NCBI GenBank assembly: GCA_964587725.1
Contig: CAZPLO010000003.1
Span: forward strand, 1,135 to 65,134
Length of the DNA: 64,000 nucleotides
Direction: 5' to 3'
Source: an uncultured archaeon
Lineage (GTDB): Archaea > Altiarchaeota > Altiarchaeia > IMC4 > SCGC-AAA252-I15
In this document: piece after piece, positions 1 through 64,000 of the stretch
Layout: the number at the start of each line of letters is the position of its first letter
How positions within the stretch are numbered: the first letter of the stretch is position 1
Program-made: the position numbers and the translations under genes
Notes under the pieces: model-generated
What the model was told of the DNA's origin: nothing
The model's database searches: none
The model's input: the letters and a program-made list of their open reading frames with translations, nothing else

Positions 1-1343
1 CCACGTCGTCTGAAACGACGAATGCGCCTGGTATCATCCCCATCCAGCAACTCCACGGTATGACGCCTTCCTCCTCAGGGGTGAACTCTATCGTCTGCAC
101 CCCCGGCGTTATGTCGAACTCCAGCCCCAGCTTCGGAACCTGTATGGCGTTGTTGCAGCCGTTAATCTCCTTCCCGTCTATTATCCACTTCACCGGCACC
201 CCCTTCTTCAGCACGAACCGGTCCGGCTCCCACCCGTAACGGTTCACCTCCATCCTGATTTCCTGGAACCCGTCTTCACCCAACGTTATGGGTTCGGCTT
301 CGCCGTCGACTTCAGCCGGCTGCGCGGAAACACTCAAGGTGTTCAAATCGTATCCCGTGCCAGTCAGCGCGAGGCCGCGGTTGACCATAATCAAACCCAA
401 CACAACAACCAGTACGCCGGAGTAGCGGACTATCTTGTGGGTGAGCCGGGAGCTCACCATCGACGTCAGCACCCCGAACCCTAGCAGCACGGGCAGCGTC
501 CCCAGTCCGAATGCTGCCAGATAGAGGGCGCCGTAGTATGCGCTGCCGGTTGCCGCAGCCAAAATATATATCGCCTGCAGCGGCCCGCATGCTATCATCA
601 GCCCGTTCAACAGTCCGATGGAGGCGGGCCCCAGGTCCTTCGAGAACAGTTTACTTACTACTCCCGGGGTTTTGAGCCGGAATCTCCTGAACCACTTCAG
701 CATGTCCAGCATGTTCAGTCCGAACAGCACCAGGAACAGTCCAGCCAGTACGGCGGCTAGGCCGCGCATCATGGGCGTGAACGTGAAAAATGACCCCAAG
801 AAACCGAATACCGCGCCGAAGAATGCATATGAAAACGTCTTGGAAACGCCGTATGTGAGGTGGCTGCCGTAGTCTACCTTCCCCTCCGACGCCTTTTTGG
901 CGCTGTAGCTGACCACGAACCCCCCGCACATGGCCACGCAGTGGAATCCCGTGAACAATCCTATGGTGAACACCAATGCAAGCGACGCGTTCTGGTCCAA
1001 AGCGGGCATGGTGAAGCCGAGGCTGTCGTGTAGTATGAAGTATCCGCCCGCAAGTATCGTGAGTGCGCCTAGGAGGAGCGATACGTTTTTCACGTCCTCT
1101 ATCCTGAATGTGAGACGGCGGCTGAAACCCTGGCTTCTCATCCGGGGCTCGTAGCCTGCGTCTTCAACCACGTCGAATATTTCATCCAAGTCTGTCTCGT
1201 CCGGGTCGTATTCGACGGCAGCCTCTCCAGAGACGTAGTCTACTGTGAAGTCTTCGACTCCGCCGAGTTTTCCCACCCTCTTCACCAGTATTTTCTCGCA
1301 GCTGGGGCAGGTCATGCCATTGACATTGAATTTACTCTTCATC
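1..1343 (-). CDS. Partial CDS (N-terminus in window, C-terminus beyond window start): heavy-metal-associated (HMA) domain fused to a multi-TM permease (DsbD_2/TauE-like) and a C-terminal cupredoxin-like domain
   Basis: Manual minus-strand translation: MKSKFNVNGMTCPSCEKILVKRVGKLGGVEDFTVDYVSGEAAVEYDPDE (GMTCxxC HMA), then hydrophobic segments with GFHCVAMCGG and MIACGPLQAIYILAAATGS, then a soluble domain ending FTPEEEGVIPWSCWMGMIPGAFVV. Not in the ORF track because the stop lies outside the window. Track ORFs 312..590, 618..872, 651..929 and 930..1154 overlap it in other frames and look spurious. Confidence 0.55.
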
Positions 1344-1562
1344 TGCCTTCACCCTGTACCCCAAGTCCTCGATGGCTTTTTTGACTTCGTTGAAGTCGAC
1401 GCCGCCTTCGTATTTGACTTCCACCACCCCCTTCTCATGGTCTGCAGTCGCTCCTTTAACGTTCCTTATCCCGCCTACTTCGTCCACTACGAGGGTTTCG
1501 CAGGCTGCGCAGTGCATCCCGTCCACCAACAGTTTCTTCTGCTTCATGTGTTCACCTCTCAC
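1332..1562 (-). CDS. copZ: Heavy-metal-associated (HMA) copper chaperone, CopZ-like
   Basis: 76 aa with GMHCAAC (MxCxxC) and a ferredoxin-like HMA pattern. The stop abuts the start of the HMA-permease gene. GTG start in the track; internal ATG (MKQKK) likely. Confidence 0.7.
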   Translation of the reverse strand: MRGEHMKQKKLLVDGMHCAACETLVVDEVGGIRNVKGATADHEKGVVEVKYEGGVDFNEVKKAIEDLGYRVKADEE

Positions 1563-1611
1563 CGTATTAAGTTGAAACAGGTTAAGAGAATATGGGTGAA
1601 ACTAGTTTCAC

Positions 1612-2058
1612 CTAGTGTTCCAGGGTCTCCCGGTCCCCGGCTATTCGTTTATGGGCGGCCTCCAGCTCGTCTGAAACCGGTTTCCCGTGTTTCTTGCGGT
1701 AGTCGTAGACGGCCTCCTTGAGGGCGTCCGCCGCCAGCAGCGAGCAGTGTATCTTCATCGGCGGCAGCCCGCCGAGGGACTCCACCACCTCGTCTTTCCC
1801 GATGTCCAACGCCTCATCCAGTGTCTTCCCCTTAGCCAGTTCGGTGACCTTGCTGCTGGTGGCTATGGCTGCCGCACAGCCGAGGGTCTTGAACTTGATG
1901 TCTTCCACGCGGTCGTCTTTGACCTTTAAATATATCCACATGAGATCTCCGCACCGCATGTTCCCCGCTTCTCCGACCCCGTCCGCATCCTCTATTTCAC
2001 CCACGTTCTTGGGGTTTGTGAAATGCTCTATAACCTCTTCAGAATACATGTCATTCAC
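1612..2058 (-). CDS. iscU: Fe-S cluster assembly scaffold IscU/NifU-like
   Basis: Three conserved Cys (NMRCGD, KTLGCAAA, PPMKIHCSLLA). Overlaps the iscS stop by 4 nt. Confidence 0.8.
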   Translation of the reverse strand: MNDMYSEEVIEHFTNPKNVGEIEDADGVGEAGNMRCGDLMWIYLKVKDDRVEDIKFKTLGCAAAIATSSKVTELAKGKTLDEALDIGKDEVVESLGGLPPMKIHCSLLAADALKEAVYDYRKKHGKPVSDELEAAHKRIAGDRETLEH

Positions 2059-3194
2059 CTCTTCACCGGACTTATGGCCCTGAGTTTGCTGATTTCCTCC
2101 TCCAGCTTCTCGACCGTGTAATCCACTTCCTCGGCCTTATTGTATCTGCTTAATGTCATCCTTACGCTGCCGTGCGCCTCCTCAGGCTCCAGGCCCATGG
2201 CCGTCAACACGTGGCTGGGTTCGAGCGTATGCGACGAGCATGCGCTGCCGGTGGAACACGCTATCCCATGGCCGTCGAGACGGAGTATTACTGCCTCTCC
2301 TTCGACTCCGTGGAATGTTATGTTGGCGTTGTTGCAGAGCCTCCTGCTGGGGTGCCCGTTCAGCCGGGTGTCCTCCACGTTCTCCTGAACGTCTTTTATG
2401 AGCCGGTCCCTGAGTCCAGCTAATTTTTCCACGTCCTCCTCGGCTTCGGCCGCCTTGGCGAACCCCACTATGCCTGCCACATTCTCCGTCCCGGCCCGTT
2501 TGCTTCCTTCGTGGCTTCCGCCGTGCAGTAGGGGCGTGACATTCACCCCCTCCCGTATGTAGAGTGCGCCCACGCCCTTGGGGCCGTGTATTTTGTGAGA
2601 GTTCACCGTGACCAGGTCCAGGTGCTGTTTCTCCACGTCCAAGTCTGTTTTGGTGAAGGACTGGCAGGCGTCGGTGTGAAAAAGCACATCGTTTTCAGAC
2701 GTTATCTTGCCTATGCCGGCGATGTCCTGTATGGTGCCGACCTCGTTGTTGGCGTGGCCCACGGAAACCAGTATCGTGTCGTCCCTAACTGCGTCTCCTA
2801 CGTCGCCGGGGTCCACCAGTCCATACTCGTCCACCCCCACGTACGTGACTTCATAGCCTTGTTTCTCCAGCCATTTGCAGGTGTTGAGTATGGAGCTGTG
2901 TTCCACGGCGGTTGTGATTATGTGTCCGCCTTTGTCTCGCAGCGCGTATGCCACACCCTTCAACGCTAGGTTGTTGGATTCCGTGCCCCCTGATGTGAGG
3001 ATTATGTTCCGGGGTTCAGCCTTCACCCGTCCCGCTACCGTTTTTCTGGCGTCTTCCACAGCCTTCCTAGCCTCCCTGCCCCGCTTGTGCAGGGATGATG
3101 GGTTGCCGTAGCTCACGCTGTAATACGGCTCCATAGCTTCAAGAACCTCTGCAGACGCCCGTGTGGTGGCTGCGTTGTCCAAATACACATCCAT
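2055..3194 (-). CDS. iscS: Cysteine desulfurase (IscS/NifS class I aminotransferase V)
   Basis: 379 aa. LTSGGTESNN, the PLP-lysine region SHKIHGPKG, and active-site CSTGSACSS. Confidence 0.85.
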   Translation of the reverse strand: MDVYLDNAATTRASAEVLEAMEPYYSVSYGNPSSLHKRGREARKAVEDARKTVAGRVKAEPRNIILTSGGTESNNLALKGVAYALRDKGGHIITTAVEHSSILNTCKWLEKQGYEVTYVGVDEYGLVDPGDVGDAVRDDTILVSVGHANNEVGTIQDIAGIGKITSENDVLFHTDACQSFTKTDLDVEKQHLDLVTVNSHKIHGPKGVGALYIREGVNVTPLLHGGSHEGSKRAGTENVAGIVGFAKAAEAEEDVEKLAGLRDRLIKDVQENVEDTRLNGHPSRRLCNNANITFHGVEGEAVILRLDGHGIACSTGSACSSHTLEPSHVLTAMGLEPEEAHGSVRMTLSRYNKAEEVDYTVEKLEEEISKLRAISPVKR

Positions 3195-3199
3195 GGTTA

Positions 3200-3215
3200 G
3201 TTAACAATTGTTAAC
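3200..3215. promoter_or_regulatory. Perfect 16-bp palindrome GTTAACAATTGTTAAC 6 nt upstream of the iscS ATG (candidate operator)
   Basis: Seen directly. Sits between a TTTAATAC TATA-like element and the start codon. The same motif recurs at 6990, 8514, 11158 and 7028. Confidence 0.5.
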
Positions 3216-3249
3216 ACAGATGTATTAAAGTATGTACGTAACCAACCAG

Positions 3250-3717
3250 TTACTTAAGAACCACCATGTTGGTGAGCCCCCGCCGTCTGCGCTCCAGGAA
3301 ACGCATGGACTCCAGCTTGTCCAACGTCCTCGTCACCTTCACCTTAGACAACCCGGTCTTCTCCCCTATCTCGCTCTGGAACAACGCCCCACCAGCGTCC
3401 GTTATGAGTTTGTACACCGTCTCCTCGTCGCCGTCCAAGGCCGCCAGCTTCTCAGACCACTGCTCCGACGACTCAGCCCTGAACGGCACGGGCTTGAATG
3501 CAAGATACACTCCAGTCAGCAGGATGAATCCCGCGCCTCCGAGTCCCACGTAGAACATCGGCGGCACCTTGAAATGAACCATGTCGCACGACTCCCCGCA
3601 ATCGCAGGACGCGGAGCTTACGTCACTCAGCATGTTCAGGAACCACACCATGGTGAAGCCCATCACCAACGCCACAGCCACCATCAAATAACCTACCCCC
3701 TGCAATCCAACGTTCAT
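3250..3717 (-). CDS. Membrane-anchored winged-helix (MarR-like) transcription regulator with Cys cluster CDCGESCD
   Basis: Two N-terminal TM segments with the Cys cluster between them. C-terminal ETVYKLITDAGGALFQSEIGEKTGLSKVKVTRTLDKLESMRFLERRRRG winged-HTH. Overlaps the cysS stop by 4 nt. Confidence 0.45.
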   Translation of the reverse strand: MNVGLQGVGYLMVAVALVMGFTMVWFLNMLSDVSSASCDCGESCDMVHFKVPPMFYVGLGGAGFILLTGVYLAFKPVPFRAESSEQWSEKLAALDGDEETVYKLITDAGGALFQSEIGEKTGLSKVKVTRTLDKLESMRFLERRRRGLTNMVVLK

Positions 3718-5087
3718 CGTATCCTCTCTGCGACCGTGCGGCCGCCCACGTCCTTCAAACGGATGCCTTTCTCCAGCAGTTCGTCGCGTATCCTGTCCGC
3801 TTCAACGTATTTTTTCTCAGCCCGCAGCCGCTTGCGCTCCTGAATCAATTTCTTCAACCCGTCACTTAACTCTTCCCCTGTGAAATCGAACCCCAATACG
3901 CAGGCGACTTCATCGAACACCTGCAGGGCATGCTCCACCGACTCGTCGGACTGCTCGGAGAGCATCCCGTTGACGTCCCGCACGGCCTCGAACAACGCCG
4001 CAACCGCCTTGGGCGTGTTGAAGTCGTCGTCCATCGCCTCGGTGAACGTTTCCTTGAACGAGTACATCTGTTCAGCCGCAGTATTGCTCCCTCCGCCTCC
4101 CGCGGACGACAGCGCAGCCCGGAAGTTCCGCAGCCGCTCCACGGCCTTACCAGCCTCCTCCACGAGGCCGCCGTTATAGTCTATCTGGCTCCTATAGTGC
4201 GTCTGCAATACGAACATACGCAGCGCCTCCGCACTGTACTGTTCCAGGAACTCCCGCACCGGCAGTATGTTGCCGAGGCTCTTGCTCATCTTCTCCCCGG
4301 ACGAATACAGGAATCCGGTGTGGAGCCAGTATTTCACGGCCGGCTTCTCCCCAGTCAAAGCCTCGCTCTGCGCTATCTCGTTCTCGTGATGCGGGAAAAT
4401 CAGGTCGAGGGCGCCGCCGTGTATGTCGAACCGGTCTCCCAAGTATTTGCGTGACATAACAGAGCATTCGATGTGCCAGCCGGGGCGGCCGCGGCCCCAT
4501 GGGCTGTCGAAGCCCAGTTCGCTGTCGCCGGACTTCTTCCACAACGCGAAGTCGAGGGGGCTGCGTTTCCGGCCGTCCTGCTCAACCCTGTGTTCAGTGA
4601 GCTCGTCCGTCTTCTGGTTGGAGAGTTTCCCGTAGTCCGGGAACGTCGACACCTCAAAGTACACGTCCCCGCCGGATTCATACGCATGGCCTTTCTCTAT
4701 CAGAGTCTTAACTGCGTCTATCATCTCTTCGATGTTTTCGCTCACCCGCGGGTATGCGTCCGCCTCCAGCAGGTTGAGCCGCCGCTGGTCCTCCAGCGCT
4801 GCTTCCGCGTACTCCGCCGACAGCTTCAGCGGCTCCACACCCTTTTCGGAAGCGCGCTTGATGATTTTGTCGTCGACGTCGGTGACATTCTGTATGTATC
4901 TGACGTCGTAGCCCCTGTAGCGGAGGTACCTGAAGATGGCGTCGAACGCCAGATACGTGCGGGCGTGGCCGATGTGCATCCTGTCATACACCGTCAGCCC
5001 GCACACGTACGCGCGGACCACACCCTCCTCAACCGGCTTGAACTCCTCCGTCTCCCTTGAAAGGGTGTTGTACACGCGCAACGTCAT
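3714..5087 (-). CDS. cysS: Cysteinyl-tRNA synthetase
   Basis: HIGH motif (HIGHARTY), KMSKS (KMSKSLGN), Zn-binding Cys. The track ORF extends to 5132; the internal ATG at 5087 (MTLRVYNTL) is the likelier start. Confidence 0.9.
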   Translation of the reverse strand: MTLRVYNTLSRETEEFKPVEEGVVRAYVCGLTVYDRMHIGHARTYLAFDAIFRYLRYRGYDVRYIQNVTDVDDKIIKRASEKGVEPLKLSAEYAEAALEDQRRLNLLEADAYPRVSENIEEMIDAVKTLIEKGHAYESGGDVYFEVSTFPDYGKLSNQKTDELTEHRVEQDGRKRSPLDFALWKKSGDSELGFDSPWGRGRPGWHIECSVMSRKYLGDRFDIHGGALDLIFPHHENEIAQSEALTGEKPAVKYWLHTGFLYSSGEKMSKSLGNILPVREFLEQYSAEALRMFVLQTHYRSQIDYNGGLVEEAGKAVERLRNFRAALSSAGGGGSNTAAEQMYSFKETFTEAMDDDFNTPKAVAALFEAVRDVNGMLSEQSDESVEHALQVFDEVACVLGFDFTGEELSDGLKKLIQERKRLRAEKKYVEADRIRDELLEKGIRLKDVGGRTVAERIR

Positions 5088-5095
5088 ATTGAATG

Positions 5096-5117
5096 TTAGC
5101 GAGGGGAGGGATTCGAA
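5096..5117. repeat. 22-nt exact copy of the tRNA-Cys 3' end (acceptor 3' strand plus T-arm) in the cysS upstream region
   Basis: TTAGCGAGGGGAGGGATTCGAA occurs at 5096-5117 and 5210-5231. Between the copies is a hairpin, GAATCCGC-TAC-GCGGATTC at 5171-5190. Confidence 0.7.
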
Positions 5118-5211
5118 ATAAGGGCAGGGCACCTACGGTTCCCCGCCCTTATCAACCCTACCCCTCCCTTGAATCCGCTACGCGGATTCGTGCCTCATCT
5201 TCTGGTTGTTT

Positions 5212-5327
5212 AGCGAGGGGAGGGATTCGAACCCTCGGATAATGGCTTGCCGCATGCTTCAGGGCGTTGGAGCCCGTCCGCTTTTTTTTTTGCAGGCCAC
5301 CCCATTAGGCCGCTCTGGCACCCTCGC
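5212..5327 (-). tRNA. tRNA-Cys (anticodon GCA) with an intron of about 42 nt in the anticodon loop (canonical 37/38); CCA not encoded
   Basis: Minus-strand sense: GCGAGGG-UG-CCAG-AGCGGCCUA-AUGG-G-GUGGC-CUGCAA[A8 GCGGACGGGCUCCAACGCCCUGAAGCAUGCGGCA]A-GCCAU-UAUCC-GAGGG-UUCGAAU-CCCUC-CCCUCGC-U. The 7-bp acceptor pairs perfectly. T-loop is UUCGAAU. Anticodon stem GUGGC/GCCAU. U73 discriminator, typical of tRNA-Cys. Folded by hand only. Confidence 0.55.
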
Positions 5328-5346
5328 AAAAAAATACAAGTAGTTT

Positions 5347-5937
5347 CTATATCACCCATTCGGGTTCCTTGGTGCAGGCGTCGCACGGGTCTTTCAGGCG
5401 CATGTAGCAGCCTTCCATCACCCGGAGCCTGCCCTTCGGGCACACCACGGTGGAGTCCTCGGGTATGTCGTCAACGATGACCGACAACGCGCCGATGCGG
5501 CTGTTTTTCTTCACCGTCACCGGCCCCAGTATCGTTGCCCCCACGCCCACTATCACGTTGTCTTCGAGGGTGGGGTGGCGCTTCTCCCCTTTTTGGTCGC
5601 GCCACCACCCGTGTCCCCCAAGGGTTACGCCGTGGTAGAGCATGACGTTGTCCCCCAGCTTCGCCGTCTCGCCGATGACCACGCCGGTGGCGTGGTCGAT
5701 GAAGAAGTTCCTCCCTATTTCGGCGGCTGGGTGTATTTCCGCGCCGGTGAGGAACCTCCCCAGATACGACAGTGCCCTGGGGATTATCGGAACTCCAAGC
5801 TTATATAATGCGTGGCCCACCCTGTAGACGAGTATCGCCTGCACCCCCGGGTAGAACACCGCCTCCAGGTGGCCGACTCCGCCCTTCAGCGCGGGGTCCT
5901 TCTCATAGGCTGTCTTGAACACGTCGAACATCATCAC
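5347..5937 (-). CDS. cysE: Serine O-acetyltransferase
   Basis: Left-handed beta-helix hexapeptide repeats ([28 protein letters not shown]). Overlaps the cysK stop by 4 nt. Confidence 0.8.
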
Positions 5938-6848
5938 CCCTCATACAACGGCGTCGACAGGTAGCGTTCGCCGGTGTCCGGCAGAATAACCACCACCCGC
6001 TTGCCCTTGCCCAGCCGTTTCGCAACCTGCAATGCAGCCCAGGTGTTCGCGCCGGCTGAAATACCCGCCAACAGCCCCTCCTCCCGCGCAAGCCGTTCGG
6101 AGGTTCTGAAGGCGTCGTCGTTGGACACCAGTATGGTCTCGTCTATGAGCGAGACGTCCAGGATGTCCGGTATGAAGCCCGCGCCGATGCCCTGTATCAT
6201 GTGGGGTCCCGGCTGTCCGCCCGAGATTACGGGCGAGCCCTCCGGCTCCACGGCGATGAACCTCGCATCCGGCAATTCCTCTTTCAGCGCGGATGCGACC
6301 CCCGTTATGGTGCCGCCTGTGCCTACTCCTGCGACGAACGCGTCAAAGGTTTCCACCTCGCGCAGCAGTTCCCGGGCGGTCGTTTCCCGGTGGGCTTTCA
6401 CGTTCGCCTTGTTTTTGAACTGCTGCGGTATGTAGACGTGCGGGTCCTCCGCATCCAGTTCCGCCGCCTTGTCTATCGCACCCTTCATGCCCTTCGCCCC
6501 GTCGGTGAGCACGAGTTCGGCGCCGTAGGCCTTCAGTATCTTCCTCCGCTCCAGGCTCATGCTGTCCGGCATCGTCAGCTTCAGCCGGTAGCCTTTCACG
6601 GCCGCGACCATCGCCAACCCTATGCCGGTGTTCCCTGAAGTAGGTTCGACGATGACGCTGCCTTCGTTCAGCAGCCCCTGCCGCTCCGCCTCCTCTATCA
6701 TGTAGAGTGCTATGCGGTCCTTGACGGAGGAGCCTGGGTTGAAGTACTCCACCTTGGCTATGACCTCCGCGTCTCCTGTTCCTGGCAGCCGGTTAAGTTT
6801 CACGTGCGGCGTGCCCCCGATTCTCCCGATTATGTTGCCGTATATCAT
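5934..6848 (-). CDS. cysK: Cysteine synthase / O-acetylserine sulfhydrylase (PLP-dependent)
   Basis: [14 protein letters not shown] (PLP lysine) and the PTSGNTG loop. 304 aa. Confidence 0.85.
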
Positions 6849-6989
6849 GATTGATCACCTCATTGTTTTTGATTTGGTTTCTGTGGTCCGTGTGTAGGAT
6901 TAGTCTGTTGGGGTCGTCAGACCCTACATTGCATGCAGTTCTTTTCCTTCCGCCTGCCCAGGAGGGCGTCGACGTCAACAACCATCTTT

Positions 6990-7005
6990 CTTAACAATTG
7001 TTAAG
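6990..7005. promoter_or_regulatory. 16-bp palindrome CTTAACAATTGTTAAG, plus a variant TTAACGATTGTTA at 7028-7042, in the divergent region between cysK and the HTH gene
   Basis: Seen directly. Same core as the sites at 3200, 8514 and 11158. Confidence 0.5.
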
Positions 7006-7075
7006 GATATGTAATACTAGTATAAAAACTTAACGATTGTTACTATTTTTAAAGGTTAACGCCGTTAATGTTATC

Positions 7076-7366
7076 ATGAAGCTCCCATGCGAAGAGGCGT
7101 TGTGGTATATGCTGCCGCGTATACGCGCGGACATTGCCAAAGAGCTGGTTAAAATGGGTTTGAGCCAGAAGGAGGCCGCCAAGAAGCTGGGCGTCACCCC
7201 ATCTGCCGTGTCACAGTACCTTCACAAAAAGCGCGGCGGAAAGGCGAAGATGCCGAAGGACTACGGCAAAATGGTTGAGGCGACGGCGGAGAAGCTCCTG
7301 GAGGCGGACGACGAAGCGGTCGTACTCGCGCTGCTGTGCAGGTGCTGCAGCGCAGCCCGGCGTTAG
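7076..7366 (+). CDS. Small HTH DNA-binding protein (sigma-70 region 4/DUF134-like helix-turn-helix, C-terminal CxCC); candidate regulator of the adjacent palindromic sites
   Basis: LSQKEAAKKLGVTPSAVSQYLHKKRG HTH signature. The track ORF starts at 7037; ATG at 7076 (MKLPCEE) is likely. Confidence 0.45.
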   Translation: MKLPCEEALWYMLPRIRADIAKELVKMGLSQKEAAKKLGVTPSAVSQYLHKKRGGKAKMPKDYGKMVEATAEKLLEADDEAVVLALLCRCCSAARR

Positions 7367-7674
7367 GAACGCACCATAACCAGCATCATCTTAAAACGCT
7401 TCACAGCGTTCAGCGCGTGCGGCTTGTCGGCGGGCATGATTATGTATTCTCCGTCGCACACGCGGTGCGGCTCACCGGCTATGATTACCTCTGCTTCGCC
7501 GTCGAACACGTGCACGAGGGCGTCGAACGGCGCGGTGTGCTCGCTCAAACCCTGTCCCTGGTCGAAGGCGAACAGCGTCACCGTGCCCGTGTCTTTTTTC
7601 ACAACCTCCCTGCTGACTATGGAGCCCTCCTGGTAGTCCACCGCAGCCTTCAGTTCATTCACGTCCGTTTTCAC
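7363..7674 (-). CDS. Cupin-domain protein (about 103 aa)
   Basis: C-terminal VTLFAFDQGQGLSEHTAPFDALVHVFDGEAEVIIAGEPHRV..GEYIIMPADKPHA is a cupin beta-barrel signature. The track ORF (7363..7905) has 78 N-terminal codons overlapping the upstream gene. A GTG at 7672-7674 overlaps that gene's stop (GTGA). Confidence 0.45.
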   Translation of the reverse strand: MKTDVNELKAAVDYQEGSIVSREVVKKDTGTVTLFAFDQGQGLSEHTAPFDALVHVFDGEAEVIIAGEPHRVCDGEYIIMPADKPHALNAVKRFKMMLVMVRS

Positions 7675-8504
7675 CCCGTGTTGACCCACTCCTCCTTCAG
7701 TATGCCGCCCTGTATGCCGACCACCACGGATTTCACAGGAATCCTCCTGCCGGCGTCGGATGCCGCGGCCTTGGCTATCTGCAGCAGGCCGCCGCAGCAC
7801 GGCACCTCCATGGTCATAACCGTAAGCGTGTTTATGCCCGCGTCGTCTATCATCGCCTTCAACTTCTCCACGTAAGCCTCCTTGTTGGTGTCGAGTTTCG
7901 GACACGCTATCGCCACCGCCTTCCCCTTAAGATGGTTTGAATGGAAGCTGCTGAGGGCGTATGCTACGCAGTCGGCGGACAATACGACGTCCGCCCCACG
8001 GTAATACGGGGCGGTGGGGGGCACCAGGTGCAGCTGCACGGGCCACTGCCGCAGCTGCGAAATCACGTCCCCTGCTTCACCGCCTTCCCGGGCGAACTCC
8101 ATCATTTTGGTGCCCGGGCACCCGCCGCCGCATGAGCCTCCGCTCTCCCATTTCACCGGCATGTCCAAGCCCTTCTCCCGCAGCACCTCCACGGCCTGTT
8201 TGAAGAAGTCGAATTCCCCGTGTTCCTTCAGGTGGCTCAGGTGCGCCTTGATTGTGTTCGGCCCCGCTCTTATTATGTTCTCCATCACCTTCTTCTCGTC
8301 GTAGGGTTCTGCCTCCCGCTCCTCAATCTCTATCGCGCCCTCCGGGCAGTGTCCTATGCAGGCGCCGAGGCCGTCGCAGAACAGGTCGCTCACCAGCCGC
8401 GCCTTACCGTCTATAATCTGCAATGCGCCTTCGGGGCAGTTGGGGACGCAGAGTCCGCAGCCCGTGCACCTGTCCTCGTCTATGCGTATTATCTCCCTTT
8501 TCAT
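7671..8504 (-). CDS. 4Fe-4S dicluster ferredoxin-domain protein with an additional Cys-rich C-terminal domain
   Basis: CTGCGLCVPNCP and CDGLGACIGHCP (2x CxxCxxCxxxCP), then CGGGCPG and VPCCGG. ATG at 8504 (MKREII) is likely. The palindrome lies 10 nt upstream. Confidence 0.55.
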   Translation of the reverse strand: MKREIIRIDEDRCTGCGLCVPNCPEGALQIIDGKARLVSDLFCDGLGACIGHCPEGAIEIEEREAEPYDEKKVMENIIRAGPNTIKAHLSHLKEHGEFDFFKQAVEVLREKGLDMPVKWESGGSCGGGCPGTKMMEFAREGGEAGDVISQLRQWPVQLHLVPPTAPYYRGADVVLSADCVAYALSSFHSNHLKGKAVAIACPKLDTNKEAYVEKLKAMIDDAGINTLTVMTMEVPCCGGLLQIAKAAASDAGRRIPVKSVVVGIQGGILKEEWVNTG

Positions 8505-8513
8505 CCCCAACAC

Positions 8514-8527
8514 TTAACAATTGTTAA
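8514..8527. promoter_or_regulatory. 14-bp palindrome TTAACAATTGTTAA immediately upstream of the 4Fe-4S protein gene
   Basis: Seen directly. Confidence 0.5.
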
Positions 8528-8578
8528 CTATTATGGTATTGGGTTATAAATACTCCCCCCATCATCGAGGATAGCCTG

Positions 8579-9703
8579 TTACCTTCCCCCGTTGTCTTCC
8601 AGGAACTCCACCAGCGTGTTGCCTAAGGTGTTGTTGTAGACGAGGAAGGCGTCGTGGCCGTACGGCAGGTCCAGCTTCCTATAAACAACGGGAACGCCGG
8701 CTTCGGCGAGGCCTGCGTACACTTCCTCCACCTGCTCCGGCGGATACAGCCGGTCGGAGGTGAAGGACACCAGCAGGAACTTCGCCTTCACGTCTTTGAA
8801 CACGTCCCTCAGCTTCCGCTCGCCTTCGGTGAGGTCGAACTGGTCTATGGCGTGTGTTATGTACAGGTAGCTGTTGGCGTCGAACCGCCGCACGAAACTC
8901 CTGCCCTGGTAGTTGAGGTAGCTCTGCACCTCGAACTCGACCCCGAACTTCCCGTTCTTCCGCTTCTTCCGCTCCCGCCCGAACTTCCGCTCCAATGTCT
9001 CCTGGCTCAGATAGGTTATGTGCGCAACCTTCCGCGCCAAAGCCAGTCCGTTGCCAGGCTGCCTGCCGTATCTTCCGTTGTTCCAGTCCGGGTCGTTCAG
9101 TATGGCCTGGCGGCCGATTTCATGGAACGCTATGCCTAGCGGATACTGTTTGGCGGCTGCGGCCACTGACATGGCGAGGTTCACAGAGTCAGGATAGCGC
9201 ACGGCCCATTCGAGAACCTGCATGCCGCCGAGGCTGCCTCCGACCACGCAGTGCAGTTTATTTATGCCAAAGCGGTCTATCAGCTTCTTCTGAGCGCGGA
9301 CCATGTCCCCCACGGTGATGAGCGGGAAGTCGAGGCCGTACGGTTCCCCCGTCTCAGGGTTTATGGATGAGGGTCCGGTGGATCCCCTGCATCCTCCGAC
9401 GATGTTGGAGCATATGACGAAGTATTTCCGGGTGTCGAATGTCTTGCCGGGGCCGACGGCGATGTCGTACCACCCGTTTTTCCTGCTGTTCCTCCGCCGC
9501 TTCCCTGCTGCGTGGGCGTCTCCGCTCAGCGCGTGGCAGACGAGCACCGCGTTGCTTTTGTCCTTGTTCAGCCGGCCGTAGGTTTCATACGCTATCCTCA
9601 GCGGGGAAATCGTTTCCCCTGAGTCGAGCCGGAGCTCGTCGAACTCCTCATACTTCGTCTTCACGACCCCCACTGAATCCTGCATTTTAACCAATTCAAT
9701 CAC
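8579..9703 (-). CDS. metX: Homoserine O-acetyltransferase (alpha/beta hydrolase)
   Basis: GGSLGGMQVLEWA nucleophile elbow and MetX-like length. An internal ATG at 9685 (MQDSVGV) is possible. Confidence 0.75.
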   Translation of the reverse strand: MIELVKMQDSVGVVKTKYEEFDELRLDSGETISPLRIAYETYGRLNKDKSNAVLVCHALSGDAHAAGKRRRNSRKNGWYDIAVGPGKTFDTRKYFVICSNIVGGCRGSTGPSSINPETGEPYGLDFPLITVGDMVRAQKKLIDRFGINKLHCVVGGSLGGMQVLEWAVRYPDSVNLAMSVAAAAKQYPLGIAFHEIGRQAILNDPDWNNGRYGRQPGNGLALARKVAHITYLSQETLERKFGRERKKRKNGKFGVEFEVQSYLNYQGRSFVRRFDANSYLYITHAIDQFDLTEGERKLRDVFKDVKAKFLLVSFTSDRLYPPEQVEEVYAGLAEAGVPVVYRKLDLPYGHDAFLVYNNTLGNTLVEFLEDNGGR

Positions 9704-9868
9704 CTAAATCCCGGCGCCCCATTCCAGGTGTTCGTCATCCCTCAGCAGTGCCTTACAGTTCCAGCATCTCCCCTGGGTCAGGGCGTAATGTCGGAGTATG
9801 CATGTCCTGCAGTTGCTGCATTCGAAACCGCACGGCAGTTTGCCCGGGTGCTTGATTTCGTCTGTCAT
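9704..9868 (-). CDS. Small zinc-ribbon protein (54 aa) between metY and metX
   Basis: Manual translation: MTDEIKHPGKLPCGFECSNCRTCILRHYALTQGRCWNCKALLRDDEHLEWGAGI (CxxxC..CxxC..CxxC). Absent from the track because it is under 60 aa. Confidence 0.4.
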   Translation of the reverse strand: MTDEIKHPGKLPCGFECSNCRTCILRHYALTQGRCWNCKALLRDDEHLEWGAGI

Positions 9869-11143
9869 CTACAGCCCCTCCAAAGCCTGGTCTATGTCGT
9901 CCAATATGTCGCCGATGTTCTCCAACCCTACGGACAGCCGTATCAGCTCCGGCGTAATCCCCGATGTTTTGAGCTGTTCGTCGGTGAGCTGGCTGTGTGT
10001 GGTGCTCGCCGGGTGTATGGCAAGGCTCTTCGCGTCGCCGACGTTGGCGAGGTGGGAGAACAACTTCAGCGACTCTATGAATCGTCTGCCAGATTTTTTC
10101 CCACCCTTCACGCCGAACACCACCATCCCCCCGTACCCGTCTTTCAGGTACTTTCGGGCGTTGTCGTGTGTTGGGTGGGTGTCCAAGCCGGGGTAGCGAA
10201 CCCACTCCACTGCATCATGCGCTTCCAGGTACTCAGCCACCTCCAACGCGTTCTCCGAATGTTTCTTGATCCTCAGCGGCAGGGTCTCCAGTCCCTGGAG
10301 GAAAATCCATGAGTTGTCCGGCGATATGCAGCCGCCCAGGTTCCTCAACGGCACCAGCCTCATCCTCAGAATGTACGCGAGGTGGTTCAGCCCTCCGAGG
10401 TCGGTCGCGTATCTTATGCCGTGATAGCTGCTGTCAGGTTCCGTGAGCAGCGGATGCTTCCCCCGCGTCCAGTCGAATCTCCCCGAATCCACGACCGCGC
10501 CTCCGATGGCTGTTCCGTGTCCGCCGATCCACTTGGTGAGGGAGTGGCAGACGATGTCTGCCCCGTGTTCTATCGGCCTCAGCAGACAAGGGGTGGTGAA
10601 GGTGCTGTCGACTATGTATGGTATGCCTTGGTCGTGCGCGACCTCCGCTATCGCATTGAAGTCCGGAACACTTAATGTCGGGTTCCCTATGGTTTCACTG
10701 TACACAGCCTTCGTCTCATCCGTTATCCTTTCGGCGAGTTCGTCCGCGCGGGGTTCCGCGAAGCGGACGTTGATGCCGAAGTCCGGTAGTATGTTGTTGA
10801 ACTGCGTGTAGGTTCCGCCGTAGAGGTGGTTGGATGACGCGATCTCGTCGCCTGACTTCGCGAGGTTGACGATGCTGTAGAATATCGCGGTCGTCCCGGA
10901 TGAAACGGCCAGCGCCCCGGCTCCGCCTTCAAGGTCGGCGAGCCGTTTCTCCAATACGTCGGTGGTGGGGTTCATCAGCCGCGTGTATATGTTCCCAAGT
11001 TCCTTCAATCCGAACAGATTCGCGGCGTGTTCCGTGTTTTTGAACACGTAGCTGGTCGTCCTGTGCACTGGAACCCCTCTGGACAGCGTCGTGGGGTCCG
11101 GTTCCTGGCCCGCGTGCAGGGCCTTGGTTTCTGTCTCACTCAT
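9869..11143 (-). CDS. metY: O-acetylhomoserine sulfhydrylase (Cys/Met-metabolism PLP enzyme)
   Basis: 424 aa. SGTTAIF, the PLP-Lys region HSLTKWIGGHG and ETIGNP. Confidence 0.8.
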   Translation of the reverse strand: MSETETKALHAGQEPDPTTLSRGVPVHRTTSYVFKNTEHAANLFGLKELGNIYTRLMNPTTDVLEKRLADLEGGAGALAVSSGTTAIFYSIVNLAKSGDEIASSNHLYGGTYTQFNNILPDFGINVRFAEPRADELAERITDETKAVYSETIGNPTLSVPDFNAIAEVAHDQGIPYIVDSTFTTPCLLRPIEHGADIVCHSLTKWIGGHGTAIGGAVVDSGRFDWTRGKHPLLTEPDSSYHGIRYATDLGGLNHLAYILRMRLVPLRNLGGCISPDNSWIFLQGLETLPLRIKKHSENALEVAEYLEAHDAVEWVRYPGLDTHPTHDNARKYLKDGYGGMVVFGVKGGKKSGRRFIESLKLFSHLANVGDAKSLAIHPASTTHSQLTDEQLKTSGITPELIRLSVGLENIGDILDDIDQALEGL

Positions 11144-11157
11144 CTGAAAACACCATT

Positions 11158-11171
11158 ACTAACAATCGTTA
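11158..11171. promoter_or_regulatory. Variant palindrome TAACAATCGTTAA about 15 nt upstream of the metY ATG
   Basis: Matches 12 of 14 positions of TTAACAATTGTTAA. It is the reverse complement of the 7028 variant. Confidence 0.4.
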
Positions 11172-11225
11172 AGTCTAATATAAATACTTGTCGCATATTT
11201 TCATGCAAATATGCATAGAATATCC

Positions 11226-11573
11226 TTAAGTGAATATCCGGGCCGAGATAACGGGGAGGAGCAGGTTGATTATAGTGTAAGTCAGCACAACGTATGTTGT
11301 TATGGTCACAATCACCGTCATCCGATGCTGTTTCACATCCTCTATGCTGCAGGTGCCGCCGCACTCCTTCCTTATCTTCAGGTAAAGCGACGTGAGCATG
11401 AACAGCGCGCCGGCGGCGATGAAAAACCACTTGTACCTGGGTATCTTGAAAGCGGCCGTGACGCTGCCGAGCCCCAGGACGCTGAACAGCAGGGCAAGTA
11501 TGAGCGGCAGGGTGCAGCAGCTCGACGCTATGATGCTCGCCTTCAACCCCGTGTAAACATCCTTCAAGTCCAT
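11226..11573 (-). CDS. MerT/MerF-like heavy-metal transport membrane protein (3 TM, vicinal Cys pair in TM1)
   Basis: 115 aa. SSCCTLPLILALL in TM1 and a second Cys pair ECGGTC in the loop, as in MerT. Confidence 0.5.
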   Translation of the reverse strand: MDLKDVYTGLKASIIASSCCTLPLILALLFSVLGLGSVTAAFKIPRYKWFFIAAGALFMLTSLYLKIRKECGGTCSIEDVKQHRMTVIVTITTYVVLTYTIINLLLPVISARIFT

Positions 11574-11575
11574 CC

Positions 11576-12082
11576 TTAAATCTCGCTGTCGTTCAGGAAC
11601 ACCGCCCCACCGCCGGCGAGCTCCACAATCCTGTCAATCCTCACCGCATCCGGGTCGTATATGGCCCAGCTGACGGTCTGCCCCCAGCTCATGCTCTTCG
11701 ACTTCACCCCAGGCTCCCTCGCCAGGTTGTCGGCCACTGCCGGAACGCAGCTGCGGCAGAAGTAGCTGATGTTCATGTAAACCCGGTGGTAGCCCATGCC
11801 CCCGTACCTCTGCAGGTAATACGGGGGAGTTGAAGTCGTTGTGGACGAGGTCGTGGTTGTAGTGGTCGACGTTGTCGTCGGCTCCACCACCGCACCAGGC
11901 AAAGTAGTGGTTGTGGCGGACGTAGTAGTTGTGGTCGTCGACGTGGTGGATGTCGTCGTAGTCGTAATAGTCGGCCGCGGAGCCGTCTTCTCGCCCACAT
12001 ACTCTGCGAAGTATATGGGGGCTGCCGCGGCCAGAATAACGGTTAATGCGCCCGCGAAGACCGTGTTCTCTCCCACGTTCAT
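11576..12082 (-). CDS. Membrane-anchored MerP-like HMA metal-binding protein with Thr-rich linker
   Basis: N-terminal TM, about 55 aa of T/S/P-rich linker, then YMNISYFCRSCVPAVADNLAREPGVKSKSMSWGQTVSWAIYDPDAVRIDRIVELAGGGAV, which aligns to an HMA fold (CxxC, YDP). Confidence 0.55.
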   Translation of the reverse strand: MNVGENTVFAGALTVILAAAAPIYFAEYVGEKTAPRPTITTTTTSTTSTTTTTTSATTTTLPGAVVEPTTTSTTTTTTSSTTTSTPPYYLQRYGGMGYHRVYMNISYFCRSCVPAVADNLAREPGVKSKSMSWGQTVSWAIYDPDAVRIDRIVELAGGGAVFLNDSEI

Positions 12083-12178
12083 TCAAAAAACCACCCAAGG
12101 TTACTTTTAAACACTAAATAGTTTATACCTACTGCCTTATTTAAGGGCCCGGTAACCCCTGGGTTATCACATATAAAA

Positions 12179-12592
12179 ATGAAGGACAAGGTTAAGGAAC
12201 TGTTTCCGGCGGAACTGTATTGTCCCCTAGTGCAGGCCATACGGCTGCTGGGGAAGCGGTGGACCATACTCCTAGTGAAGGAGCTGTACTTCACCAAGGG
12301 GAGGAGGATGGCGTTCATGGAGCTGAAGCGCTCCCTGGAGACCATAAGCACCAAGGTCCTGTCCGAGCGCCTTAAGGAGATGGCGGAAGACGGCCTCATC
12401 GACCGGCAGGTGGACTCCAAGGCCAAGCCCGTCCGCGTATACTACAAGCTCACCAAGAAGGGCGAAGACGTGTGCCACATAGTCAAGGAATTCCGCGAAT
12501 ACGGGCTGAAGTGGGGCGGCGACAAAACCTTCGACTGCGGCTACCTCGACTGCGAAGTATGCACAGCCAACAAACGGGAGTCAATGAAATAG
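12179..12592 (+). CDS. HxlR-family winged-helix transcription regulator with C-terminal Cys cluster
   Basis: CPLVQAIRLLGKRWTILLVKELY..RMAFMELKRSL..STKVLSERLKEMAEDGLI is the HxlR signature. C-terminal CGYLDCEVC. Confidence 0.7.
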   Translation: MKDKVKELFPAELYCPLVQAIRLLGKRWTILLVKELYFTKGRRMAFMELKRSLETISTKVLSERLKEMAEDGLIDRQVDSKAKPVRVYYKLTKKGEDVCHIVKEFREYGLKWGGDKTFDCGYLDCEVCTANKRESMK

Positions 12593-12997
12593 TCGCCGGT
12601 GCTCCGCCCTCATGCACCTGTCCTGCACAAACATTATGTTATTTTCCTCGGCCAGCTTCCCAGCCTCTTCGCTGACTATGCCCTGCTGAAGCCACACAGC
12701 CTTCGGCATGGGATCCATGGACAGGGCGGCATTTACTATATCGTATGCCTCCTCTGAAGGGCGGAACACGTCAACCACGTCCACCTCCCCTTCGATGTCG
12801 GACAGGGACGGATATGATTTCTCTCCGAGTATCTCGTCTGCGGAAGGGTTCACTGGAATGATTCCGTAGCCGTGTTCCTGCAGGTACCTGGGAACGCTGT
12901 GGGCGGCCTTGCCGGGGCTGCGGGAGCACCCCACCACCGCAATTACATGAGATTCCTCCAGAAGCCTCTTCAACTCTGCGTCGTCCACGCCTACCAT
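12581..12997 (-). CDS. CoA-binding domain protein (YccU-like)
   Basis: IAVVGCSRSPGKAAHSVPRYLQEHGYGIIPVNP Rossmann-like CoA-binding motif. Confidence 0.65.
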   Translation of the reverse strand: MVGVDDAELKRLLEESHVIAVVGCSRSPGKAAHSVPRYLQEHGYGIIPVNPSADEILGEKSYPSLSDIEGEVDVVDVFRPSEEAYDIVNAALSMDPMPKAVWLQQGIVSEEAGKLAEENNIMFVQDRCMRAEHRRLFH

Positions 12998-13464
12998 GTC
13001 AGCTTGCTGAACCGCTTCTTCGGCTTCTCGTCCACGTAGTATATCCTCTTCTGGCCGAATTTCTCGCTGAAGTCCATGAAGTAGATGGCCTCAGGAGTGA
13101 CCTCTATGAATGAGTGGTGCGCAGGTATGCCTCCGAGGTCGTTTATGTGGGGGAACTTTTCCAGAAACATCTGCTGCAGCCTCGGCGTCTCTCGCTCGTC
13201 GGTGAGTTCGGCGCGGCCGAACAGCTCTATACCCTTTATGTCGCGCCAGTCGCTGTAGTCCTCGTCTATGGTCAACGCCATCTGCGGGTTGGCCTGGAGG
13301 GTGTGGACCTTCTTGGAGTGGGGGTCGGACTCCATGAAGATGTGGAGGCCCTCGCTCACGTAGTACATGGTGTGGGCGTAGGGTTTGTTGCTGTCCGAGA
13401 TGGCTATGGTGCAGACGTTGTGTCCCTCTATGTACTCCTGTATCCTCTGCTTCAACTCCTCCAT
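12991..13464 (-). CDS. Pyridoxamine 5'-phosphate oxidase-like FMN-binding split-barrel protein
   Basis: 157 aa with a PNPOx-like pattern (HNVCTIAISDSNKPYAHTMYYV...). Confidence 0.55.
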   Translation of the reverse strand: MEELKQRIQEYIEGHNVCTIAISDSNKPYAHTMYYVSEGLHIFMESDPHSKKVHTLQANPQMALTIDEDYSDWRDIKGIELFGRAELTDERETPRLQQMFLEKFPHINDLGGIPAHHSFIEVTPEAIYFMDFSEKFGQKRIYYVDEKPKKRFSKLTW

Positions 13465-13475
13465 CCAAACACCAT

Positions 13476-13889
13476 CTACGCTTCAGGCGCGGTCTTGACC
13501 TGGAACGCTATGAACGCGGTTATGAGGATGCCGTAGCCGAGCAGCACGTACCGGAGGGGGATGACGTCTCTGACCACCAGTATGAGGCCGGCTATCAGCG
13601 ACAGCAGGCCGGTTGTCAGCAGGATGGTTTCGACGACGCTGCGGAGGAACGCCTTCTTCACCGCGTAACCCGTGCGCACCGCCTCCTCCCGGATTTCATC
13701 CACGGTCTCGGCGGTCTCCACCTTCAACTCCTCCACACGCTTCTCCACCTCGTAGCGTTGGGCGAGGTATTTGGCCAGCAGTCCGCCGACTCCCTCAACC
13801 ACTTCAAGCGCTCCGCCCAGGGGAATCCCAGGGAACGGGTCCGCATCCTTCTTTTTTTCCCCGACCACTTTCTTTCCTTTACGCGCCAT
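13476..13889 (-). CDS. Small protein with basic/coiled N-terminus and two C-terminal TM helices; function unknown
   Basis: ORF track; hydropathy profile only. Confidence 0.3.
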   Translation of the reverse strand: MARKGKKVVGEKKKDADPFPGIPLGGALEVVEGVGGLLAKYLAQRYEVEKRVEELKVETAETVDEIREEAVRTGYAVKKAFLRSVVETILLTTGLLSLIAGLILVVRDVIPLRYVLLGYGILITAFIAFQVKTAPEA

Positions 13890-13890
13890 C

Positions 13891-14382
13891 CTATTTTCTC
13901 TTCAGCATGGACATCAGGAACGCGCCCGCTATCGCGCCCACCGCCGTAGCCGCGACCGCGGCGCCGGCGGGGTTCTTCCTGACCTCCGCCTCTATCTGCC
14001 GCTGCGCCTTGGCAACGTCCCTTTTCACGACCTTCTCGTATTTCTTGGACTCCTTGCTCCAGTCCTTCCCCGCCAATTTCACGGCCTTCTTGTAGTTCTC
14101 CATCATCTTCTTCTCGGCCTGCTTAATGGCCTTCTGGACCTCACGCCTCTGTTTGGCGGTCAACACCGGCTTCTTCTTTTTAGCCTTGGTTTTCTTCTTC
14201 GGAGCCTTCTTTTTCGTCTTTTTCTTGGATTTGCGCTTGCTAGCCTTCTTCTTTGTCGATTTCCTGCTGGTCTTTTTCTTGGCCTTCTTTTTAGCCGTCT
14301 TCTTTTTCGCATTAGACTTCTTCTTACTCTTCTTCACCGTCTTCTTTTTTTTGCTTGAGCTTTTCTTTGCCACTTCAGTCAC
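13891..14382 (-). CDS. Extremely Lys-rich protein (about 50% K over the first 75 aa, KKK/KKT repeats) with coiled segment and C-terminal TM
   Basis: MTEVAKKSSSKKKKTVKKSKKKSNAKKKTAKKKAKKKTSRKSTKKK... then AGAAVAATAVGAIAGAFLMSML. Confidence 0.4.
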   Translation of the reverse strand: MTEVAKKSSSKKKKTVKKSKKKSNAKKKTAKKKAKKKTSRKSTKKKASKRKSKKKTKKKAPKKKTKAKKKKPVLTAKQRREVQKAIKQAEKKMMENYKKAVKLAGKDWSKESKKYEKVVKRDVAKAQRQIEAEVRKNPAGAAVAATAVGAIAGAFLMSMLKRK

Positions 14383-14416
14383 CTCGGAATAGGATGTATA
14401 TGAATTACTAGCCCCT

Positions 14417-15391
14417 TTAAATAAGCGTGTGACTCCACCGCCACCGGGTGTTGTTGAACGCGGTCTTCAGCTCCAGCCGAACCATGTCCCCCTCATAAAC
14501 AGGCGTTCGTTTCTCCACTGGCAGGAACACCTGCTTCCAGTGGGTCAGCGGCTTATGGGGGTGGGTGGACAGTGTCACGTTCTCCGACAGCTTCGCGTCG
14601 AAGTAGAGTACGAAGCCGTGCAGTTCCCCGGCGGAGTCCATATTGAACGTCCCATCCCATTTCAGCCGGCCGGGGGTCCTCCCCTTCAGGTCTATGGTGA
14701 ACGCCTTCACCGGCTCCGACAGGAACCGTGAACCGCTCATGTCGTGGTTGCGGACCTCGTGAGGGACTTGCTCGACCGCCGAGTAGTCTATGCCGTACAG
14801 CTCCCGCCAGAAGCCGAGCCCGGCGTCGGGCGACTCCACAGGCGCCACGTATATGTCCATTTTCTCCGGAATCACCGTGCCCCCGTCCTTGAGCAGCCGC
14901 AGGGCGTTCTCCACCTTGTAGGTTATGCCCTCGTCCAGTATGTGCATTCCAAGGAGTTCGCAGATGATGCAGTCCACTGGTTCTATGTCAAGGTCGCGTA
15001 TGTCCGACCTCGTGAACTCCACGTTCTTGATTTTGTTTTTCTCTGCGGTTTTCCGGGCGACGTCTATTATGCCGGCGGAGTCCGCACCTATGACGTGCGC
15101 CCCCCGGCGTGCGGCTAGGAACGCGAGTATGCCCGTTCCAGTGCCGAGGTCCAGGACGCGGTCGCCCTCCTTAACCGTTTCCTCCAGGGCCTTTCGAAAC
15201 GCCTCAACCCTCACCTCATCATCCAGCAGCGTCCGGTGGACGTCGAGCTTGGACCAGATGTACTGGTATCCCGTGTCAGCGAACAAATACGCGGCCATCC
15301 ACTCGTCCAACAGTATGGTGGCGTCGCTGACCCACATTATGGCGTCCCGCCACAGAATCCTCAGGAAGGACCTCAGCCTGCCGAAGAGCAT
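14417..15391 (-). CDS. Class I SAM methyltransferase, protein arginine N-methyltransferase (PRMT)-like
   Basis: VLDLGTGTGILAFLAARRGA motif I and the THWKQ motif characteristic of PRMTs. Confidence 0.55.
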   Translation of the reverse strand: MLFGRLRSFLRILWRDAIMWVSDATILLDEWMAAYLFADTGYQYIWSKLDVHRTLLDDEVRVEAFRKALEETVKEGDRVLDLGTGTGILAFLAARRGAHVIGADSAGIIDVARKTAEKNKIKNVEFTRSDIRDLDIEPVDCIICELLGMHILDEGITYKVENALRLLKDGGTVIPEKMDIYVAPVESPDAGLGFWRELYGIDYSAVEQVPHEVRNHDMSGSRFLSEPVKAFTIDLKGRTPGRLKWDGTFNMDSAGELHGFVLYFDAKLSENVTLSTHPHKPLTHWKQVFLPVEKRTPVYEGDMVRLELKTAFNNTRWRWSHTLI

Positions 15392-15392
15392 T

Positions 15393-15905
15393 TTAGCTTA
15401 TCACTGCCCTGTCCCTGCCGCCGTCGACTTCGCGGAGCTTCAACCGGATGTTCTCTTTCACGGAGGTCAGCACCTCCGCCCCCACGTAGTCCGCGGATAT
15501 CGGGAGCTCGCGGTGTTTCCTGTTTATGAGCACCGCAGTCTTCACGTTCCTCGGCCTGCCGTAACGCAATACGGCGTCGAGTGCGGCCCGCATGGTCCTG
15601 CCGGTGGACATGACGTCGTCTACTATTATCACGTCCTTGCCTGTGAGGTCTTCCGGAAGGTCTGTCCTGTCTTCGACTACCTCGTCCACCTTCACGTCGT
15701 CTCGGTACGGCCGGGTGTCGAGGGCTCCGATCTCCACGTTGACTCCCTGCATCTTTTTTTTCATGCGTTCCGCGAGTGTGACGCCCCGGGTTATCACGCC
15801 TACCAGCACCAGCTCTCCGGCGTCTTCGTTGTCTTCCAGGATTTCCCCGACCAGTTTGTCCAAGCCCCCGGCTATCTCCTCCTCGTTGAGCACCTGCTTC
15901 GTCAT
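15393..15905 (-). CDS. pyrR: Type I phosphoribosyltransferase, PyrR-like (pyrimidine regulator / uracil PRTase)
   Basis: VGVITRGVTLAERM and the PRPP-binding region VIIVDDVMSTGRT. 170 aa. Confidence 0.55.
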   Translation of the reverse strand: MTKQVLNEEEIAGGLDKLVGEILEDNEDAGELVLVGVITRGVTLAERMKKKMQGVNVEIGALDTRPYRDDVKVDEVVEDRTDLPEDLTGKDVIIVDDVMSTGRTMRAALDAVLRYGRPRNVKTAVLINRKHRELPISADYVGAEVLTSVKENIRLKLREVDGGRDRAVIS

Positions 15906-16534
15906 TTTCTCGACCTGTTTATCAGCGACCTAACTATGCCGACCGCGTTTAGCGAATCTTTTTTGTCGACTATGAGGAATGTTTTGTCGTAGCTTGAAGT
16001 GACCTCGACCACGTTTATGCCCCGCCCCCCCAACGCCATCATCAGATGGGCTACGACGCCCGGGGTGTCGACTATCTCGTCGGGGCTGGTGATGATGATA
16101 GCGCTTAAACCGCTTATCTTCTTTAGCATGTCGCCGCTTTTATATTCTATTTTCCCGAGGCCGCGGTCGTCGGTGAGGGCTGTGGTGGTTCCGATGCCCT
16201 GTATCTTCACGTAGAAGCAGTCCTCGTCCTTCCCAGGCTCCGTGATGTCGGGGCTGCCTTTCATGTATAGTATGCTTATGTCGTCGCGCAGCTGCAGCTG
16301 GCTTCTCCCGAATATGTCGGAGTACTTCGTGTCCCCTGCCTTAATCCTGGAGCCGAGCCGCTGCAGCGTCACCGCTATGGTGCCGACCGCCGGCTTGTTG
16401 CATGTTATCCTGCCTACGTCGGCCTGGATGTGCTGGGCGAGGCGGCGGTTGTTGGCTATGCCCATGCGGACTGCGTCGTGTATGCGTGTGTCTGATTTCA
16501 CAACCTCCTCCACCGCATCGACAACCGAAACCAT
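15902..16534 (-). CDS. Tandem ACT-like domain protein (putative small-molecule-binding regulator)
   Basis: Two segments show the ACT-like pattern. Overlaps the pyrR stop by 4 nt and is divergent from the argG-like gene. Confidence 0.35.
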   Translation of the reverse strand: MVSVVDAVEEVVKSDTRIHDAVRMGIANNRRLAQHIQADVGRITCNKPAVGTIAVTLQRLGSRIKAGDTKYSDIFGRSQLQLRDDISILYMKGSPDITEPGKDEDCFYVKIQGIGTTTALTDDRGLGKIEYKSGDMLKKISGLSAIIITSPDEIVDTPGVVAHLMMALGGRGINVVEVTSSYDKTFLIVDKKDSLNAVGIVRSLINRSRK

Positions 16535-16629
16535 ATTGTTAAATATAATACATTTTATATATAAATGTTACATATGAAACACAGGGTTATATTGATGTAA
16601 CATACTATTCTGTAGTGAGCTGATGCAAG

Positions 16630-17907
16630 ATGGCCGAACCAAAAGCGAAGGACCTGATAAAGAAGCTGGACGAAACACCGAAGCCTAAGGTGACGAAGAC
16701 CTGCCTCGCCTACTCCGGCGGACTCGACTCCGCACTGGGCGTGGAGTTCCTGAGGAGAACATACGGCGCCGAAGAAATCGTGCCTGTGATGCTCGACGTC
16801 GGGCAGGGCGACGAGGAAATGGAGGGCGCAGTCGAACGCGCAGAGAAACTAGGCATAAAGCCGATAACCATAGACGTGAAGGACGAGTTCACCGAAGTGT
16901 GGCTGCCGAAGGCGATTAAGGCCAACAGCGACTACAACGGCTACCCGGTGTCGACGTCGATGACCAGGCAGCTCGTCGCCGCCGTAGTGGCGGAGCAGGC
17001 GGTGAAGCACGGCTGCGACTCCGTACTGGAAGGCTGCACAGGAAAAGGCAACGACCAGTTCCGGATGCACAACGTCATCACATTCCTGGCGCCCGGCCTC
17101 CACATACTTCAGCCGGTCCGCGACTTCGACCTCACCCGCGGAGAAGAAGAAATACTGGTGAAGGAGTGGGGCGTCCCCACCAGCGAGAAAATCGCGGGCG
17201 GAGACGACAAGACCATGTGGTGCCGCAGCATAGCGTCCGGTGCGGTGGACCTGAACCAGGAGCTGCCCGAGGACATTTGGATGTGGCTGACGCCGCCCGA
17301 GAAGGCTCCGGACAAGCCGGAGATAATCGAGCTCGAATTCGAACAAGGCGTTCCCGTGTCCATGAACGGGAAGGAGATGAAGCTCGGCGACCTGGTGATG
17401 GGGTTGAACGTCGTCGCAGGCCGCAACGGCATCGGCAAGATAGACATGTTCGAAGACGGCATCATGGACATGAAGAGCCGTGAAATCTACGAGGCGCCAG
17501 CGGCTCACGTGATACTGAAACTGCACAAGGACCTGGAGCAGTGGTGCCAGACAAAGCACGAGATACAGTTCAAGAAGATGGTGGACGCCCGCTGGGCCTA
17601 CATGGTCTACCACGGCGAATGGTACCACCCATTGAAGGCCGATTTGGACGCGTTCATTGACAAGAGCCAGGAGCACGTCAGCGGCAAATACAAGGCGAAG
17701 CTTTACAAGGGCAACATCGACATACTGGAGCGGCACTCCGACTCCGGGCTGTTCAACAAGGAGATGCGCTCCATCAAAACGCGCGGCTACAACCAGCAGT
17801 GGGCGATAGGCGCCACCAAGATAGCCGGGCTGCCGTGGATGATTATGGCGAAGGCCGGCAGAACCTCGAAGGCTACGTCGACCGAGCCCGAACCATCCCC
17901 TGCTTAG
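16630..17907 (+). CDS. Argininosuccinate synthase-family paralog (N-type ATP pyrophosphatase), divergent from canonical ArgG
   Basis: PP-loop AYSGGLDSA, plus GCTGKGNDQFRMH and MKSREIYEAP. 425 aa. Confidence 0.6.
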   Translation: MAEPKAKDLIKKLDETPKPKVTKTCLAYSGGLDSALGVEFLRRTYGAEEIVPVMLDVGQGDEEMEGAVERAEKLGIKPITIDVKDEFTEVWLPKAIKANSDYNGYPVSTSMTRQLVAAVVAEQAVKHGCDSVLEGCTGKGNDQFRMHNVITFLAPGLHILQPVRDFDLTRGEEEILVKEWGVPTSEKIAGGDDKTMWCRSIASGAVDLNQELPEDIWMWLTPPEKAPDKPEIIELEFEQGVPVSMNGKEMKLGDLVMGLNVVAGRNGIGKIDMFEDGIMDMKSREIYEAPAAHVILKLHKDLEQWCQTKHEIQFKKMVDARWAYMVYHGEWYHPLKADLDAFIDKSQEHVSGKYKAKLYKGNIDILERHSDSGLFNKEMRSIKTRGYNQQWAIGATKIAGLPWMIMAKAGRTSKATSTEPEPSPA

Positions 17908-17975
17908 ACCCTGGAGGCGGGCCCGGCGGCCCGCCCATTCTTAATTTAAAGCTCACATATTAGAAGGTACACACG

Positions 17976-19481
17976 ATGGCGAAACTATGGGGAGGACGGT
18001 TCCAGAAGGACTGGAGCGAGAACGTGGAAGACTACCTGCAGTCCGTGGAAGTCGACCGCGAAATGGTGCTGGAGGATATCTGGGGGAGCGAAGCCCACGC
18101 CATCATGCTGGCGAAACAGGACATCATCTCCAACACCGACTTGAAGAAGATACTCACCTGGCTGGAAAAGGCCCGCCAGGATTATATCAGCGGGAAATTC
18201 GTCCTCAGCAAGGGGGACGAGGACGTCCACATGAACGTGGAAAAATACGTGATAAAAGGCGCCGGGCCGGAATACGGCGGCAAACTCCACACGGCGCGGA
18301 GCCGCAACGACCAGGTTCTGACCGACGCCCGCCTCCACATACGGTGGAAGATACTGGACGTGAAGAAGAAGGTAATCGCGTTGCAGAAGGTGTTCCTGAA
18401 GATAGCGGACGGCAACCTGGAGACGGTGATACCCGGGTACACGCACACCCAGGACGCGATGCCCGTGACACTGGCTTTCTGGGCGACCGCGTACGTGAGC
18501 CTGCTGATGCGGGACCTCCGCCGCCTCGACAACGCATACGAGATAGTGGACTTGAACCCGCTGGGCTCCTGCGCCTTGGCGGGGACGTCGTTTAACATCG
18601 ACCGCCGGATGACCGCCAAGCTGCTGGGCTTCAGCGGAGTCCACGTACACAGTCTCGACGTAATAAGCTCCCGCGACTTCATAGCGGAAACCCTCTGCGC
18701 ATTGGCGCTGCTGATGAGCAACCTGAGCAAGCTGGCGGAGGAGATGGTGTACTGGAGCACCTACGAGTTCGGAATCCTCGAACTCGACGACGCATACACT
18801 GCAGGCTCATCTATTATGCCGCAGAAGAAGAACCCCTGCGTGGCGGAGCTGGCCCGGGGTCGCACCGGCCGCGTATACGGCTCATTGATGCAGCTTTTGA
18901 CGATGATGAAGGGCATACCCATGGGCTACAACCGCGACCTCCAGGAGGACAAGCCGCCGCTGTGGAATGCGCTGAAGGTTGTTGAGTCCACGCTCTCGAC
19001 GACCACCGGCATGATTGAGACGATGAAGGTGAACGAGGAACGGCTGGCGGAGCTGTCGGGGGCGAACTTCACCACGGCCACGGAACTCGCCAACCATTTG
19101 GTCCGGGAGCACGGGCTGAGCTTCCGCGAATGCCACCACATAGTCGGCAACCTCGTCGGCGAACTCCACCGGAAGGGCAAGAACTTCATGGAATTCGACG
19201 AAGTCCATGCCATACTGAAAAACCACGGCGTGGAGGTCAGCTTCGACGAGATGCGCACGGTATTCGACCCACGCAAGAACATCCACACCTACCGGAGCCT
19301 CGGCAGCACCTCCCCCAAGGAGGTTGCTAAGATGATAAAGGGCTTCAAGAAGCAGACGGCGGCGAACGTGCGGAAGATTAAGGCTCAGGAGAACCGCATC
19401 GGGAAGGCGGAGAAGAAGACCCAGGCCATCGTCAGGGCCGTGTTGGGCGGCAAAGACATAAGCAAGGTACAGGTAAAATGA
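17976..19481 (+). CDS. argH: Argininosuccinate lyase
   Basis: Fumarate-lyase signature [11 protein letters not shown] and [11 protein letters not shown]. 501 aa with a basic C-terminal extension. Confidence 0.85.
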
Positions 19482-20692
19482 AGAAGAAGATTGTGTTAGC
19501 GTACTCTGGCGGACTGGACACCAGCGTGATACTGAAGTGGCTGATAGACAAAGACTACGACGTCGTAGCGTATATCGCAGACGTAGGTCAGAACGAAGAC
19601 TACGAGGCCGCCAAGAAGAAGGCCCTCCAGATAGGCGCATCCAAGGTGTACATAGAAGACCTCAAGGAAGAGTTCGTCAAAGACTTCATATACCGTGCGT
19701 TGAAGGCTAACGCAATCTACGAGGGCAAGTACCTGCTCGGCACCTCCATAGCGCGGCCGCTGATTGCGAAGCGGCAGATAGAGATTGCGCGGAAGGAAAA
19801 GACGAACGTGGTCGGCCACGGCGCCACCGGCAAAGGAAACGACCAGGTCCGCTTCGAATTAACCTATATGGCGTTGATGCCGGACGTGGAGATTTTCGCG
19901 CCGTGGAAGGACGAGGAGTTTCTGTCCCAGTTCCAGGGCCGCAGCGACATGATAAAGTATGCGGAGGAAAAAGGCATCCCTGTGGAGGCGACTTTGAAGA
20001 AACCATACAGTTCGGACGAGAACGTCATGCACAAGAGCTATGAGGCGGGCGTGCTGGAGGAGCCGGGGAAGCCGCCGTCTGAGGACATGTTCACCATGAC
20101 CGTGTCGCCGAAGGACGCGCCGGACAAGGAGGCCATGGTCTCCGTAACCTTTGAGAAGGGTGTGCCGGTGAAGGTGGAATGCAACGGGGAGGTGAAATCC
20201 AAGCCCCTGGACATACTCCTGTTCCTGAACAAAATCGCGGGCGAGAACGGCGTAGGCCGCATCGACCTGGTGGAGAACCGTTTCGTGGGCATGAAAAGCC
20301 GCGGCGTATATGAAACGCCGGGGTACACGGTGTTGCGTGCGGCGCACCTGGATTTGGAGGGGCTGACCATGGACCGCGAAGTCGTGCACCTCCGCGACAC
20401 GCTTACGCCGAAGATTTCAGAGCTCATGTACTACGGATTCTGGTATGCGCCGGAGATGGACTTCCTGATGGCGGCGGTTGAAAAGAGCCAGGAGCACGTG
20501 TCCGGCACAGTACACCTCAGCATCTACAAAGGCAACGTGATGGTGAAGTCCCGGGAGTCCCAGGAGAGCCTCTACGACCACGACGTCGCCAGCATGGACG
20601 TCCACGGAGGATACGACCAGAAAGACGCGAAAGGCTTCATAAAACTGAATGCGCTGCGGCTCCGCACGTGGGCGACCAAACACGGTAGATAG
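19478..20692 (+). CDS. argG: Argininosuccinate synthase (canonical)
   Basis: [22 protein letters not shown] and [17 protein letters not shown]. The ATG overlaps the argH stop (ATGA). Confidence 0.9.
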
Positions 20693-20693
20693 T

Positions 20694-21764
20694 TCAGTTC
20701 CCCAGTTCGTGGCGGAGCGGCTTGGATATCCTGTCATCCAACCCCAGCAGGAAACGCTCCACCCTCTCCGACTTCGTCATCCGCTCGAAGTGTTTCTCCT
20801 CAGGTTCAACATCCACGCCGGACCTTATGAGTTCCGCAGCCTTCACCCCTGCAGGGGTCATGGTCTTCACAGTGTCGCTGCTGGAGGCGGCATCGGCGAG
20901 CGGCTGCAGGAGATGGTAGTGGCGGAGGTCTCCTATGAATTCAACGGCGTTGGGGATCCAAACAGCCAGTTCCGTGAGAAGCCTGAACTCTTTGTCGCCA
21001 CACCAAAAATGTGGCCGGTGGTTCGCCAGCTCTGCTTCCGTAGCGTCGTCGAACCTGTGTCCCCACTTGTACTTGGGGAATAATCCCCGAACGGTAGTCT
21101 CATAGGTGAGGGTGTGAGACTTGGATGTGGAGACCCTGTGGGGGTTGTCTCTCATGTAAAGGTCGTTGGTATAGTCTAACCTAATCCTGTCGTCCAGCAT
21201 GTCCCTGACGCCGTCGTAGGGGTCCACCATTTCCCCCGTATTCAGCATTCCCACGTAGTCGAACGTATACTGTGCCGCCATGATGTGTTTCCTGAACGCC
21301 CACCTGCCGTCGTCCGTCTTGGAGAGGAAGTGGGGGGAGCTAAGGTGCATCCTGTCCGCCAGCGGCTGGCCTCTGTAGTCTCCCTCAAAAACGCTCCTGT
21401 TGTTGACTATTATGTCCATGAAGACGTCTTCGTGCATCCCCAGCTGCCTGGCCCCGTTTGGCCTGCCCACGGCAACGTCTATGTCTCCTAACTGGCTCTC
21501 AAAACCCATTATGAGGTTGCGTATGCTGCTGCCGGCTATCCCGAACATCCAACCCTCCACCGTCCTTGAACGCAGGAGGAATTCTCTGACCGCGCAGTCC
21601 GGAAGGTCCCCCTCCACGTCGACTTTAACGTCCCTGGCGGCTCTGCCTTCCCCGAAGGCCTTACGGAGCATGTCGCCGAACGGGTTTCTCTCAAACTCTC
21701 GGACGGTAAGTCCATCCTTCAGAAAACTCAGTTGCCTATGGTTTGGCTCCCGCTCTACAGGCAT
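20694..21764 (-). CDS. Pol-beta superfamily nucleotidyltransferase-domain protein of unknown function
   Basis: GSSIRNLIMGFESQLGDIDVAV (GS..x..DxD NTase motif). A downstream VDPYDGVRDMLDDRIRL resembles the DPxxGxxDL..R motif of the class II CCA/PAP neck. Confidence 0.4.
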   Translation of the reverse strand: MPVEREPNHRQLSFLKDGLTVREFERNPFGDMLRKAFGEGRAARDVKVDVEGDLPDCAVREFLLRSRTVEGWMFGIAGSSIRNLIMGFESQLGDIDVAVGRPNGARQLGMHEDVFMDIIVNNRSVFEGDYRGQPLADRMHLSSPHFLSKTDDGRWAFRKHIMAAQYTFDYVGMLNTGEMVDPYDGVRDMLDDRIRLDYTNDLYMRDNPHRVSTSKSHTLTYETTVRGLFPKYKWGHRFDDATEAELANHRPHFWCGDKEFRLLTELAVWIPNAVEFIGDLRHYHLLQPLADAASSSDTVKTMTPAGVKAAELIRSGVDVEPEEKHFERMTKSERVERFLLGLDDRISKPLRHELGN

Positions 21765-21793
21765 AGGATACTATGCGAAGGATAAAGTATTAA

Positions 21794-22378
21794 CTACTCT
21801 TCGTCGTCTGTTTCCTCGTACATGACGCAGCCTTCGTCTGAGATGCAGCGTTCGTCGTCTGTGCAGGAGCGTATCACGTTCTGGGTCTGGGTGACCTTGC
21901 AGCAGCCGTCATCGCAGAACGGCTGGATGTAGTTGCGGTACATCTTCTCGGTGCCCTGGATGCTCCGGCACCGGGTGACGTTCTCATAGTGTGCCGCGCC
22001 GCAGTCTTCGTCTGACGTGCAGGCTTCGCAGGTCGGCACATACAGTGTGGTGGTGGTCACGTTCGCGCCGCCGAACCCGCAGGATGCGAGGCACTGGACG
22101 CAGTCACATCTCCTGTATGGGTTGACTGTCACGTCGTCGCATTCGCAGGGCGGGCACACCACACGCGTGCTCCCGTTACCGCCCTCTATGACCGGGCACT
22201 CGGAAAGCCTGTCCTTGACTGTTCCGTCCGCGCAGACGTATTTCTGAACCACCTTGTCCACCACCATGGTGTCGCCGCCGGGCTTAAGAAACCATATGGT
22301 GCCTCCGCCGAATATGATACCCAAGAGTATGCCTATGGCAATCAGCACCGCAACCAGCATAATCTCCACGCGGGTCAT
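21794..22378 (-). CDS. Membrane-anchored Cys-rich extracellular protein (26 Cys in about 150 aa)
   Basis: N-terminal TM, then CPPCECDD, CDCVQCLASC, CEACTSDEDC and CDDGCC patterns. Confidence 0.4.
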   Translation of the reverse strand: MTRVEIMLVAVLIAIGILLGIIFGGGTIWFLKPGGDTMVVDKVVQKYVCADGTVKDRLSECPVIEGGNGSTRVVCPPCECDDVTVNPYRRCDCVQCLASCGFGGANVTTTTLYVPTCEACTSDEDCGAAHYENVTRCRSIQGTEKMYRNYIQPFCDDGCCKVTQTQNVIRSCTDDERCISDEGCVMYEETDDEE

Positions 22379-22431
22379 ACTTCATAGATATAAGCCTCAA
22401 CCCTTAAAAACGTTGGATACAGTATGGTAAT

Positions 22432-23136
22432 GTGGACCAAAGACTCATAGCGGCGGCGGGCGTTTTAACGGTTTTGGCCGCGCTTTTATTGGCGTCCACA
22501 CACAATCCTACTGGAGGTGGCAGAGTGGCTGAGACACCGGAAACCGATGTGGTGGAATTGTCGGAGCCCTCCACGGGGGGCATTTCCGTCGAGGCTGCGC
22601 TGGCGGAAAGGAGGTCTAGAAGAGAGTATAAGGATCAGCCGCTGACGCTGGAGCAGCTGTCGCAGCTATTGTGGGCCGCGCAGGGGGAGACCAGTCAGTG
22701 GGGCGGCCGCACCGCCCCGTCCGCGGGCGCAACCTACCCGCTGGAACTCTACGCGGTCGTCGGCGACGTGGAAGGACTTCAGCCGGGGGTGTACCGTCAC
22801 ATCCCGTCGGAACACCGGATGGTGAAGACCGTGGACGGCGACGTCCGTGAAGACCTGGCTGCGGCGGCGCTGGGGCAGGAGTTTGTGGCCGAAGCCCCGG
22901 TCGTGTTCGTCATCGCGGCGGTGTATGAACGCACAACGCAGCGTTACGGAGACCGCGGCATAATGTACGTGCACATGGAGGCCGGCCACGCAGGCCAAAA
23001 CATATACCTGCAGGCGGAGTCGCTGGGCCTCGGCACCGTGGCGGTGGGCGCATTCAACCTGGAACAGGTGAGTGGGCTGCTTCAGCTGCCCGACGGCCAG
23101 GAGCCCGTGTATTTATTCCCCGCCGGCGTAGTGTAA
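22432..23136 (+). CDS. SagB-type dehydrogenase / nitroreductase-fold protein with N-terminal membrane anchor
   Basis: RRSRREY, GGRTAPSAGATYPLELY and FVIAAVYERT, typical of the SagB/ThcOx nitroreductase family. Confidence 0.55.
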   Translation: MDQRLIAAAGVLTVLAALLLASTHNPTGGGRVAETPETDVVELSEPSTGGISVEAALAERRSRREYKDQPLTLEQLSQLLWAAQGETSQWGGRTAPSAGATYPLELYAVVGDVEGLQPGVYRHIPSEHRMVKTVDGDVREDLAAAALGQEFVAEAPVVFVIAAVYERTTQRYGDRGIMYVHMEAGHAGQNIYLQAESLGLGTVAVGAFNLEQVSGLLQLPDGQEPVYLFPAGVV

Positions 23137-23139
23137 GGG

Positions 23140-23469
23140 ATGCGTATCTGGGATTTGCCTCCGGAACGGCTGTGCAGGAGCCACCTGCTGGGCGAACACC
23201 GTGAACTCCATGCACTCTGGACGATACTAACAGAGGACAAAAAGGGTTACCGTTGTCACCCGGAGACCAGGCGGTGGGTGGGGAAGCTGAAGGCGCTGCA
23301 CAACCGCCACCGCCTGTTAGCCGAGGAGATGATGTTACGGGGGTACCGGCACAAAAGCCCATTGGATGAGTCGCTCGCTGCGGGAGAACCGGTTCAGACG
23401 GAGTACGTGGACACCGTGGAGGAGCAGGTGAAGAAACTCCGCATGAAAGGCTGCGGCTGCAGGGTCTGA
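23140..23469 (+). CDS. Pyrimidine-dimer DNA glycosylase-like (T4 EndoV/DenV family) small protein
   Basis: MRIWDLPPERLCRSHLLGEHRELHALW matches the N-terminal catalytic region pattern of the family. Confidence 0.45.
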   Translation: MRIWDLPPERLCRSHLLGEHRELHALWTILTEDKKGYRCHPETRRWVGKLKALHNRHRLLAEEMMLRGYRHKSPLDESLAAGEPVQTEYVDTVEEQVKKLRMKGCGCRV

Positions 23470-23500
23470 TTATTTATTGTCTCCATCGTAATCTGTGTCA

Positions 23501-25117
23501 ATGCTTCAGGAGCTCGTGTTCGGGGTGTTCGGGGGATTGGGCCTGTTCATCTACGGCATCCACGCGATGAGCTCCGGCATGCAGAAGGTGGCGGGCGACC
23601 GCCTCCGCTCCATCATAGCGAAGTTCACCAGCAACCGTTTCATGGGCGTACTCGTCGGCGCCGGAACAACCTCTGTCATTCAGAGCAGCAGCATCACCAC
23701 CGTCACCGTCGTAGGCTTCATAAACGCGGGGCTGATGACGCTGACCCAGGGTATAGGCGTCATAATGGGCGCCAACATAGGAACCACCATCACCGCCCAG
23801 CTGATAGCATTCAGGCTCACCGACTACGCCCTCCCAATAGTCGGATTGGGGAGCCTGCTGTTCGTTCTCGGCAGGAGCAAGAGGCAGAGGGACCTGGGGG
23901 AGGCGGTGTTCGGCTTCGGCATACTGTTCCTGGGGTTGAGCATCATGACCGGCGTCACCAAGCCCCTGGGGGGTACGCCGATGGTCCACACACTGTTCGC
24001 GTCGCTGCAGGGCAGCCCGCTGCTGGCGCTGCTCGCCGGCCTGCTGGTGACGATGATGGTTCAGAGCAGCAGCGTCACCGTCGGCCTAACCATAGCCCTG
24101 GCCGCGGCCGGCCTGCTGGATTTGAGGACGTCCATCTTCATAATATTCGGCGACAACATAGGAACCTGCATCACGGCGTTGATTGCGAGCGTTGGCACCA
24201 ACCTGTCGGCGAAGAGGGCGGCGCTCGCCCACGTCATGTTCAACGTCCTGGGCGTCTGCATGGCCTTCATACTGCTGCCGGTCTACTACTCTGTGGTAAC
24301 CTCCTTTTCCGGAGACATCGCCCGTCAGATAGCCAACACCCACACCCTGTTCAACGTCGTAAACACCATGATATTCCTGCCCTTCGTTCCCTTCTTCGCG
24401 GCCATGCTCAAGCGGGTTCTCCCCGGCGAGGACGTGGCGGACGTGATGAAGCCCAGGCACCTGGACCGGCACCTGCTGTCTACGCCCACGGTCGCAATCG
24501 AGGCGGCGAGGAAGGAGCTGGTGCACATGACGTCGATGGTGCGCTCCATGTTCGACCAGACCATGGAGTCGTTTTTCGACGGCGGAGACTCCCTGATGAA
24601 GAAGGTGGTTAAGACGGAGGTGGGGGTGGACTCCCTCCAGGATGCCGTAACCCACTACCTGGTGGACTTGACCCAGGAGGAACTGTCTGTGCAGCAGTCT
24701 GAACGCATTCCCCGTCTACTGCACAGCGTCAACGACCTGGAGCGCATAGGAGACCACGCCGTGAATCTGATGGAGCTGGTGGAGGACAAGAACACCAGCA
24801 GGTGCGTGTTCTCCGACAAGGCCAGGGAGGAGCTGCGGAGACTGCAGACGGTGCTGTCGGAGATGTTCGACGACACCGTGTTGACTCTGGGGGAAGACGA
24901 CATCCAGGCCGCCCGCCGCGTGCTGGTGAACGAGGAGGAAGTGAACGCACTCACTTTAAAGTTCAGGGACAACCACGTGAAACGCCTGGAGTGCAGGGAA
25001 TGCAACATCAACGCCGGCGTAATCTACACCGACATACTCATGAACCTGGAGAAAATCGGAGACCACCTGTCCAACATCGCCCAGGCCACCCTCGGGTCCC
25101 TGGGCATAAGAACCTAA
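23501..25117 (+). CDS. Na+/phosphate symporter (NptA family) with C-terminal PhoU-like domains
   Basis: Duplicated Na/Pi transporter repeats (GANIGTTITAQL / GDNIGTCITALI) and a C-terminal PhoU-like helical domain. The track start at 23495 is GTG; ATG at 23501. Confidence 0.8.
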   Translation: MLQELVFGVFGGLGLFIYGIHAMSSGMQKVAGDRLRSIIAKFTSNRFMGVLVGAGTTSVIQSSSITTVTVVGFINAGLMTLTQGIGVIMGANIGTTITAQLIAFRLTDYALPIVGLGSLLFVLGRSKRQRDLGEAVFGFGILFLGLSIMTGVTKPLGGTPMVHTLFASLQGSPLLALLAGLLVTMMVQSSSVTVGLTIALAAAGLLDLRTSIFIIFGDNIGTCITALIASVGTNLSAKRAALAHVMFNVLGVCMAFILLPVYYSVVTSFSGDIARQIANTHTLFNVVNTMIFLPFVPFFAAMLKRVLPGEDVADVMKPRHLDRHLLSTPTVAIEAARKELVHMTSMVRSMFDQTMESFFDGGDSLMKKVVKTEVGVDSLQDAVTHYLVDLTQEELSVQQSERIPRLLHSVNDLERIGDHAVNLMELVEDKNTSRCVFSDKAREELRRLQTVLSEMFDDTVLTLGEDDIQAARRVLVNEEEVNALTLKFRDNHVKRLECRECNINAGVIYTDILMNLEKIGDHLSNIAQATLGSLGIRT

Positions 25118-25138
25118 ACCAGCCGTATGCTGTCCAGG
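25106..25138. repeat. 33-bp direct repeat copy 1 (ATAAGAACCTAAACCAGCCGTATGCTGTCCAGG), covering the nptA stop
   Basis: Identical to 25788-25820. Confidence 0.8.
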
Positions 25139-25209
25139 GGCTACCGACATAGCATGGACGAGTCCCTAGCCATACCATGTCACATCCAACATCGTTTCTC
25201 TGTGGTTGG

Positions 25210-25479
25210 TTATTTGTATGATTTGTACCATCGTTCGTATTCTTTGTGGTTTTGGAAGCAGCGTATTATGTGTGTAGTTTCGCCTTCGTGGTGGTAGATT
25301 ATTCTAGCCTGTCTGGTGACTTTTTCGACGTGGTGGGGTATTCCGTGTCTCATGTGTCGTCTCGGAGGCATGGACTGGATTTTTTCGAAGTGTTTAAGGA
25401 AAATCTGTTTCAGGTCCGGGGGCATTGCCTTAAGCTGTTTCTTGGCTGTTTCAGAGAACAGTAACGCCATCCTATCCAT
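25210..25479 (-). CDS. parE: Type II toxin, RelE/ParE family
   Basis: TAKKQLKAMPPDLKQIFLKHFEKIQSMP...ARIIYHHEGETTHIIRCFQNHKEY matches the ParE/RelE fold signature. Overlaps the antitoxin stop. Confidence 0.65.
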   Translation of the reverse strand: MDRMALLFSETAKKQLKAMPPDLKQIFLKHFEKIQSMPPRRHMRHGIPHHVEKVTRQARIIYHHEGETTHIIRCFQNHKEYERWYKSYK

Positions 25480-25717
25480 TGAGTTCGTCCCTTACTTCGT
25501 CGAGGGTGTATGTCTTAACCCTGCCGGCTCTTATCTCGTCCATCTCCACTTCAACGGCTTTGTGGACCAGCCTTAACTCCTCCTCCTCGAGCATTCTGTC
25601 GTAGGCGGTTATCGCCTGCCTAATAACCTCTGTCTGGTTGCCGGCGTATCCCTTCTCGATAATCCTCTGGATGGCCGACTCATACGGTGCACCCAAATTG
25701 ACGTTCAATGCAATCAC
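25472..25717 (-). CDS. parD: Type II antitoxin, ParD/ribbon-helix-helix-like
   Basis: 81 aa, MIALNVNLGAPYESAIQRIIEKGYAGNQTEVIRQAITAYDRMLEEEE. Lies upstream of the toxin with an 8-nt overlap. Confidence 0.55.
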   Translation of the reverse strand: MIALNVNLGAPYESAIQRIIEKGYAGNQTEVIRQAITAYDRMLEEEELRLVHKAVEVEMDEIRAGRVKTYTLDEVRDELNG

Positions 25718-25787
25718 CTATGTATACTCAATGTGCATTCAACTATATAAATAATGTGTATCTGTTCACTTGCACCTGATTCATAGG

Positions 25788-25820
25788 ATAAGAACCTAAA
25801 CCAGCCGTATGCTGTCCAGG
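25788..25820. repeat. 33-bp direct repeat copy 2, covering the aCPSF1 stop
   Basis: Identical to 25106-25138. Confidence 0.8.
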
Positions 25821-27682
25821 TTTCTCGGCGCGGTTGCTTCGTAGCCGAACATGTCGTATAACGTCATGGCGAGGTTGTTTGTTTTGCTGGCTTCACCGTG
25901 CATGATGATCGCCCTCTTGGGTCGTGGATTAATCTTTTTCGCGTACCCCAGCAGCTGCCGGCGGTCGGCGTGTCCGCTGAACCCGTCCACCGTCTTGACG
26001 CCGATGTTCACCTTCAGGCCCTTGGTGCGGCCGTTTTCTTCAATAGCGATTTCGTTCAGCCCGTTCTGTATCCTCCGCCCTAAGCTGCCTTCGGCCTGAT
26101 ATCCTACGAAGGTTATCATGTTCTTGGGGTCATCCGCCCACGCCTTGAAGTATTCTACGCTGGGGCCGCCCGTCATCATGCCTGACGTCGCCAAAACCAC
26201 GCAGGGGTCGTCGCTCTCTATTATCGCCGGCCGCTCCTTGTGCTCCACCTTCTCGAACGCGTCCACGAGGAACGGGTTGTGGCCGTTGAATATCCTGTGT
26301 TTGATGTGCTTCTTCAGATACTCCGGGTAGGAGGTGTGTATTGCCGTCGCCTCCCATATCATCCCGTCCAAATACACGGGAACGTCGAGTTCGCCGTAGC
26401 GGTACGCGTTCTCCAAAACCATCATCACCTCCTGGCTGCGGCCGACGCTGAACACCGGCACCAACACCTTCCCCCCTCTCTTAACCGTCTTCTTTATGGT
26501 GTTTATGAGGAGGCTTTCCGCGTCCCTTCTCTTAGGCTGCGCGTCGTATCTTCCGCCGTACGTCGACTCCATAATCACTGTCTCAACCCGGGGGAAGTCG
26601 TAGTTTGCCGCCTCCAATAATCGCGTGTCCCCGAACTTGAAGTCTCCAGTGTACACGAGGTTGTGTAGTCCCTCTCCCACGTGGAAGTGGCATACGCTGC
26701 TCCCCAGGATGTGGCCCGCATTGTATAACGTCAAGTGTATGTCCGGTGTGATGTCCGCCACCTCCCCGTACTCCAAGGGGATGGTGTGCTTTATCATCTC
26801 CCGCACCTCCTTACTAGTGAAGGGGAGCTCGTTCTGTCCTTTAACTCCTATTTCAACGGCGTCCAAAACCAGCAGAGCCATAAGGTCTCTGGTAGGCTCC
26901 GTGCAGTATATGGGTCCGTCGTACCCGTACTTGTACAGGTACGGTACGAAGCCGCAGTGGTCCAGGTGGGCGTGCGATATCACAACCGCATCCAACTCGC
27001 TTATCGCCAATTTCACGGCGCGGAAGTCCGGGAACCGGTTCGTGTCCTGCGCCGCAACGTTTATGCCGCAGTCTATCAGCACGTTGCTGGCGGGCGTCTG
27101 CAGCAGGACCGAAGAACGGCCGACCTGCTGTGCGCCTCCCAATGGGGTGACGCGTATCCAGTCGCATTCAGCGTCCGGTTTACGGTAAATCTTCTTCCCC
27201 ACGTTTTTGAGTATCTTCTGCCGCTCCTTCGCGTTCTCGAACAAAGTCTTCCGTATGGTTCGGACGGTGTCGGACTGCAGCGGCGGCTTCCTCAGCAGTT
27301 TTGGGTTCCAGTGGGTCGCCTTGGTTATCTCGTCGAGGGTGCTGCCGTGTTTGCCGATGACCAGGCCGAGCTTCTCCGCCTCTATCCTGACTTCCCCGAA
27401 GTATTCGTCGAATTCGATGTCTACGATGTTGGCTTCCTCTGGTATTATCTCCTCAATCATCCGCTTGGCTTCGGCAGGCTCGATGAGTGATTTGGATGTG
27501 CTTCTGACGATGACCCGCTTCTTCAGGGAGGTGGCGAGATTCCGCACTTCGTTGCTGTTCTCCACGAAATACGGCATGTCGTCTGTGTACAGTATGACCT
27601 TCGGTCCTTCCACGTCGACCTTGGCTATTTTGCCGTCGGGCGCCGTCTCCTCTACGATGCTCTGTATCTCCTTAAATTCCAT
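25796..27682 (-). CDS. Archaeal CPSF1-type beta-CASP ribonuclease (KH domains plus MBL/beta-CASP; FttA termination factor)
   Basis: 628 aa. N-terminal KH domains, HAHLDHCG metallo-beta-lactamase motif and a beta-CASP region. Confidence 0.85.
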   Translation of the reverse strand: MEFKEIQSIVEETAPDGKIAKVDVEGPKVILYTDDMPYFVENSNEVRNLATSLKKRVIVRSTSKSLIEPAEAKRMIEEIIPEEANIVDIEFDEYFGEVRIEAEKLGLVIGKHGSTLDEITKATHWNPKLLRKPPLQSDTVRTIRKTLFENAKERQKILKNVGKKIYRKPDAECDWIRVTPLGGAQQVGRSSVLLQTPASNVLIDCGINVAAQDTNRFPDFRAVKLAISELDAVVISHAHLDHCGFVPYLYKYGYDGPIYCTEPTRDLMALLVLDAVEIGVKGQNELPFTSKEVREMIKHTIPLEYGEVADITPDIHLTLYNAGHILGSSVCHFHVGEGLHNLVYTGDFKFGDTRLLEAANYDFPRVETVIMESTYGGRYDAQPKRRDAESLLINTIKKTVKRGGKVLVPVFSVGRSQEVMMVLENAYRYGELDVPVYLDGMIWEATAIHTSYPEYLKKHIKHRIFNGHNPFLVDAFEKVEHKERPAIIESDDPCVVLATSGMMTGGPSVEYFKAWADDPKNMITFVGYQAEGSLGRRIQNGLNEIAIEENGRTKGLKVNIGVKTVDGFSGHADRRQLLGYAKKINPRPKRAIIMHGEASKTNNLAMTLYDMFGYEATAPRNLDSIRLV

Positions 27683-27724
27683 TTTTCAGCTAGCAACCGT
27701 TCGTTCAGTTAGAAGTTGCTGTCT

Positions 27725-28405
27725 TTATTTTGCCACGGCCTTTTGCGTCAGGCTTTCGACTTCCTCGTCGCTGTATCTCCTGAAGCCGTCTTTGGTGATT
27801 GTGACCAGTTCCATGCCGTCTCCGGTGTACGCGTCCCTTGAAAGGGCGCTCTTCAACGCCTTCAACGCCACGGGAATGTTCTCTTCGACCGTTTTGTCTT
27901 CGCTGTACTCCATCTCCAACACGCCGTAGGCCATGGGGCTTCCGCTTCCGGTCGCGGCCATCTTCTCCTCGATGAGTCCGCCTATGGGGTCGAGCGTGTA
28001 CAGCCTGGACTCGCCCTTCAGGTGGCCGCCTATGAGCAGCTGCACCAGGTAGGGGAATATCTTGTTGCCCTGCAGTATGTTCGAGAGCAGGACGCTCACG
28101 GCCTTGGGGTTCATTTTTTCGCCGTTGTTCATCTCGTACAGCTTGGCTTCGGCCTGAATCAGTCTCATCAGGCTTTCAGCGTCTCCCACGCTGCCCGCCA
28201 CCGTTGCCCCCACGTAGTCGTTTACGTTGAAGCTCTTCTGCGCCCTCTTGCTGGCTATGAAGCCTCCCATGCTCGCCCGCCTGTCGGTGGCGAACACTAT
28301 CCCGTCACTGCACGTTAACCCGATGGTCGTAGTGCCCTTCAAAGTCTTAGATTCCAAAGAAACCGCCTCCAGTAGAAAAAAGGCTTTTCTAAAATTCTTG
28401 TACAT
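27725..28405 (-). CDS. psmB: Proteasome beta subunit
   Basis: TTTIGLTCSDGIVFATDRRASMG (propeptide followed by the catalytic Thr). Confidence 0.85.
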   Translation of the reverse strand: MYKNFRKAFFLLEAVSLESKTLKGTTTIGLTCSDGIVFATDRRASMGGFIASKRAQKSFNVNDYVGATVAGSVGDAESLMRLIQAEAKLYEMNNGEKMNPKAVSVLLSNILQGNKIFPYLVQLLIGGHLKGESRLYTLDPIGGLIEEKMAATGSGSPMAYGVLEMEYSEDKTVEENIPVALKALKSALSRDAYTGDGMELVTITKDGFRRYSDEEVESLTQKAVAK

Positions 28406-28529
28406 CTATATGTCAGCCATCCTTTAAAAGCTTGCGGTAGTGTAACGGAAAGCTAAGGCGGCTCAAATAGACAAAATTGTATCTTTCATGTAAAAAATCA
28501 AGGAAAGATAAACATTTGTCTATCTTTCC

Positions 28530-28829
28530 TCATATCTTGCATTCCTTGGGTTTCCTGCTGAACACGTTCCTGGTCATGCACACGAGCCAGTTCCAGTGCA
28601 GTATGAAGTGAACCAGCATCAAAGCAACCATCAGTATGCCGGTCCAGTTGTGTACGCTGGTCCACACCGTCTTCTGCACACCCACGAACTCCTGCAGCCC
28701 GCCCTGACGCACACCCTCGGGCATGAACAGGAAAACCGCCAATCCGGTCACGGCCACGACTACCAGGCACACGGCCAGCAGCACGTCCACCACGTAGTTC
28801 ACGTTCGTCATCTTCACTTCCACAGCCAC
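28530..28829 (-). CDS. Small two-TM membrane protein (DUF4405-like, His-rich HxW..LHWNW)
   Basis: ORF track; hydropathy. Confidence 0.35.
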   Translation of the reverse strand: MAVEVKMTNVNYVVDVLLAVCLVVVAVTGLAVFLFMPEGVRQGGLQEFVGVQKTVWTSVHNWTGILMVALMLVHFILHWNWLVCMTRNVFSRKPKECKI

Positions 28830-29662
28830 CCCAGCAGCCCCTTGCTGTTCTTCTCCTCTTGGGCCAGCTGCCGCAGCCGGTTCTGTTCCTGCTGGAGGTT
28901 CTGCATCTGTTCCTGCAGCGCCTCCTTCACTCCCTCGCTGCAGTCGCAGGAGTCCTTAAGCTGGTTGAGTTCCAGCAGCCGCTCCTGATTCTGCTCAACC
29001 TCCTCTTCTATATCGTCGGCGGCTTCGTCGTCGCCTCCGAAGAAAAACCGTGTGAGGCCGCCCCTCTTCTCAATCTTCTTCTCCGCATGTATGGTCTTCT
29101 GCACGGAGTTGTTGAACTTCCTCGCTATTTCTGAGATGTTTCGGCCTATGCCGCCTGTGAGGTTGTCCACCGCCAGCATGGCGTGAACCGCCTCCCTCAC
29201 CCTGTTCTGGTTGCGGTAGACCTTCCGGTCGTCTTCGCTCATGTTCTCGAGCTCCTGTTCCATAACCTGCTTTCTCTCCCGTATCATCTGCTTCAGATGG
29301 GTGAGGTTCGCGGCGTTCAACCCCGGACCCACGCCTTGTCCCTCGCCGGTGCCGATTCCCAGACCCCTGCCGGTCTGGTTTCCGCTGAGGCCGGGCGCGG
29401 TCTCCCATCCAGGGGACTCGTTGCCTGTCCTGTTCCCTGCAAGTCCGGGAGCGTTCTCTCGGCCGCTACTGTTCTGCAGCCCCGGCGCGCCTTCACGGCC
29501 GAGCCCATTCAGGCCGCCGTCCACGGCACCCCGGCCGTTCCCCTGCCCTGTCTGCACGCTGCCGTCGCCGGGGTTCTGAAGGTTCCCCAGGCCGGCCGCG
29601 TACGCGGTTGAAGCGGTTAAAGCCAACACCACGAAAACCGCCGAAGCCTTCGAATAATCCAT
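28814..29662 (-). CDS. Secreted protein with Gly/Pro/Asn-rich 13-aa repeats bearing N-glycosylation sequons, plus C-terminal coiled coil
   Basis: Signal peptide, then repeats GREGAPGLQNSSGRENAPGLAGNRTGNESPGWETAPGLSGNQTG. There are at least 9 NxS/T sequons. Q/E-rich coiled C-terminus. Confidence 0.4.
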   Translation of the reverse strand: MDYSKASAVFVVLALTASTAYAAGLGNLQNPGDGSVQTGQGNGRGAVDGGLNGLGREGAPGLQNSSGRENAPGLAGNRTGNESPGWETAPGLSGNQTGRGLGIGTGEGQGVGPGLNAANLTHLKQMIRERKQVMEQELENMSEDDRKVYRNQNRVREAVHAMLAVDNLTGGIGRNISEIARKFNNSVQKTIHAEKKIEKRGGLTRFFFGGDDEAADDIEEEVEQNQERLLELNQLKDSCDCSEGVKEALQEQMQNLQQEQNRLRQLAQEEKNSKGLLGWLWK

Positions 29663-29680
29663 GTTACATCCTACTATCTA

Positions 29681-30238
29681 CTAGATTAAAAGCGTCAGGA
29701 CGCCGGTGAGGATGAACAATATCCCCCCGGCATTGGATACCGTGTTCCGGTCGACTTTCTCGGAAACCCAGCCGCCTAGGTAAACCGCCGCCGCCGACAG
29801 CACGCCTAAACCCAGCAGCGAGCCTGCTAGGACCGCCGTCGGCTCGTATCTGGTGGCCAGCAATGCGGCCGTCAGCTGGGTTTTGTCACCCCATTCGGTC
29901 AGAGATATCAACGCGAACCCGGACAGGAACGTGTTCCGCCGCAGACTGGCTCCCGTTCCCTCCTCTCCTCTGCCGCGCAGAATCAGCAGTCCGAATAATA
30001 TGAACAGGAGAGAAGCAGCGGCCTTCAATATGTTCTCAGGAAGCACGGTGGTCATCCAGGCGCCGAACAGCACGGCGGCTCCGTCCACGAGAAGGAAGCC
30101 GGCCATCACACCCAGCAACAGCCGCAGCCGGCTTTTGGTATTGGACGCCAGCAGTATCACGGCCAGCTGGGTTTTGTCGCCGAGCTCCGCCAACCCCACC
30201 AGAGTCAGCGAGGCCAGCACACCCTCTAAGGCCGCCAT
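29681..30238 (-). CDS. GDT1/TMEM165 (UPF0016) family cation (Ca2+/Mn2+):H+ antiporter
   Basis: Duplicated E-x-G-D-K-T motifs (ELGDKTQ, EWGDKTQ). Confidence 0.75.
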   Translation of the reverse strand: MAALEGVLASLTLVGLAELGDKTQLAVILLASNTKSRLRLLLGVMAGFLLVDGAAVLFGAWMTTVLPENILKAAASLLFILFGLLILRGRGEEGTGASLRRNTFLSGFALISLTEWGDKTQLTAALLATRYEPTAVLAGSLLGLGVLSAAAVYLGGWVSEKVDRNTVSNAGGILFILTGVLTLLI

Positions 30239-30291
30239 GGTATTACTCCGTCAGACGTCTTTAATAACGTCGGTTCACACTCAATAACAGC

Positions 30292-31356
30292 ATGTCTCGC
30301 CCCCCCAAGAAGCGGTCTAAGAAGGCGGGGTTGCCGCCAGGCTCTCCCGTGCACATCGGAGAGAAGCGTTCTGAAAGGGTTAAGATAACCGTCATAGACT
30401 ACGACGACAAAAAACACACGGAGAAGGTCGTGGGGAAGGTCGAGGACTGCTTCCCCTTCAAGGACAAGCCCACCGTCACCTGGATTAACGTCGACGGCAT
30501 ACACGACATAAACGTGATAGAGGGGGTTGGTGCGCACTTTGGGCTTCACCCGCTGCTGATAGAGGACCTGGTGAACACCGACCAGCGGCCGAAGATGGAG
30601 GACTTCGACGAATACCTGTTCATCGTGTTGAAGATGCTGACGTGCTGCGACAAAGGCAACCTCATAAGCGCGGAGCAGGTCAGCCTCGTGCTGGGTCCGA
30701 ACTTCGTCATCAGCTTTCAGGAGAAGGAGGGTGACGTATTCGACCCCGTCCGCAGCAGGATACGGGAGGGTAAGGGGAAGAGCAGGAAGGGGGGCGCCGA
30801 CTACATCGCCTACTCGCTCATAGACGCGGTAGTCGACAACTACTTCGGCATAATAGAGGATTTGGGGGAGAAGATTGAGTCATTGGAGGAGAAGATTGTC
30901 GCAGACCCGTCGCCGAACACACTCCGTAAAATACACGCTCTGAAGGGGGAGATGATTTTCCTCCGGAGGAGCGTTTACCCCCTCCGTGAAGTCGTCAGTT
31001 CCCTGGAGAGAACGGAGAGCCAGCTGGTGAGGAAGTCCACTAAAATCTACCTCCGCGACGTATACGACCACACCATACAGGTCATCGACATGATTGAGAC
31101 GTTCCGGGACATGATGTCGAGCATGATAGACATCTACATGTCCAGCATCAGCAACCGGATGAACGAGGTCATGAAGGTGCTGACGGTCATCGCAACCGTA
31201 TTTATCCCGTTGACGTACATCACCGGCTGGTACGGGATGAACTTCCGCTACATGCCCGAACTCGAACATCCGTGGGGGTACCCTGCCGTCATACTGATAA
31301 TGGTGGCTTTGGCGGCGGTGATGTTCCTGTACTTTAAGAGGAAGAAGTGGATTTAG
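30292..31356 (+). CDS. corA: Magnesium/cobalt transporter CorA
   Basis: YGMNF signature and two C-terminal TM helices. 354 aa. Confidence 0.85.
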   Translation: MSRPPKKRSKKAGLPPGSPVHIGEKRSERVKITVIDYDDKKHTEKVVGKVEDCFPFKDKPTVTWINVDGIHDINVIEGVGAHFGLHPLLIEDLVNTDQRPKMEDFDEYLFIVLKMLTCCDKGNLISAEQVSLVLGPNFVISFQEKEGDVFDPVRSRIREGKGKSRKGGADYIAYSLIDAVVDNYFGIIEDLGEKIESLEEKIVADPSPNTLRKIHALKGEMIFLRRSVYPLREVVSSLERTESQLVRKSTKIYLRDVYDHTIQVIDMIETFRDMMSSMIDIYMSSISNRMNEVMKVLTVIATVFIPLTYITGWYGMNFRYMPELEHPWGYPAVILIMVALAAVMFLYFKRKKWI

Positions 31357-31694
31357 CCGCAGACGCAGCCGGGGGTTATCCCGCAGCACTGGGTGTTCGA
31401 TACCGTGAATTTGCAAGTCAGCCCGCCGTCGCACGCCGCCTCCGCGCACGCCTTCGGGCTGGGGTTCTTCACCGAGTAACACGACACCCTCTCCACGGTC
31501 GTCGTCGTGGAAGTTGACGACGTCGTTGTGCTGGTGGAGGTTGTTGGCGTCGTCGTTGTCGTAGTGGATGTTGACGCGGCCGCCGTCGTGCTAGTGGTTG
31601 ACGTCGTCAGCGTAGTCGTCGTTTCCTCAACGGTTTCATGCACGCACACGCAACCGCATAGTGCCGCCGCCACCAGCACCAGAACTCTTTTCAT
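31353..31694 (-). CDS. Secreted lipoprotein-like protein with Thr-rich linker and small Cys-knot C-terminal domain
   Basis: LVAAALCGC lipobox-like leader, about 50 aa of poly-T/S, then an 11-Cys 45-aa domain. Confidence 0.4.
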   Translation of the reverse strand: MKRVLVLVAAALCGCVCVHETVEETTTTLTTSTTSTTAAASTSTTTTTTPTTSTSTTTSSTSTTTTVERVSCYSVKNPSPKACAEAACDGGLTCKFTVSNTQCCGITPGCVCG

Positions 31695-32758
31695 CCCCCG
31701 CTCCTCTGCCTCTTCAGTTCGTCGTAGAATTCGTCCGGCTTGTCCTCAGCCAACGGTATTAGTTCGTCCGCCGTAAGGGAGAGCTTGTACCTGCTCCCCT
31801 GTTTGGTGCCCCGGGCCTTCAGCTCCTTCTCCACCCGCGGCGTCACAATGTTGCGGTAGGTGTTCCATTCGGGAGCCAGCTTTATTTCGAGGCCGCAGTC
31901 TTTGGACATCCGCTGTATCAACACGTAGGGGCTGAGGTGCTCGAGGAAGTCCGCAACTAGTTTGACGTACTGTCTGAAGCCGAGGCTCTTGTACTGTCCG
32001 GTCCTCCACATCTCCGCCAGCCGGGTGTCCTTCATCACCACCAGCGGGTAAATCTTCACCGCGTCGACTCCGATGGCGGAGATCATCCGGGCGGTCTCCA
32101 TCATCTCGTCATGGGTCTCCCACGGCATACCCAGTATTATGAAAGCGAGCAACGGGATGTCCCTCGCATGGCATTCATCCACCGCACGTATCAGCTCCGC
32201 CACCCCGTGCTGCCGGTTGGTTTCGCGGAGGGTGTGCTGGTGCATGGTCTGCTGCCCCGCCTCCACCCACACCTCATACCCTGATTCACGGTATTCTCCG
32301 AGGAGGTCCAGCACCTCGTCCGGCAGGCAGTCCGGCCGCGTCCCCACGGTGAACCCTATGACGTCTTCGTGGGCGTTCACTGTTTCGTCGAATATCTGCC
32401 GCAGCCGGTCCAACGGCGCGTACGTGTTGGTGCCGAAGGCTATGTAGACGAGGCCCTTCTCGCCGGCGCCTTTTTCCTGGTAGTGCTGCACCTGCGTTTT
32501 TATCTGTTCAGTGAACCCCTTGTCTATGACCTCCCGGAAGCTCTGGTACGTGAACTGCTTCGCGTGGCTGGGGCAGAACACGCACCCGTCTTCGCTGAGG
32601 CGACCGTCCCAGTTGGGGCACACGAACCGCGCGTTCAACGGCACCTTGAAAATCTTGTATCCGTGTATCCTCCTCTCGTACATGCCGTAAGCCGAATACA
32701 GGCGGCTTTCGTCGTAGAGTGCGTCAACAGCCTTCCGGTCCACTATCTGCTTTATCAT
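31691..32758 (-). CDS. Radical SAM protein, TIGR01212-like (CPNWDG...CVFC cluster motif)
   Basis: FVCPNWDGRLSEDGCVFC. Confidence 0.6.
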   Translation of the reverse strand: MIKQIVDRKAVDALYDESRLYSAYGMYERRIHGYKIFKVPLNARFVCPNWDGRLSEDGCVFCPSHAKQFTYQSFREVIDKGFTEQIKTQVQHYQEKGAGEKGLVYIAFGTNTYAPLDRLRQIFDETVNAHEDVIGFTVGTRPDCLPDEVLDLLGEYRESGYEVWVEAGQQTMHQHTLRETNRQHGVAELIRAVDECHARDIPLLAFIILGMPWETHDEMMETARMISAIGVDAVKIYPLVVMKDTRLAEMWRTGQYKSLGFRQYVKLVADFLEHLSPYVLIQRMSKDCGLEIKLAPEWNTYRNIVTPRVEKELKARGTKQGSRYKLSLTADELIPLAEDKPDEFYDELKRQRSGG

Positions 32759-32786
32759 ACTGCATACCCTACTACAGAATCAGGCC

Positions 32787-33452
32787 TTATAATTCCTTGG
32801 TCCAGCCGACGCCCCCTTCCTCGGTCGCGTTCGGGTGTTTCTCCCGTATTTCAAGCCGGTGCTGGGTGCAGTGCGTCGGCACAATCAGTTTCAGGCCGTC
32901 GAGTGCGCGGTAGTCGTCGAAGCCGTGCAGGCCGCCCACGAGGCCGTACAGTCTGCCTCGTTCGCGGGCCGCTTCGAGTATCTGTCCGACCCCCGAATGC
33001 GAGCACCCGGTCAACGCAACCACTCCCTCCTTGGTTTCCAATGCGAGGCTCTGTTCCATGATAACTCCCTTGTATTCTCCCGCCAGTTCGCCGGTCGAGT
33101 ATGCGTTGTCGGATACTTTCACCGGCCCGCCGACTTCCACCAGTTCCGCGTGCCTGCCTATCTCACCCTTCAAGTGGTCGCTGAAGGATTTCGGCGCATA
33201 CACCCTCACATCTGCGTTGTTGAGCACGCAGGTGAGTCCGCCGGTGTGGTCCCAGTGGTCGTGGCTGAGGACGACGGCGTCTACTTCACTGATGTCTTTG
33301 CCGAGCGCCCGCATGTTGTGGAGTAGGTCGCTGCCCTTCCACCCCGTGTCGAAGAGAATATTTTCCCCGGCCTCTATGAGGCAGCTGAAGCCCCAGCCCT
33401 CTCGCAACCCATCCTTCAATACGGTGTTGTCGTAGACGATGGTCAGCTTCAT
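32787..33452 (-). CDS. Metallo-beta-lactamase-fold hydrolase
   Basis: LSHDHWDHTGG (HxHxDH). Confidence 0.65.
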   Translation of the reverse strand: MKLTIVYDNTVLKDGLREGWGFSCLIEAGENILFDTGWKGSDLLHNMRALGKDISEVDAVVLSHDHWDHTGGLTCVLNNADVRVYAPKSFSDHLKGEIGRHAELVEVGGPVKVSDNAYSTGELAGEYKGVIMEQSLALETKEGVVALTGCSHSGVGQILEAARERGRLYGLVGGLHGFDDYRALDGLKLIVPTHCTQHRLEIREKHPNATEEGGVGWTKEL

Positions 33453-33503
33453 GTTCTTCTATTGTGTTTTGGTTTTTAAACCCTGGCTTCTGTTACGTAT
33501 CTG

Positions 33504-34034
33504 ATGAAGACGCTGGAGTCTGTCGAGGGAAAGGATGTCGTGGACGGCGCCGGCGAGAAAATGGGTGTCGCGGGCGGCATAGACGTGGATTTGGGCGACT
33601 ACGATTTGTTCCTCCGCGTGACCGGCGACAAAATCAAGTCGGTGCGGGGCCGGGAGACGGAGTTCTTGGAGTTGAAGGAGATAGACTACATAGACGACGT
33701 CATACACCTGTACAAGGACCTCGCATCATTGGAGCCGGAGATTGTGAAAACCCACATGGCGGAGGAGAAAACCTATCGTTCATCGGAGTTCATAGGCAAG
33801 GACATCACGTCATCCGACTCCATGGTGTTCGGCAAGATAACGGACGTGGTGTTCAGCGAAGACTTCAACGAGGCCTTCCTGGTGGTGGAAGGCCCCAAGG
33901 TGAAGGAGATACGCGGCAACGACCGCGAAGTACTGTCTCTGCTGATGTTCATCGACGTGGACAAGACCGTCCACCTCATACACGACTACGAAACCATATC
34001 TGGAAGACTACAGGAAAAGGCCGATAAAAGATAA
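33504..34034 (+). CDS. Tandem PRC-barrel domain protein
   Basis: Two repeats matching the PRC-barrel pattern. Confidence 0.45.
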   Translation: MKTLESVEGKDVVDGAGEKMGVAGGIDVDLGDYDLFLRVTGDKIKSVRGRETEFLELKEIDYIDDVIHLYKDLASLEPEIVKTHMAEEKTYRSSEFIGKDITSSDSMVFGKITDVVFSEDFNEAFLVVEGPKVKEIRGNDREVLSLLMFIDVDKTVHLIHDYETISGRLQEKADKR

Positions 34035-34089
34035 ACTACTCTTTATTGAGTAAATCATCATTTTTAAGTATGCCCGTTTAATATCTTCG

Positions 34090-35165
<1,076 letters not shown>

Positions 35166-35177
35166 GTGAATGTGAAA

Positions 35178-35626
35178 TGGCTAGGATAAGAATTGGGTTC
35201 GTGGTGGGGGAGTTCAACGCCGACATCACGCAGCTCATGATGGAGCGCGCGAAAGCGCACGCGGAGTTCCTCGAATGCGACGTCACCCACATAGTGAGGG
35301 TGCCGGGCGCATTCGACACCCCCTTGGCGGTTAAGAAGATGCTTGAACGAAGCGACGTGGACGCGGCCGTGGCCCTCGGGGCCGTGATAGAGGGGGACAC
35401 AGAACACGACCAGGTGGTGGCCCAGCACGCGGCGAGGAAGGTCATGGACTTGGCGCTGGAGTACGGGAAGCCGGTGGGCCTAGGCATATCCGGGCCGGGC
35501 ATGAGCCGGGCGCAGGGTCAGGCACGCATAGACGACTACGCCCGCAGGAGCGTCGAAGCCGCAGTTAAGCTGGTGAAGCGTATGCGGGTTCTCTCTAAGA
35601 AGGATGCGCCGGTGATGATAGGGTGA
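35178..35626 (+). CDS. ribH: 6,7-dimethyl-8-ribityllumazine synthase
   Basis: IRIGFVVGEFNADIT...VPGAFDTP. The track ORF (34886..35626) over-extends the start; ATG at 35178. Confidence 0.8.
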
Positions 35627-36192
35627 ACGTCTCCGAAGAGGCGTCCCTCCCGTCGGAATACGGGACGTTCAATGTGAGGGCGTTCCGGGACGGCGAAGGC
35701 AGGGAGCACCTCGCAGTCTACAAGAATCTCGGCGGCGAGAAGGTGCCTGTGCGCATACACAGCCAGTGCCTCACCGGAGACACGCTCGGGTCGCTGAAGT
35801 GCGACTGCCGTGAACAACTGGTGGGCGCCCTCCGCCGCATCGAAGGGGAGGGGAGGGGAGTCGTAGTCTACCTGGAGCAGGAGGGCCGCGGCATAGGTTT
35901 GTTCAACAAAATCAACGCCTACTGCCTCCAAGACAACGGCTGCGACACCGTCGAAGCCAACAACCGGCTGGGTTTCCCCACCGACGCCCGCGACTACCGC
36001 GTGGCGGCGGAGATACTGGATTACTTCAATGTGAAGTCGGTTGCGCTGCTCACCAACAACCCCGACAAAATCAGGGGCCTGGAGGAGTCCGGCATCAACG
36101 TGGTGGAGCGCATTCCGTTGACGGTGGAGCCGGGCGAATTCAACCGCAAGTATTTGGAGACGAAGCGGGAGAAGATGAACCACCTCCTATAG
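35623..36192 (+). CDS. ribA: GTP cyclohydrolase II
   Basis: Zn-binding CxxC..C and the RxxxxxE/GRGIGL region (RIHSQCLTGD...CDCREQ). Confidence 0.8.
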   Translation: MNVSEEASLPSEYGTFNVRAFRDGEGREHLAVYKNLGGEKVPVRIHSQCLTGDTLGSLKCDCREQLVGALRRIEGEGRGVVVYLEQEGRGIGLFNKINAYCLQDNGCDTVEANNRLGFPTDARDYRVAAEILDYFNVKSVALLTNNPDKIRGLEESGINVVERIPLTVEPGEFNRKYLETKREKMNHLL

Positions 36193-36223
36193 ACGGCAGC
36201 ATGCTGCTGCCGTATATGTCGAA

Positions 36224-37327
36224 TTGCGCCAAAACAAAGAGATGAAGACGAAAAAACCGGGTGAAAACGCAATCCGCCACATGAAAGACGAGGATTATAT
36301 GCGGAGGGCGCTGCAGATGTCGCTGAAGGGCAGTCCGTCCCCCAACCCGTACGTCGGCGCCGTAGTGGTCAAGGACGGCAGGATTGTGGGTGAAGGCTAT
36401 CACAGGCGTGTCGGTGAACCGCATGCGGAGGTTGAGGCATTGAAGGACGTCAACGGGTTAGGCACTACACTGTATGTGACTCTTGAACCCTGCAGCCACC
36501 ACGGCAGAACCCCCCCGTGCACGCAGGCGATAATAGACGCGGGCGTGTCCGAGGTCGTGTATGCGGTCGAAGACCCCACGGACAAGGTGAAGGGCCGTGA
36601 GGTGTTGGGGGCAGAGGGCGTGGAGGTAAGGTCAGGTGTATTGAAGGAGGAGTGTGAGAAAGCGAATGAAGTGTTTATGAAATACTCGAAGACGGGGAGG
36701 CCGTTTGTCGTGCTGAAGGCTGCTGTGTCGTTGGACGGGCAGATTGCCTCGAAGACAGGAGACAGCAGGTGGATTACGTCCGGGGAGTCCAGGGAAATAG
36801 TGCATGAACTCCGCGGCAGATACGATGCAGTCCTCGTTGGAGTAGGCACCGTGTTGAAAGACAATCCGCAGCTCACGTGCAGGACCGGCGGAAGGGATCC
36901 ACTCCGCATAGTATTGGACAGCGGACTCAGAACTCCACTGGACGCGAACGTCCTGGCGGACGACAACGTCTTGATGGTGACAACCAAAAAGGCTGGTGAA
37001 AAGGTGGAGGAATATGGGGGAAAAGCCGAGGTCGTTGTGGCGGGGGAGGATACGGTAGATCTGAAGGCATTGCTATCAGTCCTAGCCGAACGCAATATCA
37101 CCTCCGTCCTCGTCGAGGGCGGTTCGCAGGTGAACTACAGTTTCGCTAAGGCGGGGCTGGTGGACAAGTACGTGTTCTTCACCGCCCCGAAGCTTCTGTT
37201 GGGTTGCAACACGCCGGTGTTCGGGGGCGAGGGCGTAAACGCCCTCGCAGACGCGTTGAACCTTCGTTTTGACTCTGTGAAGCGGGTCGGCTCGGACGTC
37301 ATGTTGGAAGCATACCCTCTTAAATAA
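36224..37327 (+). CDS. ribD: Bifunctional riboflavin deaminase/reductase
   Basis: CMP/dCMP-type deaminase motifs HAEVEAL and PCSHHGRTPPC, followed by a RibG-like reductase domain. Confidence 0.8.
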   Translation: MRQNKEMKTKKPGENAIRHMKDEDYMRRALQMSLKGSPSPNPYVGAVVVKDGRIVGEGYHRRVGEPHAEVEALKDVNGLGTTLYVTLEPCSHHGRTPPCTQAIIDAGVSEVVYAVEDPTDKVKGREVLGAEGVEVRSGVLKEECEKANEVFMKYSKTGRPFVVLKAAVSLDGQIASKTGDSRWITSGESREIVHELRGRYDAVLVGVGTVLKDNPQLTCRTGGRDPLRIVLDSGLRTPLDANVLADDNVLMVTTKKAGEKVEEYGGKAEVVVAGEDTVDLKALLSVLAERNITSVLVEGGSQVNYSFAKAGLVDKYVFFTAPKLLLGCNTPVFGGEGVNALADALNLRFDSVKRVGSDVMLEAYPLK

Positions 37328-37343
37328 CCCTGTAGCGTAATCT

Positions 37344-38129
37344 TTGAGGATGACATTAAACATTCCAATTGAAAAGAACAAGAAGTTGAAGAAGCTCCTG
37401 GACAGGGTTAACTCCGACACGGAGCTGCAGACCCTGTGGAGGAGCAGCAACATCACCGCAATCGACAGAAGCCATTTGAGCGACCACGGGCCAACCCACG
37501 TCGCCATCATAGTGAATGCGGGGTTGAAGATGCTCCGCAACCTGGTGAAGGCGGGTGTGGAGCCGTCGGTGGTGAAAGACCATAAGATGGCGGCGGAGGA
37601 CGCGGAAGTGGTTGTGTTTCTCGCGGGCTGCCTGCACGACGTAGGCCACGTGGTCCACCGCACAGACCACGCCCACTACAGCATACCCGTGGCGTCGCCT
37701 ATTCTGAAGCGGCTGCTGAAGGGAGTTTATGATGAACACCTGGCGGCCGTATTGTACGGCGAAGTCTTGCACGCCATCATCTGCCACAACACCGACTACC
37801 GCCCCCTCACCGTGGAGGCGGGCGTCGTCCGGATAGCGGACGCCCTGGACATGGCCGAAGGAAGAACGCGCATACCATTCCGCATCGGCGAAAAAAACAT
37901 CCACTCCGTGTCCGCGATGGCAATCAAGAACGTGAAAATCGAGTACGCGGAAGACCGGCCCATAACACTGCGCATCGAGATGACGAATTCCGCCGGCATA
38001 TTCCAGATAGACAACCTGTTGAAGGAGAAGGTCCGCGGCAGCGGCTTGGAGGAGTACGTGAAGATAGCGGCGGAAGTCAAGGACCAGCGGGAGAAGAGCA
38101 TCATAGACTCGTTCGAGATAAACCTGTGA
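37344..38129 (+). CDS. HD-domain phosphohydrolase
   Basis: H...HD motif (LAGCLHDVGH). Confidence 0.55.
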   Translation: MRMTLNIPIEKNKKLKKLLDRVNSDTELQTLWRSSNITAIDRSHLSDHGPTHVAIIVNAGLKMLRNLVKAGVEPSVVKDHKMAAEDAEVVVFLAGCLHDVGHVVHRTDHAHYSIPVASPILKRLLKGVYDEHLAAVLYGEVLHAIICHNTDYRPLTVEAGVVRIADALDMAEGRTRIPFRIGEKNIHSVSAMAIKNVKIEYAEDRPITLRIEMTNSAGIFQIDNLLKEKVRGSGLEEYVKIAAEVKDQREKSIIDSFEINL

Positions 38130-38132
38130 ACC

Positions 38133-38900
38133 ATGGCCTCCGTAGTTTCATTGGAGGATGTGAGCAAGTGGCTGGGCGACAAACTCGTGCTCGGCGGCGT
38201 GAACTGGAGTGTGTCTGAGGGAGAGCACTGGGTGGTGTTGGGAGCCAACGGCTCGGGAAAGACGACCATGCTCCGCATAGCCTCCGGCTACCTGTGGCCG
38301 ACCTCCGGCACGGTTTCGGTTCTGGGGCGTCGGTTCGGGTCCGTCGACCTCCGCGAGCTGCGGAAGAAGATTGGGTGGGTTACGTCGGCGCTGACGTCCA
38401 GGATTCCGCCCGGCGAACAGGCGTTGAATGTTGTTTTGTCTGGCAGGTACGCGAGCATGGGGCTGTATGACGAGCCGTCGGAAGCCGACAGAGGGAAGGC
38501 TGCGGGTATTCTCGAGTTCATGGATTGCGGAGAACTCGCGTGCAGGTGCTTTGGTGTTTTGTCGCAGGGGGAGCAGCAGCGCGTGCTGATCGCCCGTGCG
38601 CTGATGTCCGACCCGCGGCTGCTGATACTGGATGAGCCGTCCGCCGGCCTGGATTTGAAGGCGCGCGAGGGGTTTCTCGAATCAGTGGCCAAACTGACGG
38701 AGGAGCATACGGTGGCGTACGTCACACACCACATCGAAGAGATTATCCCTGAGTTCACGCATGTGATACTGCTGAAGGACGGCCGTGTGTTGCGCAGCGG
38801 CGTGAAAGAGGATGTATTATCCACCGGAAACCTGCGGGAGGCCTTTGGCGTCGGCCTGGAGGTTGATTTCAAGGGCGGCAGGTACTCGGTCAGGCTCTAG
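38133..38900 (+). CDS. ABC transporter ATP-binding protein (no adjacent permease)
   Basis: Walker A GANGSGKTT, signature LSQGEQQR, Walker B LILDEPSAGLD. Confidence 0.8.
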   Translation: MASVVSLEDVSKWLGDKLVLGGVNWSVSEGEHWVVLGANGSGKTTMLRIASGYLWPTSGTVSVLGRRFGSVDLRELRKKIGWVTSALTSRIPPGEQALNVVLSGRYASMGLYDEPSEADRGKAAGILEFMDCGELACRCFGVLSQGEQQRVLIARALMSDPRLLILDEPSAGLDLKAREGFLESVAKLTEEHTVAYVTHHIEEIIPEFTHVILLKDGRVLRSGVKEDVLSTGNLREAFGVGLEVDFKGGRYSVRL

Positions 38901-40083
38901 AACGCCTCCAAGCATAGTACAGGTATGCTGTGCCCATCAGCGCCAGCAGCAGGAACGCCCACAGCCACCCGCTGGAGTATATTATTTCGGTGGTGTTGTT
39001 GACTATGTTGAACAGTTTCTCCTGCACGTCCTTGAACCTGCGTCCCAGTTCCCTTACCGTCGGCAGCTTGATTCTGGCCACGGGTGTTTCAATAACAAAG
39101 GGTTCCTCAACGGTCACGTTGCTGCTGTTGGAGGCCACATGAAGTCTCCTGTTGTCTCTGACGTCCACCCTCACCTTGTATTCGCCTTCGTCCACGTCGT
39201 CGGTCGCGTCCACGTCCAGGTCGAATTCTGCGCCCCCGCTGTCGTCCACCGTCACCTCCCTGACCGTCCGGTCCCTGCCTTCGAAGCCTTCCGGGAGGCG
39301 GATGTCGACGCCGTAGGAGCCGGGCCAGCTGGCGTTCAGACGCACCCTAACATTGAACAGGTCCCCTCTGTCGACGCGGCCGGGGTTCTCCACGACAACT
39401 GAAACGTCGGGTAGGGTGCAGGGCCTGCACGGTCCGCCGCAGTCAATCCACTCCTCGCCCTGGTTCTGCCGGCCGTCGAAGCAGCCGGGTTCCGGAATGG
39501 TTGTTGTCGTGGTAGTGGACGTGGTCGTTGAGGTGGTTGACGTTGAGGTTGTGGAAGTCGTGGATGTGGTGGTGTAGAGTTCTCCCGCATGAGGGTACTG
39601 GAACAGCGTGGTGGTGGATGTGGTCGTCGTTCTGAGAGGCCTAGTGGTGGTGGTTGCGAACGTGGTGGTCGTATCCGGCATGCACTCGCACATGAAATCC
39701 CCTGTTTCAACGCACGAGCTCCCCGGCGGGCAGTCTCCGACGCATCCGCCTGCGAGGGTGTCGTGGAAGCAATAGTACTGTTGGGTGGTGGTGGTCTCGC
39801 ACGGCGGAGGATAGCATTTAAGTGTGATGTCGTCGACGCAGCACCCGCAGGAGATGCATTCGCCGGGGCTCTCGCAGGTGCAGTCGACGCAGCAGTCGTA
39901 TACTTCGTAGTTGTCGCTGGGGGTGCAGCCTGCGGCGGTCCACTCGCAGACTCCGCAGCTCAGGCACTGCGCCTCGTAGAGGCAGCTGCAGCGTATGCAG
40001 CATTCGTCTCCTGTTTTGAGGGACTGGGCTGTGGCTGCGGGGAGAAACGCCAGCAATGTGAGCAGGATTAGTGCACGCCTCAT
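38890..40083 (-). CDS. Cell-surface protein: Cys-rich N-domain (about 40 Cys), long poly-Thr linker, Ig-like/beta-sandwich region, C-terminal TM anchor
   Basis: Signal peptide, ECCIRCSCLYEAQCLSCGVCEW.., TTTSTTSTTSTS linker, C-terminal WLWAFLLLALMGTAYLYYAWRRSRA. Confidence 0.45.
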   Translation of the reverse strand: MRRALILLTLLAFLPAATAQSLKTGDECCIRCSCLYEAQCLSCGVCEWTAAGCTPSDNYEVYDCCVDCTCESPGECISCGCCVDDITLKCYPPPCETTTTQQYYCFHDTLAGGCVGDCPPGSSCVETGDFMCECMPDTTTTFATTTTRPLRTTTTSTTTLFQYPHAGELYTTTSTTSTTSTSTTSTTTSTTTTTTIPEPGCFDGRQNQGEEWIDCGGPCRPCTLPDVSVVVENPGRVDRGDLFNVRVRLNASWPGSYGVDIRLPEGFEGRDRTVREVTVDDSGGAEFDLDVDATDDVDEGEYKVRVDVRDNRRLHVASNSSNVTVEEPFVIETPVARIKLPTVRELGRRFKDVQEKLFNIVNNTTEIIYSSGWLWAFLLLALMGTAYLYYAWRRSRA

Positions 40084-40697
40084 TTGCCTTCAAGCTCCTT
40101 TATCTGGGACTCCAATTCTATGAGTTTCTGCTGGTGTTCACGGGTTATCTCCCGGAAGCTTTCCTCGTCCAGCTCGCGTCGGTGGTATTTGCTCTTGGTC
40201 AGCTCCAGCATCTTCTGAAGCCGGTCCCGTTCTCCCTTCAAATCCTTGACCCCTGGTTTTCTGCTCCTGCGCAGGAACAGTTGGTCAACGAGGATAATGA
40301 ACAGTATCAGCAGCGCCACGGCGACGACTACTCCGAAGCCGTATTTCTCCACCACCTCGCCGCCGTACGCGGACTCGGATGCGATGTTGAAGTTGAGGGT
40401 GTAGACTGCACCGGCCGACACCGCCTCACTGGTCCTCTGGTTGGGGTTGCTGCCCCCCATCCGGAGGTATACGTCGTAGTATGAGCCCGGCTGCACCGCC
40501 ACCGAGTAATAGCCCCTGCTGTCCGTCTCGGTCAGTGCGACGGTGGTGCCGTAGTCGCCGCTACGGTACACTGCCACATTGACGCCCGTTATGCTGGTCC
40601 CGGATTTGGCGTCGCGGACGTATCCTTCCACGGTCGCGTGCTGGGCTGCCGCGGAACCCATCAGAAGCATCAACACTAGGGCGGACACATGCCTCAT
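40080..40697 (-). CDS. Secreted carboxypeptidase-regulatory-like (CarD/transthyretin-like) beta-sandwich domain protein with TM and cytoplasmic coiled coil
   Basis: Signal peptide, GYVRDAKSGTSITGVNVAVYR...TDSRGYYSV (CarboxypepD_reg pattern), TM, K/E-rich coiled coil. Overlaps the downstream gene by 4 nt. Confidence 0.45.
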   Translation of the reverse strand: MRHVSALVLMLLMGSAAAQHATVEGYVRDAKSGTSITGVNVAVYRSGDYGTTVALTETDSRGYYSVAVQPGSYYDVYLRMGGSNPNQRTSEAVSAGAVYTLNFNIASESAYGGEVVEKYGFGVVVAVALLILFIILVDQLFLRRSRKPGVKDLKGERDRLQKMLELTKSKYHRRELDEESFREITREHQQKLIELESQIKELEGK

Positions 40698-40730
40698 TTC
40701 AGGAAAACTATTAGCTGGTGTCGAATAAAA

Positions 40731-41954
40731 CTAGTAGTCCGACAGCGTCTTCTGCCCGCCTTTATAGTATCTGTCTTTTTCACCTTCCAACGTGGGTCTG
40801 CCGTACATGCCTCCGCCGCCTGCGACGTACTTCATCCGCCCCTGGCGGAACAAATTCACTATGGTGCCGACTTCCCGGTCCGCGGCTATCACCTCCCCTA
40901 TGTCTGCGTCCACGAGCACGTTTATTTCGGAGCCGAAGCGTTCCACCAGCATGTCCCACCGGTCCTTAACCTTCTTGCTGGTTATGGTCTTCGTCTTCGT
41001 AGCCAGCGCGATGACTTCCGCCAACGGTATTATGTGTATGTACGGGGGCCGGTGGCTGGGGTGCCTGGGTTCGTCCCATGTCGCGAGATCGCTTATCCTG
41101 TCCGCCACACCCTTCTTTATGATGCCCCTGCACTCCGGACACCGTCTTTTGAGATTCAGAGCGTCCTCCCACCTGAACTTGAGGTAGCATCTGCTGCACG
41201 CCGTGATATGGTATTTCCCCTCCAGCGGGTTCAACCCCACGTTCAACGAGAACCCGCGTCCGCCGTCCCGCATTATGGCCTTCCGCATTTCATTGAAAGA
41301 CGGCTCCTTGACGCGTATGCGGTTGAATTCTCGGCCCAGCCGGTGGGGCCAGGGGCTGTGGCAGTCGCTGTTGCTCATGAACGTAAGGTCCTGCAGTTCT
41401 TCCACCCTGTCGGCGCGGCCGGTGTCTGCGCTCAAACCCAGCTCAAGGAAGCTGACGTGCTTCAGGTTGTCGCCGTAGCAGTCACGGAGCGAATCGTATT
41501 CCTTGTAGACGGCGGTCCACGGCGTGAACGCGTGCGACGGCCCAACCAGGCCGCCTGCGTCGACGACGTAGCCTACTATCTCCTCCCCGGTCAATGACAG
41601 GTTGGGTCTGCCGTCGGACTTCATGTTCGGCGAGAAACGGGATAACGCGTCGGCGAGGTTGTCCGCGGCCGTGAGAGACGGCAGCAGTATCACGTGGTGA
41701 ACCCGCTTCTTGTCCTCCACTTCAACCTGGACGATGAACCTGGTCTTAGAGTTTTCCGCACTGTAGAGTCCATTTTCCTCCACCAGGTTCTCACGCAGGT
41801 GCTTCCTCCACCTCGGATGCAGGGCGTCGGCGGTGGCGACGACATCCAACCCCTTCAGCGGCGCCTGCTCGGCCAGCAGCGGCACCGTCATGTTCTTGCT
41901 GGTTCCGCCGCTGTACCGTCCGTGGACGTGGAAGTCCGCGTCTAACTCAATCAT
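40731..41954 (-). CDS. Endonuclease Q-like (PHP domain plus C-terminal zinc finger)
   Basis: HVHGRYSGGTS..TADALHP (PHP metal site) and a C-terminal CSRC...CPEC. Length (407 aa) matches archaeal EndoQ. Confidence 0.55.
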   Translation of the reverse strand: MIELDADFHVHGRYSGGTSKNMTVPLLAEQAPLKGLDVVATADALHPRWRKHLRENLVEENGLYSAENSKTRFIVQVEVEDKKRVHHVILLPSLTAADNLADALSRFSPNMKSDGRPNLSLTGEEIVGYVVDAGGLVGPSHAFTPWTAVYKEYDSLRDCYGDNLKHVSFLELGLSADTGRADRVEELQDLTFMSNSDCHSPWPHRLGREFNRIRVKEPSFNEMRKAIMRDGGRGFSLNVGLNPLEGKYHITACSRCYLKFRWEDALNLKRRCPECRGIIKKGVADRISDLATWDEPRHPSHRPPYIHIIPLAEVIALATKTKTITSKKVKDRWDMLVERFGSEINVLVDADIGEVIAADREVGTIVNLFRQGRMKYVAGGGGMYGRPTLEGEKDRYYKGGQKTLSDY

Positions 41955-43645
41955 CGTTCCTTGAGGCGGTATAGTGTGGCCTGGTATACGCCGGAGTCCA
42001 GGTCTTTGTGGTGCCAGTCCTCGTTCTCCATGGTGAACTCCTTGGTGGTCTTGAATTCGTTGAAGAGTTCGAGGGCGTAGAGTCCGCTCAGCGGCAGGGC
42101 TTCGTGGCTGTCCCGGTCGACCACGATTCTCCTGTCCGGGTTCAGCACGAGGTTCTCGTACGCCTTGCCGGTGGCTCGGTTGAACAACACCTGCTGTTCC
42201 TGGTCGTAGGCGAGGATGTTCTGCGGGAGGAAGTCGTAGCTCAGTCCGGCGGTGGTGACGTAAACGTTCGTTCCGTTGCGGAGGTACTCGTGGATTAGTC
42301 TGAAGTGCTCCTGCATGGCCTGCTGGTCCATGGGGTTGGGGTGGCCCATGGGCTTCCGGATTCCGCCGTAGTATTCATAGTGCTGCGTCTCGTCCATGCC
42401 TATCACAGCCGAGTTCTCAGGCACTTCCTCGCCTATTTTTTCGGCGAACTCGCAGGGGCCGCAGCGGCGGCTCCTGTATTCGAAGACGCTGTGGGTGTTC
42501 AATAGCATCAGTATCACCAGCGCGGCAACGGCGGAGTGTGTGATGTGGCCCCACCGTTTGAACGCGTACTCGAGCCCCCACCCCATCATTATCACCGCGG
42601 GGGGGAACGCGTGGAAGAAGAAGTACGGGGACACGCCCTGGAAGTTCCCGAACACCATGAAATACGAGACCATCCAGAACACCAGCGCAAACCACACCCC
42701 CTTTCTGCGGCGGTAGTTCACCAGCAAGCCTCCGGCGAGTATAAGCCACCCCAGCAGGCTGATGGTCTTCGTCACCCAGGGGATGGAATAGTTCAGCAGG
42801 TTGTCGGAGAACAGGCTGAACCCGCTCTGCTCTCCGCCGGCGAACAGAAACGCGTCTATGAGGCTCCAACCCGGCTGGTGTATCATCCTCGGCACGTAGA
42901 AGAGTGCGAACACGATGAACACCGGCACCACCAATGCAATAACGTCCTCGACGATACTCCACGGGCTGTCGCTGAACTTTATCCTCACTGCATCCTTTTT
43001 CTTCTTAACCGCCACGGGCAGCCGGTCTGAGTAGTAGAACAGTAGGAGTGCGGGTATGAACAGGAACTCCTGCTGCCTCACGGCTGCTGCGTAGCCGAGC
43101 ATCGCCCCCGCCCCTATCTTCCATTTCAGCTCCTGGTTTTCACGCGCCTTCAAGGCCAGCCACACCGCCAGCATTATCGCCGCCGACCCGAGGGTAAGGT
43201 CCTTGGGGAACGTGGAGAGTGAAATGTGTTCCGGGAGGAATGCTAGTATGGCTCCTGCATAGGCCCCGGCTTCCCCGCTGCCGGTGAGCTCCTTCGTGAG
43301 ATAGTATATCATGACCGCCCCCAAAGCGCCTACCACTGCGTTGGAGTACAGCAGTATGTTCTCCGCGGACTGGCTGCCGGTGAGCAGGTGCCATCCGCCG
43401 TACACGAGGACGTTGAATGCTGCGTAGCCGGGGTAGCCGAGGACGCCCTGCAGGTAATACAGTCTGCCGTCGCGTATCGACCCTTCGGCACGGCGGGCTG
43501 CTATCACCGAGTCGGTGTGCCAGAGGCCAGGGTGGAGGTAGTAGAGTCTAACCGTCAGCGCCAGCAGCAATAACGCCGCCACCACATACTTCTCCTTGCC
43601 TTTGTCTACCACGCCGAACAGTTTCTTCCCAGCCATCTCCTTCAT
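41951..43645 (-). CDS. GT-C fold membrane glycosyltransferase (PMT/ArnT-like, many TMs)
   Basis: Polytopic N-terminal half with a conserved Asp/His-containing first loop (YLHPGLWHTDS). 564 aa. Confidence 0.5.
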   Translation of the reverse strand: MKEMAGKKLFGVVDKGKEKYVVAALLLLALTVRLYYLHPGLWHTDSVIAARRAEGSIRDGRLYYLQGVLGYPGYAAFNVLVYGGWHLLTGSQSAENILLYSNAVVGALGAVMIYYLTKELTGSGEAGAYAGAILAFLPEHISLSTFPKDLTLGSAAIMLAVWLALKARENQELKWKIGAGAMLGYAAAVRQQEFLFIPALLLFYYSDRLPVAVKKKKDAVRIKFSDSPWSIVEDVIALVVPVFIVFALFYVPRMIHQPGWSLIDAFLFAGGEQSGFSLFSDNLLNYSIPWVTKTISLLGWLILAGGLLVNYRRRKGVWFALVFWMVSYFMVFGNFQGVSPYFFFHAFPPAVIMMGWGLEYAFKRWGHITHSAVAALVILMLLNTHSVFEYRSRRCGPCEFAEKIGEEVPENSAVIGMDETQHYEYYGGIRKPMGHPNPMDQQAMQEHFRLIHEYLRNGTNVYVTTAGLSYDFLPQNILAYDQEQQVLFNRATGKAYENLVLNPDRRIVVDRDSHEALPLSGLYALELFNEFKTTKEFTMENEDWHHKDLDSGVYQATLYRLKER

Positions 43646-43678
43646 CTTTAATTAACGTACAGGTTTAATATACCTGGG

Positions 43679-44869
43679 ATGAAGGTACTGTTCCTGTCGA
43701 ATGAGCGGCTTCTTCCGCTGTCCGGCGGCGGCAGCGTCGGCAACCTGAAGATTGTGGGCAAGATGGTGGAGCGCGGCCACGACGTCACCGTAGCCACCCC
43801 CATGTATCTGGGGGTGGAGGAGCTCCGCCGCATAGAAGTCGAACACAACATCCGTCTGAAGCCGTTTTCACCCTACTACATACACCGGAACATATCACTC
43901 CGCGGCCCCAAATACATTCTGTACTCTGTCTTGTTCACCTTCCACATCCTCCGTCTCCTGCTGGCTGAAAGGTATGATGTCCTGTTCGTCCGGAACTGCC
44001 TGATCGGGGCTCCTGCTCTGCTGTTCAAGCCGTTCGTGAAAAGCCTGTACGCAATCAGTTTGACCGACTTCCTCACAGGGTTCCTCCACGAGCACGGCCT
44101 CTACCCTAGCCCGGTTGTGGACCTGCTGTTTTGGCTGGAGCGAAAGGTCCCTTGCGGCTTCGACCAGGTGTTCGTGATTACGCCGGAGATGAAGCGGATT
44201 CTGTCGGAGGCGGGGTGCCACCCCAGCAAAATCGTCGTCTCCTACGACGGCGTTGAAACCAGCGTCTTCAACCCCGACGCGGTCTCGGACGAAGAGGTTG
44301 GTTCCATAAGGGAGTCGTTCGGCGTGGAGCAGAAGCTTGTGTTGTTCCACGGAGCCATACTGTTCACGGACGAGAAGGCCATGCAGGGCCTGCGGGAGGC
44401 GATTAAGCGGACGGTTGAGCGGAGCGACGACATAACCTTCGTGCTGATAGGGCACGGGAAGAAATACGACGTCATCAAGGCGGAGATGGGGTCCGACCGC
44501 GTGCGGTTCCCAGGGTACATAGAACACGACCTCCTGCCCAAGTACATTAGGGCTGCGGATGTCGGCATAATACCGTATAAGCGGAACTTCAACAACGACA
44601 TCATCATCACGTTGAAGCTGCTGGAGTACCTGTCTATGGGGCTGCCGGTGGTGTCGACTAGGCTGAAGAGCATCGCGGAACTCTTCGGCGGGTACGATTT
44701 CGTCCGCATCACCGACACGCCGGAGGAGTTCGCCGCCGCAGTCGTGGAGGTGAGCGAGCACGGTAAGTCCGGGGACGCGGTGAACCTGATAAGGGACCGT
44801 TTCAGTTGGGACCACGTAACCGAACACATCGTCTCGTCTGTGGAAGACAGTCTGGGCTCCGGAGGTTGA
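43679..44869 (+). CDS. Glycosyltransferase family 4 (GT-B)
   Basis: GGxxxxxxKIVGKMVERGHDV N-terminus and the EYLSMGLPVVST E-x7-E region. Confidence 0.7.
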   Translation: MKVLFLSNERLLPLSGGGSVGNLKIVGKMVERGHDVTVATPMYLGVEELRRIEVEHNIRLKPFSPYYIHRNISLRGPKYILYSVLFTFHILRLLLAERYDVLFVRNCLIGAPALLFKPFVKSLYAISLTDFLTGFLHEHGLYPSPVVDLLFWLERKVPCGFDQVFVITPEMKRILSEAGCHPSKIVVSYDGVETSVFNPDAVSDEEVGSIRESFGVEQKLVLFHGAILFTDEKAMQGLREAIKRTVERSDDITFVLIGHGKKYDVIKAEMGSDRVRFPGYIEHDLLPKYIRAADVGIIPYKRNFNNDIIITLKLLEYLSMGLPVVSTRLKSIAELFGGYDFVRITDTPEEFAAAVVEVSEHGKSGDAVNLIRDRFSWDHVTEHIVSSVEDSLGSGG

Positions 44870-44914
44870 AGAACGAGTAAACTGTATGCAGCCGCTGCCG
44901 CGGTCACGGCGTTT

Positions 44915-45520
44915 ATGTTCGCGGCCACCCTGTTCTTTTACGGGCAGCTGCCCGACAGAGTGGCTTCGCACTGGAGTATTAGGGGTGAAGTGGACGGCTA
45001 CATGGGCAGGTTCTGGGGTGCGTTCCTCATCCCGTTGATGACCGCCGCCCTGATGGTGGTGTTCAAGGTAATCCCCCGGATAGACCCGCTGCGGAAGAAC
45101 ATAGAATCATTCAAAGAATACTACTACGGGTTCGTGCTGGTGCTCGCATTGTTCCTGGCTGGCTTGCAGCTTCAGATTCTGCTGTGGAACGTCGGCGTCA
45201 AGGTGAGCCCGTCGGCTACGATGCCATTCGGCATCGGCATGTTGTTCCTCTATCTGGGGTATCTGCTCAACCATACCAAACGAAACTGGTTCGTGGGCAT
45301 CCGGACTCCGTGGACGCTGAGCAGCGACCGGGTGTGGGATAAAACACATGAAAAGGGCTCGGTGTTGTTCAAGGCGTCCGGCGCGATAGCGTTGGTGGGC
45401 GCGTTGTTCCCCGACCAAAGCATCTGGTTCATATTGGTGCCGGTGCTCGCCTCAACGGCGTACCTGTTCATATACAGTTACCTGGAGTATCAGAAGGAGC
45501 GGAAGCCTACTTCCCCTTGA
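44915..45520 (+). CDS. SdpI/YhfL-family (DUF1648) membrane protein
   Basis: HWSIRGEVDGY and NWFVGIRTPWTLSSDRVWDKTH motifs. Confidence 0.5.
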   Translation: MFAATLFFYGQLPDRVASHWSIRGEVDGYMGRFWGAFLIPLMTAALMVVFKVIPRIDPLRKNIESFKEYYYGFVLVLALFLAGLQLQILLWNVGVKVSPSATMPFGIGMLFLYLGYLLNHTKRNWFVGIRTPWTLSSDRVWDKTHEKGSVLFKASGAIALVGALFPDQSIWFILVPVLASTAYLFIYSYLEYQKERKPTSP

Positions 45521-46955
45521 GCAGGTACGTCGTCTTGCCGAGGACGTTGTCCAGTAGCGCTTTTGCGCCGCCGTAGTCGTGTATCATCTTCAGGTACTGG
45601 AGGCTCTGCCGGGGGTTCAGCGCGACCTTCATCATTATCTTGCGGCGGCACCGGTGCATCATCCCGCTGATTTCGACGCCGCTCAACCCAGGGTACTCCA
45701 CGACCGCGTCTTTTGTCGTGTAGTCCCGCCAGTCTTCAACGTTCAGCCACCCGTTTTCTTCTGCGAGGCGGTAGAATTCCGTGCCCGGGTAGGGTATGGC
45801 GACGCTGAACTGCGCCGTGTCGGTGCCAAGTTCGAACGCGAACTTCATGGTCTCCTCCATGGTCTCCCGCGTCTCCCCCGGGAGGCCGAACATGTATGTG
45901 GCGTGGGATTCGATGCCTATCCTCTTCAGCAGCTTCACCACCCGCTTCACCTCGTCGAGGTTCACGTGTTTTTTGATGTTCTTCAGGATTTCGGGGTTGG
46001 CGCTTTCCACGCCGAATTTTATGGCGACGCACCCCGCATCCTTCATCGCAACTAATGTATCCTCTTCGAGTTTGGCGTCGGCCATGCACGACCAGCTCAC
46101 CTTCAACCCCCTCTGCATTATTTCCTCGCATATCTTCAGCACCCTGTCCTGGTCTACGCTGAAGCTGCTGTCGTCGAAGTATATCTCTTTGGCGCCGTAG
46201 TTTTCCATCAGATACTGCATCTCGTCGACGACTTCTTTCGGCTTGCGGGCGCGGTAGCTCCTCATCCCGTAGAAGAGGTGGGGTTCGACGCAGTATATGC
46301 ACTGGTAGGGGCAGCCGCGGCTACTCCACATCTGCGCGTTCGGCGCGTGCTTGCAGAACGGGTCAATGTATTTTTCCATCGGCAGCTGCTCCCGCAGCGG
46401 ATACGGCATGCTGTCGACGTCCGCCAGCGGAGCCTTCTCGTTTACTATGGGCTTTTCGTCTCTCCTGCACCCGAGGCTCTTTATATCCGAGATGTCCCCT
46501 CCTTTCTCCAGCGCGTCGGCGAGCTGCAGCAGCGGCTGCTCATACTCATACGTTATTACGTAGTCCACGTATTCCTCTTTGAGGAGTTCTTCGGGGCGGG
46601 CGGTGGCGTGCGGCCCCGTCAACACCGTTGTAGCCAACTCTTTCGCCTTTCGCGTCCACATCAAATCGTTCCCTATCGACGGCGTAGACGTCTCGAACAC
46701 CACCAAGTCGGGATTCACGTCATCAATCAGCCGGAGAAATTCCGCATCCGACATCTCCTCGGCGATGCAGTCCTTCAAAACGACCTCGTGGCCGCCCTCC
46801 TTCAAAACGGCGGCGGCGTAGGCGAGGAAGAACGGGAACGGGTAATAAGGGAGCTGCTCCCGCTTCAATTTCAGGTGCGGCCACCTGCTGCCCGCGCGCA
46901 AACCCATTTTTTCGCCGTCGCTTATCCAGGGCAGGTTAGCCAGCAAAACCCTCAT
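45507..46955 (-). CDS. B12-binding radical SAM enzyme (class B RS, probable methyltransferase/modifying enzyme)
   Basis: N-terminal cobalamin-binding domain and SSRGCPYQCIYCVEP (CxxxCxxC). Confidence 0.7.
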   Translation of the reverse strand: MRVLLANLPWISDGEKMGLRAGSRWPHLKLKREQLPYYPFPFFLAYAAAVLKEGGHEVVLKDCIAEEMSDAEFLRLIDDVNPDLVVFETSTPSIGNDLMWTRKAKELATTVLTGPHATARPEELLKEEYVDYVITYEYEQPLLQLADALEKGGDISDIKSLGCRRDEKPIVNEKAPLADVDSMPYPLREQLPMEKYIDPFCKHAPNAQMWSSRGCPYQCIYCVEPHLFYGMRSYRARKPKEVVDEMQYLMENYGAKEIYFDDSSFSVDQDRVLKICEEIMQRGLKVSWSCMADAKLEEDTLVAMKDAGCVAIKFGVESANPEILKNIKKHVNLDEVKRVVKLLKRIGIESHATYMFGLPGETRETMEETMKFAFELGTDTAQFSVAIPYPGTEFYRLAEENGWLNVEDWRDYTTKDAVVEYPGLSGVEISGMMHRCRRKIMMKVALNPRQSLQYLKMIHDYGGAKALLDNVLGKTTYLLKGK

Positions 46956-47901
46956 CGTCTCCTATCTTTTGGTTCCACGCGATTAAATAGCCTGCCAGCG
47001 CCACCGGCGCCAGCGACAGCAGCAACAGCATCGCAGACAACGCTATCATGTGTTCGCGGCCGACGCCCATCAGCCCGAACAGAAACAGTATGGTGGCGTC
47101 CCGCGTCCCCAGTCCCATCACCGACAGCGGCAGCACCTCCGCCACCGATATGATGGGCACGAACATGATGAACATCCACCACTCCACCTCCAACCCTATG
47201 GCCTGTCCGAAGAAGTACGGCCGCGTGAAGATTATAACCCACCCCGTCAGGGTCAACGCCATGACCGTCCACTTCCTGTTACTGTCCCTGAACTCACCTA
47301 CCGTTTCATGGAATGTGCTGAACAGCTCACGGGTGTTCCTCCTGAACCGTTCGGGTATGAGGAAGGCATGCAGCGGCCTCAGGATTGTCATCGACAGCCG
47401 CTGGTTCAACGCCACCGCCAGCGCGCACACGACCGCGGCCGCAGGAACTGCAAGGGCAAGTATGCTGCCTGCTCCGCCAGCCAATGTGAACGCTAAGGCT
47501 GCAGACGCGGCTGCTGCTCCGATGAACAGGAACATGAAGTTTATTATCCTGTCCAGCAGTCCGACGGTGAACGCCTTGGTCAGCGACAATCCGGTGTCGT
47601 CCCTGATTCTCGTGACTTTGACGAAGTCCCCCGCCTTCCCCGGCGTAACAGCCCCGAAGGCGACGCCTATCATGTACGCCCTGAAAGCGTTCCAGTAGCC
47701 GATGGGGGAGTACGTTCCAACCAGGACCATCCAGCTGAGGCTCCTTACTAGGACCTCCAGTGTGACGAACGACAGCCCCATCACCAGATACGCGGGGTCT
47801 GCGTTCAAAATTATTTCCGCCGTCTTGCCCACGTCGACGGTCGACAGTATGCCGATGAACAGCAGCAGCCCGACAGCCGACAGATACCTCATCCACCTCA
47901 T
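46936..47901 (-). CDS. UPF0104 / flippase-like (LPG-synthase TM-domain family) membrane protein
   Basis: 8 TM, 321 aa. Confidence 0.5.
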   Translation of the reverse strand: MRWMRYLSAVGLLLFIGILSTVDVGKTAEIILNADPAYLVMGLSFVTLEVLVRSLSWMVLVGTYSPIGYWNAFRAYMIGVAFGAVTPGKAGDFVKVTRIRDDTGLSLTKAFTVGLLDRIINFMFLFIGAAAASAALAFTLAGGAGSILALAVPAAAVVCALAVALNQRLSMTILRPLHAFLIPERFRRNTRELFSTFHETVGEFRDSNRKWTVMALTLTGWVIIFTRPYFFGQAIGLEVEWWMFIMFVPIISVAEVLPLSVMGLGTRDATILFLFGLMGVGREHMIALSAMLLLLSLAPVALAGYLIAWNQKIGDDEGFAG

Positions 47902-47958
47902 TTGAAATTGTTTATAATTTTTTTATATTATTTTGAATTTTGTTTAAACTGTTTAAAC

Positions 47959-48882
47959 TCATCTCCGCCAGTGTTCGAGGGTGTCCTCCAACGTCTTTTC
48001 AATCCCTATCTCCTGCTTCCACCCCGTATCATTCACGAACTTTCTGTTGTCGCCCATGATTATCGGCTCGTCCGTCGGCCGGAGTAGGTTAGGGTCTTCG
48101 AATGTTTCCACCTTCCCGTCGGCCATGCCGACGAGTCCGTCGAGGAGGTCGCCTATCCTGTACGCCTTCATGCCACAGAGGTTGTATGCTTCACCGTAGT
48201 CTGCGTCGCGGCACATGTACAGCGCCCGTGCCATGTCGCGGACGTCCGTGATATCTCTCTTAGCCTCCAGGTTCCCGTGCCTAACCTTGTCCCTTTTACC
48301 TGCTTCGCATTCCGCCACCCGCTTGGCGAAGTCGGACACCACGTCCTTCACCTTGCCCGGGCCGGTGGTGTTGAATATCCTCGCCCGCACAGTCTTCACT
48401 TCGTTGTTCCTGTAATACTGGTATGCAAGCAGGTCCTGCGCGACCTTGCTGACGCCGTAGGGGTGAAGCGGCTTCAGCAGATGGTCTTCCCTCACCGGCA
48501 CCTCGTCTTCCGACACGAACCCGTATTCCGCCGAAGAACACGCCACCACGATTACAGGGTCCATCCCATGCTTCAATACGCTCTCGAACAAATTAGCAGT
48601 CCCAACAACGTTGGTCTCCAGCGTCAGCTGCGGCTTCTCCCACGACACGGTGGGGTAGCTCTGCGCCGCCAGATGGAATATCAGCTCCGGCATGGATTTG
48701 CCGACGGCGTCGTTGACTTCCTCCATGGAGCGGACGTCGCATTTCACATACCTGTCAGCGTCCAGTCCTTTCGCGTATTTCCCCTCCTGCACGGACGCCC
48801 ACACCTCATGCCCCTCAGCCTTCAGCAGTGTGAGGAGGTGCCGCCCTATGAACCCTTCCGCCCCCGTGACCAATGCATTCAT
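47959..48882 (-). CDS. NAD-dependent sugar-nucleotide epimerase/dehydratase (extended SDR)
   Basis: TGAEGFIGRHL Rossmann motif and catalytic YxxxK. Confidence 0.75.
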   Translation of the reverse strand: MNALVTGAEGFIGRHLLTLLKAEGHEVWASVQEGKYAKGLDADRYVKCDVRSMEEVNDAVGKSMPELIFHLAAQSYPTVSWEKPQLTLETNVVGTANLFESVLKHGMDPVIVVACSSAEYGFVSEDEVPVREDHLLKPLHPYGVSKVAQDLLAYQYYRNNEVKTVRARIFNTTGPGKVKDVVSDFAKRVAECEAGKRDKVRHGNLEAKRDITDVRDMARALYMCRDADYGEAYNLCGMKAYRIGDLLDGLVGMADGKVETFEDPNLLRPTDEPIIMGDNRKFVNDTGWKQEIGIEKTLEDTLEHWRR

Positions 48883-49895
48883 TTGAACAGTTCACCGTGT
48901 TCCACGGTCCACTCCACAATCTCCTTCACGCCCTCTTTCACGCCGACCTTCGGCTTCCACCCCGTCTCCTTTTTGAGGCGGGTGGTGTCGCTTATGTAGA
49001 CTCTCTGGTCCCCCATCCGCCAGTCGTCGTACGACACCTCCGACCGCTTCCCTGTCAAGTCCTCTATGACGTCCAAGAGTTCGGTGAGGGAGATGGTGTT
49101 TTCGGGGCCGCCGCCGAGGTTGTATGCGCGGCCGTCAGTCTTCCTGATTTTCTCGGCCAGGGTCTCGAACGCGGCGTTCTGGTCTGTTACGTAGAGTATG
49201 TCCCGCACCTGCTTCCCGTCGCCGTATATGGTGATGGGTTTCCCTGTTACGGCGGCGATGGTGAACCATGCCACCCACCCCTGGTCTTCGTTCCCGAACT
49301 GGCGTGTCCCGTAGATGCAGCTCATCCGCGCCTTAGCGGTCTTCAGTCCGAAGCTGCTGTTGTATGTGTCGAGTATGAACTCGGATATTATCTTGCTGCC
49401 TCCGTAGGGGCAGTTGCTCTCCAGCGGATACGACTCGTCTATCCCCATTATCTCACTGTAACTGTATCTGCTGTCGCCTTCGTCCACGGGCAGCTCTAGG
49501 TCGCCGTATACCTTGTTTGTCGAGCACAGTACGATGGCTGGGTCGCAGCTTCCCTGCCGCACGGCCTCGCAGAGGTTGAAGGTTCCGTCCGCGTTCGTTT
49601 CGTAGTCTAGGCGCGGATTTTCCAGGGATGTGGTGACAGCCACCTGCGCCGCACAGTGGTACACCGTCTCCACACAGTCCATGATTCCGTCGAAGGTCTT
49701 CGGCTCCGATATGTCCCCTTTCACGAACTTCAGCCCCGGATAGTTGTCGCGGAGGTATCCTATGTTGTATCCGGTCCTCGACAGGTTGTCCACTACCGTC
49801 ACATCGTCTCCATTTTTCACATGGTGTTCCGCCAGGTGCGAGCCTATGAACCCCGCGCCGCCAGTCACAAGAACCTTCACTTCAAACGCCTCCAA
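48879..49895 (-). CDS. NAD-dependent sugar-nucleotide epimerase/dehydratase (extended SDR)
   Basis: VTGGAGFIGSHL. Confidence 0.75.
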   Translation of the reverse strand: MEAFEVKVLVTGGAGFIGSHLAEHHVKNGDDVTVVDNLSRTGYNIGYLRDNYPGLKFVKGDISEPKTFDGIMDCVETVYHCAAQVAVTTSLENPRLDYETNADGTFNLCEAVRQGSCDPAIVLCSTNKVYGDLELPVDEGDSRYSYSEIMGIDESYPLESNCPYGGSKIISEFILDTYNSSFGLKTAKARMSCIYGTRQFGNEDQGWVAWFTIAAVTGKPITIYGDGKQVRDILYVTDQNAAFETLAEKIRKTDGRAYNLGGGPENTISLTELLDVIEDLTGKRSEVSYDDWRMGDQRVYISDTTRLKKETGWKPKVGVKEGVKEIVEWTVEHGELFK

Positions 49896-50589
49896 TCTTC
49901 GCTCTCAACATGATATTGTTTATTATGTTTCTCAGTATCTTATTTAACGTTATCTTCGACGCACCCGCCTTCCGCTGCCGGAACAGTATCGGCACCTCCT
50001 TCACCCTGAACCCTTTCCTCGCAACCCGTAGCAGTGTCTCAGGTCCGTCGTATATGCGCCGGTCTGTTACGTAACCGTCGAGGTCGAGCTGTCTCAGCAC
50101 CTCTGTCTTGAATGCCTTGTAGCCTCCGGTGCAGTCCCTGTACGGCAGACCAAGTACGAGACGGGCGTAGGCGTTGGCGGCGCGGCTTATCAGCTTCCTC
50201 ATCGGACTCCAGCCGGGCGTCCCCCCGCCCTCAACGTACCGTGAACCGACGACCACGTCGCATCCGTGGAGTTCACTGAGAAGCCTTTTTATGTCTGCCG
50301 GGTCGTGGCTGAAGTCCGCGTCCATTTCAACGAGGGCGTCGTATCCTCTTTCGACGGCCCACTTGAACCCTGCGCGGCCTGCCTTTCCCCTCCCTCTCTC
50401 CTTTCTGTGAAGAATATGTACTCTCCCGTCTTTGGCCGCCAGCTCATCAACCACCTTCCCCGTCCCGTCGGGGCTATCATCGTCCACTACGAGGACGTCG
50501 AGGCCAGGGTCCTGCTCCACCAATGCCCCTATAATATCCACTATGTTCTCGCGTTCGTTGTATGTGGGCAGCATCGCGACGGCCTTCAT
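49882..50589 (-). CDS. GT2 glycosyltransferase, dolichyl-phosphate mannose/glucose synthase-like
   Basis: PTYNERENI, DDDSPDGT and EMDADFSHDP (DxD). Confidence 0.75.
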   Translation of the reverse strand: MKAVAMLPTYNERENIVDIIGALVEQDPGLDVLVVDDDSPDGTGKVVDELAAKDGRVHILHRKERGRGKAGRAGFKWAVERGYDALVEMDADFSHDPADIKRLLSELHGCDVVVGSRYVEGGGTPGWSPMRKLISRAANAYARLVLGLPYRDCTGGYKAFKTEVLRQLDLDGYVTDRRIYDGPETLLRVARKGFRVKEVPILFRQRKAGASKITLNKILRNIINNIMLRAKIGGV

Positions 50590-50786
50590 GACATAGGGAT
50601 TTGGTTTCAGAACTTAAATTAAGGAGGAGCATGAGGAGGGGGGTGTGGGCTATGTCCCCCTCCGTTGTGGGTGGTCTAAATTCGGTGTATTTCACCTAGG
50701 ATAGCTTTCTTAAAGCAACTATCCATATGATAATCTCTTTGCTTGCATTTAAGTATTTAGGTTTCCTATGAGAAACTAAAAATAAG

Positions 50787-51101
50787 ATGACTAAGAGAGA
50801 GAAGGAGCTGGACATCATGGGGTTCCTGGCGTCGAAGAAGTGGATACTCCTGGTGCTGACCGAACTCTACTTCCACGGCACCCAGCGGTTCAACGAACTC
50901 CTGGAGAACATGCGTGTGGTGAGCCCGAAGATATTGTCGCGGCGGCTGAAGGAACTGGAGGAGCGCGGCCTCGTGGTCCGCCGGAAGTTCAACGAGATCC
51001 CCCCGCGGGTCGAGTACACCCTGACTTCCAAGGGCATGGAGTTGGTGAAGTCGTTCGAGGGCATCGGGAAGTGGGCTATCAAGTGGGAGCGCGACCTCTA
51101 G
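50787..51101 (+). CDS. HxlR-family winged-helix transcription regulator
   Basis: KKWILLVLTELYFHGTQRFNELLENMRVVSPKILSRRLKELEERGLV. Confidence 0.7.
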   Translation: MTKREKELDIMGFLASKKWILLVLTELYFHGTQRFNELLENMRVVSPKILSRRLKELEERGLVVRRKFNEIPPRVEYTLTSKGMELVKSFEGIGKWAIKWERDL

Positions 51102-51624
51102 ACTCCAGGACCTCCGTGAACTCAGGCGTCCAATCCCTTTCCAGAATGTGTTTTCCGCCGGTCTGGAGCCAATCGACTATCGCTTCCACATCAACCCCTT
51201 CCGTGTTGTCCAACTCCAACACGTTCCCGCACCTTTTAAGGCTCTCATATAATATGACTCCTTCATATTCTGCTTCCAGGTTTTCCATAATCTTCCCGTC
51301 CGCGTAGCCGCGTTCCTTCATCCGTTTCTCCAGCAGGCGGGGGTCACACCGCAGCACCAGGACGTGGGTGGGGTCGAGTAGGTGGCTTAGCAACCCGTCC
51401 AATATGGTATTCGATTCCACTAGCCTCCAAACCTTCTCCTTCAGTCTGCCGGCGTCCACCACTTTGGTGTTCCTCTCTTCGTCGAACCTGTCGCACAGGC
51501 CTTCGCGTTCGACCAACAATGTCAATTCCATGACCTTCCACCCGAGGCGTTCCCCCAGTTTCCGGGCCAGCGTGGTCTTCCCCGTGCAGGGGGTGCCGGT
51601 GACCGCCAATACATTGTACGCCAT
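51079..51624 (-). CDS. P-loop kinase, Fap7/adenylate kinase isoenzyme 6-like
   Basis: VTGTPCTGKTT Walker A. 181 aa. Confidence 0.55.
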   Translation of the reverse strand: MAYNVLAVTGTPCTGKTTLARKLGERLGWKVMELTLLVEREGLCDRFDEERNTKVVDAGRLKEKVWRLVESNTILDGLLSHLLDPTHVLVLRCDPRLLEKRMKERGYADGKIMENLEAEYEGVILYESLKRCGNVLELDNTEGVDVEAIVDWLQTGGKHILERDWTPEFTEVLESRGRAPT

Positions 51625-51677
51625 TTTTTAACCGCTGAAGCGAATACTTTAACAGTATTTGGGGAGGCGACTATATT

Positions 51678-52019
51678 ATGTCCAACTGGAAGCTGCAGGT
51701 GCTGTTTTTGGCTCTGCTGGTGGTGTCGGATGCGGCAGCCGCCGCCACTGAGATGAAAGACATAGCCTGCAATGTCATCAAACCCATCTACGAAACCCTG
51801 AAGACCATCGCCCCCGCCCTGGTCCTGTTGATGTTCACCTACGGCGCCGTCAAGTACGCCCTCGCATCCGACGACCCCGGCGGCCGGAAGCAGGCTAAAA
51901 ACATCATGATACACGCCATCATCGCAGGCCTCATCATCGGCATCATATTATGGTTGATGGATGATGTTCTAGGACTCCTTAGCCAAGACTTGAAGAACTG
52001 TCTAGGCATAACGGCTTGA
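51678..52019 (+). CDS. Paralog 1 of the secreted two-helix hairpin family (SADDPGGRKQ loop)
   Basis: Sec-type signal peptide; mature IACNVIKP..helix1 APALVLLMFTYGAVKYALASDDPGGRKQAKNIMIHAIIAGLIIGIILWLM helix2..KNCLGITA. SD-like GGGAGG lies upstream. Confidence 0.6.
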   Translation: MSNWKLQVLFLALLVVSDAAAAATEMKDIACNVIKPIYETLKTIAPALVLLMFTYGAVKYALASDDPGGRKQAKNIMIHAIIAGLIIGIILWLMDDVLGLLSQDLKNCLGITA

Positions 52020-52083
52020 TGTTGAATCTGTTTGTTGTTTTTTTAACCTGTGAAGTGAATACTGTAACGGAGGCGTTGTTGTT

Positions 52084-52464
52084 ATGGTTAGGCGGTTGCT
52101 GGTTTTGCTGGCTGTTTTCACGCTGCTGGCTGTAGCAGCGTTTCCCGCATCCGCGGCGACAAACAAGTTGAAGGAAAACTTCTGTGAGATAGTGGTGTTG
52201 CTGCATAAGGTCCTGACGTATGTTGGGCCCACGATAGTGCTGCTGATGTTCCTCTACGGCGGCATCAAATACGTTTATTCCGCCGAGGACCCCGGCGGCC
52301 GGAAGCAGGCTAAAAACATCATGATACACGCGCTCATAGCGGGCATACTGCTGGGGCTCGCTGTGGTCATCATCGAGTTCGTGATCCCCACCATAAAAAA
52401 CGACATTGATGCCTGCTACAGGCTAGCTGGTGCGGGGGCCAGGGTCGACATTCAACCCACCTGA
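52084..52464 (+). CDS. Paralog 2 of the hairpin family
   Basis: Signal MVRRLLVLLAVFTLLAVAAFPASA; LLMFLYGGIKYVYSAEDPGGRKQAKNIMIHALIAG. Its 5' region including the signal peptide is identical to paralog 3. Confidence 0.6.
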   Translation: MVRRLLVLLAVFTLLAVAAFPASAATNKLKENFCEIVVLLHKVLTYVGPTIVLLMFLYGGIKYVYSAEDPGGRKQAKNIMIHALIAGILLGLAVVIIEFVIPTIKNDIDACYRLAGAGARVDIQPT

Positions 52465-52529
52465 TTAGACTCCTGGTTGGTTGTTTTTTTAACCTGTGAA
52501 GTGAATACTGTAACGGAGGCGTTGTTGTT

Positions 52530-52862
52530 ATGGTTAGGCGGTTGCTGGTTTTGCTGGCTGTTTTCACGCTGCTGGCTGTAGCAGTGTTTCCAGCATCCGC
52601 TAATATGGAAAAGAGCCTTGACGACACGCTCTGCGACATCCTGAAGGCCATAGGGTATGCGTTGGGAACCGTCGGCCCCATGCTTGTCGCATTGATGTTC
52701 CTCTACGGCGGAGTCAAGTACGTTTCTTCCGCAGACGACCCCGGCGGTCGCAAGCAGGGCAAGACCATATGCATACATGCGGTGATAGGCGGCATAATCA
52801 TAGCATTGGCTCACACGCTGGTGACTATGGTGGTTAATGTTCCATGCGACTTCTACTCCTGA
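52530..52862 (+). CDS. Paralog 3 of the hairpin family
   Basis: Same leader as paralog 2; LMFLYGGVKYVSSADDPGGRKQGKTICIHAVIGG. Confidence 0.6.
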   Translation: MVRRLLVLLAVFTLLAVAVFPASANMEKSLDDTLCDILKAIGYALGTVGPMLVALMFLYGGVKYVSSADDPGGRKQGKTICIHAVIGGIIIALAHTLVTMVVNVPCDFYS

Positions 52863-52918
52863 CCGCGCAAACGGTTTTTTAACGCATAAGCGGAATATAT
52901 AACAGCGAGGGGCTTCAA

Positions 52919-53284
52919 ATGCGTATCAGCGGTTTCAGGGTCTTCCAGCTAACAATAATCGCATTATACCTGCTGTCTTGTTTTTCAACGGCGGTTGACG
53001 AGTTCGCTTTAAGGGATTCCTTCTGTGGCGTAATCAACGAAATAGGCGACGTATTGGAGAAAGTCGCCCCGGTCCTGGTGCTGCTGATGTTCACCTACGG
53101 CGGCGTCAAATACGTGTTCTCCGCGGACGACCCCGGCGGCCGGAAGCAGGGGAAGATGATATGCATATACTCCATTATCGGCGGAATCCTGATAATCCTC
53201 ACATGGGAGATGATAAAGCTAATATTCGGTTCCCTACCCCAAAATTTCCGATGCCCTACAACACCTTGGATGTCGAACCTATAG
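52919..53284 (+). CDS. Paralog 4 of the hairpin family
   Basis: LLMFTYGGVKYVFSADDPGGRKQGKMICIYSIIGG. Confidence 0.6.
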   Translation: MRISGFRVFQLTIIALYLLSCFSTAVDEFALRDSFCGVINEIGDVLEKVAPVLVLLMFTYGGVKYVFSADDPGGRKQGKMICIYSIIGGILIILTWEMIKLIFGSLPQNFRCPTTPWMSNL

Positions 53285-53425
53285 GACTAATATTCTGTTC
53301 CATCCCATATGATCTCTGGTGCCCTAAGGGTTTTTACTGGCCATGATTTCTAGGCAGCCCCAAAGTCCGTCAAAATCTTTTTTTAACCTGTGAAGCGAAT
53401 ATTTAATCACCTCAACGGTGAACCC

Positions 53426-53758
53426 ATGAACAGAGACAACCTACTCCATATTCTCATGCTGGTGGCGGTTCTCGCGGCATCCGTCGACGGAGCATCCGCT
53501 AACCTGCACTCCAAGGTCTGCCCTATTCTGGAGGCGTTCATCGACGTGTTGGAGACCATAGCTCCGGCGTTGGTTCTGCTGGTGTTCACCTACGGCGGCG
53601 TCAAATACATTTCGTCGGCGGACGACCCCGGCGGCCGGAAGCAGGGTAAATCCATACTGATACACGCCATAATCGGCGGCATAATAATAATTATAGCCCG
53701 GTTCGTCGTGGGGATTGTGTTCTCAGGATGGGGCGACCAATGCCCGGGGGTTCTCTAA
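53426..53758 (+). CDS. Paralog 5 of the hairpin family (first gene of a five-gene operon)
   Basis: LLVFTYGGVKYISSADDPGGRKQGKSILIHAIIGG. The track start is 53390; ATG at 53426. Confidence 0.6.
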   Translation: MNRDNLLHILMLVAVLAASVDGASANLHSKVCPILEAFIDVLETIAPALVLLVFTYGGVKYISSADDPGGRKQGKSILIHAIIGGIIIIIARFVVGIVFSGWGDQCPGVL

Positions 53759-53760
53759 CC

Positions 53761-54135
53761 ATGCGGGGTTTATATTCAAACACCAGGGTGGGGTTGAAGG
53801 CGGCGGCGGCCGTCCTTCTTTTACAGTCGGTGTCAGCCACCACGGACATTGCCTTGGCTTTCAAGAATGCGCCGTGCATGATAATCGGCCAGGCATACGG
53901 TGTCGTCAACACGGTCGGCCCCGCCCTGATACTGGTCATGATGTTCTATGCGGTGGCAAAGTACGCGTACAGCGCGGACGACCCCGGCGGCCGGAAGCAG
54001 GCCAAAACCATATTCATCCACGCCATCATCGCGGGTATGTTCTTCGCACTGGTGGCCATAGTCTTCAGGATACTGGAAACCAACATTAGCTGGCTGTTCA
54101 AGGCCGGGAATCTCTGCTCGGGGGTTACTCTATGA
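53761..54135 (+). CDS. Paralog 6 of the hairpin family
   Basis: LVMMFYAVAKYAYSADDPGGRKQAKTIFIHAIIAG. The ATG is 3 nt after the paralog 5 stop. Confidence 0.6.
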   Translation: MRGLYSNTRVGLKAAAAVLLLQSVSATTDIALAFKNAPCMIIGQAYGVVNTVGPALILVMMFYAVAKYAYSADDPGGRKQAKTIFIHAIIAGMFFALVAIVFRILETNISWLFKAGNLCSGVTL

Positions 54136-54482
54136 GGACAAGAAACCTCATGCATGCTCTGACCCTGGTTTCACTGCTTACGTCCGGATCCAGTGTGTCG
54201 GGCGCATCGAACGCCATACACACGGTGCCGTGCAAACTATTGGGTGGCCTGTTCTCGGCGCTCACCACCATCGGCCCGTCCCTGGTGTTGTTGATGATGG
54301 TCTATGGAGCCGCCAAGTACGCGTTCAGCGCGGACGACCCCGGCGGCCGGAAGCAGGGGAAGACCATATTCATCCACGCAATCATCGGGGCCGTCATTAT
54401 GGGGCTCATATACATAATAGTTAAGGCTGTATTGGGTGCCTCATACGGTGACTATTTATGTTCGGGGGTGAAGTTCACGTAA
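54132..54482 (+). CDS. Paralog 7 of the hairpin family
   Basis: LLMMVYGAAKYAFSADDPGGRKQGKTIFIHAIIGA. Start overlaps the previous stop (ATGA). Confidence 0.6.
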   Translation: MRTRNLMHALTLVSLLTSGSSVSGASNAIHTVPCKLLGGLFSALTTIGPSLVLLMMVYGAAKYAFSADDPGGRKQGKTIFIHAIIGAVIMGLIYIIVKAVLGASYGDYLCSGVKFT

Positions 54483-54483
54483 A

Positions 54484-54831
54484 ATGTCGCTCGCACACAA
54501 GATTAAGTGGGTGGCGCCAACCGTCCTAATGTTCCTGTTGGTGTTAAGCCTGTTGGCGCCCACGGTGTCTGCATCCTACCTGGGCCCAATAACAACATTC
54601 TTAAAATCTTTAATCAACTCTATTCGCATAATAGGGAACTCAATCGCAGTCGTAATGTTCATCTACGGGGCGGCCAGGTACGTCTACGCATCCGATGACC
54701 CCGGCGGCCGGAAGCAGGCCATAAGCATATGCATAGCCTCGGTTGTGGCGTTGATAATCATCTTTATAGCGGAGTCTGTTATCGGCGCTATCTGTGCGTC
54801 GATGGGGCCTGACTGTAATCCTGTTAGCTAA
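54484..54831 (+). CDS. Paralog 8 of the hairpin family
   Basis: VVMFIYGAARYVYASDDPGGRKQAISICIASVVA. Confidence 0.6.
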   Translation: MSLAHKIKWVAPTVLMFLLVLSLLAPTVSASYLGPITTFLKSLINSIRIIGNSIAVVMFIYGAARYVYASDDPGGRKQAISICIASVVALIIIFIAESVIGAICASMGPDCNPVS

Positions 54832-54832
54832 A

Positions 54833-55150
54833 ATGAGGTATAAAATAGCGTATGCGGCGGCTTTGCTGGCTTTAATCTCAGCCGGCGTTCAGGCCACAAC
54901 CGTCGACGCAGCCGGCATAATAGCGAATGTCATATGCGACCTGGTGCCTGAGGTCATAAACCTGGCTTACGTTCTAGCGTTGCTGATGTTCATCTACGCG
55001 GGCGCCAAGTACGCGTTCAGCGCGGACGACCCCGGCGGCCGGAAGAAGGCGAAGTCGATTGCGGTCCAGGCGATTGTGGGTTTCCTGATAGTCGGCGTGT
55101 CGAAGGCCCTGGTGGAGGCCATAGCCGGTGCAGGCAACGTCTGCCCCTAA
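54833..55150 (+). CDS. Paralog 9 of the hairpin family
   Basis: LLMFIYAGAKYAFSADDPGGRKKAKSIAVQAIVGF. ATG at 54833 (track 54794). The stop overlaps the aglB stop convergently. Confidence 0.6.
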   Translation: MRYKIAYAAALLALISAGVQATTVDAAGIIANVICDLVPEVINLAYVLALLMFIYAGAKYAFSADDPGGRKKAKSIAVQAIVGFLIVGVSKALVEAIAGAGNVCP

Positions 55151-58020
55151 CCTGTTAAAATCGTCTCTGAAGCACTGGTGGTGGATGCGAAGCCGTCGTA
55201 GCTTATCTCATAGGACCTTACGAACCCCCAGCTGAAGTCTCCGTCGGGGCTGCCGTCGCCGTCGTAGTCTGGAACCAGGCGGAAGTGCTCCAGCGGCTCG
55301 ACCTCCCTGTTGTACAGCCCCAAGGCCCTGTACTCATCCAGGTACCTGCCGAGGTACAGGCGGGTAATCATGAAGTCGTTAAACTCTTGTGGAACGTAAA
55401 CAAGGGTTCTGAACTGCGGCATCCTGCAGATGCTCCCCTCCGGCAGCTGCTTCCAGTTCAACGCGCAAGCCATTATACTGGGTATTCTCTGCTCGTCGTA
55501 TCCCACCAAGGGGACTACGCCAAGGAGTGATGCGTCGTTGGCGTCCCTCCAACTGTTCCACGGTATCCTGTTCCCGTACGGGCCGATGACGGTTATGTCC
55601 GCTATGCTGTCCTCCACTATCTCGAACACTACTCCCGCGATGTAGCCCTGGCACCCGAATACCACCTGTTTGACTCGCCTGAAGTTGCCTTCGTCGTCGA
55701 CCACCAGCTGCTCCTCCACCTGGCTCTGGTCCGGGAGGAAACTGCACTGGACGTAGTTTTTGAAGGACCCTGGAGTTACGTTCTCTATGACGCCGGTGGC
55801 TATGAAGTGCAGTGCGCTGCCCTTCGGCACCATAGTCCAGTCTATGGTCACGTAGTTCAACCCCATCCCCCGTTTCTCGTAAACCTCGTTATACTCTTCA
55901 ACTATCTTGAAAGCCTCTTCCTCGCTGGTCTTGTTGACGAAGAAGCGGGCGACGTCCTGTATCTCATAGTAGTCGGCCTGCAGGTTGTCTATGAGCACCG
56001 GCCGCTGGCTCACGCTGGTGAACCAGTGGCCGTAGTCCCACCACGTCAGTATCGCGTCCCCCGGGTCGGTGTTCTGCTCGTGCCATTGGAGTGCGGGCTC
56101 CCAGTAGTATCTGTCGCTGGTGGCGCCCATGTGCATGACCTGGTAGCCCACGAACTTGTTATACTGCGTAGCCCCAAGAAGGGGGACGTAGAACACGGGT
56201 ATGAACAGCACCATGATGGCGCCCACCACCCGCAGGCTCTCCAAATCCTCCCTTTTAACCACCGCGAACAATCCTATGGTGGCTCCCAATGCTGTCACGG
56301 CTGTGCTGGACGCGAAAATCCATGCGCTCTTATGGTATGCCCCCCACAGCATCGGCAGGCTCCACGTAAGCAGGAACAGCGCCCCCACGCTACCCTTCCT
56401 GTACACCAGGTACGCGAGCACCGGAATCATCATCAGCCCGTACAGTAATGCTATGCCGTAGCGGTTGTAGCCCTGCGCCAGGAACTCCTGGAACGACCCG
56501 GCAAGCGGGTTCTGCTCCGAAACGGTCATGTGCACGACGCTCCTGGTTCTGGCGGACATCAACCCGTTGATGACGAAATCTATCATACTGGAGGGGGTGA
56601 TGAAGAATGTGAACGCCACTGTCCCAGCCACCAAGGCGACCACACCCAAAACCATTATGTTCTTACCCATCAGGTTCACCGTCCTGCTCTCCACCGAATC
56701 CCCTGATACCGTGTCCTCCCCGTACATGCGCACCCTCAATAACTCCAGTACGATGGACGCGCCCACAGCCGCTATTATCGGGTATACGGCGTTGGGCGTC
56801 ATGTCCGGGAGCGCCGGCAGCCCGCCCCTCTCATGGAGTATGAGGCCGCCGCCCAACTGCGCAATAAAAACGGGAATCAGTATGTACGGTAGCGCCTCCA
56901 CGGCGTTGCGTTTGTGCAGGAAGTTGACGAACGCGTACGCGGTCCCGAAGGCGCCCAGGGTGAGGAACGCGTACTGGGCTCCCCCCCACGCCACATTGAG
57001 CATGAGGAACGCCACGCCCGAGTAGGCAGCGTATTTGAAGCTGCGGCGGTGGTATCCCGCGAAGAACAGGTAGAGGGTGCTGACGAGCAGGAACATTCCC
57101 AGGGCGTCGTCTTCGCTGTTCGTCGCCACAGCCTTCATCGCGAAGGCTGGGCTGAGTATCAGCATGAACGCGGCCATGAACGCCGCCACCTTGTTGTACG
57201 GCCGCATGTCCGTGAACATCTCCTTCACCAGCAGGTACATAATCACCACCGTGAACGCCGATATGGCGCCGGGCAGCAGCATCGCCACGTCGTGCAGGCT
57301 GATTCCGAACGGCTCCAGCGCCAGGGCCAGCGACGAGTAAAGGACGGGCGTCATCATCCTCGTCGACGACTGGTCTAAGCCGTACATGCCCGCACGCCCG
57401 CCCATTGCAGACGGGTCGTTGCTGTGGGCCAGCCCTCCTAGCAGGGGATAAACCAGCGGGTCGAATTCAGGCGGGTATCCGCCGTCGTATATGCCCCGCA
57501 TCCACTTGTAATGCCAGTAGGGGTCGAGCGCGGCCAAATAATCTGTTTTCGCAGGCGCCATGTGGGTTATCATCCCCGACAGGAACAGCGCCGCCACGCC
57601 GGCCACCTCAGCCTTCACTACCCCATGGTAGGAGAGCGAGTACCCTAAAGCGAACACCGCCGCCACCGCGCTGAAGTACGTGTAGTCCTCGTTCAACGGG
57701 AACCCTATGGTGTTGCTGTAGTGTGAAAACAGCGCCGTTAAAAAAAGCAGGACGGGTATGCCGATGCTCCAGTAGTCCTTCTTCAGCCTCTTGTCTCTCA
57801 GAATAGTGGCGGCGGTCCACAGGAACAGCGCCGCCATCATCAATGGTGTGCTGTCTCGCAGGAACCCCCCACTCAACGGTTTAACGGACGCCAGAACCAG
57901 TGCGGCCAGCGGCGCAAGGAACAGGGGCCTGTCAAGGTGTTCGCCGACTTTCCCGAGGCCGTCGACGGGGAGGCTGACGGAAACCTCCTTCTTCTTTTTC
58001 CTCCTCTTAGAAGCCATCAC
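55147..58020 (-). CDS. aglB: Archaeal oligosaccharyltransferase AglB (STT3 homolog)
   Basis: 957 aa, 13 TM N-terminal domain, WWDYGHW (WWDYG) catalytic motif. Confidence 0.85.
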   Translation of the reverse strand: MMASKRRKKKKEVSVSLPVDGLGKVGEHLDRPLFLAPLAALVLASVKPLSGGFLRDSTPLMMAALFLWTAATILRDKRLKKDYWSIGIPVLLFLTALFSHYSNTIGFPLNEDYTYFSAVAAVFALGYSLSYHGVVKAEVAGVAALFLSGMITHMAPAKTDYLAALDPYWHYKWMRGIYDGGYPPEFDPLVYPLLGGLAHSNDPSAMGGRAGMYGLDQSSTRMMTPVLYSSLALALEPFGISLHDVAMLLPGAISAFTVVIMYLLVKEMFTDMRPYNKVAAFMAAFMLILSPAFAMKAVATNSEDDALGMFLLVSTLYLFFAGYHRRSFKYAAYSGVAFLMLNVAWGGAQYAFLTLGAFGTAYAFVNFLHKRNAVEALPYILIPVFIAQLGGGLILHERGGLPALPDMTPNAVYPIIAAVGASIVLELLRVRMYGEDTVSGDSVESRTVNLMGKNIMVLGVVALVAGTVAFTFFITPSSMIDFVINGLMSARTRSVVHMTVSEQNPLAGSFQEFLAQGYNRYGIALLYGLMMIPVLAYLVYRKGSVGALFLLTWSLPMLWGAYHKSAWIFASSTAVTALGATIGLFAVVKREDLESLRVVGAIMVLFIPVFYVPLLGATQYNKFVGYQVMHMGATSDRYYWEPALQWHEQNTDPGDAILTWWDYGHWFTSVSQRPVLIDNLQADYYEIQDVARFFVNKTSEEEAFKIVEEYNEVYEKRGMGLNYVTIDWTMVPKGSALHFIATGVIENVTPGSFKNYVQCSFLPDQSQVEEQLVVDDEGNFRRVKQVVFGCQGYIAGVVFEIVEDSIADITVIGPYGNRIPWNSWRDANDASLLGVVPLVGYDEQRIPSIMACALNWKQLPEGSICRMPQFRTLVYVPQEFNDFMITRLYLGRYLDEYRALGLYNREVEPLEHFRLVPDYDGDGSPDGDFSWGFVRSYEISYDGFASTTSASETILTG

Positions 58021-58713
58021 TCACCTGCCGTATCTCCGCTCCGTGCCGCTGAAGTCGTCCAGTATCCTGGCCAGGTCCTCCTTCTCGAACTCAGGCCACA
58101 GCTTGTGTACGAAGTATATTTCGCTGTAGGCCGACTGCCACAGGAGGAAGTTGCTGAGCCGTTCCTCGGAAGTTCGTATGATGATGTCGGGGTCGCTTTT
58201 CACCCACAGGTTGGCCCGGAGGTTGTCTTCCGTAACCTCCACTCCATGCTCAACCATGTTTTTTATGGCGTTCAAGACCTCCTGTCGGCCGCCGTATCCG
58301 ATGGCCAGGTTCAACGTGAAGTTCTTGTAGTCTCTGGTGGCCTCCTCCAGCTTGGACAGGTTCGACACCATATCAGACGCCAGCTTCTGGTTGGGGCTCT
58401 GCCTTATCAGTGAGTCAATGTCTCCGCAGACGTTGACCCGCACCTGTTTTTCCCGGAGGTTCTTGTCCTTCAACCCCTTCTTCGCGTTTTTGTTGAAGGC
58501 CTTGAAGAGGGTGTTTATCTCCCTGCTGTCGCGGTTGCCGAGGTTCTCCAGAGACAGTGCATACAGTGTTACCTCGTCGACTCCGAGGTCGTAGCTCCAC
58601 TGCAGGAAGTCGTAGAACTTGTTTATGCCCATGTTGTACGAGCTCAGCAGGTTCCTTATGTGTTTCTTCAGCATGAACCTGCGGTTCCCGTCCGGAATCA
58701 CGCCCACGTGCAT
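58021..58713 (-). CDS. uppS: cis-prenyltransferase (UPP/dehydrodolichyl-diphosphate synthase family), complete with C-terminal RxG
   Basis: HVGVIPDGNRRF catalytic N-terminus. C-terminal FSGTERRYGR. Confidence 0.8.
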   Translation of the reverse strand: MHVGVIPDGNRRFMLKKHIRNLLSSYNMGINKFYDFLQWSYDLGVDEVTLYALSLENLGNRDSREINTLFKAFNKNAKKGLKDKNLREKQVRVNVCGDIDSLIRQSPNQKLASDMVSNLSKLEEATRDYKNFTLNLAIGYGGRQEVLNAIKNMVEHGVEVTEDNLRANLWVKSDPDIIIRTSEERLSNFLLWQSAYSEIYFVHKLWPEFEKEDLARILDDFSGTERRYGR

Positions 58714-58774
58714 TTTAAATAACTTAACCTCTGATGTCTAAAATATGTGCAAACATATAAATTAATAATATACT

Positions 58775-59248
58775 ATGGAAGTGCAGGTCTTGGACGCGTC
58801 CGCGATACTCCGCAGCACCATGGATTTTTCCCGCGGAAACTACCTGATTCCGCAGGCGGCGTATGCGGAAGTCTTGGACGGAACCGCCCGGGCCGCATTG
58901 GAGGATGGAATACGGAACGGCGACATAAAAGTGGCTGAACCGGCTCCCGAGGCGCTGGAGAAGGCGCGGGAGGCGGCTTCCGCCACAGGAGACGTCGAAT
59001 CATTGAGCGACGCGGACCTGCAGTTGCTGGCGTTGGCCCTGGAACACGCCGCCGCCGTCGTATCCGACGACTACGCCATACAGAACACTGCCGCCGAACT
59101 CGGCCTGGAGGTGGTCGCAACATCGGCAGACGGCATAAAAAAACACATCAGGTGGCGGTGGGTGTGCGGCGGCTGCGGGAAATCCATGGACGGGTCTGGC
59201 GTATGCGGCGTATGCGGCCACAAAGCTAGGAGGAAGCCTAGCCCTTAG
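58775..59248 (+). CDS. Nob1-like PIN-domain endonuclease with C-terminal zinc ribbon
   Basis: PIN acidic residues (VLDASAIL...SDDYAIQNTA) and CGGCGKSMDGSGVCGVCGH. Confidence 0.55.
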   Translation: MEVQVLDASAILRSTMDFSRGNYLIPQAAYAEVLDGTARAALEDGIRNGDIKVAEPAPEALEKAREAASATGDVESLSDADLQLLALALEHAAAVVSDDYAIQNTAAELGLEVVATSADGIKKHIRWRWVCGGCGKSMDGSGVCGVCGHKARRKPSP

Positions 59249-59882
59249 CCTGTTCCACATACCATCTGAAGGAGTCGTCCAAGTCCTCTTTCACGGCGTC
59301 CGGCCACAGCCGCTCAAAGACGTGCAAGTAGGCGTAGGCGCTCTGGTACGGCAGGAACCCGCTCAACCTGCTCCGGCCGCCCCACCGCACAATCAGGTCT
59401 ATCTCAGGTATCCTGTAGGAGTGCATCCTGTGCCTCAGCCCCACCCTGCCGAGGTCCCACTTGTAGTCGTAGTTCACCAGCAGGTTCAGCCGCATTGACG
59501 CGTTTTTGCTGTGCCTTCTGTTCACGTATTTCCTCAGTTTCTTGGGGAAAATCTCGGAGTCTCGTTTACCCACAATGTTGAGGGAAAGCCCGTCTATGTC
59601 GTTCAGCCGGTCCACCAGGTTGACTATCGACTTCGAATAGGATTCAACCTCATGCGGTTCTCGCTCCCTGCTGTAGGGGAGGAATCCGTAGGCGGTGACT
59701 TCATTGACGCCGCATTCCATGCTGTACGTCAGTATCTCAACCGCCCTCTCAACCGCCTTCCCGTAGGCTTTTCCGACGTCGACTCCGTTTTTCCTGGCCC
59801 ACCTGCGGTTGCCGTCCGGTATCACGCCCAGGTGCCCCGGCACCCTCTTTTCTTTGCTCATGTAGTCTTCAAATCGCACCAC
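59238..59882 (-). CDS. Second cis-prenyltransferase paralog, lacking the C-terminal RxG motif
   Basis: HLGVIPDGNRRWARKNG catalytic N-terminus. Ends ...SFRWYVEQAKG. Confidence 0.7.
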   Translation of the reverse strand: MVRFEDYMSKEKRVPGHLGVIPDGNRRWARKNGVDVGKAYGKAVERAVEILTYSMECGVNEVTAYGFLPYSREREPHEVESYSKSIVNLVDRLNDIDGLSLNIVGKRDSEIFPKKLRKYVNRRHSKNASMRLNLLVNYDYKWDLGRVGLRHRMHSYRIPEIDLIVRWGGRSRLSGFLPYQSAYAYLHVFERLWPDAVKEDLDDSFRWYVEQAKG

Positions 59883-59894
59883 ATCTATAAAAGT

Positions 59895-61283
59895 TCACCC
59901 GAACCACTCCTGTTCCGTCGCAACCCGCATGTAGTCCGTTGAATCGTCCGTAAGGCTTTTCGCGGCCGTCAACCCCATGCTGATGCTGTGGTCCATGTTG
60001 TTGTAGCGGAACAGTCCGTTGCGTCCGAACACCCGCAGGTTCACCATGGAGTTCAGGTAGTCCAATATTGTCTTCAGGTTTTCCCTGTACCCTATGTCGT
60101 ATACGGGGTACGCGTACTCCATCCCGTGCGCCTCGCACCCCATGTACTCCCCCTCATCCACCAGCCCCATGGACGCCATCTCCTCCACGACACTGCCGCC
60201 GAGCTCCCCCCCGGCGTTCCATACTTCATCGCCGCGTCGGCAGGTCAGTTCCGCGGCCACAATGGTCTTGCCCTCCGGCGCATTGGCTTCGCTGAAGTTC
60301 TTGGACTCGCTCAGCCGGTTCGCGATGAACCTGGGTTCAGGCAGGTATATCCAGTTGTCCAGGCTCACCCGGTCCCTGTCGAACCGCATGTTAATCAGGT
60401 TTATGGACCTGAACCTGAGTTTCTCGGCAGCCTCCACGACACCTTCAGGCGGCTTCGGCTTCACCGCCCTGACGAAGTCCGTCAACGGGATGGTGGAGAA
60501 CACGACATCCTCTTCGCCGACCTCCACCCGCCCCCCATTCAACCCGACGTAAGTAACCCGTCCGTCTTCCACGCCGACATCATCCACCTTGGTGTTCAAC
60601 CGTATCTCACCACCCCCCTCCACTATCCTTTCAGCATATGCCTCTCCAATGGCCCCGATGCCGCCGGTGCGCGGATAATAGAATCTGCTCACGTAAGTTC
60701 GGGGTACGTTCTCCCGCCGGAACACGGTCTTCACCAGCGTGTCCCACAGGCTCAGCAGCGTAATCCTCTGCGCGGCCCAGTCGGCGCTCAACTCCGTGCA
60801 CGGCAGGCCCCACATCTTCTCCGTGTAGACTTTAAAGTATATCTCGTACATTTTCCGGCCGAAGCGGCTCACCACCCACTCCTCGAAGTTCCGGTCCCTG
60901 CTCGGATGTATTATGCCGCCTGCCTTCGCAGTCAGGTAGTCCACCACTATTTTTGCGGTGGTCAGAGGCGGCATCTTCAGGAAGGCGTTTTTCACCCGCA
61001 GCGGGTAGTCGAAGAACCTGCCCTCCAACTGTATCCGCGACCTCCTCGTCCTCTCCTCGAGCCTGCCCCCCAGCAGTTCTCTCACGTGCTCCAGAAGCTC
61101 CGGGTCCTGGGTGTGGAAGCGGTGCGGCCCCAGGTCGTGGGTGAATCCGCCGGACTCGTAGCTTCTGGCCAGACCCCCCACCCGCGCCTCTTTCTCTAAC
61201 ACGGTCACGGGGACGCCGTCCCCGGTCAGCTGGTGGGCGGCGCTCAAACCCGCCAGGCCCCCGCCCAACACCCATACTTTCAT
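59895..61283 (-). CDS. FAD/NAD(P)-binding oxidoreductase (amine oxidase / UDP-galactopyranose mutase-like fold)
   Basis: MKVWVLGGGLAGLSAAHQL (GxGxxG) and LEKEARVGG. The track ORF extends to 61562 and overlaps the next gene. ATG at 61283 or 61307. Confidence 0.55.
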   Translation of the reverse strand: MKVWVLGGGLAGLSAAHQLTGDGVPVTVLEKEARVGGLARSYESGGFTHDLGPHRFHTQDPELLEHVRELLGGRLEERTRRSRIQLEGRFFDYPLRVKNAFLKMPPLTTAKIVVDYLTAKAGGIIHPSRDRNFEEWVVSRFGRKMYEIYFKVYTEKMWGLPCTELSADWAAQRITLLSLWDTLVKTVFRRENVPRTYVSRFYYPRTGGIGAIGEAYAERIVEGGGEIRLNTKVDDVGVEDGRVTYVGLNGGRVEVGEEDVVFSTIPLTDFVRAVKPKPPEGVVEAAEKLRFRSINLINMRFDRDRVSLDNWIYLPEPRFIANRLSESKNFSEANAPEGKTIVAAELTCRRGDEVWNAGGELGGSVVEEMASMGLVDEGEYMGCEAHGMEYAYPVYDIGYRENLKTILDYLNSMVNLRVFGRNGLFRYNNMDHSISMGLTAAKSLTDDSTDYMRVATEQEWFG

Positions 61284-61337
61284 GTGTGAAGTTATTTGAC
61301 CCTTCATATTTAATCTGTTAATTCCATTGTCAACGAA

Positions 61338-62450
61338 ATGAAGGTTCTTGTAACGGGCGGAGCGGGGTTCATAGGCTCCCACATCGTCGACGCCCTGGTG
61401 GAAGAAGGGCATGAGGTCGTCATACTCGACAACCTGGAGGAGCAGGTCCACAAGGGGGAAGTCCCCGACTACCTGAACGGGGAGGCTGAGTTCATTCGCG
61501 GGGACGTCCGCAGCAGAGAAGATTTGCGGAAGGCGCTGGACGGCGTTGAAGTGTTGTTCCACGAGGCGGCCGCGGTGGGCGTCGGCCAGAGCATGTACCT
61601 GATAGAGGACTACGTGGACAAGAACACCAAAGCCACCGCCACATTGATGGATTTATTGGTGAACGAAGAGCACTCTCTGAAGAAATTAATTGTTGCGTCG
61701 TCGATGAGCATCTACGGCGAAGGAACCTATGAATGCGACTCACACGGCCTAATGCATCCGCCGCTGCGGCCCATGGAGCAGCTGAAATCCCATGGGTGGA
61801 GGATGAAGTGTCCCATATGCGGGGAGCCGATGAAACCGGTTCCCACCAACGAGGACAAGCCGCTGCGGCCGACCTCAATATATGCGCTGTCGAAGCGGGA
61901 CCAGGAGGAGCTGTGCATTATCACGGGCTCCAGCTACGGCATACCCGCCGTGGCACTGCGTTACTTCAACGTCTACGGCCCCCGGCAGTCACTGAGCAAT
62001 CCCTACACGGGGGTGGCTGCGATATTCAGCAGTAACATAAAAAACGACAACCCGCCGATAATATACGAGGACGGATTGCAGAGCAGGGACTTCCTCTCAA
62101 TCAAAGACATCGTTCAGGCGAACCTGCTGGTTATGAAGTCGTCGAAGGCGGACTACGGCGTATTCAACGTCGGGTCGGGTAAACCAACCACCGTCCTGCA
62201 GATTGCGGAATTGTTGGCTGAACTCTACGGCAAAGACATTGAGCCGGAGATACAGAACAAGTACCGCGTCGGCGACATAAGACACTGCTACGCCGACATC
62301 TCCAGGATAAGGAAGCTCGGCTACGAGCCGAAGGTGGACATACGCGAAGGCTTCAGGGAGCTGGTGGACTGGGGCAAGACTGCGGAGGCGGTGGATGAGA
62401 GTAGGAAGGCCGCCAAGGAACTTGTCGACCGGAACCTGGTTGAGAAGTAG
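61338..62450 (+). CDS. NAD-dependent sugar-nucleotide epimerase (extended SDR) with an inserted Cys/His zinc-ribbon-like loop
   Basis: VTGGAGFIGSHIV, YALSK catalytic YxxxK, and the insertion ECDSHG...CPICGEPMKP. Confidence 0.7.
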   Translation: MKVLVTGGAGFIGSHIVDALVEEGHEVVILDNLEEQVHKGEVPDYLNGEAEFIRGDVRSREDLRKALDGVEVLFHEAAAVGVGQSMYLIEDYVDKNTKATATLMDLLVNEEHSLKKLIVASSMSIYGEGTYECDSHGLMHPPLRPMEQLKSHGWRMKCPICGEPMKPVPTNEDKPLRPTSIYALSKRDQEELCIITGSSYGIPAVALRYFNVYGPRQSLSNPYTGVAAIFSSNIKNDNPPIIYEDGLQSRDFLSIKDIVQANLLVMKSSKADYGVFNVGSGKPTTVLQIAELLAELYGKDIEPEIQNKYRVGDIRHCYADISRIRKLGYEPKVDIREGFRELVDWGKTAEAVDESRKAAKELVDRNLVEK

Positions 62451-62451
62451 C

Positions 62452-63591
62452 TCAAACCTCTGCCCTGCCCTTGAGCATCACATACACTGCAGCGTACTCC
62501 GGCAGCTTCACCACGTCACCCGCATTATACGGGCCGTAGTCGTTCTCCATAAGCTGGAACACTCCAACATCCTCTGCAACATTCACCTTAACTTCCTCGT
62601 CTCCGAAGGCCACCGCGTCGACGAGGGGGTCGAACGACTCCAACTTATTGGTTTTTTTCGCCAGCAGTCCGCTGCCGCCGTGTATCGTATCCGGCAGCCG
62701 AATGAGCCGTGACGTGTCCAATGTGACTTGTTTGTCCGCATCCTTTATCGCGGCAGCCTTCGAGTATATCTGCCGCTGGATGTTGCCGCGGAACAGATCC
62801 CACAGCGCATCCCATTTCCCGTCCCTCAGGAGCCTCAGGTTCCTGTTGCGGTTGGACACAATCTTCTCCGCCGTCTTCTTCCCCACCCCATCCATTTTCA
62901 CCAGCTCCTCCGCAGGCGACTTAATCAAGCCCTCGGTGACGTCGTATATGCGTTTAGCCCATCCCCTGCTGTCCGCTGTCGGCCCCACCCTGCCACCCGC
63001 CCGGGCCCTGGCCTTTCCGCGTTCGAAGGTTATGCCCTCCATGCCGTCGGATTCGCTGATGAAGTATTCGATGTCCAACCCCGTCCCCGTAATGTAATCC
63101 ACTATCTCCCGCCGGGCTTCGCCGTTGAGGCTGCGGACTTCGTCGCCGGTGACGTGGATGTGGTAGCCTTTGCTGCCCGAGAAGTTCACCCGCATCTCTT
63201 TTTCGGTGAAGCCGAAGTCGTTTTCGAGGAAGTCGAGTATGCCGAACGCCTCCTCCTTCACCTCCTCCAGTCTCACGCGGTTCAAATACTCCATGGGTTT
63301 GTCCAGGTCGAATACCAGGTCTGCTCCGAGCCAGTTCTTCCTCTGCATGGGCTGGTTCTCCGGGAACTCATAGTACGCTGAAGAGTAGGAGATGAAGTAC
63401 GGCGCCTCCGTCCGCAGGTACTGGTGCAGCCGCTTCCCGGTCTGGAAGCTCTTGTGCCGGAACTTGATTTTGTCGTCCAAGGTGCCTACGCCGAACTCCC
63501 GCAGGTGTATTTCAGACGGCGGCTCAGGCCGATGCCTCCAATAATACTGTTTGAACGTCTTCTTCAGCCAAACCTTCGTCTCCGTGTTCAT
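62452..63591 (-). CDS. priS: DNA primase small (catalytic) subunit PriS
   Basis: LREFGVG and DLVFDLD catalytic motifs. 379 aa. Confidence 0.8.
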   Translation of the reverse strand: MNTETKVWLKKTFKQYYWRHRPEPPSEIHLREFGVGTLDDKIKFRHKSFQTGKRLHQYLRTEAPYFISYSSAYYEFPENQPMQRKNWLGADLVFDLDKPMEYLNRVRLEEVKEEAFGILDFLENDFGFTEKEMRVNFSGSKGYHIHVTGDEVRSLNGEARREIVDYITGTGLDIEYFISESDGMEGITFERGKARARAGGRVGPTADSRGWAKRIYDVTEGLIKSPAEELVKMDGVGKKTAEKIVSNRNRNLRLLRDGKWDALWDLFRGNIQRQIYSKAAAIKDADKQVTLDTSRLIRLPDTIHGGSGLLAKKTNKLESFDPLVDAVAFGDEEVKVNVAEDVGVFQLMENDYGPYNAGDVVKLPEYAAVYVMLKGRAEV

Positions 63592-63824
63592 ATCAGCCCC
63601 ATGGACTTCATCCGGTCGATTCCTACGCCCGCCGCCAGCACCTTCATGAACGCCGGCTCCAATCCCTCCTCGCCAACCCTTCTCTTAAGCTGCTTGAGGT
63701 TGTAGGACACCGCCCCCTGCGTTATGTCAAGTTCCGCTGCTATGTCGGACTGCGTGTATCCGAGGCCGCGCATCATAACAATCCTCGCTACTTCACGGTC
63801 AGACAACATAACCAACCACCTCAA
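63588..63824 (-). CDS. Small sigma-70 region-4/LuxR-like HTH DNA-binding protein
   Basis: LSDREVARIVMMRGLGYTQSDIAAELDITQGAVSYNLKQLKRRV. Overlaps the priS start region by 4 nt. Confidence 0.5.
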   Translation of the reverse strand: MRWLVMLSDREVARIVMMRGLGYTQSDIAAELDITQGAVSYNLKQLKRRVGEEGLEPAFMKVLAAGVGIDRMKSMGLI

Positions 63825-63851
63825 TAAAAAAATAGAATAGTTGATAATATA

Positions 63852-64000
63852 TTAGAATTCTTCGCGTATCATGTCTTCGCTGCCCTCCAACGCGTCGGGC
63901 ACCCTGTACACACTCCCGGATACGATGTCGTACAGGAGCGGCAGCACCTTCACCCCGCCCTCTCTAACCCGCTTATACTGTCTCGGATAATCCAGTTTCA
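63852..64000 (-). CDS. Partial CDS (C-terminal 48 codons; N-terminus beyond the window end), unknown function
   Basis: Manual translation: ...KLDYPRQYKRVREGGVKVLPLLYDIVSGSVYRVPDALEGSEDMIREEF*. Confidence 0.25.
   Translation of the reverse strand, partial: KLDYPRQYKRVREGGVKVLPLLYDIVSGSVYRVPDALEGSEDMIREEF

Follow-up and report, generated by a model that had tools for sequence, protein, structure and literature searches.

How did a small toxin-antitoxin (TA) cassette come to lie between two convergent genes of an uncultured archaeon with the same 33 bp on either side of it, and why is it still there, when recombination between direct repeats normally removes what they enclose? The locus is part of an altiarchaeal contig, of which the whole stretch analysed (64,000 nt) is called here the window. 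The reading considered probable is that a foreign TA cassette was inserted recently and without a recombinase, that its target was duplicated in the process and that addiction has retained it. The features on which the argument relies are the following.

23495-25117, plus strand: Na/Pi cotransporter fused to PhoU domains (‘nptA’; PF02690 1.6e-66, PF01895 2e-30, TIGR00704 260 bits)
25106-25138, no strand: first copy of the 33-bp direct repeat; transporter gene end and displaced aCPSF1 piece
25139-25787, minus strand: inserted cassette, 649 bp; promoter/operator, antitoxin, toxin and ~70 nt of 3′ sequence
25146-25181, minus strand: imperfect hairpin beyond the toxin stop (z-score of the segment as a whole -1.34, not significant)
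25210-25479, minus strand: toxin gene
25472-25717, minus strand: antitoxin gene, probably ParD-like ribbon-helix-helix
25730-25751, minus strand: promoter region
25788-25820, no strand: direct repeat copy 2, 33 bp; aCPSF1 end (minus strand) and 8 nt
25796-27682, minus strand: aCPSF1 (FttA), a beta-CASP ribonuclease (TIGR03675 907 bits)
27725-28405, minus strand: psmB, with aCPSF1 downstream of it

A direct repeat built from two gene ends

The 33-mer ATAAGAACCTAAACCAGCCGTATGCTGTCCAGG is present in two perfect copies and at no third site; a search for further copies at up to three mismatches returned zero, as did 100 shuffles, and the chance expectation is none. The edges are sharp, with neighbouring bases that differ both before (C versus G) and after (G versus T) the repeat. 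Copy 1 contains the last three sense codons of the transporter (ATA AGA ACC) and its TAA stop (25115-25117), followed by a displaced 21-nt duplicate of the aCPSF1 3′ end. In copy 2, the aCPSF1 TAG stop (minus strand, 25796-25798) is accompanied by seven complete codons and a single base of an eighth, as well as by 8 nt (ATAAGAAC) that are the same as the transporter gene end. Collapsed to a single copy, the repeat reads CTAA where the genes meet, so that both stop codons share 2 nt. With 33 bp duplicated, a complete 3′ end is kept by each flanking gene. The initial annotation had described the perfect repeat pair, the nptA stop within copy 1 and the two minus-strand ORFs of the cassette, all of which were found again on re-inspection; it had also placed the stop and the ‘last 8 codons’ of aCPSF1 in copy 2, where the stop is right and the codon count, at 7 1/3, nearly so.

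As the window belongs to a metagenome-assembled genome, and k-mers of 33 are in common use, the repeat-insert-repeat structure might be suspected of being an assembly error or a strain chimera. Three Logan contigs (k=31), assembled from SRR7048219 and SRR7048220, break off exactly 30 nt inside the 33-mer; one (L025) breaks from the transporter side and two (L134 and L135) from the aCPSF1 side. Such ends are expected because a 33-nt repeat makes a branching node in a k=31 graph, and the halt of three contigs, in independent assemblies of two runs, at this node and from both sides indicates that the repeat is present in the reads. A strain mixture without duplication would instead yield a bubble and no duplicated segment, and the same architecture is present in a closed genome, that of a cultured Methanospirillum. 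An artefact is therefore largely ruled out already, and retains hardly any probability.

A cassette foreign to its host

The G+C content of the insert, ~45-50% (range 0.44-0.53), is below that of its flanks, 57-60% (range 0.56-0.65). The locus was compared with those of 14 altiarchaeal-type relatives having an aCPSF1 at least 71% identical. The order psmB-aCPSF1 is shared with 13 of them, i.e. all whose contig extends upstream of aCPSF1, and relatives also keep the C-terminal NLDSIRLV of aCPSF1. The TA pair downstream of aCPSF1 is absent in 14 of 14. The interval downstream of the gene varies among these relatives, two of which (L005 and L012) have only a tight convergent gene pair. The closest cassette, at loci L022/L023, has 72% nucleotide identity over 25214-25761 only, corresponding to the promoter and both genes, and its neighbours differ from those at the altiarchaeal locus. 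Lower G+C, absence from relatives and a closest cassette in another context collectively indicate that the 649-bp cassette is, as judged from sequence, foreign to the host genome.

The transporter, an ORF of 540 aa converging on the cassette, has a next-best homologue only 58% identical, and many of its best matches are bacterial or nanoarchaeal. At this level of identity, it is unusable as an anchor. In the genome collection, the closest aCPSF1 is 87% identical and no relative carries the transporter beside aCPSF1. A wobble-degenerate 33-mer searched in metagenome contigs gave no match, so that those contigs offer neither an empty nor a filled allele of the junction. No empty site for the altiarchaeal locus was found; the transporter-aCPSF1 junction, which the initial annotation took for the probable ancestral state, was seen in no other genome searched.

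The same neighbourhood permits another order of events, in which the cassette first lay beside aCPSF1 and a block with a pyrimidine-dimer glycosylase and the Na/Pi-PhoU gene arrived later with the second 33-mer, from a donor supposed to have the transporter abutting aCPSF1. This would agree with the transporter's lack of a close homologue, and with the nearest relative, L005, which is without the whole block and has a nitroreductase converging straight onto aCPSF1. Nevertheless, the transporter block has a host-like G+C and the cassette does not, and the TA pair is next to aCPSF1 in no relative. Moreover, a transporter-aCPSF1 junction is still required in the donor, by which the same event is merely moved elsewhere. 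A late arrival of the block is accordingly very unlikely.

Toxin, antitoxin and promoter

The longest toxin ORF encodes 89 aa and the start typical of homologues, an ATG at 25470, gives 86 aa. The longest antitoxin ORF encodes 81 aa from a GTG; homologues begin at the position of TTG 25708, which has GGTGA ahead and gives 78 aa. Neither the toxin, queried as the 89-aa form and as P0001, nor the 81-aa antitoxin has a record under exact-protein look-up. The best HMM matches of the antitoxin are ParD models, all just below threshold (19.5 bits against PF03693, cut-off 21; 30 against TIGR02606, cut-off 46.2). PF03693 is matched by 6/7 members of the antitoxin family (best 5.6e-4), and the best profile match in the PDB is the ParD of 7b22 (E 0.43). 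In sequence, the antitoxin resembles ParD-like ribbon-helix-helix proteins.

The toxin is more elusive. An HMM check for ParE failed on the protein itself, which has no Pfam or NCBIfam match at E up to 0.1; within its family, Gp49 is matched by 31/42 members (best 1.7e-5) and ParE_toxin by 17/42 (best 2.6e-4). A sequence profile search of the PDB gave noise only, which made a fold search necessary. The AlphaFold model (pLDDT 89, pTM 0.79) was matched by Foldseek to YafQ, YoeB, RelE/RelK, M. jannaschii RelE and ParE in the PDB, at probability 1.00 (best E 2.8e-4, TM 0.68-0.73). The top 19 matches are YafQ, YoeB, RelE-type or HigB proteins, plus Cami1, and include 6n90, deposited as ‘YoeB/ParE toxin’; the first crystallised ParE from ParDE-type systems comes at rank 20. 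Residues E52, R59 and Y81 are invariant in the family and H78 and K79 nearly so, a set that resembles the catalytic residues of YoeB. According to the model, the toxin has the RelE/ParE-superfamily fold and looks more like YoeB, YafQ or RelE than like ParE. The label ‘ParE-family toxin’ given in the initial annotation therefore suits the fold but is doubtful as to ParE identity, the best structural matches being the RNases YafQ, YoeB and RelE. The homologues are archaeal and uncharacterised, most without a name and without a precomputed Pfam domain; for annotation, they stand for a branch of the RelE/ParE superfamily, so far uncharacterised and archaeal, which current HMM libraries overlook.

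The promoter region is conserved across the cassette family (14 loci). A TATA box, TTTATATA (minus strand, 25744-25751), precedes the start codon by ~35 nt, and an inverted repeat AATG-N2-CATT at 25730-25739 is likely the operator. At the other end, the imperfect hairpin may be the transcript end. An Rfam scan of 24900-26000 found nothing.

In organization, the cassette is like RelBE, YefM-YoeB, DinJ-YafQ and ParDE, i.e. an antitoxin-first operon of two adjacent or overlapping genes for small proteins (78-81 and 86-89 aa), with an inverted repeat in the promoter, a toxin of RelE/ParE fold and an antitoxin resembling ParD. It differs from these modules in that its toxin passes no curated HMM and, although partnered by a ParD-like antitoxin, is structurally nearest to RNases and not to ParE.

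Flanking duplications in the cassette family

Homologous cassettes were collected from 80 metagenomic loci, giving 57 clusters after dereplication, 51 of them evaluable. They sit in unrelated contexts, and even cassettes 90-99% identical are found in different ones. Exact flanking direct repeats of at least 20 nt occur in 7/51 clusters as against 2/184 control positions (odds ratio 14, p = 4e-4). Same-strand similarity between both flanks is seen at 27/80 loci, about two thirds being without a detectable flanking repeat; the opposite-strand control reaches 15 nt at most. Repeats other than the altiarchaeal one measure 16, 24, 29 and 30 bp, and diverged ones 70-290 nt. Between the cassettes 90-99% identical, similarity begins 51-91 nt ahead of the antitoxin and stops 8-270 nt past the toxin. 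Cassette ends common to the family, terminal inverted repeats and a target motif were looked for and not found.

The clearest parallel is in Methanospirillum. In the closed genome of M. purgamenti, a cassette lies between hisG and hisI with a perfect 24-mer on either side, and in another species of the genus, Methanospirillum sp. (L129/L131/L133), the site is empty, with a 246-nt intergenic region and a single 24-mer. M. hungatei JF-1 was rejected as an empty site, since it holds a decayed remnant of the cassette between hisG and hisI.

The core of the initial annotation, a compact TA cassette with its own promoter inserted between convergent genes with duplication of the target, holds in the light of these data: to the low G+C, the absence in 14 relatives and the unrelated contexts of homologous cassettes are added flanking duplications that recur in the family and a single-copy empty site in another genus. 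Target-site duplication and recombination at short repeats, the two routes named in that annotation, both agree with the data.

Long diverged repeats are of a different character. An example is the 3′ end of gatB, repeated in L036, L040 and L074; loci of this kind occur in arrays with other cassettes. Between the several cassettes of L036, and likewise of L090, one gene end or one repeat recurs; the L090 array has HicAB and then a TA cassette of the present family, with similar repeats between. Differences between long repeat copies are mostly synonymous, with dN/dS of 0.05-0.16 (small samples, clear-frame cases only). This looks more like repeated one-site integration by an element that brings a copy of the gene end with it.

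Search for a recombinase

Within ~12 kb on each side of the cassette there is no integrase or transposase, housekeeping genes only, and the insert holds no integrase, integrase fragment or other significant ORF. Around family members, integrase is absent from the 25 commonest families listed for 132 flanking ORFs, a list that excludes families matched by one ORF only and in which a DDE transposase occurs twice. No attP-like sequence is common to the cassette copies, and a scan of viral contigs with the toxin profile gave no match. The sole inverted repeat of the insert, a 10-nt, 90% pair, is not terminal.

Elsewhere in the window, 22 bp of a tRNA 3′ end are duplicated around only 92 nt, which indicates that integrated elements in this genome can shrink to nearly nothing. 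A tRNA at 5212-5327 was found by Rfam; ARAGORN reported no tRNA anywhere in the window.

Transposons and casposons are like the cassette in that a target duplication bounds the insert, present in one copy at the empty site of the Methanospirillum member. The target duplications known from such elements span 2-15 bp, and any one element makes them at a constant length. A DNA transposon or insertion sequence was rejected given the missing terminal inverted repeats and the missing transposase within ~12 kb; the fixed short duplication typical of transposons does not fit 33 bp and a length that varies within the family. A casposon was rejected for want of Cas1 and terminal inverted repeats, and for 33 bp in place of 14-15 bp. 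Integron gene cassettes, as in chromosomal superintegrons, likewise move as minimal units, one or two genes in size, for which the L090 TA array offers a parallel, and TA pairs are frequent superintegron cargo that stabilises arrays. Here, however, no imperfect inverted repeat is common to the cassette 3′ ends, the window has neither an attC-like or common recombination site nor an integron integrase, and the repeats are host coding sequence; this origin was also rejected.

Integrative elements flanked by att sites, and their cis-mobilisable derivatives, come closer. They share with the cassette the direct repeats that include a host gene 3′ end and leave the target intact, as well as the one-site arrays of some family members. 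The 33-mers might then be attL and attR of a larger tyrosine-integrase element that entered the aCPSF1 3′ end and later lost, by internal deletions, all but the TA pair, whose own loss would be penalised. Gene 3′ ends are typical of att sites, and the repeats contain that of a conserved essential gene. In addition, the mostly synonymous differences between gene ends separating the L036 and L090 cassettes suggest successive integration at one site, and the tRNA-end duplication around a 92-nt remnant in the window could be a precedent for such loss. Against this stand the size of the insert (0.65 kb), repeats that range from 16 to ~290 nt and the missing integrase traits, both in or beside the element and, as a conserved attP, among its copies. 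Independent decay would hardly stop repeatedly ~70 nt upstream of the antitoxin and tens of nt past the toxin, and 8 of the 33 bp fall outside aCPSF1 and belong to a junction seen in the source lineage alone. A decayed integrase-borne element is thus an unlikely alternative to recombinase-free insertion.

A proposed course of events

On the favoured reading of recombinase-free insertion, a 649-bp type II TA cassette would have entered where the stops of transporter and aCPSF1 overlapped (CTAA). Insertion would have proceeded without a dedicated recombinase, by a chemistry read entirely from its end products. A staggered break may have been filled in around captured DNA; alternatively, a small circle made of the cassette and a short piece of target may have recombined ends-in (Campbell-type). 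Either route gives repeat-insert-repeat, with host-derived repeats of variable length. Both processes require no element-borne enzyme, produce host duplications of arbitrary length and match the variable repeats and missing conserved ends of the family; they differ from the other systems compared in being general processes, not described as a route for TA cassettes and proposed as such here.

Once inserted, by analogy with known families, the antitoxin would neutralise the toxin and repress the TATA promoter of the cassette via AATG-N2-CATT. The toxin would most likely cleave mRNA on the ribosome, as its RelE/YoeB/YafQ fold suggests. As loss of a TA pair penalises cells, inserts flanked by repeats would persist, and the insertions tolerated would be only those that duplicate shared gene ends.

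Implications for the spread of TA cassettes

TA pairs are among the most horizontally mobile prokaryotic genes (Makarova et al. 2009, PMC2701414). A literature search found no description of TA cassettes bounded by long host-derived duplications. To our knowledge, the movement of stand-alone chromosomal TA pairs is largely undescribed. The altiarchaeal locus offers a clean, recent event with both junctions resolved to base level, and relatives of the cassette show time and again that host sequence is duplicated on either side, with neither transposase nor integrase. Should a wider survey bear the pattern out, it would provide a testable route for cassette spread, and would explain both how inserts survive between direct repeats and how tightly packed gene ends are entered without damage. 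It is tempting, if still speculative, to extend the idea to the whole of this archaeal TA cassette family, and perhaps to small cassettes generally: they may spread without an element-encoded recombinase, their flanking repeats (16 to ~300 bp of duplicated host sequence) permitting excision as circles and re-integration while addiction protects them. If so, spread would occur by re-integration at homologous sites of related genomes, and the long-noted exceptional mobility of chromosomal TA pairs would gain a concrete mechanism.

Flanking repeats and the gene ends that they carry

The window contains, as claimed in the initial annotation, two perfect copies of a 33-mer (ATAAGAACCTAAACCAGCCGTATGCTGTCCAGG), at 25106-25138 and 25788-25820. 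They enclose a 649-bp insert (25139-25787) encoding a toxin–antitoxin (TA) pair, with a G+C content of 44-53% versus 56-65% in the flanking genes. Bases adjoining the copies differ at both sides, so that the repeat measures exactly 33 bp and has sharp edges. No third copy turned up at ≤3 mismatches, and 100 shuffles gave no match. Two genes converge on the insert:

23495-25117, + strand, Na/Pi cotransporter fused to PhoU domains, 540 aa (PF02690, 1.6e-66; PF01895, 2e-30; TIGR00704, 260 bits)
25796-27682, − strand, aCPSF1 (TIGR03675, 907 bits)

The transporter ORF has its final three sense codons and its TAA stop inside copy 1, which is thus the source of this stop, as had been proposed for 'nptA'. 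Copy 2 contains the aCPSF1 TAG stop, also as proposed, together with the final seven and a third codons, close to the eight initially stated. Collapse of the 33-mer to one copy yields CTAA, in which the stop codons of both genes overlap by 2 nt. Since these genes would have shared stop codons, only an insertion duplicating the 33-bp segment could keep both intact.

The sequencing reads bear the repeat out. Among Logan contigs, which are k=31 assemblies of raw runs, one from SRR7048219 (L025) reaches the 33-mer from the transporter side, and two (L134 from SRR7048219 and L135 from SRR7048220) reach it from the aCPSF1 side. All end exactly 30 nt inside, the point at which a unitig has to stop if two different k-mers lead into the next 31-mer; a population with the empty site only is expected to give a single path without a branch in such a graph. 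These three breaks, occurring from both sides, mean that an assembly artefact as the source of the repeat–insert–repeat arrangement is essentially excluded.

The aCPSF1 neighbourhood in relatives

A search with the aCPSF1 protein retrieved Altiarchaeota MAGs, the closest being 87% identical, and psmB precedes aCPSF1 in all 13 relatives with a contig extending upstream of it. The aCPSF1 C-terminus (NLDSIRLV or a near variant) is conserved in relatives, indicating that the aCPSF1 portion of the repeat is native and the transporter-side copy a displaced duplicate. The window transporter ends in LGSLGIRT, and its next-best homologue, 58% identical, in LGSLKIGNNHIKNSS; among 5.8 billion proteins none exceeds this identity besides the transporter itself. 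Many of its best matches belong to Omnitrophota bacteria or Nanoarchaeota, and on these distant matches the Na/Pi-PhoU gene may itself be acquired.

The aCPSF1–nitroreductase interval is a variable spot in Altiarchaeota:

L005 and L012 (relatives): interval empty; nitroreductase converges directly on aCPSF1
L003 (relative): two 485-aa paralogues between aCPSF1 and nitroreductase
L011 (relative): 480-aa repeat protein between aCPSF1 and nitroreductase
Window, 22432-25795: pyrimidine-dimer glycosylase gene, Na/Pi-PhoU gene and TA pair; nitroreductase at 22432-23136

None of the relatives compared has the transporter gene or the TA pair downstream of aCPSF1, and a wobble-tolerant search of metagenomes for the proposed ancestral transporter–aCPSF1 junction found nothing. 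A later arrival of the transporter block than of the cassette is possible but less economical.

Toxin, antitoxin and promoter

The elements of the cassette, with gene starts set from homologues, are:

25470, − strand, toxin start
25708, − strand, antitoxin start
25730-25739, − strand, AATG-N2-CATT inverted repeat, conserved 5′ of the antitoxin in 14 loci
25744-25751, − strand, TATA box, conserved 5′ of the antitoxin in the same 14 loci

The conserved TATA box agrees with the proposal that the cassette has its own promoter. The toxin ORF of the window has no Pfam or NCBIfam match. Its 42 homologues (51-71% identity) are nearly all 86 aa long and nearly all unnamed, some being called RelE in JGI records; single-protein scans of this family matched Pfam Gp49 in 31 and ParE_toxin in 17 of the 42. 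An AlphaFold model from the family alignment (pLDDT 89) has YafQ, YoeB, RelK/RelE and archaeal RelE as its best PDB matches (TM ∼0.7), with crystallised ParE toxins of ParDE-type systems ranking below YafQ/YoeB/RelE. E52, R59 and Y81 are invariant in the alignment and H78 and K79 nearly so, a set resembling an RNase active site such as that of YoeB. The predicted fold thus assigns the toxin to the RelE/ParE superfamily, and it is probably RNase-like; the initial name, ParE, is too specific. For the antitoxin, the best matches are ParD models, all slightly below threshold, as in other family members.

Homologous cassettes

Profile scanning of metagenome contigs gave 80 loci with the TA pair, in which the DNA 5′ of the antitoxin was compared with the DNA 3′ of the toxin. 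Same-strand similarity is significant in 27 loci, and exact direct repeats, 21-35 nt long, flank the pair in at least 11; opposite-strand controls give repeats of at most 15 nt. After dereplication at 95% nucleotide identity, an exact repeat of ≥20 nt occurs in 7 of 51 evaluable clusters versus 2 of 184 non-overlapping control positions (odds ratio 14, p = 4e-4). The repeats all differ in sequence between loci and are therefore host-derived. Some resemble the window repeat in being short with sharp edges (16 nt in L029, 24 nt in L104/L106, 29 nt in L092, 30 nt in L095); others are long and diverged (70-290 nt, 73-94% identity), such as the last ∼60 gatB codons in L036, L040 and L074. In several long repeats the copies differ mostly synonymously (dN/dS 0.05-0.16, from few sites).

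Cassettes 90-99% identical in nucleotides lie in different contexts (L041/L044, L035/L038, L065/L085/L089), evidence that a minimal unit has moved recently. Their similarity runs from 51-91 nt 5′ of the antitoxin start codon to 8-270 nt past the toxin, so that the mobile unit comprises little beyond the promoter and two genes.

Arrays also occur. The TA pair is set apart from a 201-aa ORF at L036 (961-3533) by three copies of the final ∼60 codons of gatB, and from a HicAB pair at L090 (994-3541) by three copies of a 200-290-nt repeat. In L029 (3252-3285), whose cassette is flanked by the 16-nt direct repeat, the last five codons and stop of a convergent pdxT-like gene lie antisense to the final toxin codons; the insertion thus gave the host gene a different C-terminus in place of its own.

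The check suggested initially, an empty site with a single repeat copy, succeeded in another genus, Methanospirillum, for a cassette homologous to that of the window. In M. purgamenti (closed genome CP077107; L106, 99% identical to L104), the hisG–hisI interval holds the cassette, with a perfect 24-mer, AGATGTTATCCGGGAATGGTCGGT, at both flanks. Three Methanospirillum sp. loci (L129, L131 and L133; HisG 88% identical) have a hisG–hisI spacer of 246 nt with a single motif copy (AGATATTATCCGGGAATAATCATT), and the sequence flanking it aligns with the outer flanks in M. purgamenti. M. hungatei JF-1 has a decayed cassette at this site (L115 2330-3000 versus L106 3487-4599): the promoter is kept, as are the first ∼50 codons of the antitoxin, now a pseudogene with a 2-nt deletion; the remaining antitoxin codons have been lost along with the entire toxin, and divergence has affected both copies of the repeat. 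The M. purgamenti 24-mers are still identical, though the surrounding spacer diverged between species, which suggests selection or gene conversion on this near-palindromic motif.

Other repeats in the window

An intron-containing tRNA (5212-5327, − strand, 44-nt intron) is matched by Rfam (45.7 bits) and was not detected by ARAGORN. A second copy of its last 22 nt, TTCGAATCCCTCCCCTCGCTAA, lies 114 nt downstream (5096-5117), immediately 5′ of the cysS start, and the copies enclose only 92 nt. This duplication resembles the att-type scar that an integrated element, since lost or shrunken, would leave. A tandem array at 51600-55200 holds ∼9 paralogous ORFs of 113-135 aa (repeat unit 330-495 bp), of which all three tested match T4SS_pilin (PF18895); it adjoins an AglB/STT3 oligosaccharyltransferase gene (55147-58020, − strand).

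Possible routes of insertion

The window probably records a recent insertion of a foreign TA cassette with duplication of a 33-bp target, recent in view of the perfect repeats and of an insert G+C content that has not drifted towards the host value. The initial interpretation of a self-contained cassette inserted in this way was largely right, the ParE label apart.

The 649-bp insert has no terminal inverted repeats, and Rfam has no match in the cassette region. Within ∼12 kb on each side there are no recombination genes, the ORFs being housekeeping or without a Pfam match. Viral contigs gave no match to the toxin profile. Among 132 ORFs adjoining family cassettes, a DDE transposase was seen twice and integrase is absent from the 25 commonest Pfam families; conserved sequence at the cassette ends was not found across the family loci. 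Variable repeat length and the lack of terminal repeats and transposase argue against a classical transposon. A decayed integrase-borne element would agree with the gatB-type arrays and with the tRNA 3′-end duplication in the same window, and is nonetheless rather improbable, given that integrase and a shared attP are lacking and cassette boundaries are repeatedly minimal.

Two routes without a dedicated enzyme fit the end product of the favoured target-duplicating insertion. A staggered break could have been filled in around captured DNA, or a small circle carrying the cassette and a piece of the target could have entered by ends-in (Campbell-type) recombination. It is tempting to propose that repeat-flanked cassettes loop out and re-enter homologous sites of related genomes, which would account for long repeats whose copies have diverged mainly at synonymous sites, and that addiction may shield the insert from loss through repeat recombination; we infer these steps from the end products. 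By itself, the window locus is neat, if modest; the recurrence of a duplication-flanked, recombinase-free pattern across archaeal lineages makes it more interesting.

Follow-up and report, generated by a model that had tools for sequence, protein, structure and literature searches.

A repeated 30-nt element resembling an archaeal core promoter precedes VirB2-like pilin genes in an Altiarchaeota genome

What is the role of a sequence of about 30 nt that stands in front of each of five neighbouring paralogous genes on an archaeal chromosome? The question is raised by a locus within a 64,000-nt stretch of DNA from an uncultured archaeon, hereafter called the window, in which nine paralogs (P1–P9) on an Altiarchaeota-type chromosome are flanked on one side by a divergent kinase gene and on the other by an AglB gene convergent with them. 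We know of no cultured genetic system or start-site maps for the phylum Altiarchaeota.

The paralogs lie head to tail and are divergent, with about 100–130 amino acids each and 28–42% identity to P1. Eight of the nine score 31–49 bits against PF18895 (T4SS_pilin), above the gathering cut-off of 26.6 bits, and P6 reaches 26.4 bits; P3 and P9 also pass the threshold of PF04956 (TrbC-VirB2). T4SS_pilin/TrbC-VirB2 proteins have as their hallmark a signal peptide and, after it, a pair of hydrophobic helices with a short charged loop between them. In the AlphaFold model, P3 (mean pLDDT 87.9; helices 2–18, 30–66 and 71–101) consists of a signal helix and a helical hairpin, and the family is further marked by two near-invariant Cys residues and a conserved DDPGGRKQ loop, of which DDPGGRK is invariant. 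Because helical hairpins carry little information, structural searches were uninformative: a PDB profile search with the pilins returned only a spurious coiled-coil match, and Foldseek with the pilin model gave nothing below E=0.98 and no match to solved pilins. An exact look-up of P1 matched no contig, and that of the kinase gene retrieved two short Logan contigs that are the same as the window and end inside P1. Sequencing runs SRR7048220 and SRR7048218 contain this population. The genes are listed here, the letters A–E denoting the pilin types of a five-gene operon of relatives.

51079..51624, minus strand: divergent AAA_18 / putative kinase gene, its ATG touching element copy 1
51678..52019, plus strand: P1, VirB2/TrbC-like pilin (PF18895), extra A/B-like copy, apparently monocistronic
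52084..52464, plus strand: P2, pilin, extra A/B-like copy
52530..52862, plus strand: P3, pilin, extra A-like copy
52919..53284, plus strand: P4, pilin, extra A-like copy
53426..55150, plus strand: P5–P9, five-gene pilin operon, probably ancestral
53426..53758, plus strand: P5, type A by HMMs from relatives
53761..54135, plus strand: P6, type B by the same HMMs
54132..54482, plus strand: P7, type C, likewise
54484..54831, plus strand: P8, type D, likewise
54833..55150, plus strand: P9, type E, likewise

A repeat finder applied to the window returned a single family of five 30-nt copies, starting at 51624, 52039, 52485, 52874 and 53379, with identities to copy 1 of 100, 87, 87, 67 and 83%, respectively. 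The element consensus, TTTTTT(T)AACC-N8-GAATAYTnTAAC, spans about 30 nt and is made of a T-rich Box A and an AT-rich Box B. Copy 4 is degenerate, with mismatches at about one third of positions and without an in-register TGAAG. The copies, with their scores in a PWM built from them, are as follows.

51624..51653, plus strand: copy 1, TTTTTTAACC gctgaagc GAATACTTTAAC, repeat family, 45.1 bits
51624..51633 and 51642..51653, plus strand: Box A (TATA-like) and Box B of copy 1
52038..52068, plus strand: copy 2, TTTTTTTAACC tgtgaagt GAATACTGTAAC, 44.9 bits, beginning 19 nt past the P1 stop codon
52484..52514, plus strand: copy 3, same sequence as copy 2, repeat family and PWM
52875..52904, plus strand: copy 4, degenerate, TTTTTTAACG cataagcg GAATATATAACA, 35.8 bits
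53378..53408, plus strand: copy 5, TTTTTTTAACC tgtgaagc GAATATTTAATC, 46.7 bits

With up to three mismatches allowed, the pattern TTTTTTAACNNNTRAAGYGRAATAY occurs at only four sites on both strands of the 64 kb and in none of 100 dinucleotide-preserving shuffles, and the exact core TGAAGYGAATAYT is restricted to the same four window sites. The PWM was scanned over both strands of 194 kb, comprising the window and 25 related loci. Its five highest window scores (36–47 bits) are the five copies, the next-best window site reaching 12.8 bits, and every match of at least 17 bits in the 194 kb lies on the sense strand directly 5' of a pilin gene: five in the window and the others at related loci L012, L009, L008 and L011, where the element is present as well. 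All five window copies are on the plus strand just 5' of P1–P5, where chance would predict none. The initial annotation, which had described a repeated element before each of paralogs 1–5, is therefore borne out by the repeat finder, the pattern scan and the PWM, but the position it gave (-60 to -30) has to be revised to roughly -54/-44 to -25/-16, counted from the ATG. A motif scan of 185,579 representative genomes, the source genome not being among them, yielded six single matches in unrelated bacteria, approximately as expected by chance. A reading of the copies as an RNA element was rejected, since an Rfam search of 50.5–55.5 kb returned nothing at E ≤ 1 and the copies have no common structure.

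Does this similarity reflect function, or is it a mere relic of duplication or gene conversion? Traces of both kinds of event are candidates in the array, where the repeat finder detected two further repeats.

52030..52154, plus strand: 125-nt tract, 98% identical to 52476–52600
53287..53326, plus strand: degenerate copy (75%) of the P4 3' end (53219–53258) in the P4–P5 spacer

The 125-nt tract spans the promoter, Shine-Dalgarno (SD) sequence and signal-peptide codons of P2 and P3, the remainder of which share just 57% amino-acid identity, and it looks like the product of gene conversion or of a recent partial duplication. Copies 2 and 3 are not independent, because both fall within this homogenised tract, to which they owe their identity. 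Similarly, DDPGGRKQ is encoded by identical codons in nearly all nine genes, and with such concerted evolution part of the within-genome identity may not reflect selection. That the element is a relic devoid of present function is nevertheless extremely improbable. Copies 1, 2/3 and 5 retain 83–87% identity across the element, against 20–40% in the 30-nt flanks, 51–57% in coding DNA and 35–60% at four-fold sites in the same comparison. Conservation, which is above that of neutral sites, has sharp edges on both sides of the element, and it is confined to the 30 nt in copies 1, 4 and 5 while flanks are random and synonymous sites near saturation. Moreover, both boxes are conserved at orthologous loci in other genomes. 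The element is real and under selection, and it resembles an ordinary archaeal promoter.

The organization of the genes offers an explanation for the repetition. Relatives carry a syntenic five-gene operon with types A–E, and orthogroup HMMs built from relatives alone assign P5, P6, P7, P8 and P9 to A, B, C, D and E (a tree was also made), so that P5–P9 are orthologous to this operon. The tight packing originally reported for P5–P9 (0–3 nt or ATGA overlaps) agrees with the junctions, which are, in order, a spacer of 2 nt, an overlap of 4 nt at ATGA and two spacers of 1 nt each, and the element, intergenic gaps and runs of five or more T are all absent from the interior of P5–P9. The arrangement first suggested, in which four genes stand alone and five form an operon, all behind near-identical promoters, thus fits both the sequence and the comparative data. 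P5–P9 represent the relatives' operon, with copy 5 as its predicted promoter, and P1–P4 are extra A/B-like copies, each with its own copy of this promoter. The element would be repeated because a unit of promoter and A-type gene was tandemly copied 5' of the ancestral A-B-C-D-E operon, giving the four additional single-gene units P1–P4; the repeat at 53287–53326 is a scar of tandem duplication. Extra upstream pilin copies with their own promoters are also found in related loci L007, L011 and L019. The growth of a conserved five-gene pilin operon to nine genes would thereby be explained by copying of the promoter and first gene. The multiplied promoters suggest a demand for surplus A-type subunit, as for a major subunit, and coordinated pilin expression from shared promoters can reasonably be expected.

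Considering the position of the element and its counterparts in relatives, we judge it fairly probable that these 30 nt make up the whole core promoter of the leading (A-type) gene in a VirB2-like pilin operon conserved in Altiarchaeota. When 22 pilin promoters from relatives and the window were aligned and anchored by hand, a common two-box layout emerged, composed of a TATA-like TTTWAAcc, an 8–11 nt spacer and an AT-rich (G/A)AATAWT, followed by a 10–31 nt leader with GGAGG or GAGGT and the ATG. In syntenic loci of Altiarchaeota MAGs, the first A-type pilin is preceded by TTTTTTAACCattgaattGAATAATTTAC (L009), TTTTTAACCgtctgttgcGAATTAATTATC (L008) or TTTTTTAACCtgttttgcGAATACTTTAC (L012), and in more distant relatives the position of Box A is occupied by a canonical TATA box (TTTAAAT, TTTATAAG) without a T-run. 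Generic promoters of the window have an equal geometry: TATA is frequently followed by AC(C), and the stretch from +19 to +29, counted from the first base of TATA, is AT-rich, Box B being found at +18 to +29 on the same count from Box A.

Archaeal TATA boxes are A/T-rich, about 8 bp long and centred about -27 from the start site, and the BRE is a purine-rich sequence immediately 5' of the TATA box. Like an archaeal core promoter, the element is intergenic, lies on the sense strand 42–54 nt before the ATG and consists of a T/A-rich 8–10-mer with an AT-rich block 8–11 nt later and then a GGAGG leader. It differs in that Box A is a T-run (TTTTTTAACC) departing from the canonical TTTAWATA box, no BRE is visible, and TGAAGYG-GAATAYT is family-specific and absent from other window promoters. 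We infer that Box A would be the TATA box bound by TBP/TFB, and that Box B (GAATAYTnTAAC), 8 nt past Box A, would provide an AT-rich -10 promoter-proximal element and the initiator region. The predicted start sites lie immediately beyond Box B, at approximately 51654–51659, 52066–52071, 52512–52517, 52903–52909 and 53408–53414, and would give short leaders of about 12–24 nt that include the SD. In the known layout of archaeal promoters, the placement of GAATAYT matches that of the -10 promoter-proximal element (PMC5316973).

The proposal that the T-run and AAC serve as TATA/BRE therefore receives indirect support for TATA, from the canonical boxes at the same position in relatives and from the generic TATA-AC(C) promoters; the BRE part is not supported, as the 8 nt 5' of Box A are neither conserved nor purine-rich in the 22 promoters. 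Not every archaeal promoter shows a BRE, and its absence is compatible with a core promoter. Likewise, of the sequence put forward as an operator or initiator, GAATAYT is conserved in orthologous promoters and placed at the generic AT-rich zone of about -15 to -4, whereas TGAAGYG lacks dyad symmetry, and its conservation does not extend to other genomes. Two direct TTTAAC repeats were also considered as a factor-binding site and rejected, since the second TAAC is not conserved beyond the window.

The SD sequences bear on which of the two boxes is the TATA box.

51663..51667, plus strand: SD of P1, GGAGG, 10 nt before the ATG
52069..52073, plus strand: SD of P2, GGAGG, 10-nt spacing
52515..52519, plus strand: SD of P3, GGAGG, 10-nt spacing
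52907..52912, plus strand: SD of P4, GAGGGG
53417..53421, plus strand: SD of P5, GGTGA, weak

A GGAGG-type SD about 10 nt 5' of the ATG, ascribed initially to all five genes, is present in P1–P3 but not in P4 (GAGGGG) or P5 (GGTGA); among the 22 pilin promoters, an SD is conserved 5–10 nt before the ATG in 20. Box A is found 42–54 nt 5' of the ATG and 28–39 nt 5' of the SD, and Box B of P2, P3 and P4 ends just 14–15 nt before the ATG. Box A is the candidate TATA box because it alone stands at a sufficient distance for the SD to remain part of the P2–P4 mRNAs. The usual TATA-to-start distance puts the predicted mRNA starts of these three genes at or within 1–2 nt of the SD, a geometry that seems compatible with a TATA box, if tight for P2–P4.

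One might instead assign the real BRE/TATA to Box B and the preceding G(C/T)GAA, leaving the T-run as a mere terminator or insulator and the mRNAs leaderless or nearly so. Indeed, GYGAA-TAYTTTAAC looks like a TATA box behind a purine-rich BRE, the majority of the other window genes seem leaderless with a TATA box 25–41 nt before the start codon, and a start about 26 nt past Box B would fall a few nt from the ATG in P1, P5, the first pilin gene of L009 and the second of L007. Oligo-T runs are, in addition, established archaeal intrinsic terminators. Yet this assignment is very unlikely: with Box B ending so close to the ATG, the start of P2–P4 would fall inside the ORF and a well-placed GGAGG would be left untranscribed, although an SD is so widely kept in the 22 promoters. 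Furthermore, the T-run or Box A of copy 1, L009 and L008 is not preceded by any co-directional pilin gene that it might terminate, and the Box A of distant relatives is a TATA box lacking the T-run altogether.

Under the core-promoter reading, a role in termination may be added to that of Box A. Five of the eight plus-strand intergenic runs of at least 6 T in the window are element copies, and sense-strand T6–T7 runs, as in archaeal oligo-T terminators, occur 13–94 nt past the stops of P1–P4, at 52038–52044, 52484–52490, 52875–52880 and 53378–53384. The T6–7 run of each downstream copy is probably also the oligo-T terminator of the preceding gene, and P1–P4 would therefore stay monocistronic. 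In contrast to such terminators, each T-run would double as part of the next gene's promoter, and copy 1 has no co-directional upstream gene. For Altiarchaeota, this provides a promoter model that is open to test, with a TATA-like box ending in AACC and an AT-rich -10 box.

Core-promoter spacers are usually free to vary, and the spacer TGAAGYG, near-invariant in copies 1, 2/3 and 5 although their flanks are randomised, is over-conserved in this respect, which leaves room for an extra factor. TGAAGYG-GAATAYT could also be the candidate binding site of a dedicated regulator that switches the pilin paralogs together. Several observations point in this direction: G(C/T)GAATA is seen again in L008, L012 and L007; every long locus has, in synteny with the array, a gene for an HxlR-type regulator, encoded in the window at 50787–51101; and in 5 of the 22 promoters, copy 1 among them, Box B supplies the left half of a perfect inverted repeat, at least 6 bp long, that straddles the predicted start, where shuffles expect 0.99 (P=0.0025, in a post hoc test on a hand-anchored AT-rich set).

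51643..51659, strand not assigned: dyad AATACT-N5-AGTATT across the predicted P1 start, in the window at copy 1 only

Operators typically are dyads or direct repeats whose sequence is kept from one orthologous promoter to another. Here, copies 2–5 lack the dyad, and TGAAGYG, conserved within this genome only, is replaced by ttgaatt in L009, tgttttgc in L012 and tatatgtc in L011. The concerted evolution of the array could account for the within-genome identity, and the HxlR linkage is weak evidence because this gene is convergent with the kinase gene in a generally syntenic core region. We thus regard a dedicated regulator as unlikely. A broader version, in which the 30-nt module is a portable terminator-promoter cassette and a dedicated factor, be it a regulator or a variant of TFB/TBP, recognises its segment TGAAGYG-GAATAYT at -20 to -4, is quite unlikely. 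If true, the segment would be extended at the first copy to a dyad across the start site, and the dedicated factor would set the proportions of alternative A-type subunits or switch between these, in a VirB2-like filament of an archaeon without neighbouring type IV secretion machinery.

The genes themselves may be of greater interest than their promoter, since a VirB2-like operon of five types is conserved across Altiarchaeota beside the N-glycosylation enzyme AglB. In Altiarchaeota MAG loci the syntenic order is HxlR, kinase (minus strand), pilins (plus strand) and AglB (minus strand). A mobile-element or viral origin was rejected, as viral contigs contain no relatives of the pilin array and the surrounding genes have housekeeping and glycosylation functions. 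In type IV secretion and Ced-Ted systems, pilin genes adjoin those of a VirB4/CedB ATPase and a VirB6/CedA channel. None of these was found in the 48 flanking window genes scanned (28 of them at 38.9–51.6 and 55.1–63.6 kb) or within ±10 kb in seven syntenic loci; the Altiarchaeota pilin operon has no secretion ATPase nearby among the flanking genes scanned. A literature search found nothing linking Altiarchaeota with VirB4 or with these pilins.

We know of no description of the promoter structure of pilin arrays in CPR bacteria. In Patescibacteria/CPR, 441 tandem arrays of 2–11 VirB2-like pilin genes (PF18895/PF04956) have been reported (PMC12102498; 10.1101/2025.01.22.634366). The present array resembles them in the Pfam families matched and in its divergent head-to-tail paralogs of about 100–130 amino acids, but its host is an archaeon, it includes a conserved five-type A–E operon that converges on AglB amid chromosomal glycosylation genes, and no VirB4/VirB6 is seen in the flanking genes scanned or the syntenic loci. 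The DNA-import pili of the Crenarchaeota Ced/Ted systems, with CedA1 and TedC (PMC9905601), are likewise made of archaeal VirB2-like helix-loop-helix pilins with a signal peptide, features that the P3 AlphaFold model shares. In contrast, the pilins described here have no sequence or Foldseek match to solved pilins and no adjoining CedA/CedB-type machinery, and they form an array of nine paralogs, a family in which the DDPGGRKQ loop is conserved and two Cys residues are near-invariant.

Copy 1 lies directly against the ATG of the divergent kinase gene. The sequence complementary to its Box B (TTAAAGTA) occupies -28 to -21 relative to this ATG and could act as a TATA box for this gene if the kinase mRNA is leaderless.

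The nine paralogous genes P1-P9, on the forward strand at 51.6-55.15 kb of the window, belong to VirB2-like pilin families. All nine match PF18895 (T4SS_pilin, Pfam), and eight of the scores exceed its curated cut-off; PF04956 (TrbC/VirB2) is matched by several as well. The products have in common a signal peptide and two hydrophobic helices, as well as a DDPGGRK loop that does not vary and a conserved pair of cysteines, and the AlphaFold model of P3 (mean pLDDT 87.9) comprises a signal helix followed by a helical hairpin; PDB sequence and Foldseek searches with the pilins gave no significant match. In alignments of P1-P9 with 63 homologues (A1, A2), each of the cysteines is found in at least 90% of the family: the first where the first mature helix begins, the second close to the C-terminus. 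In a helical hairpin the pair would sit at the open end, where it could form a disulfide staple. Every named homologue comes from Candidatus Altiarchaeota/Altiarchaeales MAGs, and no viral relative was found. Tandem arrays of 2-11 VirB2-like pilin genes occur in Patescibacteria (PMC12102498), and archaeal VirB2-like pilins in the Ced and Ted DNA-import systems (PMC9905601); our literature search found no paper linking Altiarchaeota with these pilins or with VirB4.

The initial annotation had described a repeated element before P1-P5, and a repeat finder indeed recovers five 30-nt copies of one family, composed of Box A (T-run plus AACC), a spacer (TGAAGYG, except in copy 4) and Box B (GAATAYT).

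Element copies and neighbours of the pilin array (window positions)
Copy 1, start 51624, 100% identity to copy 1
Copy 2, start 52039, 87% identity to copy 1
Copy 3, start 52485, 87% identity to copy 1
Copy 4, start 52874, 67% identity to copy 1
Copy 5, start 53379, 83% identity to copy 1
AAA_18/putative kinase gene, divergent from the array, its ATG touching copy 1
Other neighbours: HxlR-type regulator, convergent AglB/STT3 oligosaccharyltransferase, prenyltransferases, glycosyltransferases

The element reaches from about -54/-44 to -25/-16 relative to the ATG, a little nearer to it than the -60 to -30 first proposed, and the annotated GGAGG 10 nt 5' of the ATG holds for P1-P3, whereas P4 has GAGGGG and P5 only GGTGA as Shine-Dalgarno (SD) sequence. 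A degenerate pattern allowing up to three mismatches matches only four of the five copy sites on both strands of the 64 kb, with 0 matches in 100 shuffles, and the exact 13-mer TGAAGYGAATAYT is confined to the same four sites. Copy 4 retains TTTTTTAAC and GAATAT in register, with a different sequence between them. Copies 2 and 3 are not independent, since each lies in one of two 125-nt stretches with 98% identity (52030-52154 and 52476-52600; repeat finder). This tract begins 9 nt ahead of the T-run and extends to about codon 23, including promoter, SD and signal-peptide codons; outside it P2 and P3 share only 57% protein identity, which points to gene conversion or chimeric duplication.

Within the window, copies 1, 2/3 and 5 are 83-87% identical, as against 20-40% for their 30-nt flanks, 51-57% for the coding DNA of the paralogs and 35-60% for its four-fold degenerate sites; the element is therefore a sharp-edged conserved block in a randomised background. 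A PWM built on the window copies was run against both strands of 194 kb, comprising the window and 25 related loci: all matches of at least 17 bits are in sense orientation and lie immediately upstream of pilin genes, with scores in relatives of 33.8 (L012), 29.9 (L009), 19.5 (L008) and 17.2 bits (L011). Twenty-two pilin promoters, taken from 17 contigs and aligned with anchors set by hand, have a common layout. Box A, TTT(T/A)AA(C)(C), is followed after 8-11 nt by Box B, (G/A)AATA(W)T; a leader of 10-31 nt then precedes the ATG (2 nt in the first promoter of L007), with GGAGG, GAGGT or GGTGA within the leader in 20 of the 22. The element is a real, selected cis-element, and the initial annotation's division of the array into single genes and one operon is correct.

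It is most likely an archaeal core promoter and would work like one; no BRE-like block was found upstream of Box A. Relatives at greater distance have a textbook TATA box at the Box A position (TTTAAAT, TTTATAAG). A TATA-like 8-mer also occurs in 28 other upstream regions of the window, mostly 25-41 nt before the start codon, so that most mRNAs look leaderless. In these generic promoters AC(C) often follows directly 3' (TTTATAACCC, TTAAATAACCC, TATATTAAACC) and, counted from the TATA start, A+T reaches 0.8-0.9 over +19 to +29; the pilin element has AACC after its T-run, and its Box B lies at +18 to +29. What sets the pilin promoters apart is their exact sequence and SD-bearing leader. Box A would thus be the TATA box and Box B the -10 element plus initiator region, with transcription predicted to start just after it; in P2-P4 only 14-15 nt separate the end of Box B from the ATG, and this is therefore the only reading that keeps the SD in their mRNA. 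The T6-7 run probably doubles as terminator of the preceding gene: oligo-T termination is established for archaea, and five of the eight intergenic runs of at least six T on the forward strand of the window are these elements, none lying within P5-P9. At copy 1, the 53-nt spacer between the kinase gene and P1 would have to accommodate two divergent promoters, and the kinase gene could have as its TATA box the complementary strand of Box B (TTAAAGTA), located at -28 to -21 relative to the kinase ATG. Since Box B is kept in copies 2-5 and at loci where a gene other than the kinase lies upstream (L008, L031), it would serve the pilin promoter itself.

The TGAAGYG spacer is conserved within this genome more strongly than a core-promoter spacer requires, and could mark a regulator site, as the initial annotation had proposed. 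In the 22-promoter alignment it is not conserved outside the window's genome, and only G(C/T)G immediately 5' of GAATA recurs in the nearest relatives. Its identity could also stem from concerted evolution, which, by two signs, is active in the array: the P2/P3 tract and the codons for DDPGGRKQ. The latter are the same in nearly all nine genes (24-nt stretches at window 51870, 52285, 52734, 53126, 53621, 53977, 54333, 54694 and 55025), the same-codon fraction being 0.89 versus 0.17-0.58 in six relatives of similar G+C and 0.67, from only three comparisons, in a seventh (L009); this suggests short-tract gene conversion or nucleotide-level constraint. For the element as a whole, a core promoter that was duplicated is a better explanation than a regulatory site of a new kind. 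In 5 of the 22 aligned promoters the predicted start site is spanned by a perfect inverted repeat of at least 6 bp to which Box B contributes one arm (0.99 expected from shuffles, P=0.0025, post hoc and for an AT-rich, hand-anchored set). Such repeats, of 6-7 bp, occur in copy 1 (AATACT-N5-AGTATT, 51643-51659) and in some orthologous promoters (L012 ~63-79; L007 9190-9207), and are absent from window copies 2-5; the element region has no Rfam match.

Seven loci from other Altiarchaeota assemblies share the gene order HxlR, kinase (reverse), 4-6 pilins (forward), AglB (reverse), prenyltransferase; pilin arrays are present on 19 more metagenome contigs, and the pilin genes collected number 98 in all. 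A tree of pilins from 12 of the collected sequences, window included, recovers five positional types A-E, as do HMMs built from relatives only. P5-P9 match best types A (120 bits), B (99), C (126), D (133) and E (139), respectively, and therefore represent the ancestral five-gene operon, in keeping with the operon originally annotated from their tight junctions (2 nt, ATGA overlap, 1 nt, 1 nt). P1-P4 come out of the same comparison as additional copies of the A and B types, which are closely related; A is the slightly better match for P3 and P4, B for P1 and P2. The P4-P5 spacer holds a 40-nt degenerate copy of the P4 3' end (repeat finder), which marks a tandem duplication. Extra promoter-bearing copies also precede the canonical operon in L007, L011 and L019. 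Two independent assemblies of the same population (Logan SRR7048220 and SRR7048218; L032, L033) are identical to the window over copy 1 (aligned 51560-51902) and break off within P1, precisely where the repeated DNA encoding DDPGGRKQAKN lies; how many paralogs such an array shows, and in which order, therefore varies with the quality of the assembly.

The A-E operon is conserved across Altiarchaeota; it lies among glycosylation genes, and in every case AglB is convergent with it.

Loci of the A-E pilin operon
Window, 51.6-55.15 kb
L007, 8797-11041
L008, 9686-11334
L009, 8673-10312
L029, L030 and L031

No VirB4/VirB6-type gene lies within +/-10 kb of the operon in the loci compared, and no VirB4- or VirB6-like gene was seen in the scanned parts of the window. 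This operon beside AglB is a more promising lead than the promoter element.

The remaining scanned genes of the window are housekeeping genes (CysRS, cysteine and methionine synthesis, FttA, proteasome, primase). Four promoter-region sites of sulfur amino-acid genes carry a palindrome, TTAACAATTGTTAA(C), one of them as the variant ACTAACAATCGTTAAG.

Occurrences of the palindrome (window positions)
~3203-3218
~6990-7003
8514-8528
~11160-11173

The genes bearing it encode a cysteine desulfurase-like protein, cysteine synthase/serine acetyltransferase, a ferredoxin-domain protein, homoserine acetyltransferase and O-acetylhomoserine sulfhydrylase; an HTH_3 regulator gene (7037-7366) adjoins it as well, and the palindrome would appear to be a Cys/Met regulon operator. 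Finally, a tRNA gene on the reverse strand (5212-5327; Rfam, 45.7 bits), missed by ARAGORN, carries a 44-nt insertion that is probably an intron containing an A10 run.

Follow-up and report, generated by a model that had tools for sequence, protein, structure and literature searches.

The window analysed here, a 64-kb stretch of DNA from an uncultured archaeon of the Altiarchaeota, carries at 51678-55150 nine consecutive plus-strand ORFs which, by ORF inspection and alignment, encode paralogous small hairpin proteins. An HMM made from the nine recovers exactly those nine in the window (E = 1e-32 to 1e-46), so that the nine-gene, same-strand array of the preliminary description is borne out by both the ORF list and the family HMM. 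At the DNA level the array is a 9-copy direct-repeat family of 63-83% identity; as proteins the copies inside the window are 25-56% identical. The features are given below in their order along the stretch. Bit scores refer to the Pfam models PF18895 (T4SS_pilin, gathering score 26.6) and PF04956 (TrbC/VirB2, gathering score 27.9), and A to D are ortholog classes assigned by tree and class consensus.

50787-51101, plus strand: HxlR regulator, beside the AAA_18 gene, left of the array
51079..51624, minus strand: left flank, AAA_18 nucleotide-kinase-like gene, conserved
51625..51654, plus strand: box 1, TTTTTAACCGCTGAAGCGAATACTTTAAC, promoter-like, approximately 53 nt 5' of gene 1
51678..52019, plus strand: paralog 1, 113 aa, class A, PF18895 38.9
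52030..52154, plus strand: 125-nt segment, copy 1, 98% identical to 52476-52600, spanning box 2 and the first 71 nt (signal peptide) of gene 2
52040, plus strand: box 2, promoter-like, within the first 125-nt segment
52084..52464, plus strand: paralog 2, 126 aa, class A, PF18895 33.7, PF04956 25.6
52476..52600, plus strand: 125-nt segment, copy 2, spanning box 3 and the signal-peptide codons of gene 3
52486, plus strand: box 3, promoter-like, within the second 125-nt segment
52530..52862, plus strand: paralog 3, 110 aa, class A, PF18895 49.1, PF04956 30.1
52876..52905, plus strand: box 4, promoter-like
52919..53284, plus strand: paralog 4, 121 aa, class A, PF18895 42.6
53380..53409, plus strand: box 5, promoter-like
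53426..53758, plus strand: paralog 5, 110 aa (revised start), class A, PF18895 39.9
53761..54135, plus strand: paralog 6, 124 aa (revised start), class B ('vPC' type), PF18895 26.0
54132..54482, plus strand: paralog 7, 116 aa, class B clade, PF18895 39.1, PF04956 14.8
54484..54831, plus strand: paralog 8, 115 aa, class C clade, PF18895 36.0, PF04956 26.1
54833..55150, plus strand: paralog 9, 105 aa (revised start), class D, PF18895 30.5, PF04956 29.2
55147..58020, minus strand: right flank, aglB (STT3-type oligosaccharyltransferase), convergent with the array, conserved

The proteins had been described as 110-135 aa long, with three of the starts (copies 5, 6 and 9) set too far upstream; the corrected range is 105-126 aa. 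Translation of these three most likely begins at the ATG codons at 53426, 53761 and 54833, to judge by promoter-box position, tight packing and the lengths of the database genes P0006, P0007 and P0051. For paralog 5 the ATG at 53426 is most likely the true start because box 5 lies inside the earlier, GTG-started ORF, and the revised length agrees with P0006. The octamer TTTTTAAC occurs only five times on the plus strand of the whole window, each time 5' of one class A gene. Every class A gene thus has its own TTTTTAAC promoter-like box, and the last of them is followed by the two B genes, C and D in operon-like packing. Paralog 5, which opens this five-gene block, is separated from paralog 6 by 2 nt, the start of paralog 7 overlaps the stop of paralog 6 by 4 nt, and the 3' end of paralog 9 overlaps the stop codon of aglB, also by 4 nt. 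Beyond the shared 125-nt segment, genes 2 and 3 are approximately 65% identical as DNA and 56% as protein.

The invariant columns of the protein alignment include two Y, D-P-G-G-R-K, an I and the C-terminal Cys. The near-invariant loop first noticed in these proteins was upheld, the DPGGRK columns being identical in all nine copies while the helices and tails diverge. The claim of a conserved Cys at both ends stood in full for the C-terminal residue (9/9) and failed in one copy for the N-proximal one (8/9), the exception being copy 8, which instead has two Cys in its tail. The copies are, as first described, almost free of sequons, with a single N-x-S/T in the whole set, carried by paralog 6. 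Hydropathy gives a leader and two hydrophobic segments per protein, and hydropathy with a heuristic site rule finds in all nine a hydrophobic h-region behind a basic n-region, with small residues at -3/-1 some 20-30 residues after the start. By these rules the proposed Sec-type leader with an AxA site is predicted throughout; the mature N-terminus would be N25 in paralog 3 (cleavage between ASA and NMEK) and 'YLGP' in paralog 8. Cleavage is probable from the sequence rules and from the polyprotein repeat unit described below, which equals the predicted mature part.

AlphaFold returned the helical hairpin that had been expected, with pLDDT values of 81.5 and 89.5 and a 4-residue turn at the conserved motif; the higher value belongs to mature paralog 3, with helices at 6-42 and 47-78. 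The turn of the model is 31 residues from one Cys and 35 from the other. Among 146 family members, the N-helix Cys and the tail Cys are both present in 138, both missing from 6 and mismatched in 2 (Fisher p=4e-9), and members with two Cys on the N side likewise have two in the tail. The N-side and C-tail Cys therefore appear to be gained and lost jointly, a pattern which fits a disulfide staple and lends support, at the level of sequence, to the earlier suggestion of one. The modelled protein, with a leader that is probably cleaved, two hydrophobic helices and a short basic loop, would be VirB2-type by the structural definition.

PF18895 is matched at or above its gathering score by eight of the nine copies; copy 6 falls short by 0.6 bit, although it is recovered by the family HMM at E=1.9e-40 and falls in the class B clade. 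PF04956 is passed by copies 3 and 9, with copies 2, 7 and 8 under the threshold and no match in the remainder, and its matches align across nearly the whole model. Weaker matches, all below cut-off, were to the NCBIfam Mycoplasma ICE pilin-like protein and pLS20 conjugation TM protein. The nine proteins almost certainly belong to the VirB2/TrbC/T4SS_pilin superfamily. The VirB2/TrbC-like assignment of the preliminary description is thereby upheld, by PF18895 in eight copies and by PF04956 in two. That description recognised no named family, but one exists: Pfam T4SS_pilin covers the proteins, and the literature describes tandem arrays of 2-11 such pilins in Patescibacteria (PMC12102498). The proteins might instead be small peptides that are secreted or act on membranes and have no kinship with pilins (toxin, bacteriocin or holin-like), matching Pfam through hydrophobic composition. 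Short hydrophobic proteins can give low-complexity matches, one copy is under the gathering score and the NCBIfam matches are all sub-threshold. Such an origin is nonetheless very improbable given eight independent matches over a curated threshold, TrbC matches of about full model length, and PF18895 in 117 of the 120 homologs listed. The array is also kept in the core genome of the phylum with no accompanying immunity or processing genes, and it was not found in the viral (IMG/VR) and plasmid (PLSDB) collections.

Structure comparison was less informative. The family profile found no match among PDB chains at E<=10, and the structure searches matched the hairpin to any helical hairpin and did not discriminate pilins; the structural match that had been claimed to VirB2, TraA, CedA1 and TedC was not recovered, since none of them is singled out. 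The nominal top Foldseek match, not significant, was ATP-synthase subunit c, a ring-forming hairpin. Archaeal type IV pilins and archaellins (class III signal peptide) were rejected as candidates because the mature parts have two hydrophobic helices and follow Sec-type leaders with AxA sites. Among the window ORFs that were scanned, none was a T2SSE or TadC gene.

The nearest relatives all come from Altiarchaeota MAGs. Eight other genomes (GC 39-59%) have an array of 4-6 copies in the same slot, ie AAA_18 kinase, array, convergent aglB, and the AglB adjoining these arrays is 46-60% identical to that of the window. The AAA_18 gene was seen at the same position in loci L002, L003, L006, L007, L008 and L009 and on one JGI contig. 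The glycosylation island reported earlier around the array, with aglB, two cis-prenyltransferases, GT2, GT4, GT-C and epimerases, was confirmed. By tree and class consensus the nine genomes share four ortholog classes, always ordered A(n)-B(n)-C-D. The window has five A genes and two B genes, and the other genomes have one to three A genes; class C is the penultimate gene in all nine genomes. Class D is the final gene of every array, with 48% mean identity within the class against 32-34% to the other classes. The copies are thus not interchangeable: four ortholog classes are conserved across the Altiarchaeota. As B, C and D are one-to-one orthologs in fixed order over this GC range, they point to non-redundant roles.

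The array has also to be considered as a variation device, in which the copies would be interchangeable major pilins, alternately expressed, that alter the surface or the range of partners. This has reportedly been proposed for the VirB2 paralogs of Anaplasma and Bartonella and for the Patescibacteria arrays. The number of class A copies varies, every A gene comes with a promoter box of its own, the 98% identical tract in genes 2 and 3 points to gene conversion, and the helices and tails diverge around a constant loop. Other arrays have been interpreted in a similar way in print (PMC12102498). The orthology and fixed order of B, C and D tell against it, however, as do the very short exposed regions, and no invertible or silent-cassette structure was seen. 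We consider it improbable; it could apply to class A alone, where it is compatible with the pilus preferred here.

The best reading of the array, which we hold tentatively, is a lipid-associated pilus or tube, hetero-oligomeric and of the conjugative-pilus type, extrusion of the pilus being the uncertain part. The precursors would be inserted by Sec and most likely cut by signal peptidase I, leaving a mature protein of approximately 80-100 residues as a two-helix membrane hairpin, with both termini outward and probably disulfide-joined. The invariant loop, acidic then basic (S-A-D-D-P-G-G-R-K-Q-x-K), would lie at the cytoplasmic face while the protein is in the membrane. Class A may provide the major subunit, present in abundance, and B, C and D minor or specialised ones, all set side by side in a single tube in which the loops would line the lumen and contact lipid head groups. 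A VirB4/VirB6-like machine for extraction would be encoded apart from the array, and the likely role would be cell-to-cell contact or macromolecule transfer across the envelope. To our knowledge all superfamily members that have been characterised build pili. Six tandem VirB2-like pilins of Southlakia are essential and form part of a T4SS locus (PMC10633639; PMC12857230), and the Patescibacteria have 441 arrays of 2-11 pilin genes, with a pilin gene near virB4 in 1135/1948 assemblies (PMC12102498).

The machinery for such a pilus was sought around the arrays. Pfam scans of the window (nearly all ORFs of at least about 110 aa) found no VirB4, VirB6, VirB3/8, coupling protein or relaxase, in agreement with the earlier remark that VirB4 and VirB6 are missing from the window, and the eight other Altiarchaeota loci showed no T4SS machinery up to about 10 kb from the array. 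The synteny check thus held for aglB and failed for a VirB4/CedB-like ATPase, which was found near the array neither in the window nor in the eight loci. VirB4, VirB6 and relaxase were likewise not found in the window or 14 related loci, a test of the local surroundings. Membership of the Ced/Ted DNA-import systems was rejected, there being no PDB match at the above limit and no VirB4/VirB6-like neighbours found. Cargo of a mobile element was rejected because IMG/VR and PLSDB gave no relatives and the housekeeping flanks are conserved in nine genomes; the locus is one of housekeeping and glycosylation genes. The missing machinery and this setting speak against the pilus, as does the failure of the structure searches to tell pilins from other helical hairpins.

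A further group of relatives (P0121-P0138, P0254-P0256) has 4-16 hairpins fused in one polypeptide behind one leader, and one member of a fused-polyprotein cluster is annotated as Candidatus Altiarchaeales. They resemble the array in the hairpin unit, in the loop variant DDPGAR and in the Cys pattern C..xC ... CxC. They differ in that the units are fused, some with Cys-rich or PKD ectodomains, and in lying at other sites (UbiX-UbiD-AcnX or MTHFR neighbourhoods). No ATPases were found at the loci of fused-hairpin or ectodomain homologs. The fusions show hairpins side by side with the same topology, which favours the tube. Homologs with 4-16 fused hairpins or with such ectodomains, however, cannot be extracted one pilin at a time, which counts against a pilus.

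These relatives bring in a second reading, in which no pilus is made and the hairpins remain in the membrane as a fixed hetero-oligomeric ring, channel or scaffold of A-D, a core envelope component with no T4SS machine. The fused proteins must be polytopic, and in other relatives the hairpin is an apparent anchor for the ectodomain. The conserved core-genome slot beside aglB and the glycosylation genes, with no ATPase or VirB6 nearby, agrees with a membrane complex, and the four fixed classes fit one of defined stoichiometry. The nominal subunit c match, although not significant, is of the same kind. Some archaeal c-subunits are fused multi-hairpin rings, and the outer membrane of the archaeon Ignicoccus has a small helical pore protein, Ihomp1. 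Against this, no characterised PF18895 or PF04956 member is known to act in this way, and the absence of T4SS genes is established locally, around the arrays. The nine Altiarchaeota loci share one ancestral arrangement and so count as a single observation, and the polyproteins may belong to genomes other than those with the array. On balance a purely membrane-resident complex is somewhat unlikely, yet it is a serious rival to the pilus.

A broader proposal, which we regard as decidedly doubtful, is that in the Altiarchaeota and related archaea the VirB2-type hairpin has become detached from type IV secretion and serves as a building block of the cell envelope. It would form a lipid-filled ring or conduit with no VirB4 motor, made from four fixed classes or, in the relatives, from a polyprotein of up to 16 hairpins. 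The one characterised Altiarchaeota member has two membranes (PMC4460559); this relative has no S-layer. In a two-membrane organism such a conduit, encoded in a core N-glycosylation/envelope locus, could connect or supply the outer membrane.

Among known systems the PF18895 arrays of Patescibacteria, for example the 'Sec secreted array' of TM7x and, in Ca. Southlakia epibionticum ML1, a set of six essential VirB2-like pilins (PMC12102498, PMC10633639, PMC12857230), are of the same Pfam family. They too are 2-11 tandem small hairpins with Sec leaders, divergent in sequence and conserved in structure, many of them not beside virB4. The present array differs in its archaeal host, its conserved aglB/glycosylation locus, its position, in nine genomes never beside T4SS genes, and its four ortholog classes in fixed order, with a DDPGGRK loop that hardly varies and two Cys that co-vary. 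TrbC/VirB2 proteins (PF04956: RP4 TrbC, Agrobacterium VirB2; structurally F TraA) share the leader, the two hydrophobic helices and the short basic loop. Here, however, 7/9 copies are under the PF04956 threshold, VirB3-B11 genes are not linked, the termini are probably disulfide-linked and not free, and there are several classes instead of one pilin.

The Ced/Ted pilins CedA1 and TedC (PMC9905601; PDB 8dfu) are likewise archaeal VirB2-like helical hairpins; TedC has a signal-peptidase-I leader, and Ced/Ted pili hold stoichiometric lipid (PMC9905601). They have no detectable sequence similarity to the present proteins (the CedA1 pilus 8dfu was at Foldseek rank 24, E=3.5), and their pilin genes have VirB4-like (CedB/TedB) and VirB6-like (CedA/TedA) neighbours, which were not found here. 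The VirB2 paralogs of Anaplasma and Bartonella (as cited in PMC12102498) are also several tandem copies per chromosome, but they are read as antigenic or host-range variants of intracellular bacteria, whereas three of the four classes here are one-to-one orthologs in a free-living archaeal lineage. No description of such arrays for the Altiarchaeota was found in the literature. The family and its tandem arrays are known; the Altiarchaeota slot, the four-class order, the Cys co-variation and the fused relatives are new.

The nine consecutive plus-strand ORFs are present as claimed in the preliminary description and can be aligned over their whole length, with two tyrosines, the D-P-G-G-R-K loop and a C-terminal cysteine among the invariant columns. 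A profile built from the nine copies matches exactly those nine in the 64-kb window (E=1e-32 to 1e-46), and at the DNA level they are one repeat family with 63-83% identity. The predicted signal peptides, judged by sequence rules, and the near absence of sequons reported there were also borne out: in all nine copies a basic n-region precedes a hydrophobic core, with small -3/-1 residues approximately 20-30 residues from the start and two more hydrophobic segments after that, and one sequon in total occurs among the nine proteins. The starts of three of the nine copies were revised as follows.

ATG at 53426, plus strand: start of copy 5 (database gene P0006, 110 aa)
ATG at 53761, plus strand: start of copy 6 (database gene P0007, 124 aa)
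ATG at 54833, plus strand: start of copy 9 (database gene P0051, 105 aa)

These starts agree with the recorded gene lengths, and the conserved upstream box then falls outside the coding region. The resulting intergenic gaps across genes 5 to 9 are 2, -4, 1 and 1 nt. At the far end of the array, gene 9 (+) and aglB (-) share 4 nt at their stop codons (55147-55150). The convergent junction is similarly tight, -4 to +8 nt, in four other Altiarchaeota array loci (L002, L003, L006 and L007), which leaves no room for terminators.

No named family with the motif had been recognised there, but in the profile searches Pfam T4SS_pilin (PF18895) already covers these proteins. Eight of the nine copies score above its curated threshold, and copy 6 is 0.6 bit short of it. 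Two copies, 3 and 9, exceed the threshold of PF04956 (TrbC/VirB2) as well, the alignment spanning nearly the whole model, and sub-threshold NCBIfam matches were to a Mycoplasma ICE pilin-like protein and a pLS20 conjugation membrane protein. Judged by these sequence profiles the proteins are members of the VirB2/TrbC-type superfamily, and it is very unlikely that they represent a non-pilin peptide family instead. The helical hairpin that had been expected is predicted by AlphaFold for full-length copy 1 (pLDDT 81.5) and for mature copy 3 (80-sequence alignment, pLDDT 89.5), the latter having helices at 6-42 and 47-78, with the conserved motif located at the turn. The predicted fold is compatible with the pilin superfamily, not diagnostic of it; the family profile gave no match to PDB sequences.

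When 46 copies taken from nine genomes were aligned and placed in a neighbour-joining tree, they resolved into four classes of ortholog, which occur in a fixed order. Class D is a single clade containing the final gene of every array, with a mean identity of 48% inside the class, compared to 32-34% to the others. The penultimate genes form the class C clade, in which the mature N-terminus is 'YL..' and the cysteines are often absent. Ahead of them stand the 'vPC' genes of class B, one or two in number, and ahead of these between one and five genes of class A. The smallest array is A-B-C-D; that of the window, with five A, two B, one C and one D, is the largest seen. The octamer TTTTTAAC has only five plus-strand occurrences in the 64-kb window, all located 43-53 nt upstream of class A start codons, one per gene.

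51625, plus strand: TTTTTAAC box of gene 1
52040, plus strand: TTTTTAAC box of gene 2
52486, plus strand: TTTTTAAC box of gene 3
52876, plus strand: TTTTTAAC box of gene 4
53380, plus strand: TTTTTAAC box of gene 5

A conserved GAAGCGAATA-like element comes after each octamer, and a similar box is found ahead of class A genes in close relatives. The octamer resembles a TATA-like promoter element dedicated to class A. Genes 2 and 3 have in common a 125-nt tract (52030-52154 and 52476-52600), spanning the promoter box and the signal-peptide codons, which is 98% identical, whereas the remainder of the two genes is approximately 65% identical; local gene conversion between them is therefore likely. 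Variation of interchangeable pilins, as an explanation of the array, would fit class A at most, and we regard it as improbable.

The window is ordinary chromosome, encoding CysRS, argininosuccinate synthase and lyase, FttA, a proteasome subunit, riboflavin genes and primase. The lyase gene is flanked by two argininosuccinate synthase paralogs of 425 and 404 aa (16630-20692). The glycosylation island comprises GT-C, GT4, a B12-radical SAM enzyme, two epimerases and GT2, with aglB, two cis-prenyltransferases and a third epimerase past the array. Within it, the B12-binding radical SAM enzyme is accompanied by an LPG_synthase_TM-type membrane protein (45507-47901). Directly past aglB a PIN-domain gene lies between the two cis-prenyltransferase genes (58021-59882), compared to only one cis-prenyltransferase in related loci. 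Several ORFs of 280-400 aa have no Pfam family (20694-21764, 28814-29662, 38890-40083 and 40731-41954).

Among the matches listed, all named homologs of the pilins are from 'Candidatus Altiarchaeota'. When one genome per GTDB species was scanned for the loop motif, eight archaeal loci came up; they belong to Altiarchaeota, Altiarchaeales or archaeal MAGs, and each has an array of four to six copies. A match in a Spirochaetia locus (L010, 10001-10066) covered 22 residues only (E=4e-4) and was taken as chance. In every locus with both flanks on the contig, the array has the AAA_18 kinase-like gene on one side and convergent aglB on the other, and two further look-ups gave the identical gene order. 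The neighbouring AglB proteins are 46-60% identical to that of the window, and the GC content of the loci ranges from 39% to 59%. The family was not found in a scan of IMG/VR, nor in PLSDB by tblastn with class D. Given this absence and the conservation of the locus across genomes, the array belongs to the core genome of the lineage, is old and vertically inherited, and is not mobile-element cargo. In one Altiarchaeota MAG, HEPN-like, nucleotidyltransferase-like and 431-aa ATPase-like genes, assigned by reading their sequences, lie between the AAA_18 gene and the array (L003, 6944-9501); so read, they are a small accessory insertion in a locus elsewhere fixed.

In an exhaustive profile search 6074 relatives passed E<=1e-3, of which 336 passed E<=1e-10 and 23 passed E<=1e-30. 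The top matches are long proteins of up to 1775 aa, in which 4-16 hairpin units follow head to tail behind a single leader, some with Cys-rich tails. One member of a polyprotein cluster is annotated Candidatus Altiarchaeales. The polyproteins (P0121-P0138, P0254-P0256) are encoded as follows.

L011, 2544-4235: multi-hairpin polyprotein
L012, 3706-7212 and 7349-9715: multi-hairpin polyproteins
L015, 10001-15328: multi-hairpin polyprotein
L016, 5005-9153: multi-hairpin polyprotein

They are real and not gene-calling artefacts of an alternative genetic code, since the ORFs are uninterrupted under table 11 in L011, L012 and L015. Repeat numbers of 5n or 5n+1, ie one pentameric pilus layer per protein, were rejected because the motif count gives all numbers from 2 to 13. 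Their loci are housekeeping regions, some with a weak pilin domain fused to Cys-rich or PKD ectodomains. No VirB4-like ATPase was found in them, and no Walker-A ATPase except for one of T2SSE type, 3.4 kb away in L014. In L014 (12994-22901, minus strand) and L017 (1-9885 and 12854-15958) the polyproteins adjoin clusters of proteins 240-1034 aa in length, each of which combines a weak or clear T4SS_pilin domain with Cys-rich or PKD ectodomains; no ATPase lies within these clusters, where the hairpin appears to anchor surface proteins in the membrane. It follows from the fused polyproteins that the hairpin keeps an N-out/C-out topology with the units side by side. The same relatives, together with the consistent lack of machinery genes near the array (no T4SS genes were found among the scanned ORFs of the window or around related array loci), favour a ring or channel that stays in the membrane and needs no type IV secretion. 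That is a serious rival, if somewhat less likely than the pilus-like tube considered below.

Of 146 non-redundant family members, 138 combine a cysteine close to where helix 1 begins with one or more in the tail; six have neither and two are mismatched (Fisher p=4e-9, for sequences which are not phylogenetically independent). Paired and absent states are both found inside class C, and two N-side cysteines are always accompanied by two in the tail. In the AlphaFold model the two positions are 31 and 35 residues from the turn and so should face each other, and the natural reading is an outer-side disulfide staple. The loop is exactly DDPGGRK in 129 of the 146.

Every characterised member of the family builds pili, the essential array of Southlakia is part of a T4SS locus, and in many Patescibacteria the pilin genes are away from virB4. 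For these reasons an extruded, pilus-like tube is a credible reading, though one we hold tentatively. In this reading the leaders would be cut by signal peptidase I and the N-side and tail cysteines joined by a disulfide. The loop would lie on the cytoplasmic side and later line the lumen, contacting lipid head groups, as it does in solved conjugative pili (PMC9905601). Class A would provide the major subunit and classes B-D minor ones, all co-assembled into one tube.

The array is not a new kind of gene, as the family is named and its tandem arrays have been published for Patescibacteria (PMC12102498). A search for literature linking Altiarchaeota with VirB2, T4SS or pilins gave nothing relevant. 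What appears to be new is the four-class, fixed-order architecture, the conserved location beside aglB, locally detached from any T4SS gene, the co-varying cysteine pair and the polyprotein relatives. If the genomes lack VirB4 or VirB6, conjugative-type pilins would function independently of type IV secretion, which would bear on the envelope organisation of two-membrane archaea. VirB2-like pilin arrays are an unexplained hallmark of uncultured bacteria of ultrasmall size, one such array being essential. The archaeal architecture is unusually clear: four ortholog classes follow a fixed order, the loop is invariant and the two cysteines co-vary. Together with the fused relatives, it allows predictions about subunit roles, topology and side-by-side packing that can be tested. 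The VirB2-like pilin family is common to those bacteria and to the lineage described here, but in this case the array belongs to an archaeal phylum and to its core genome.
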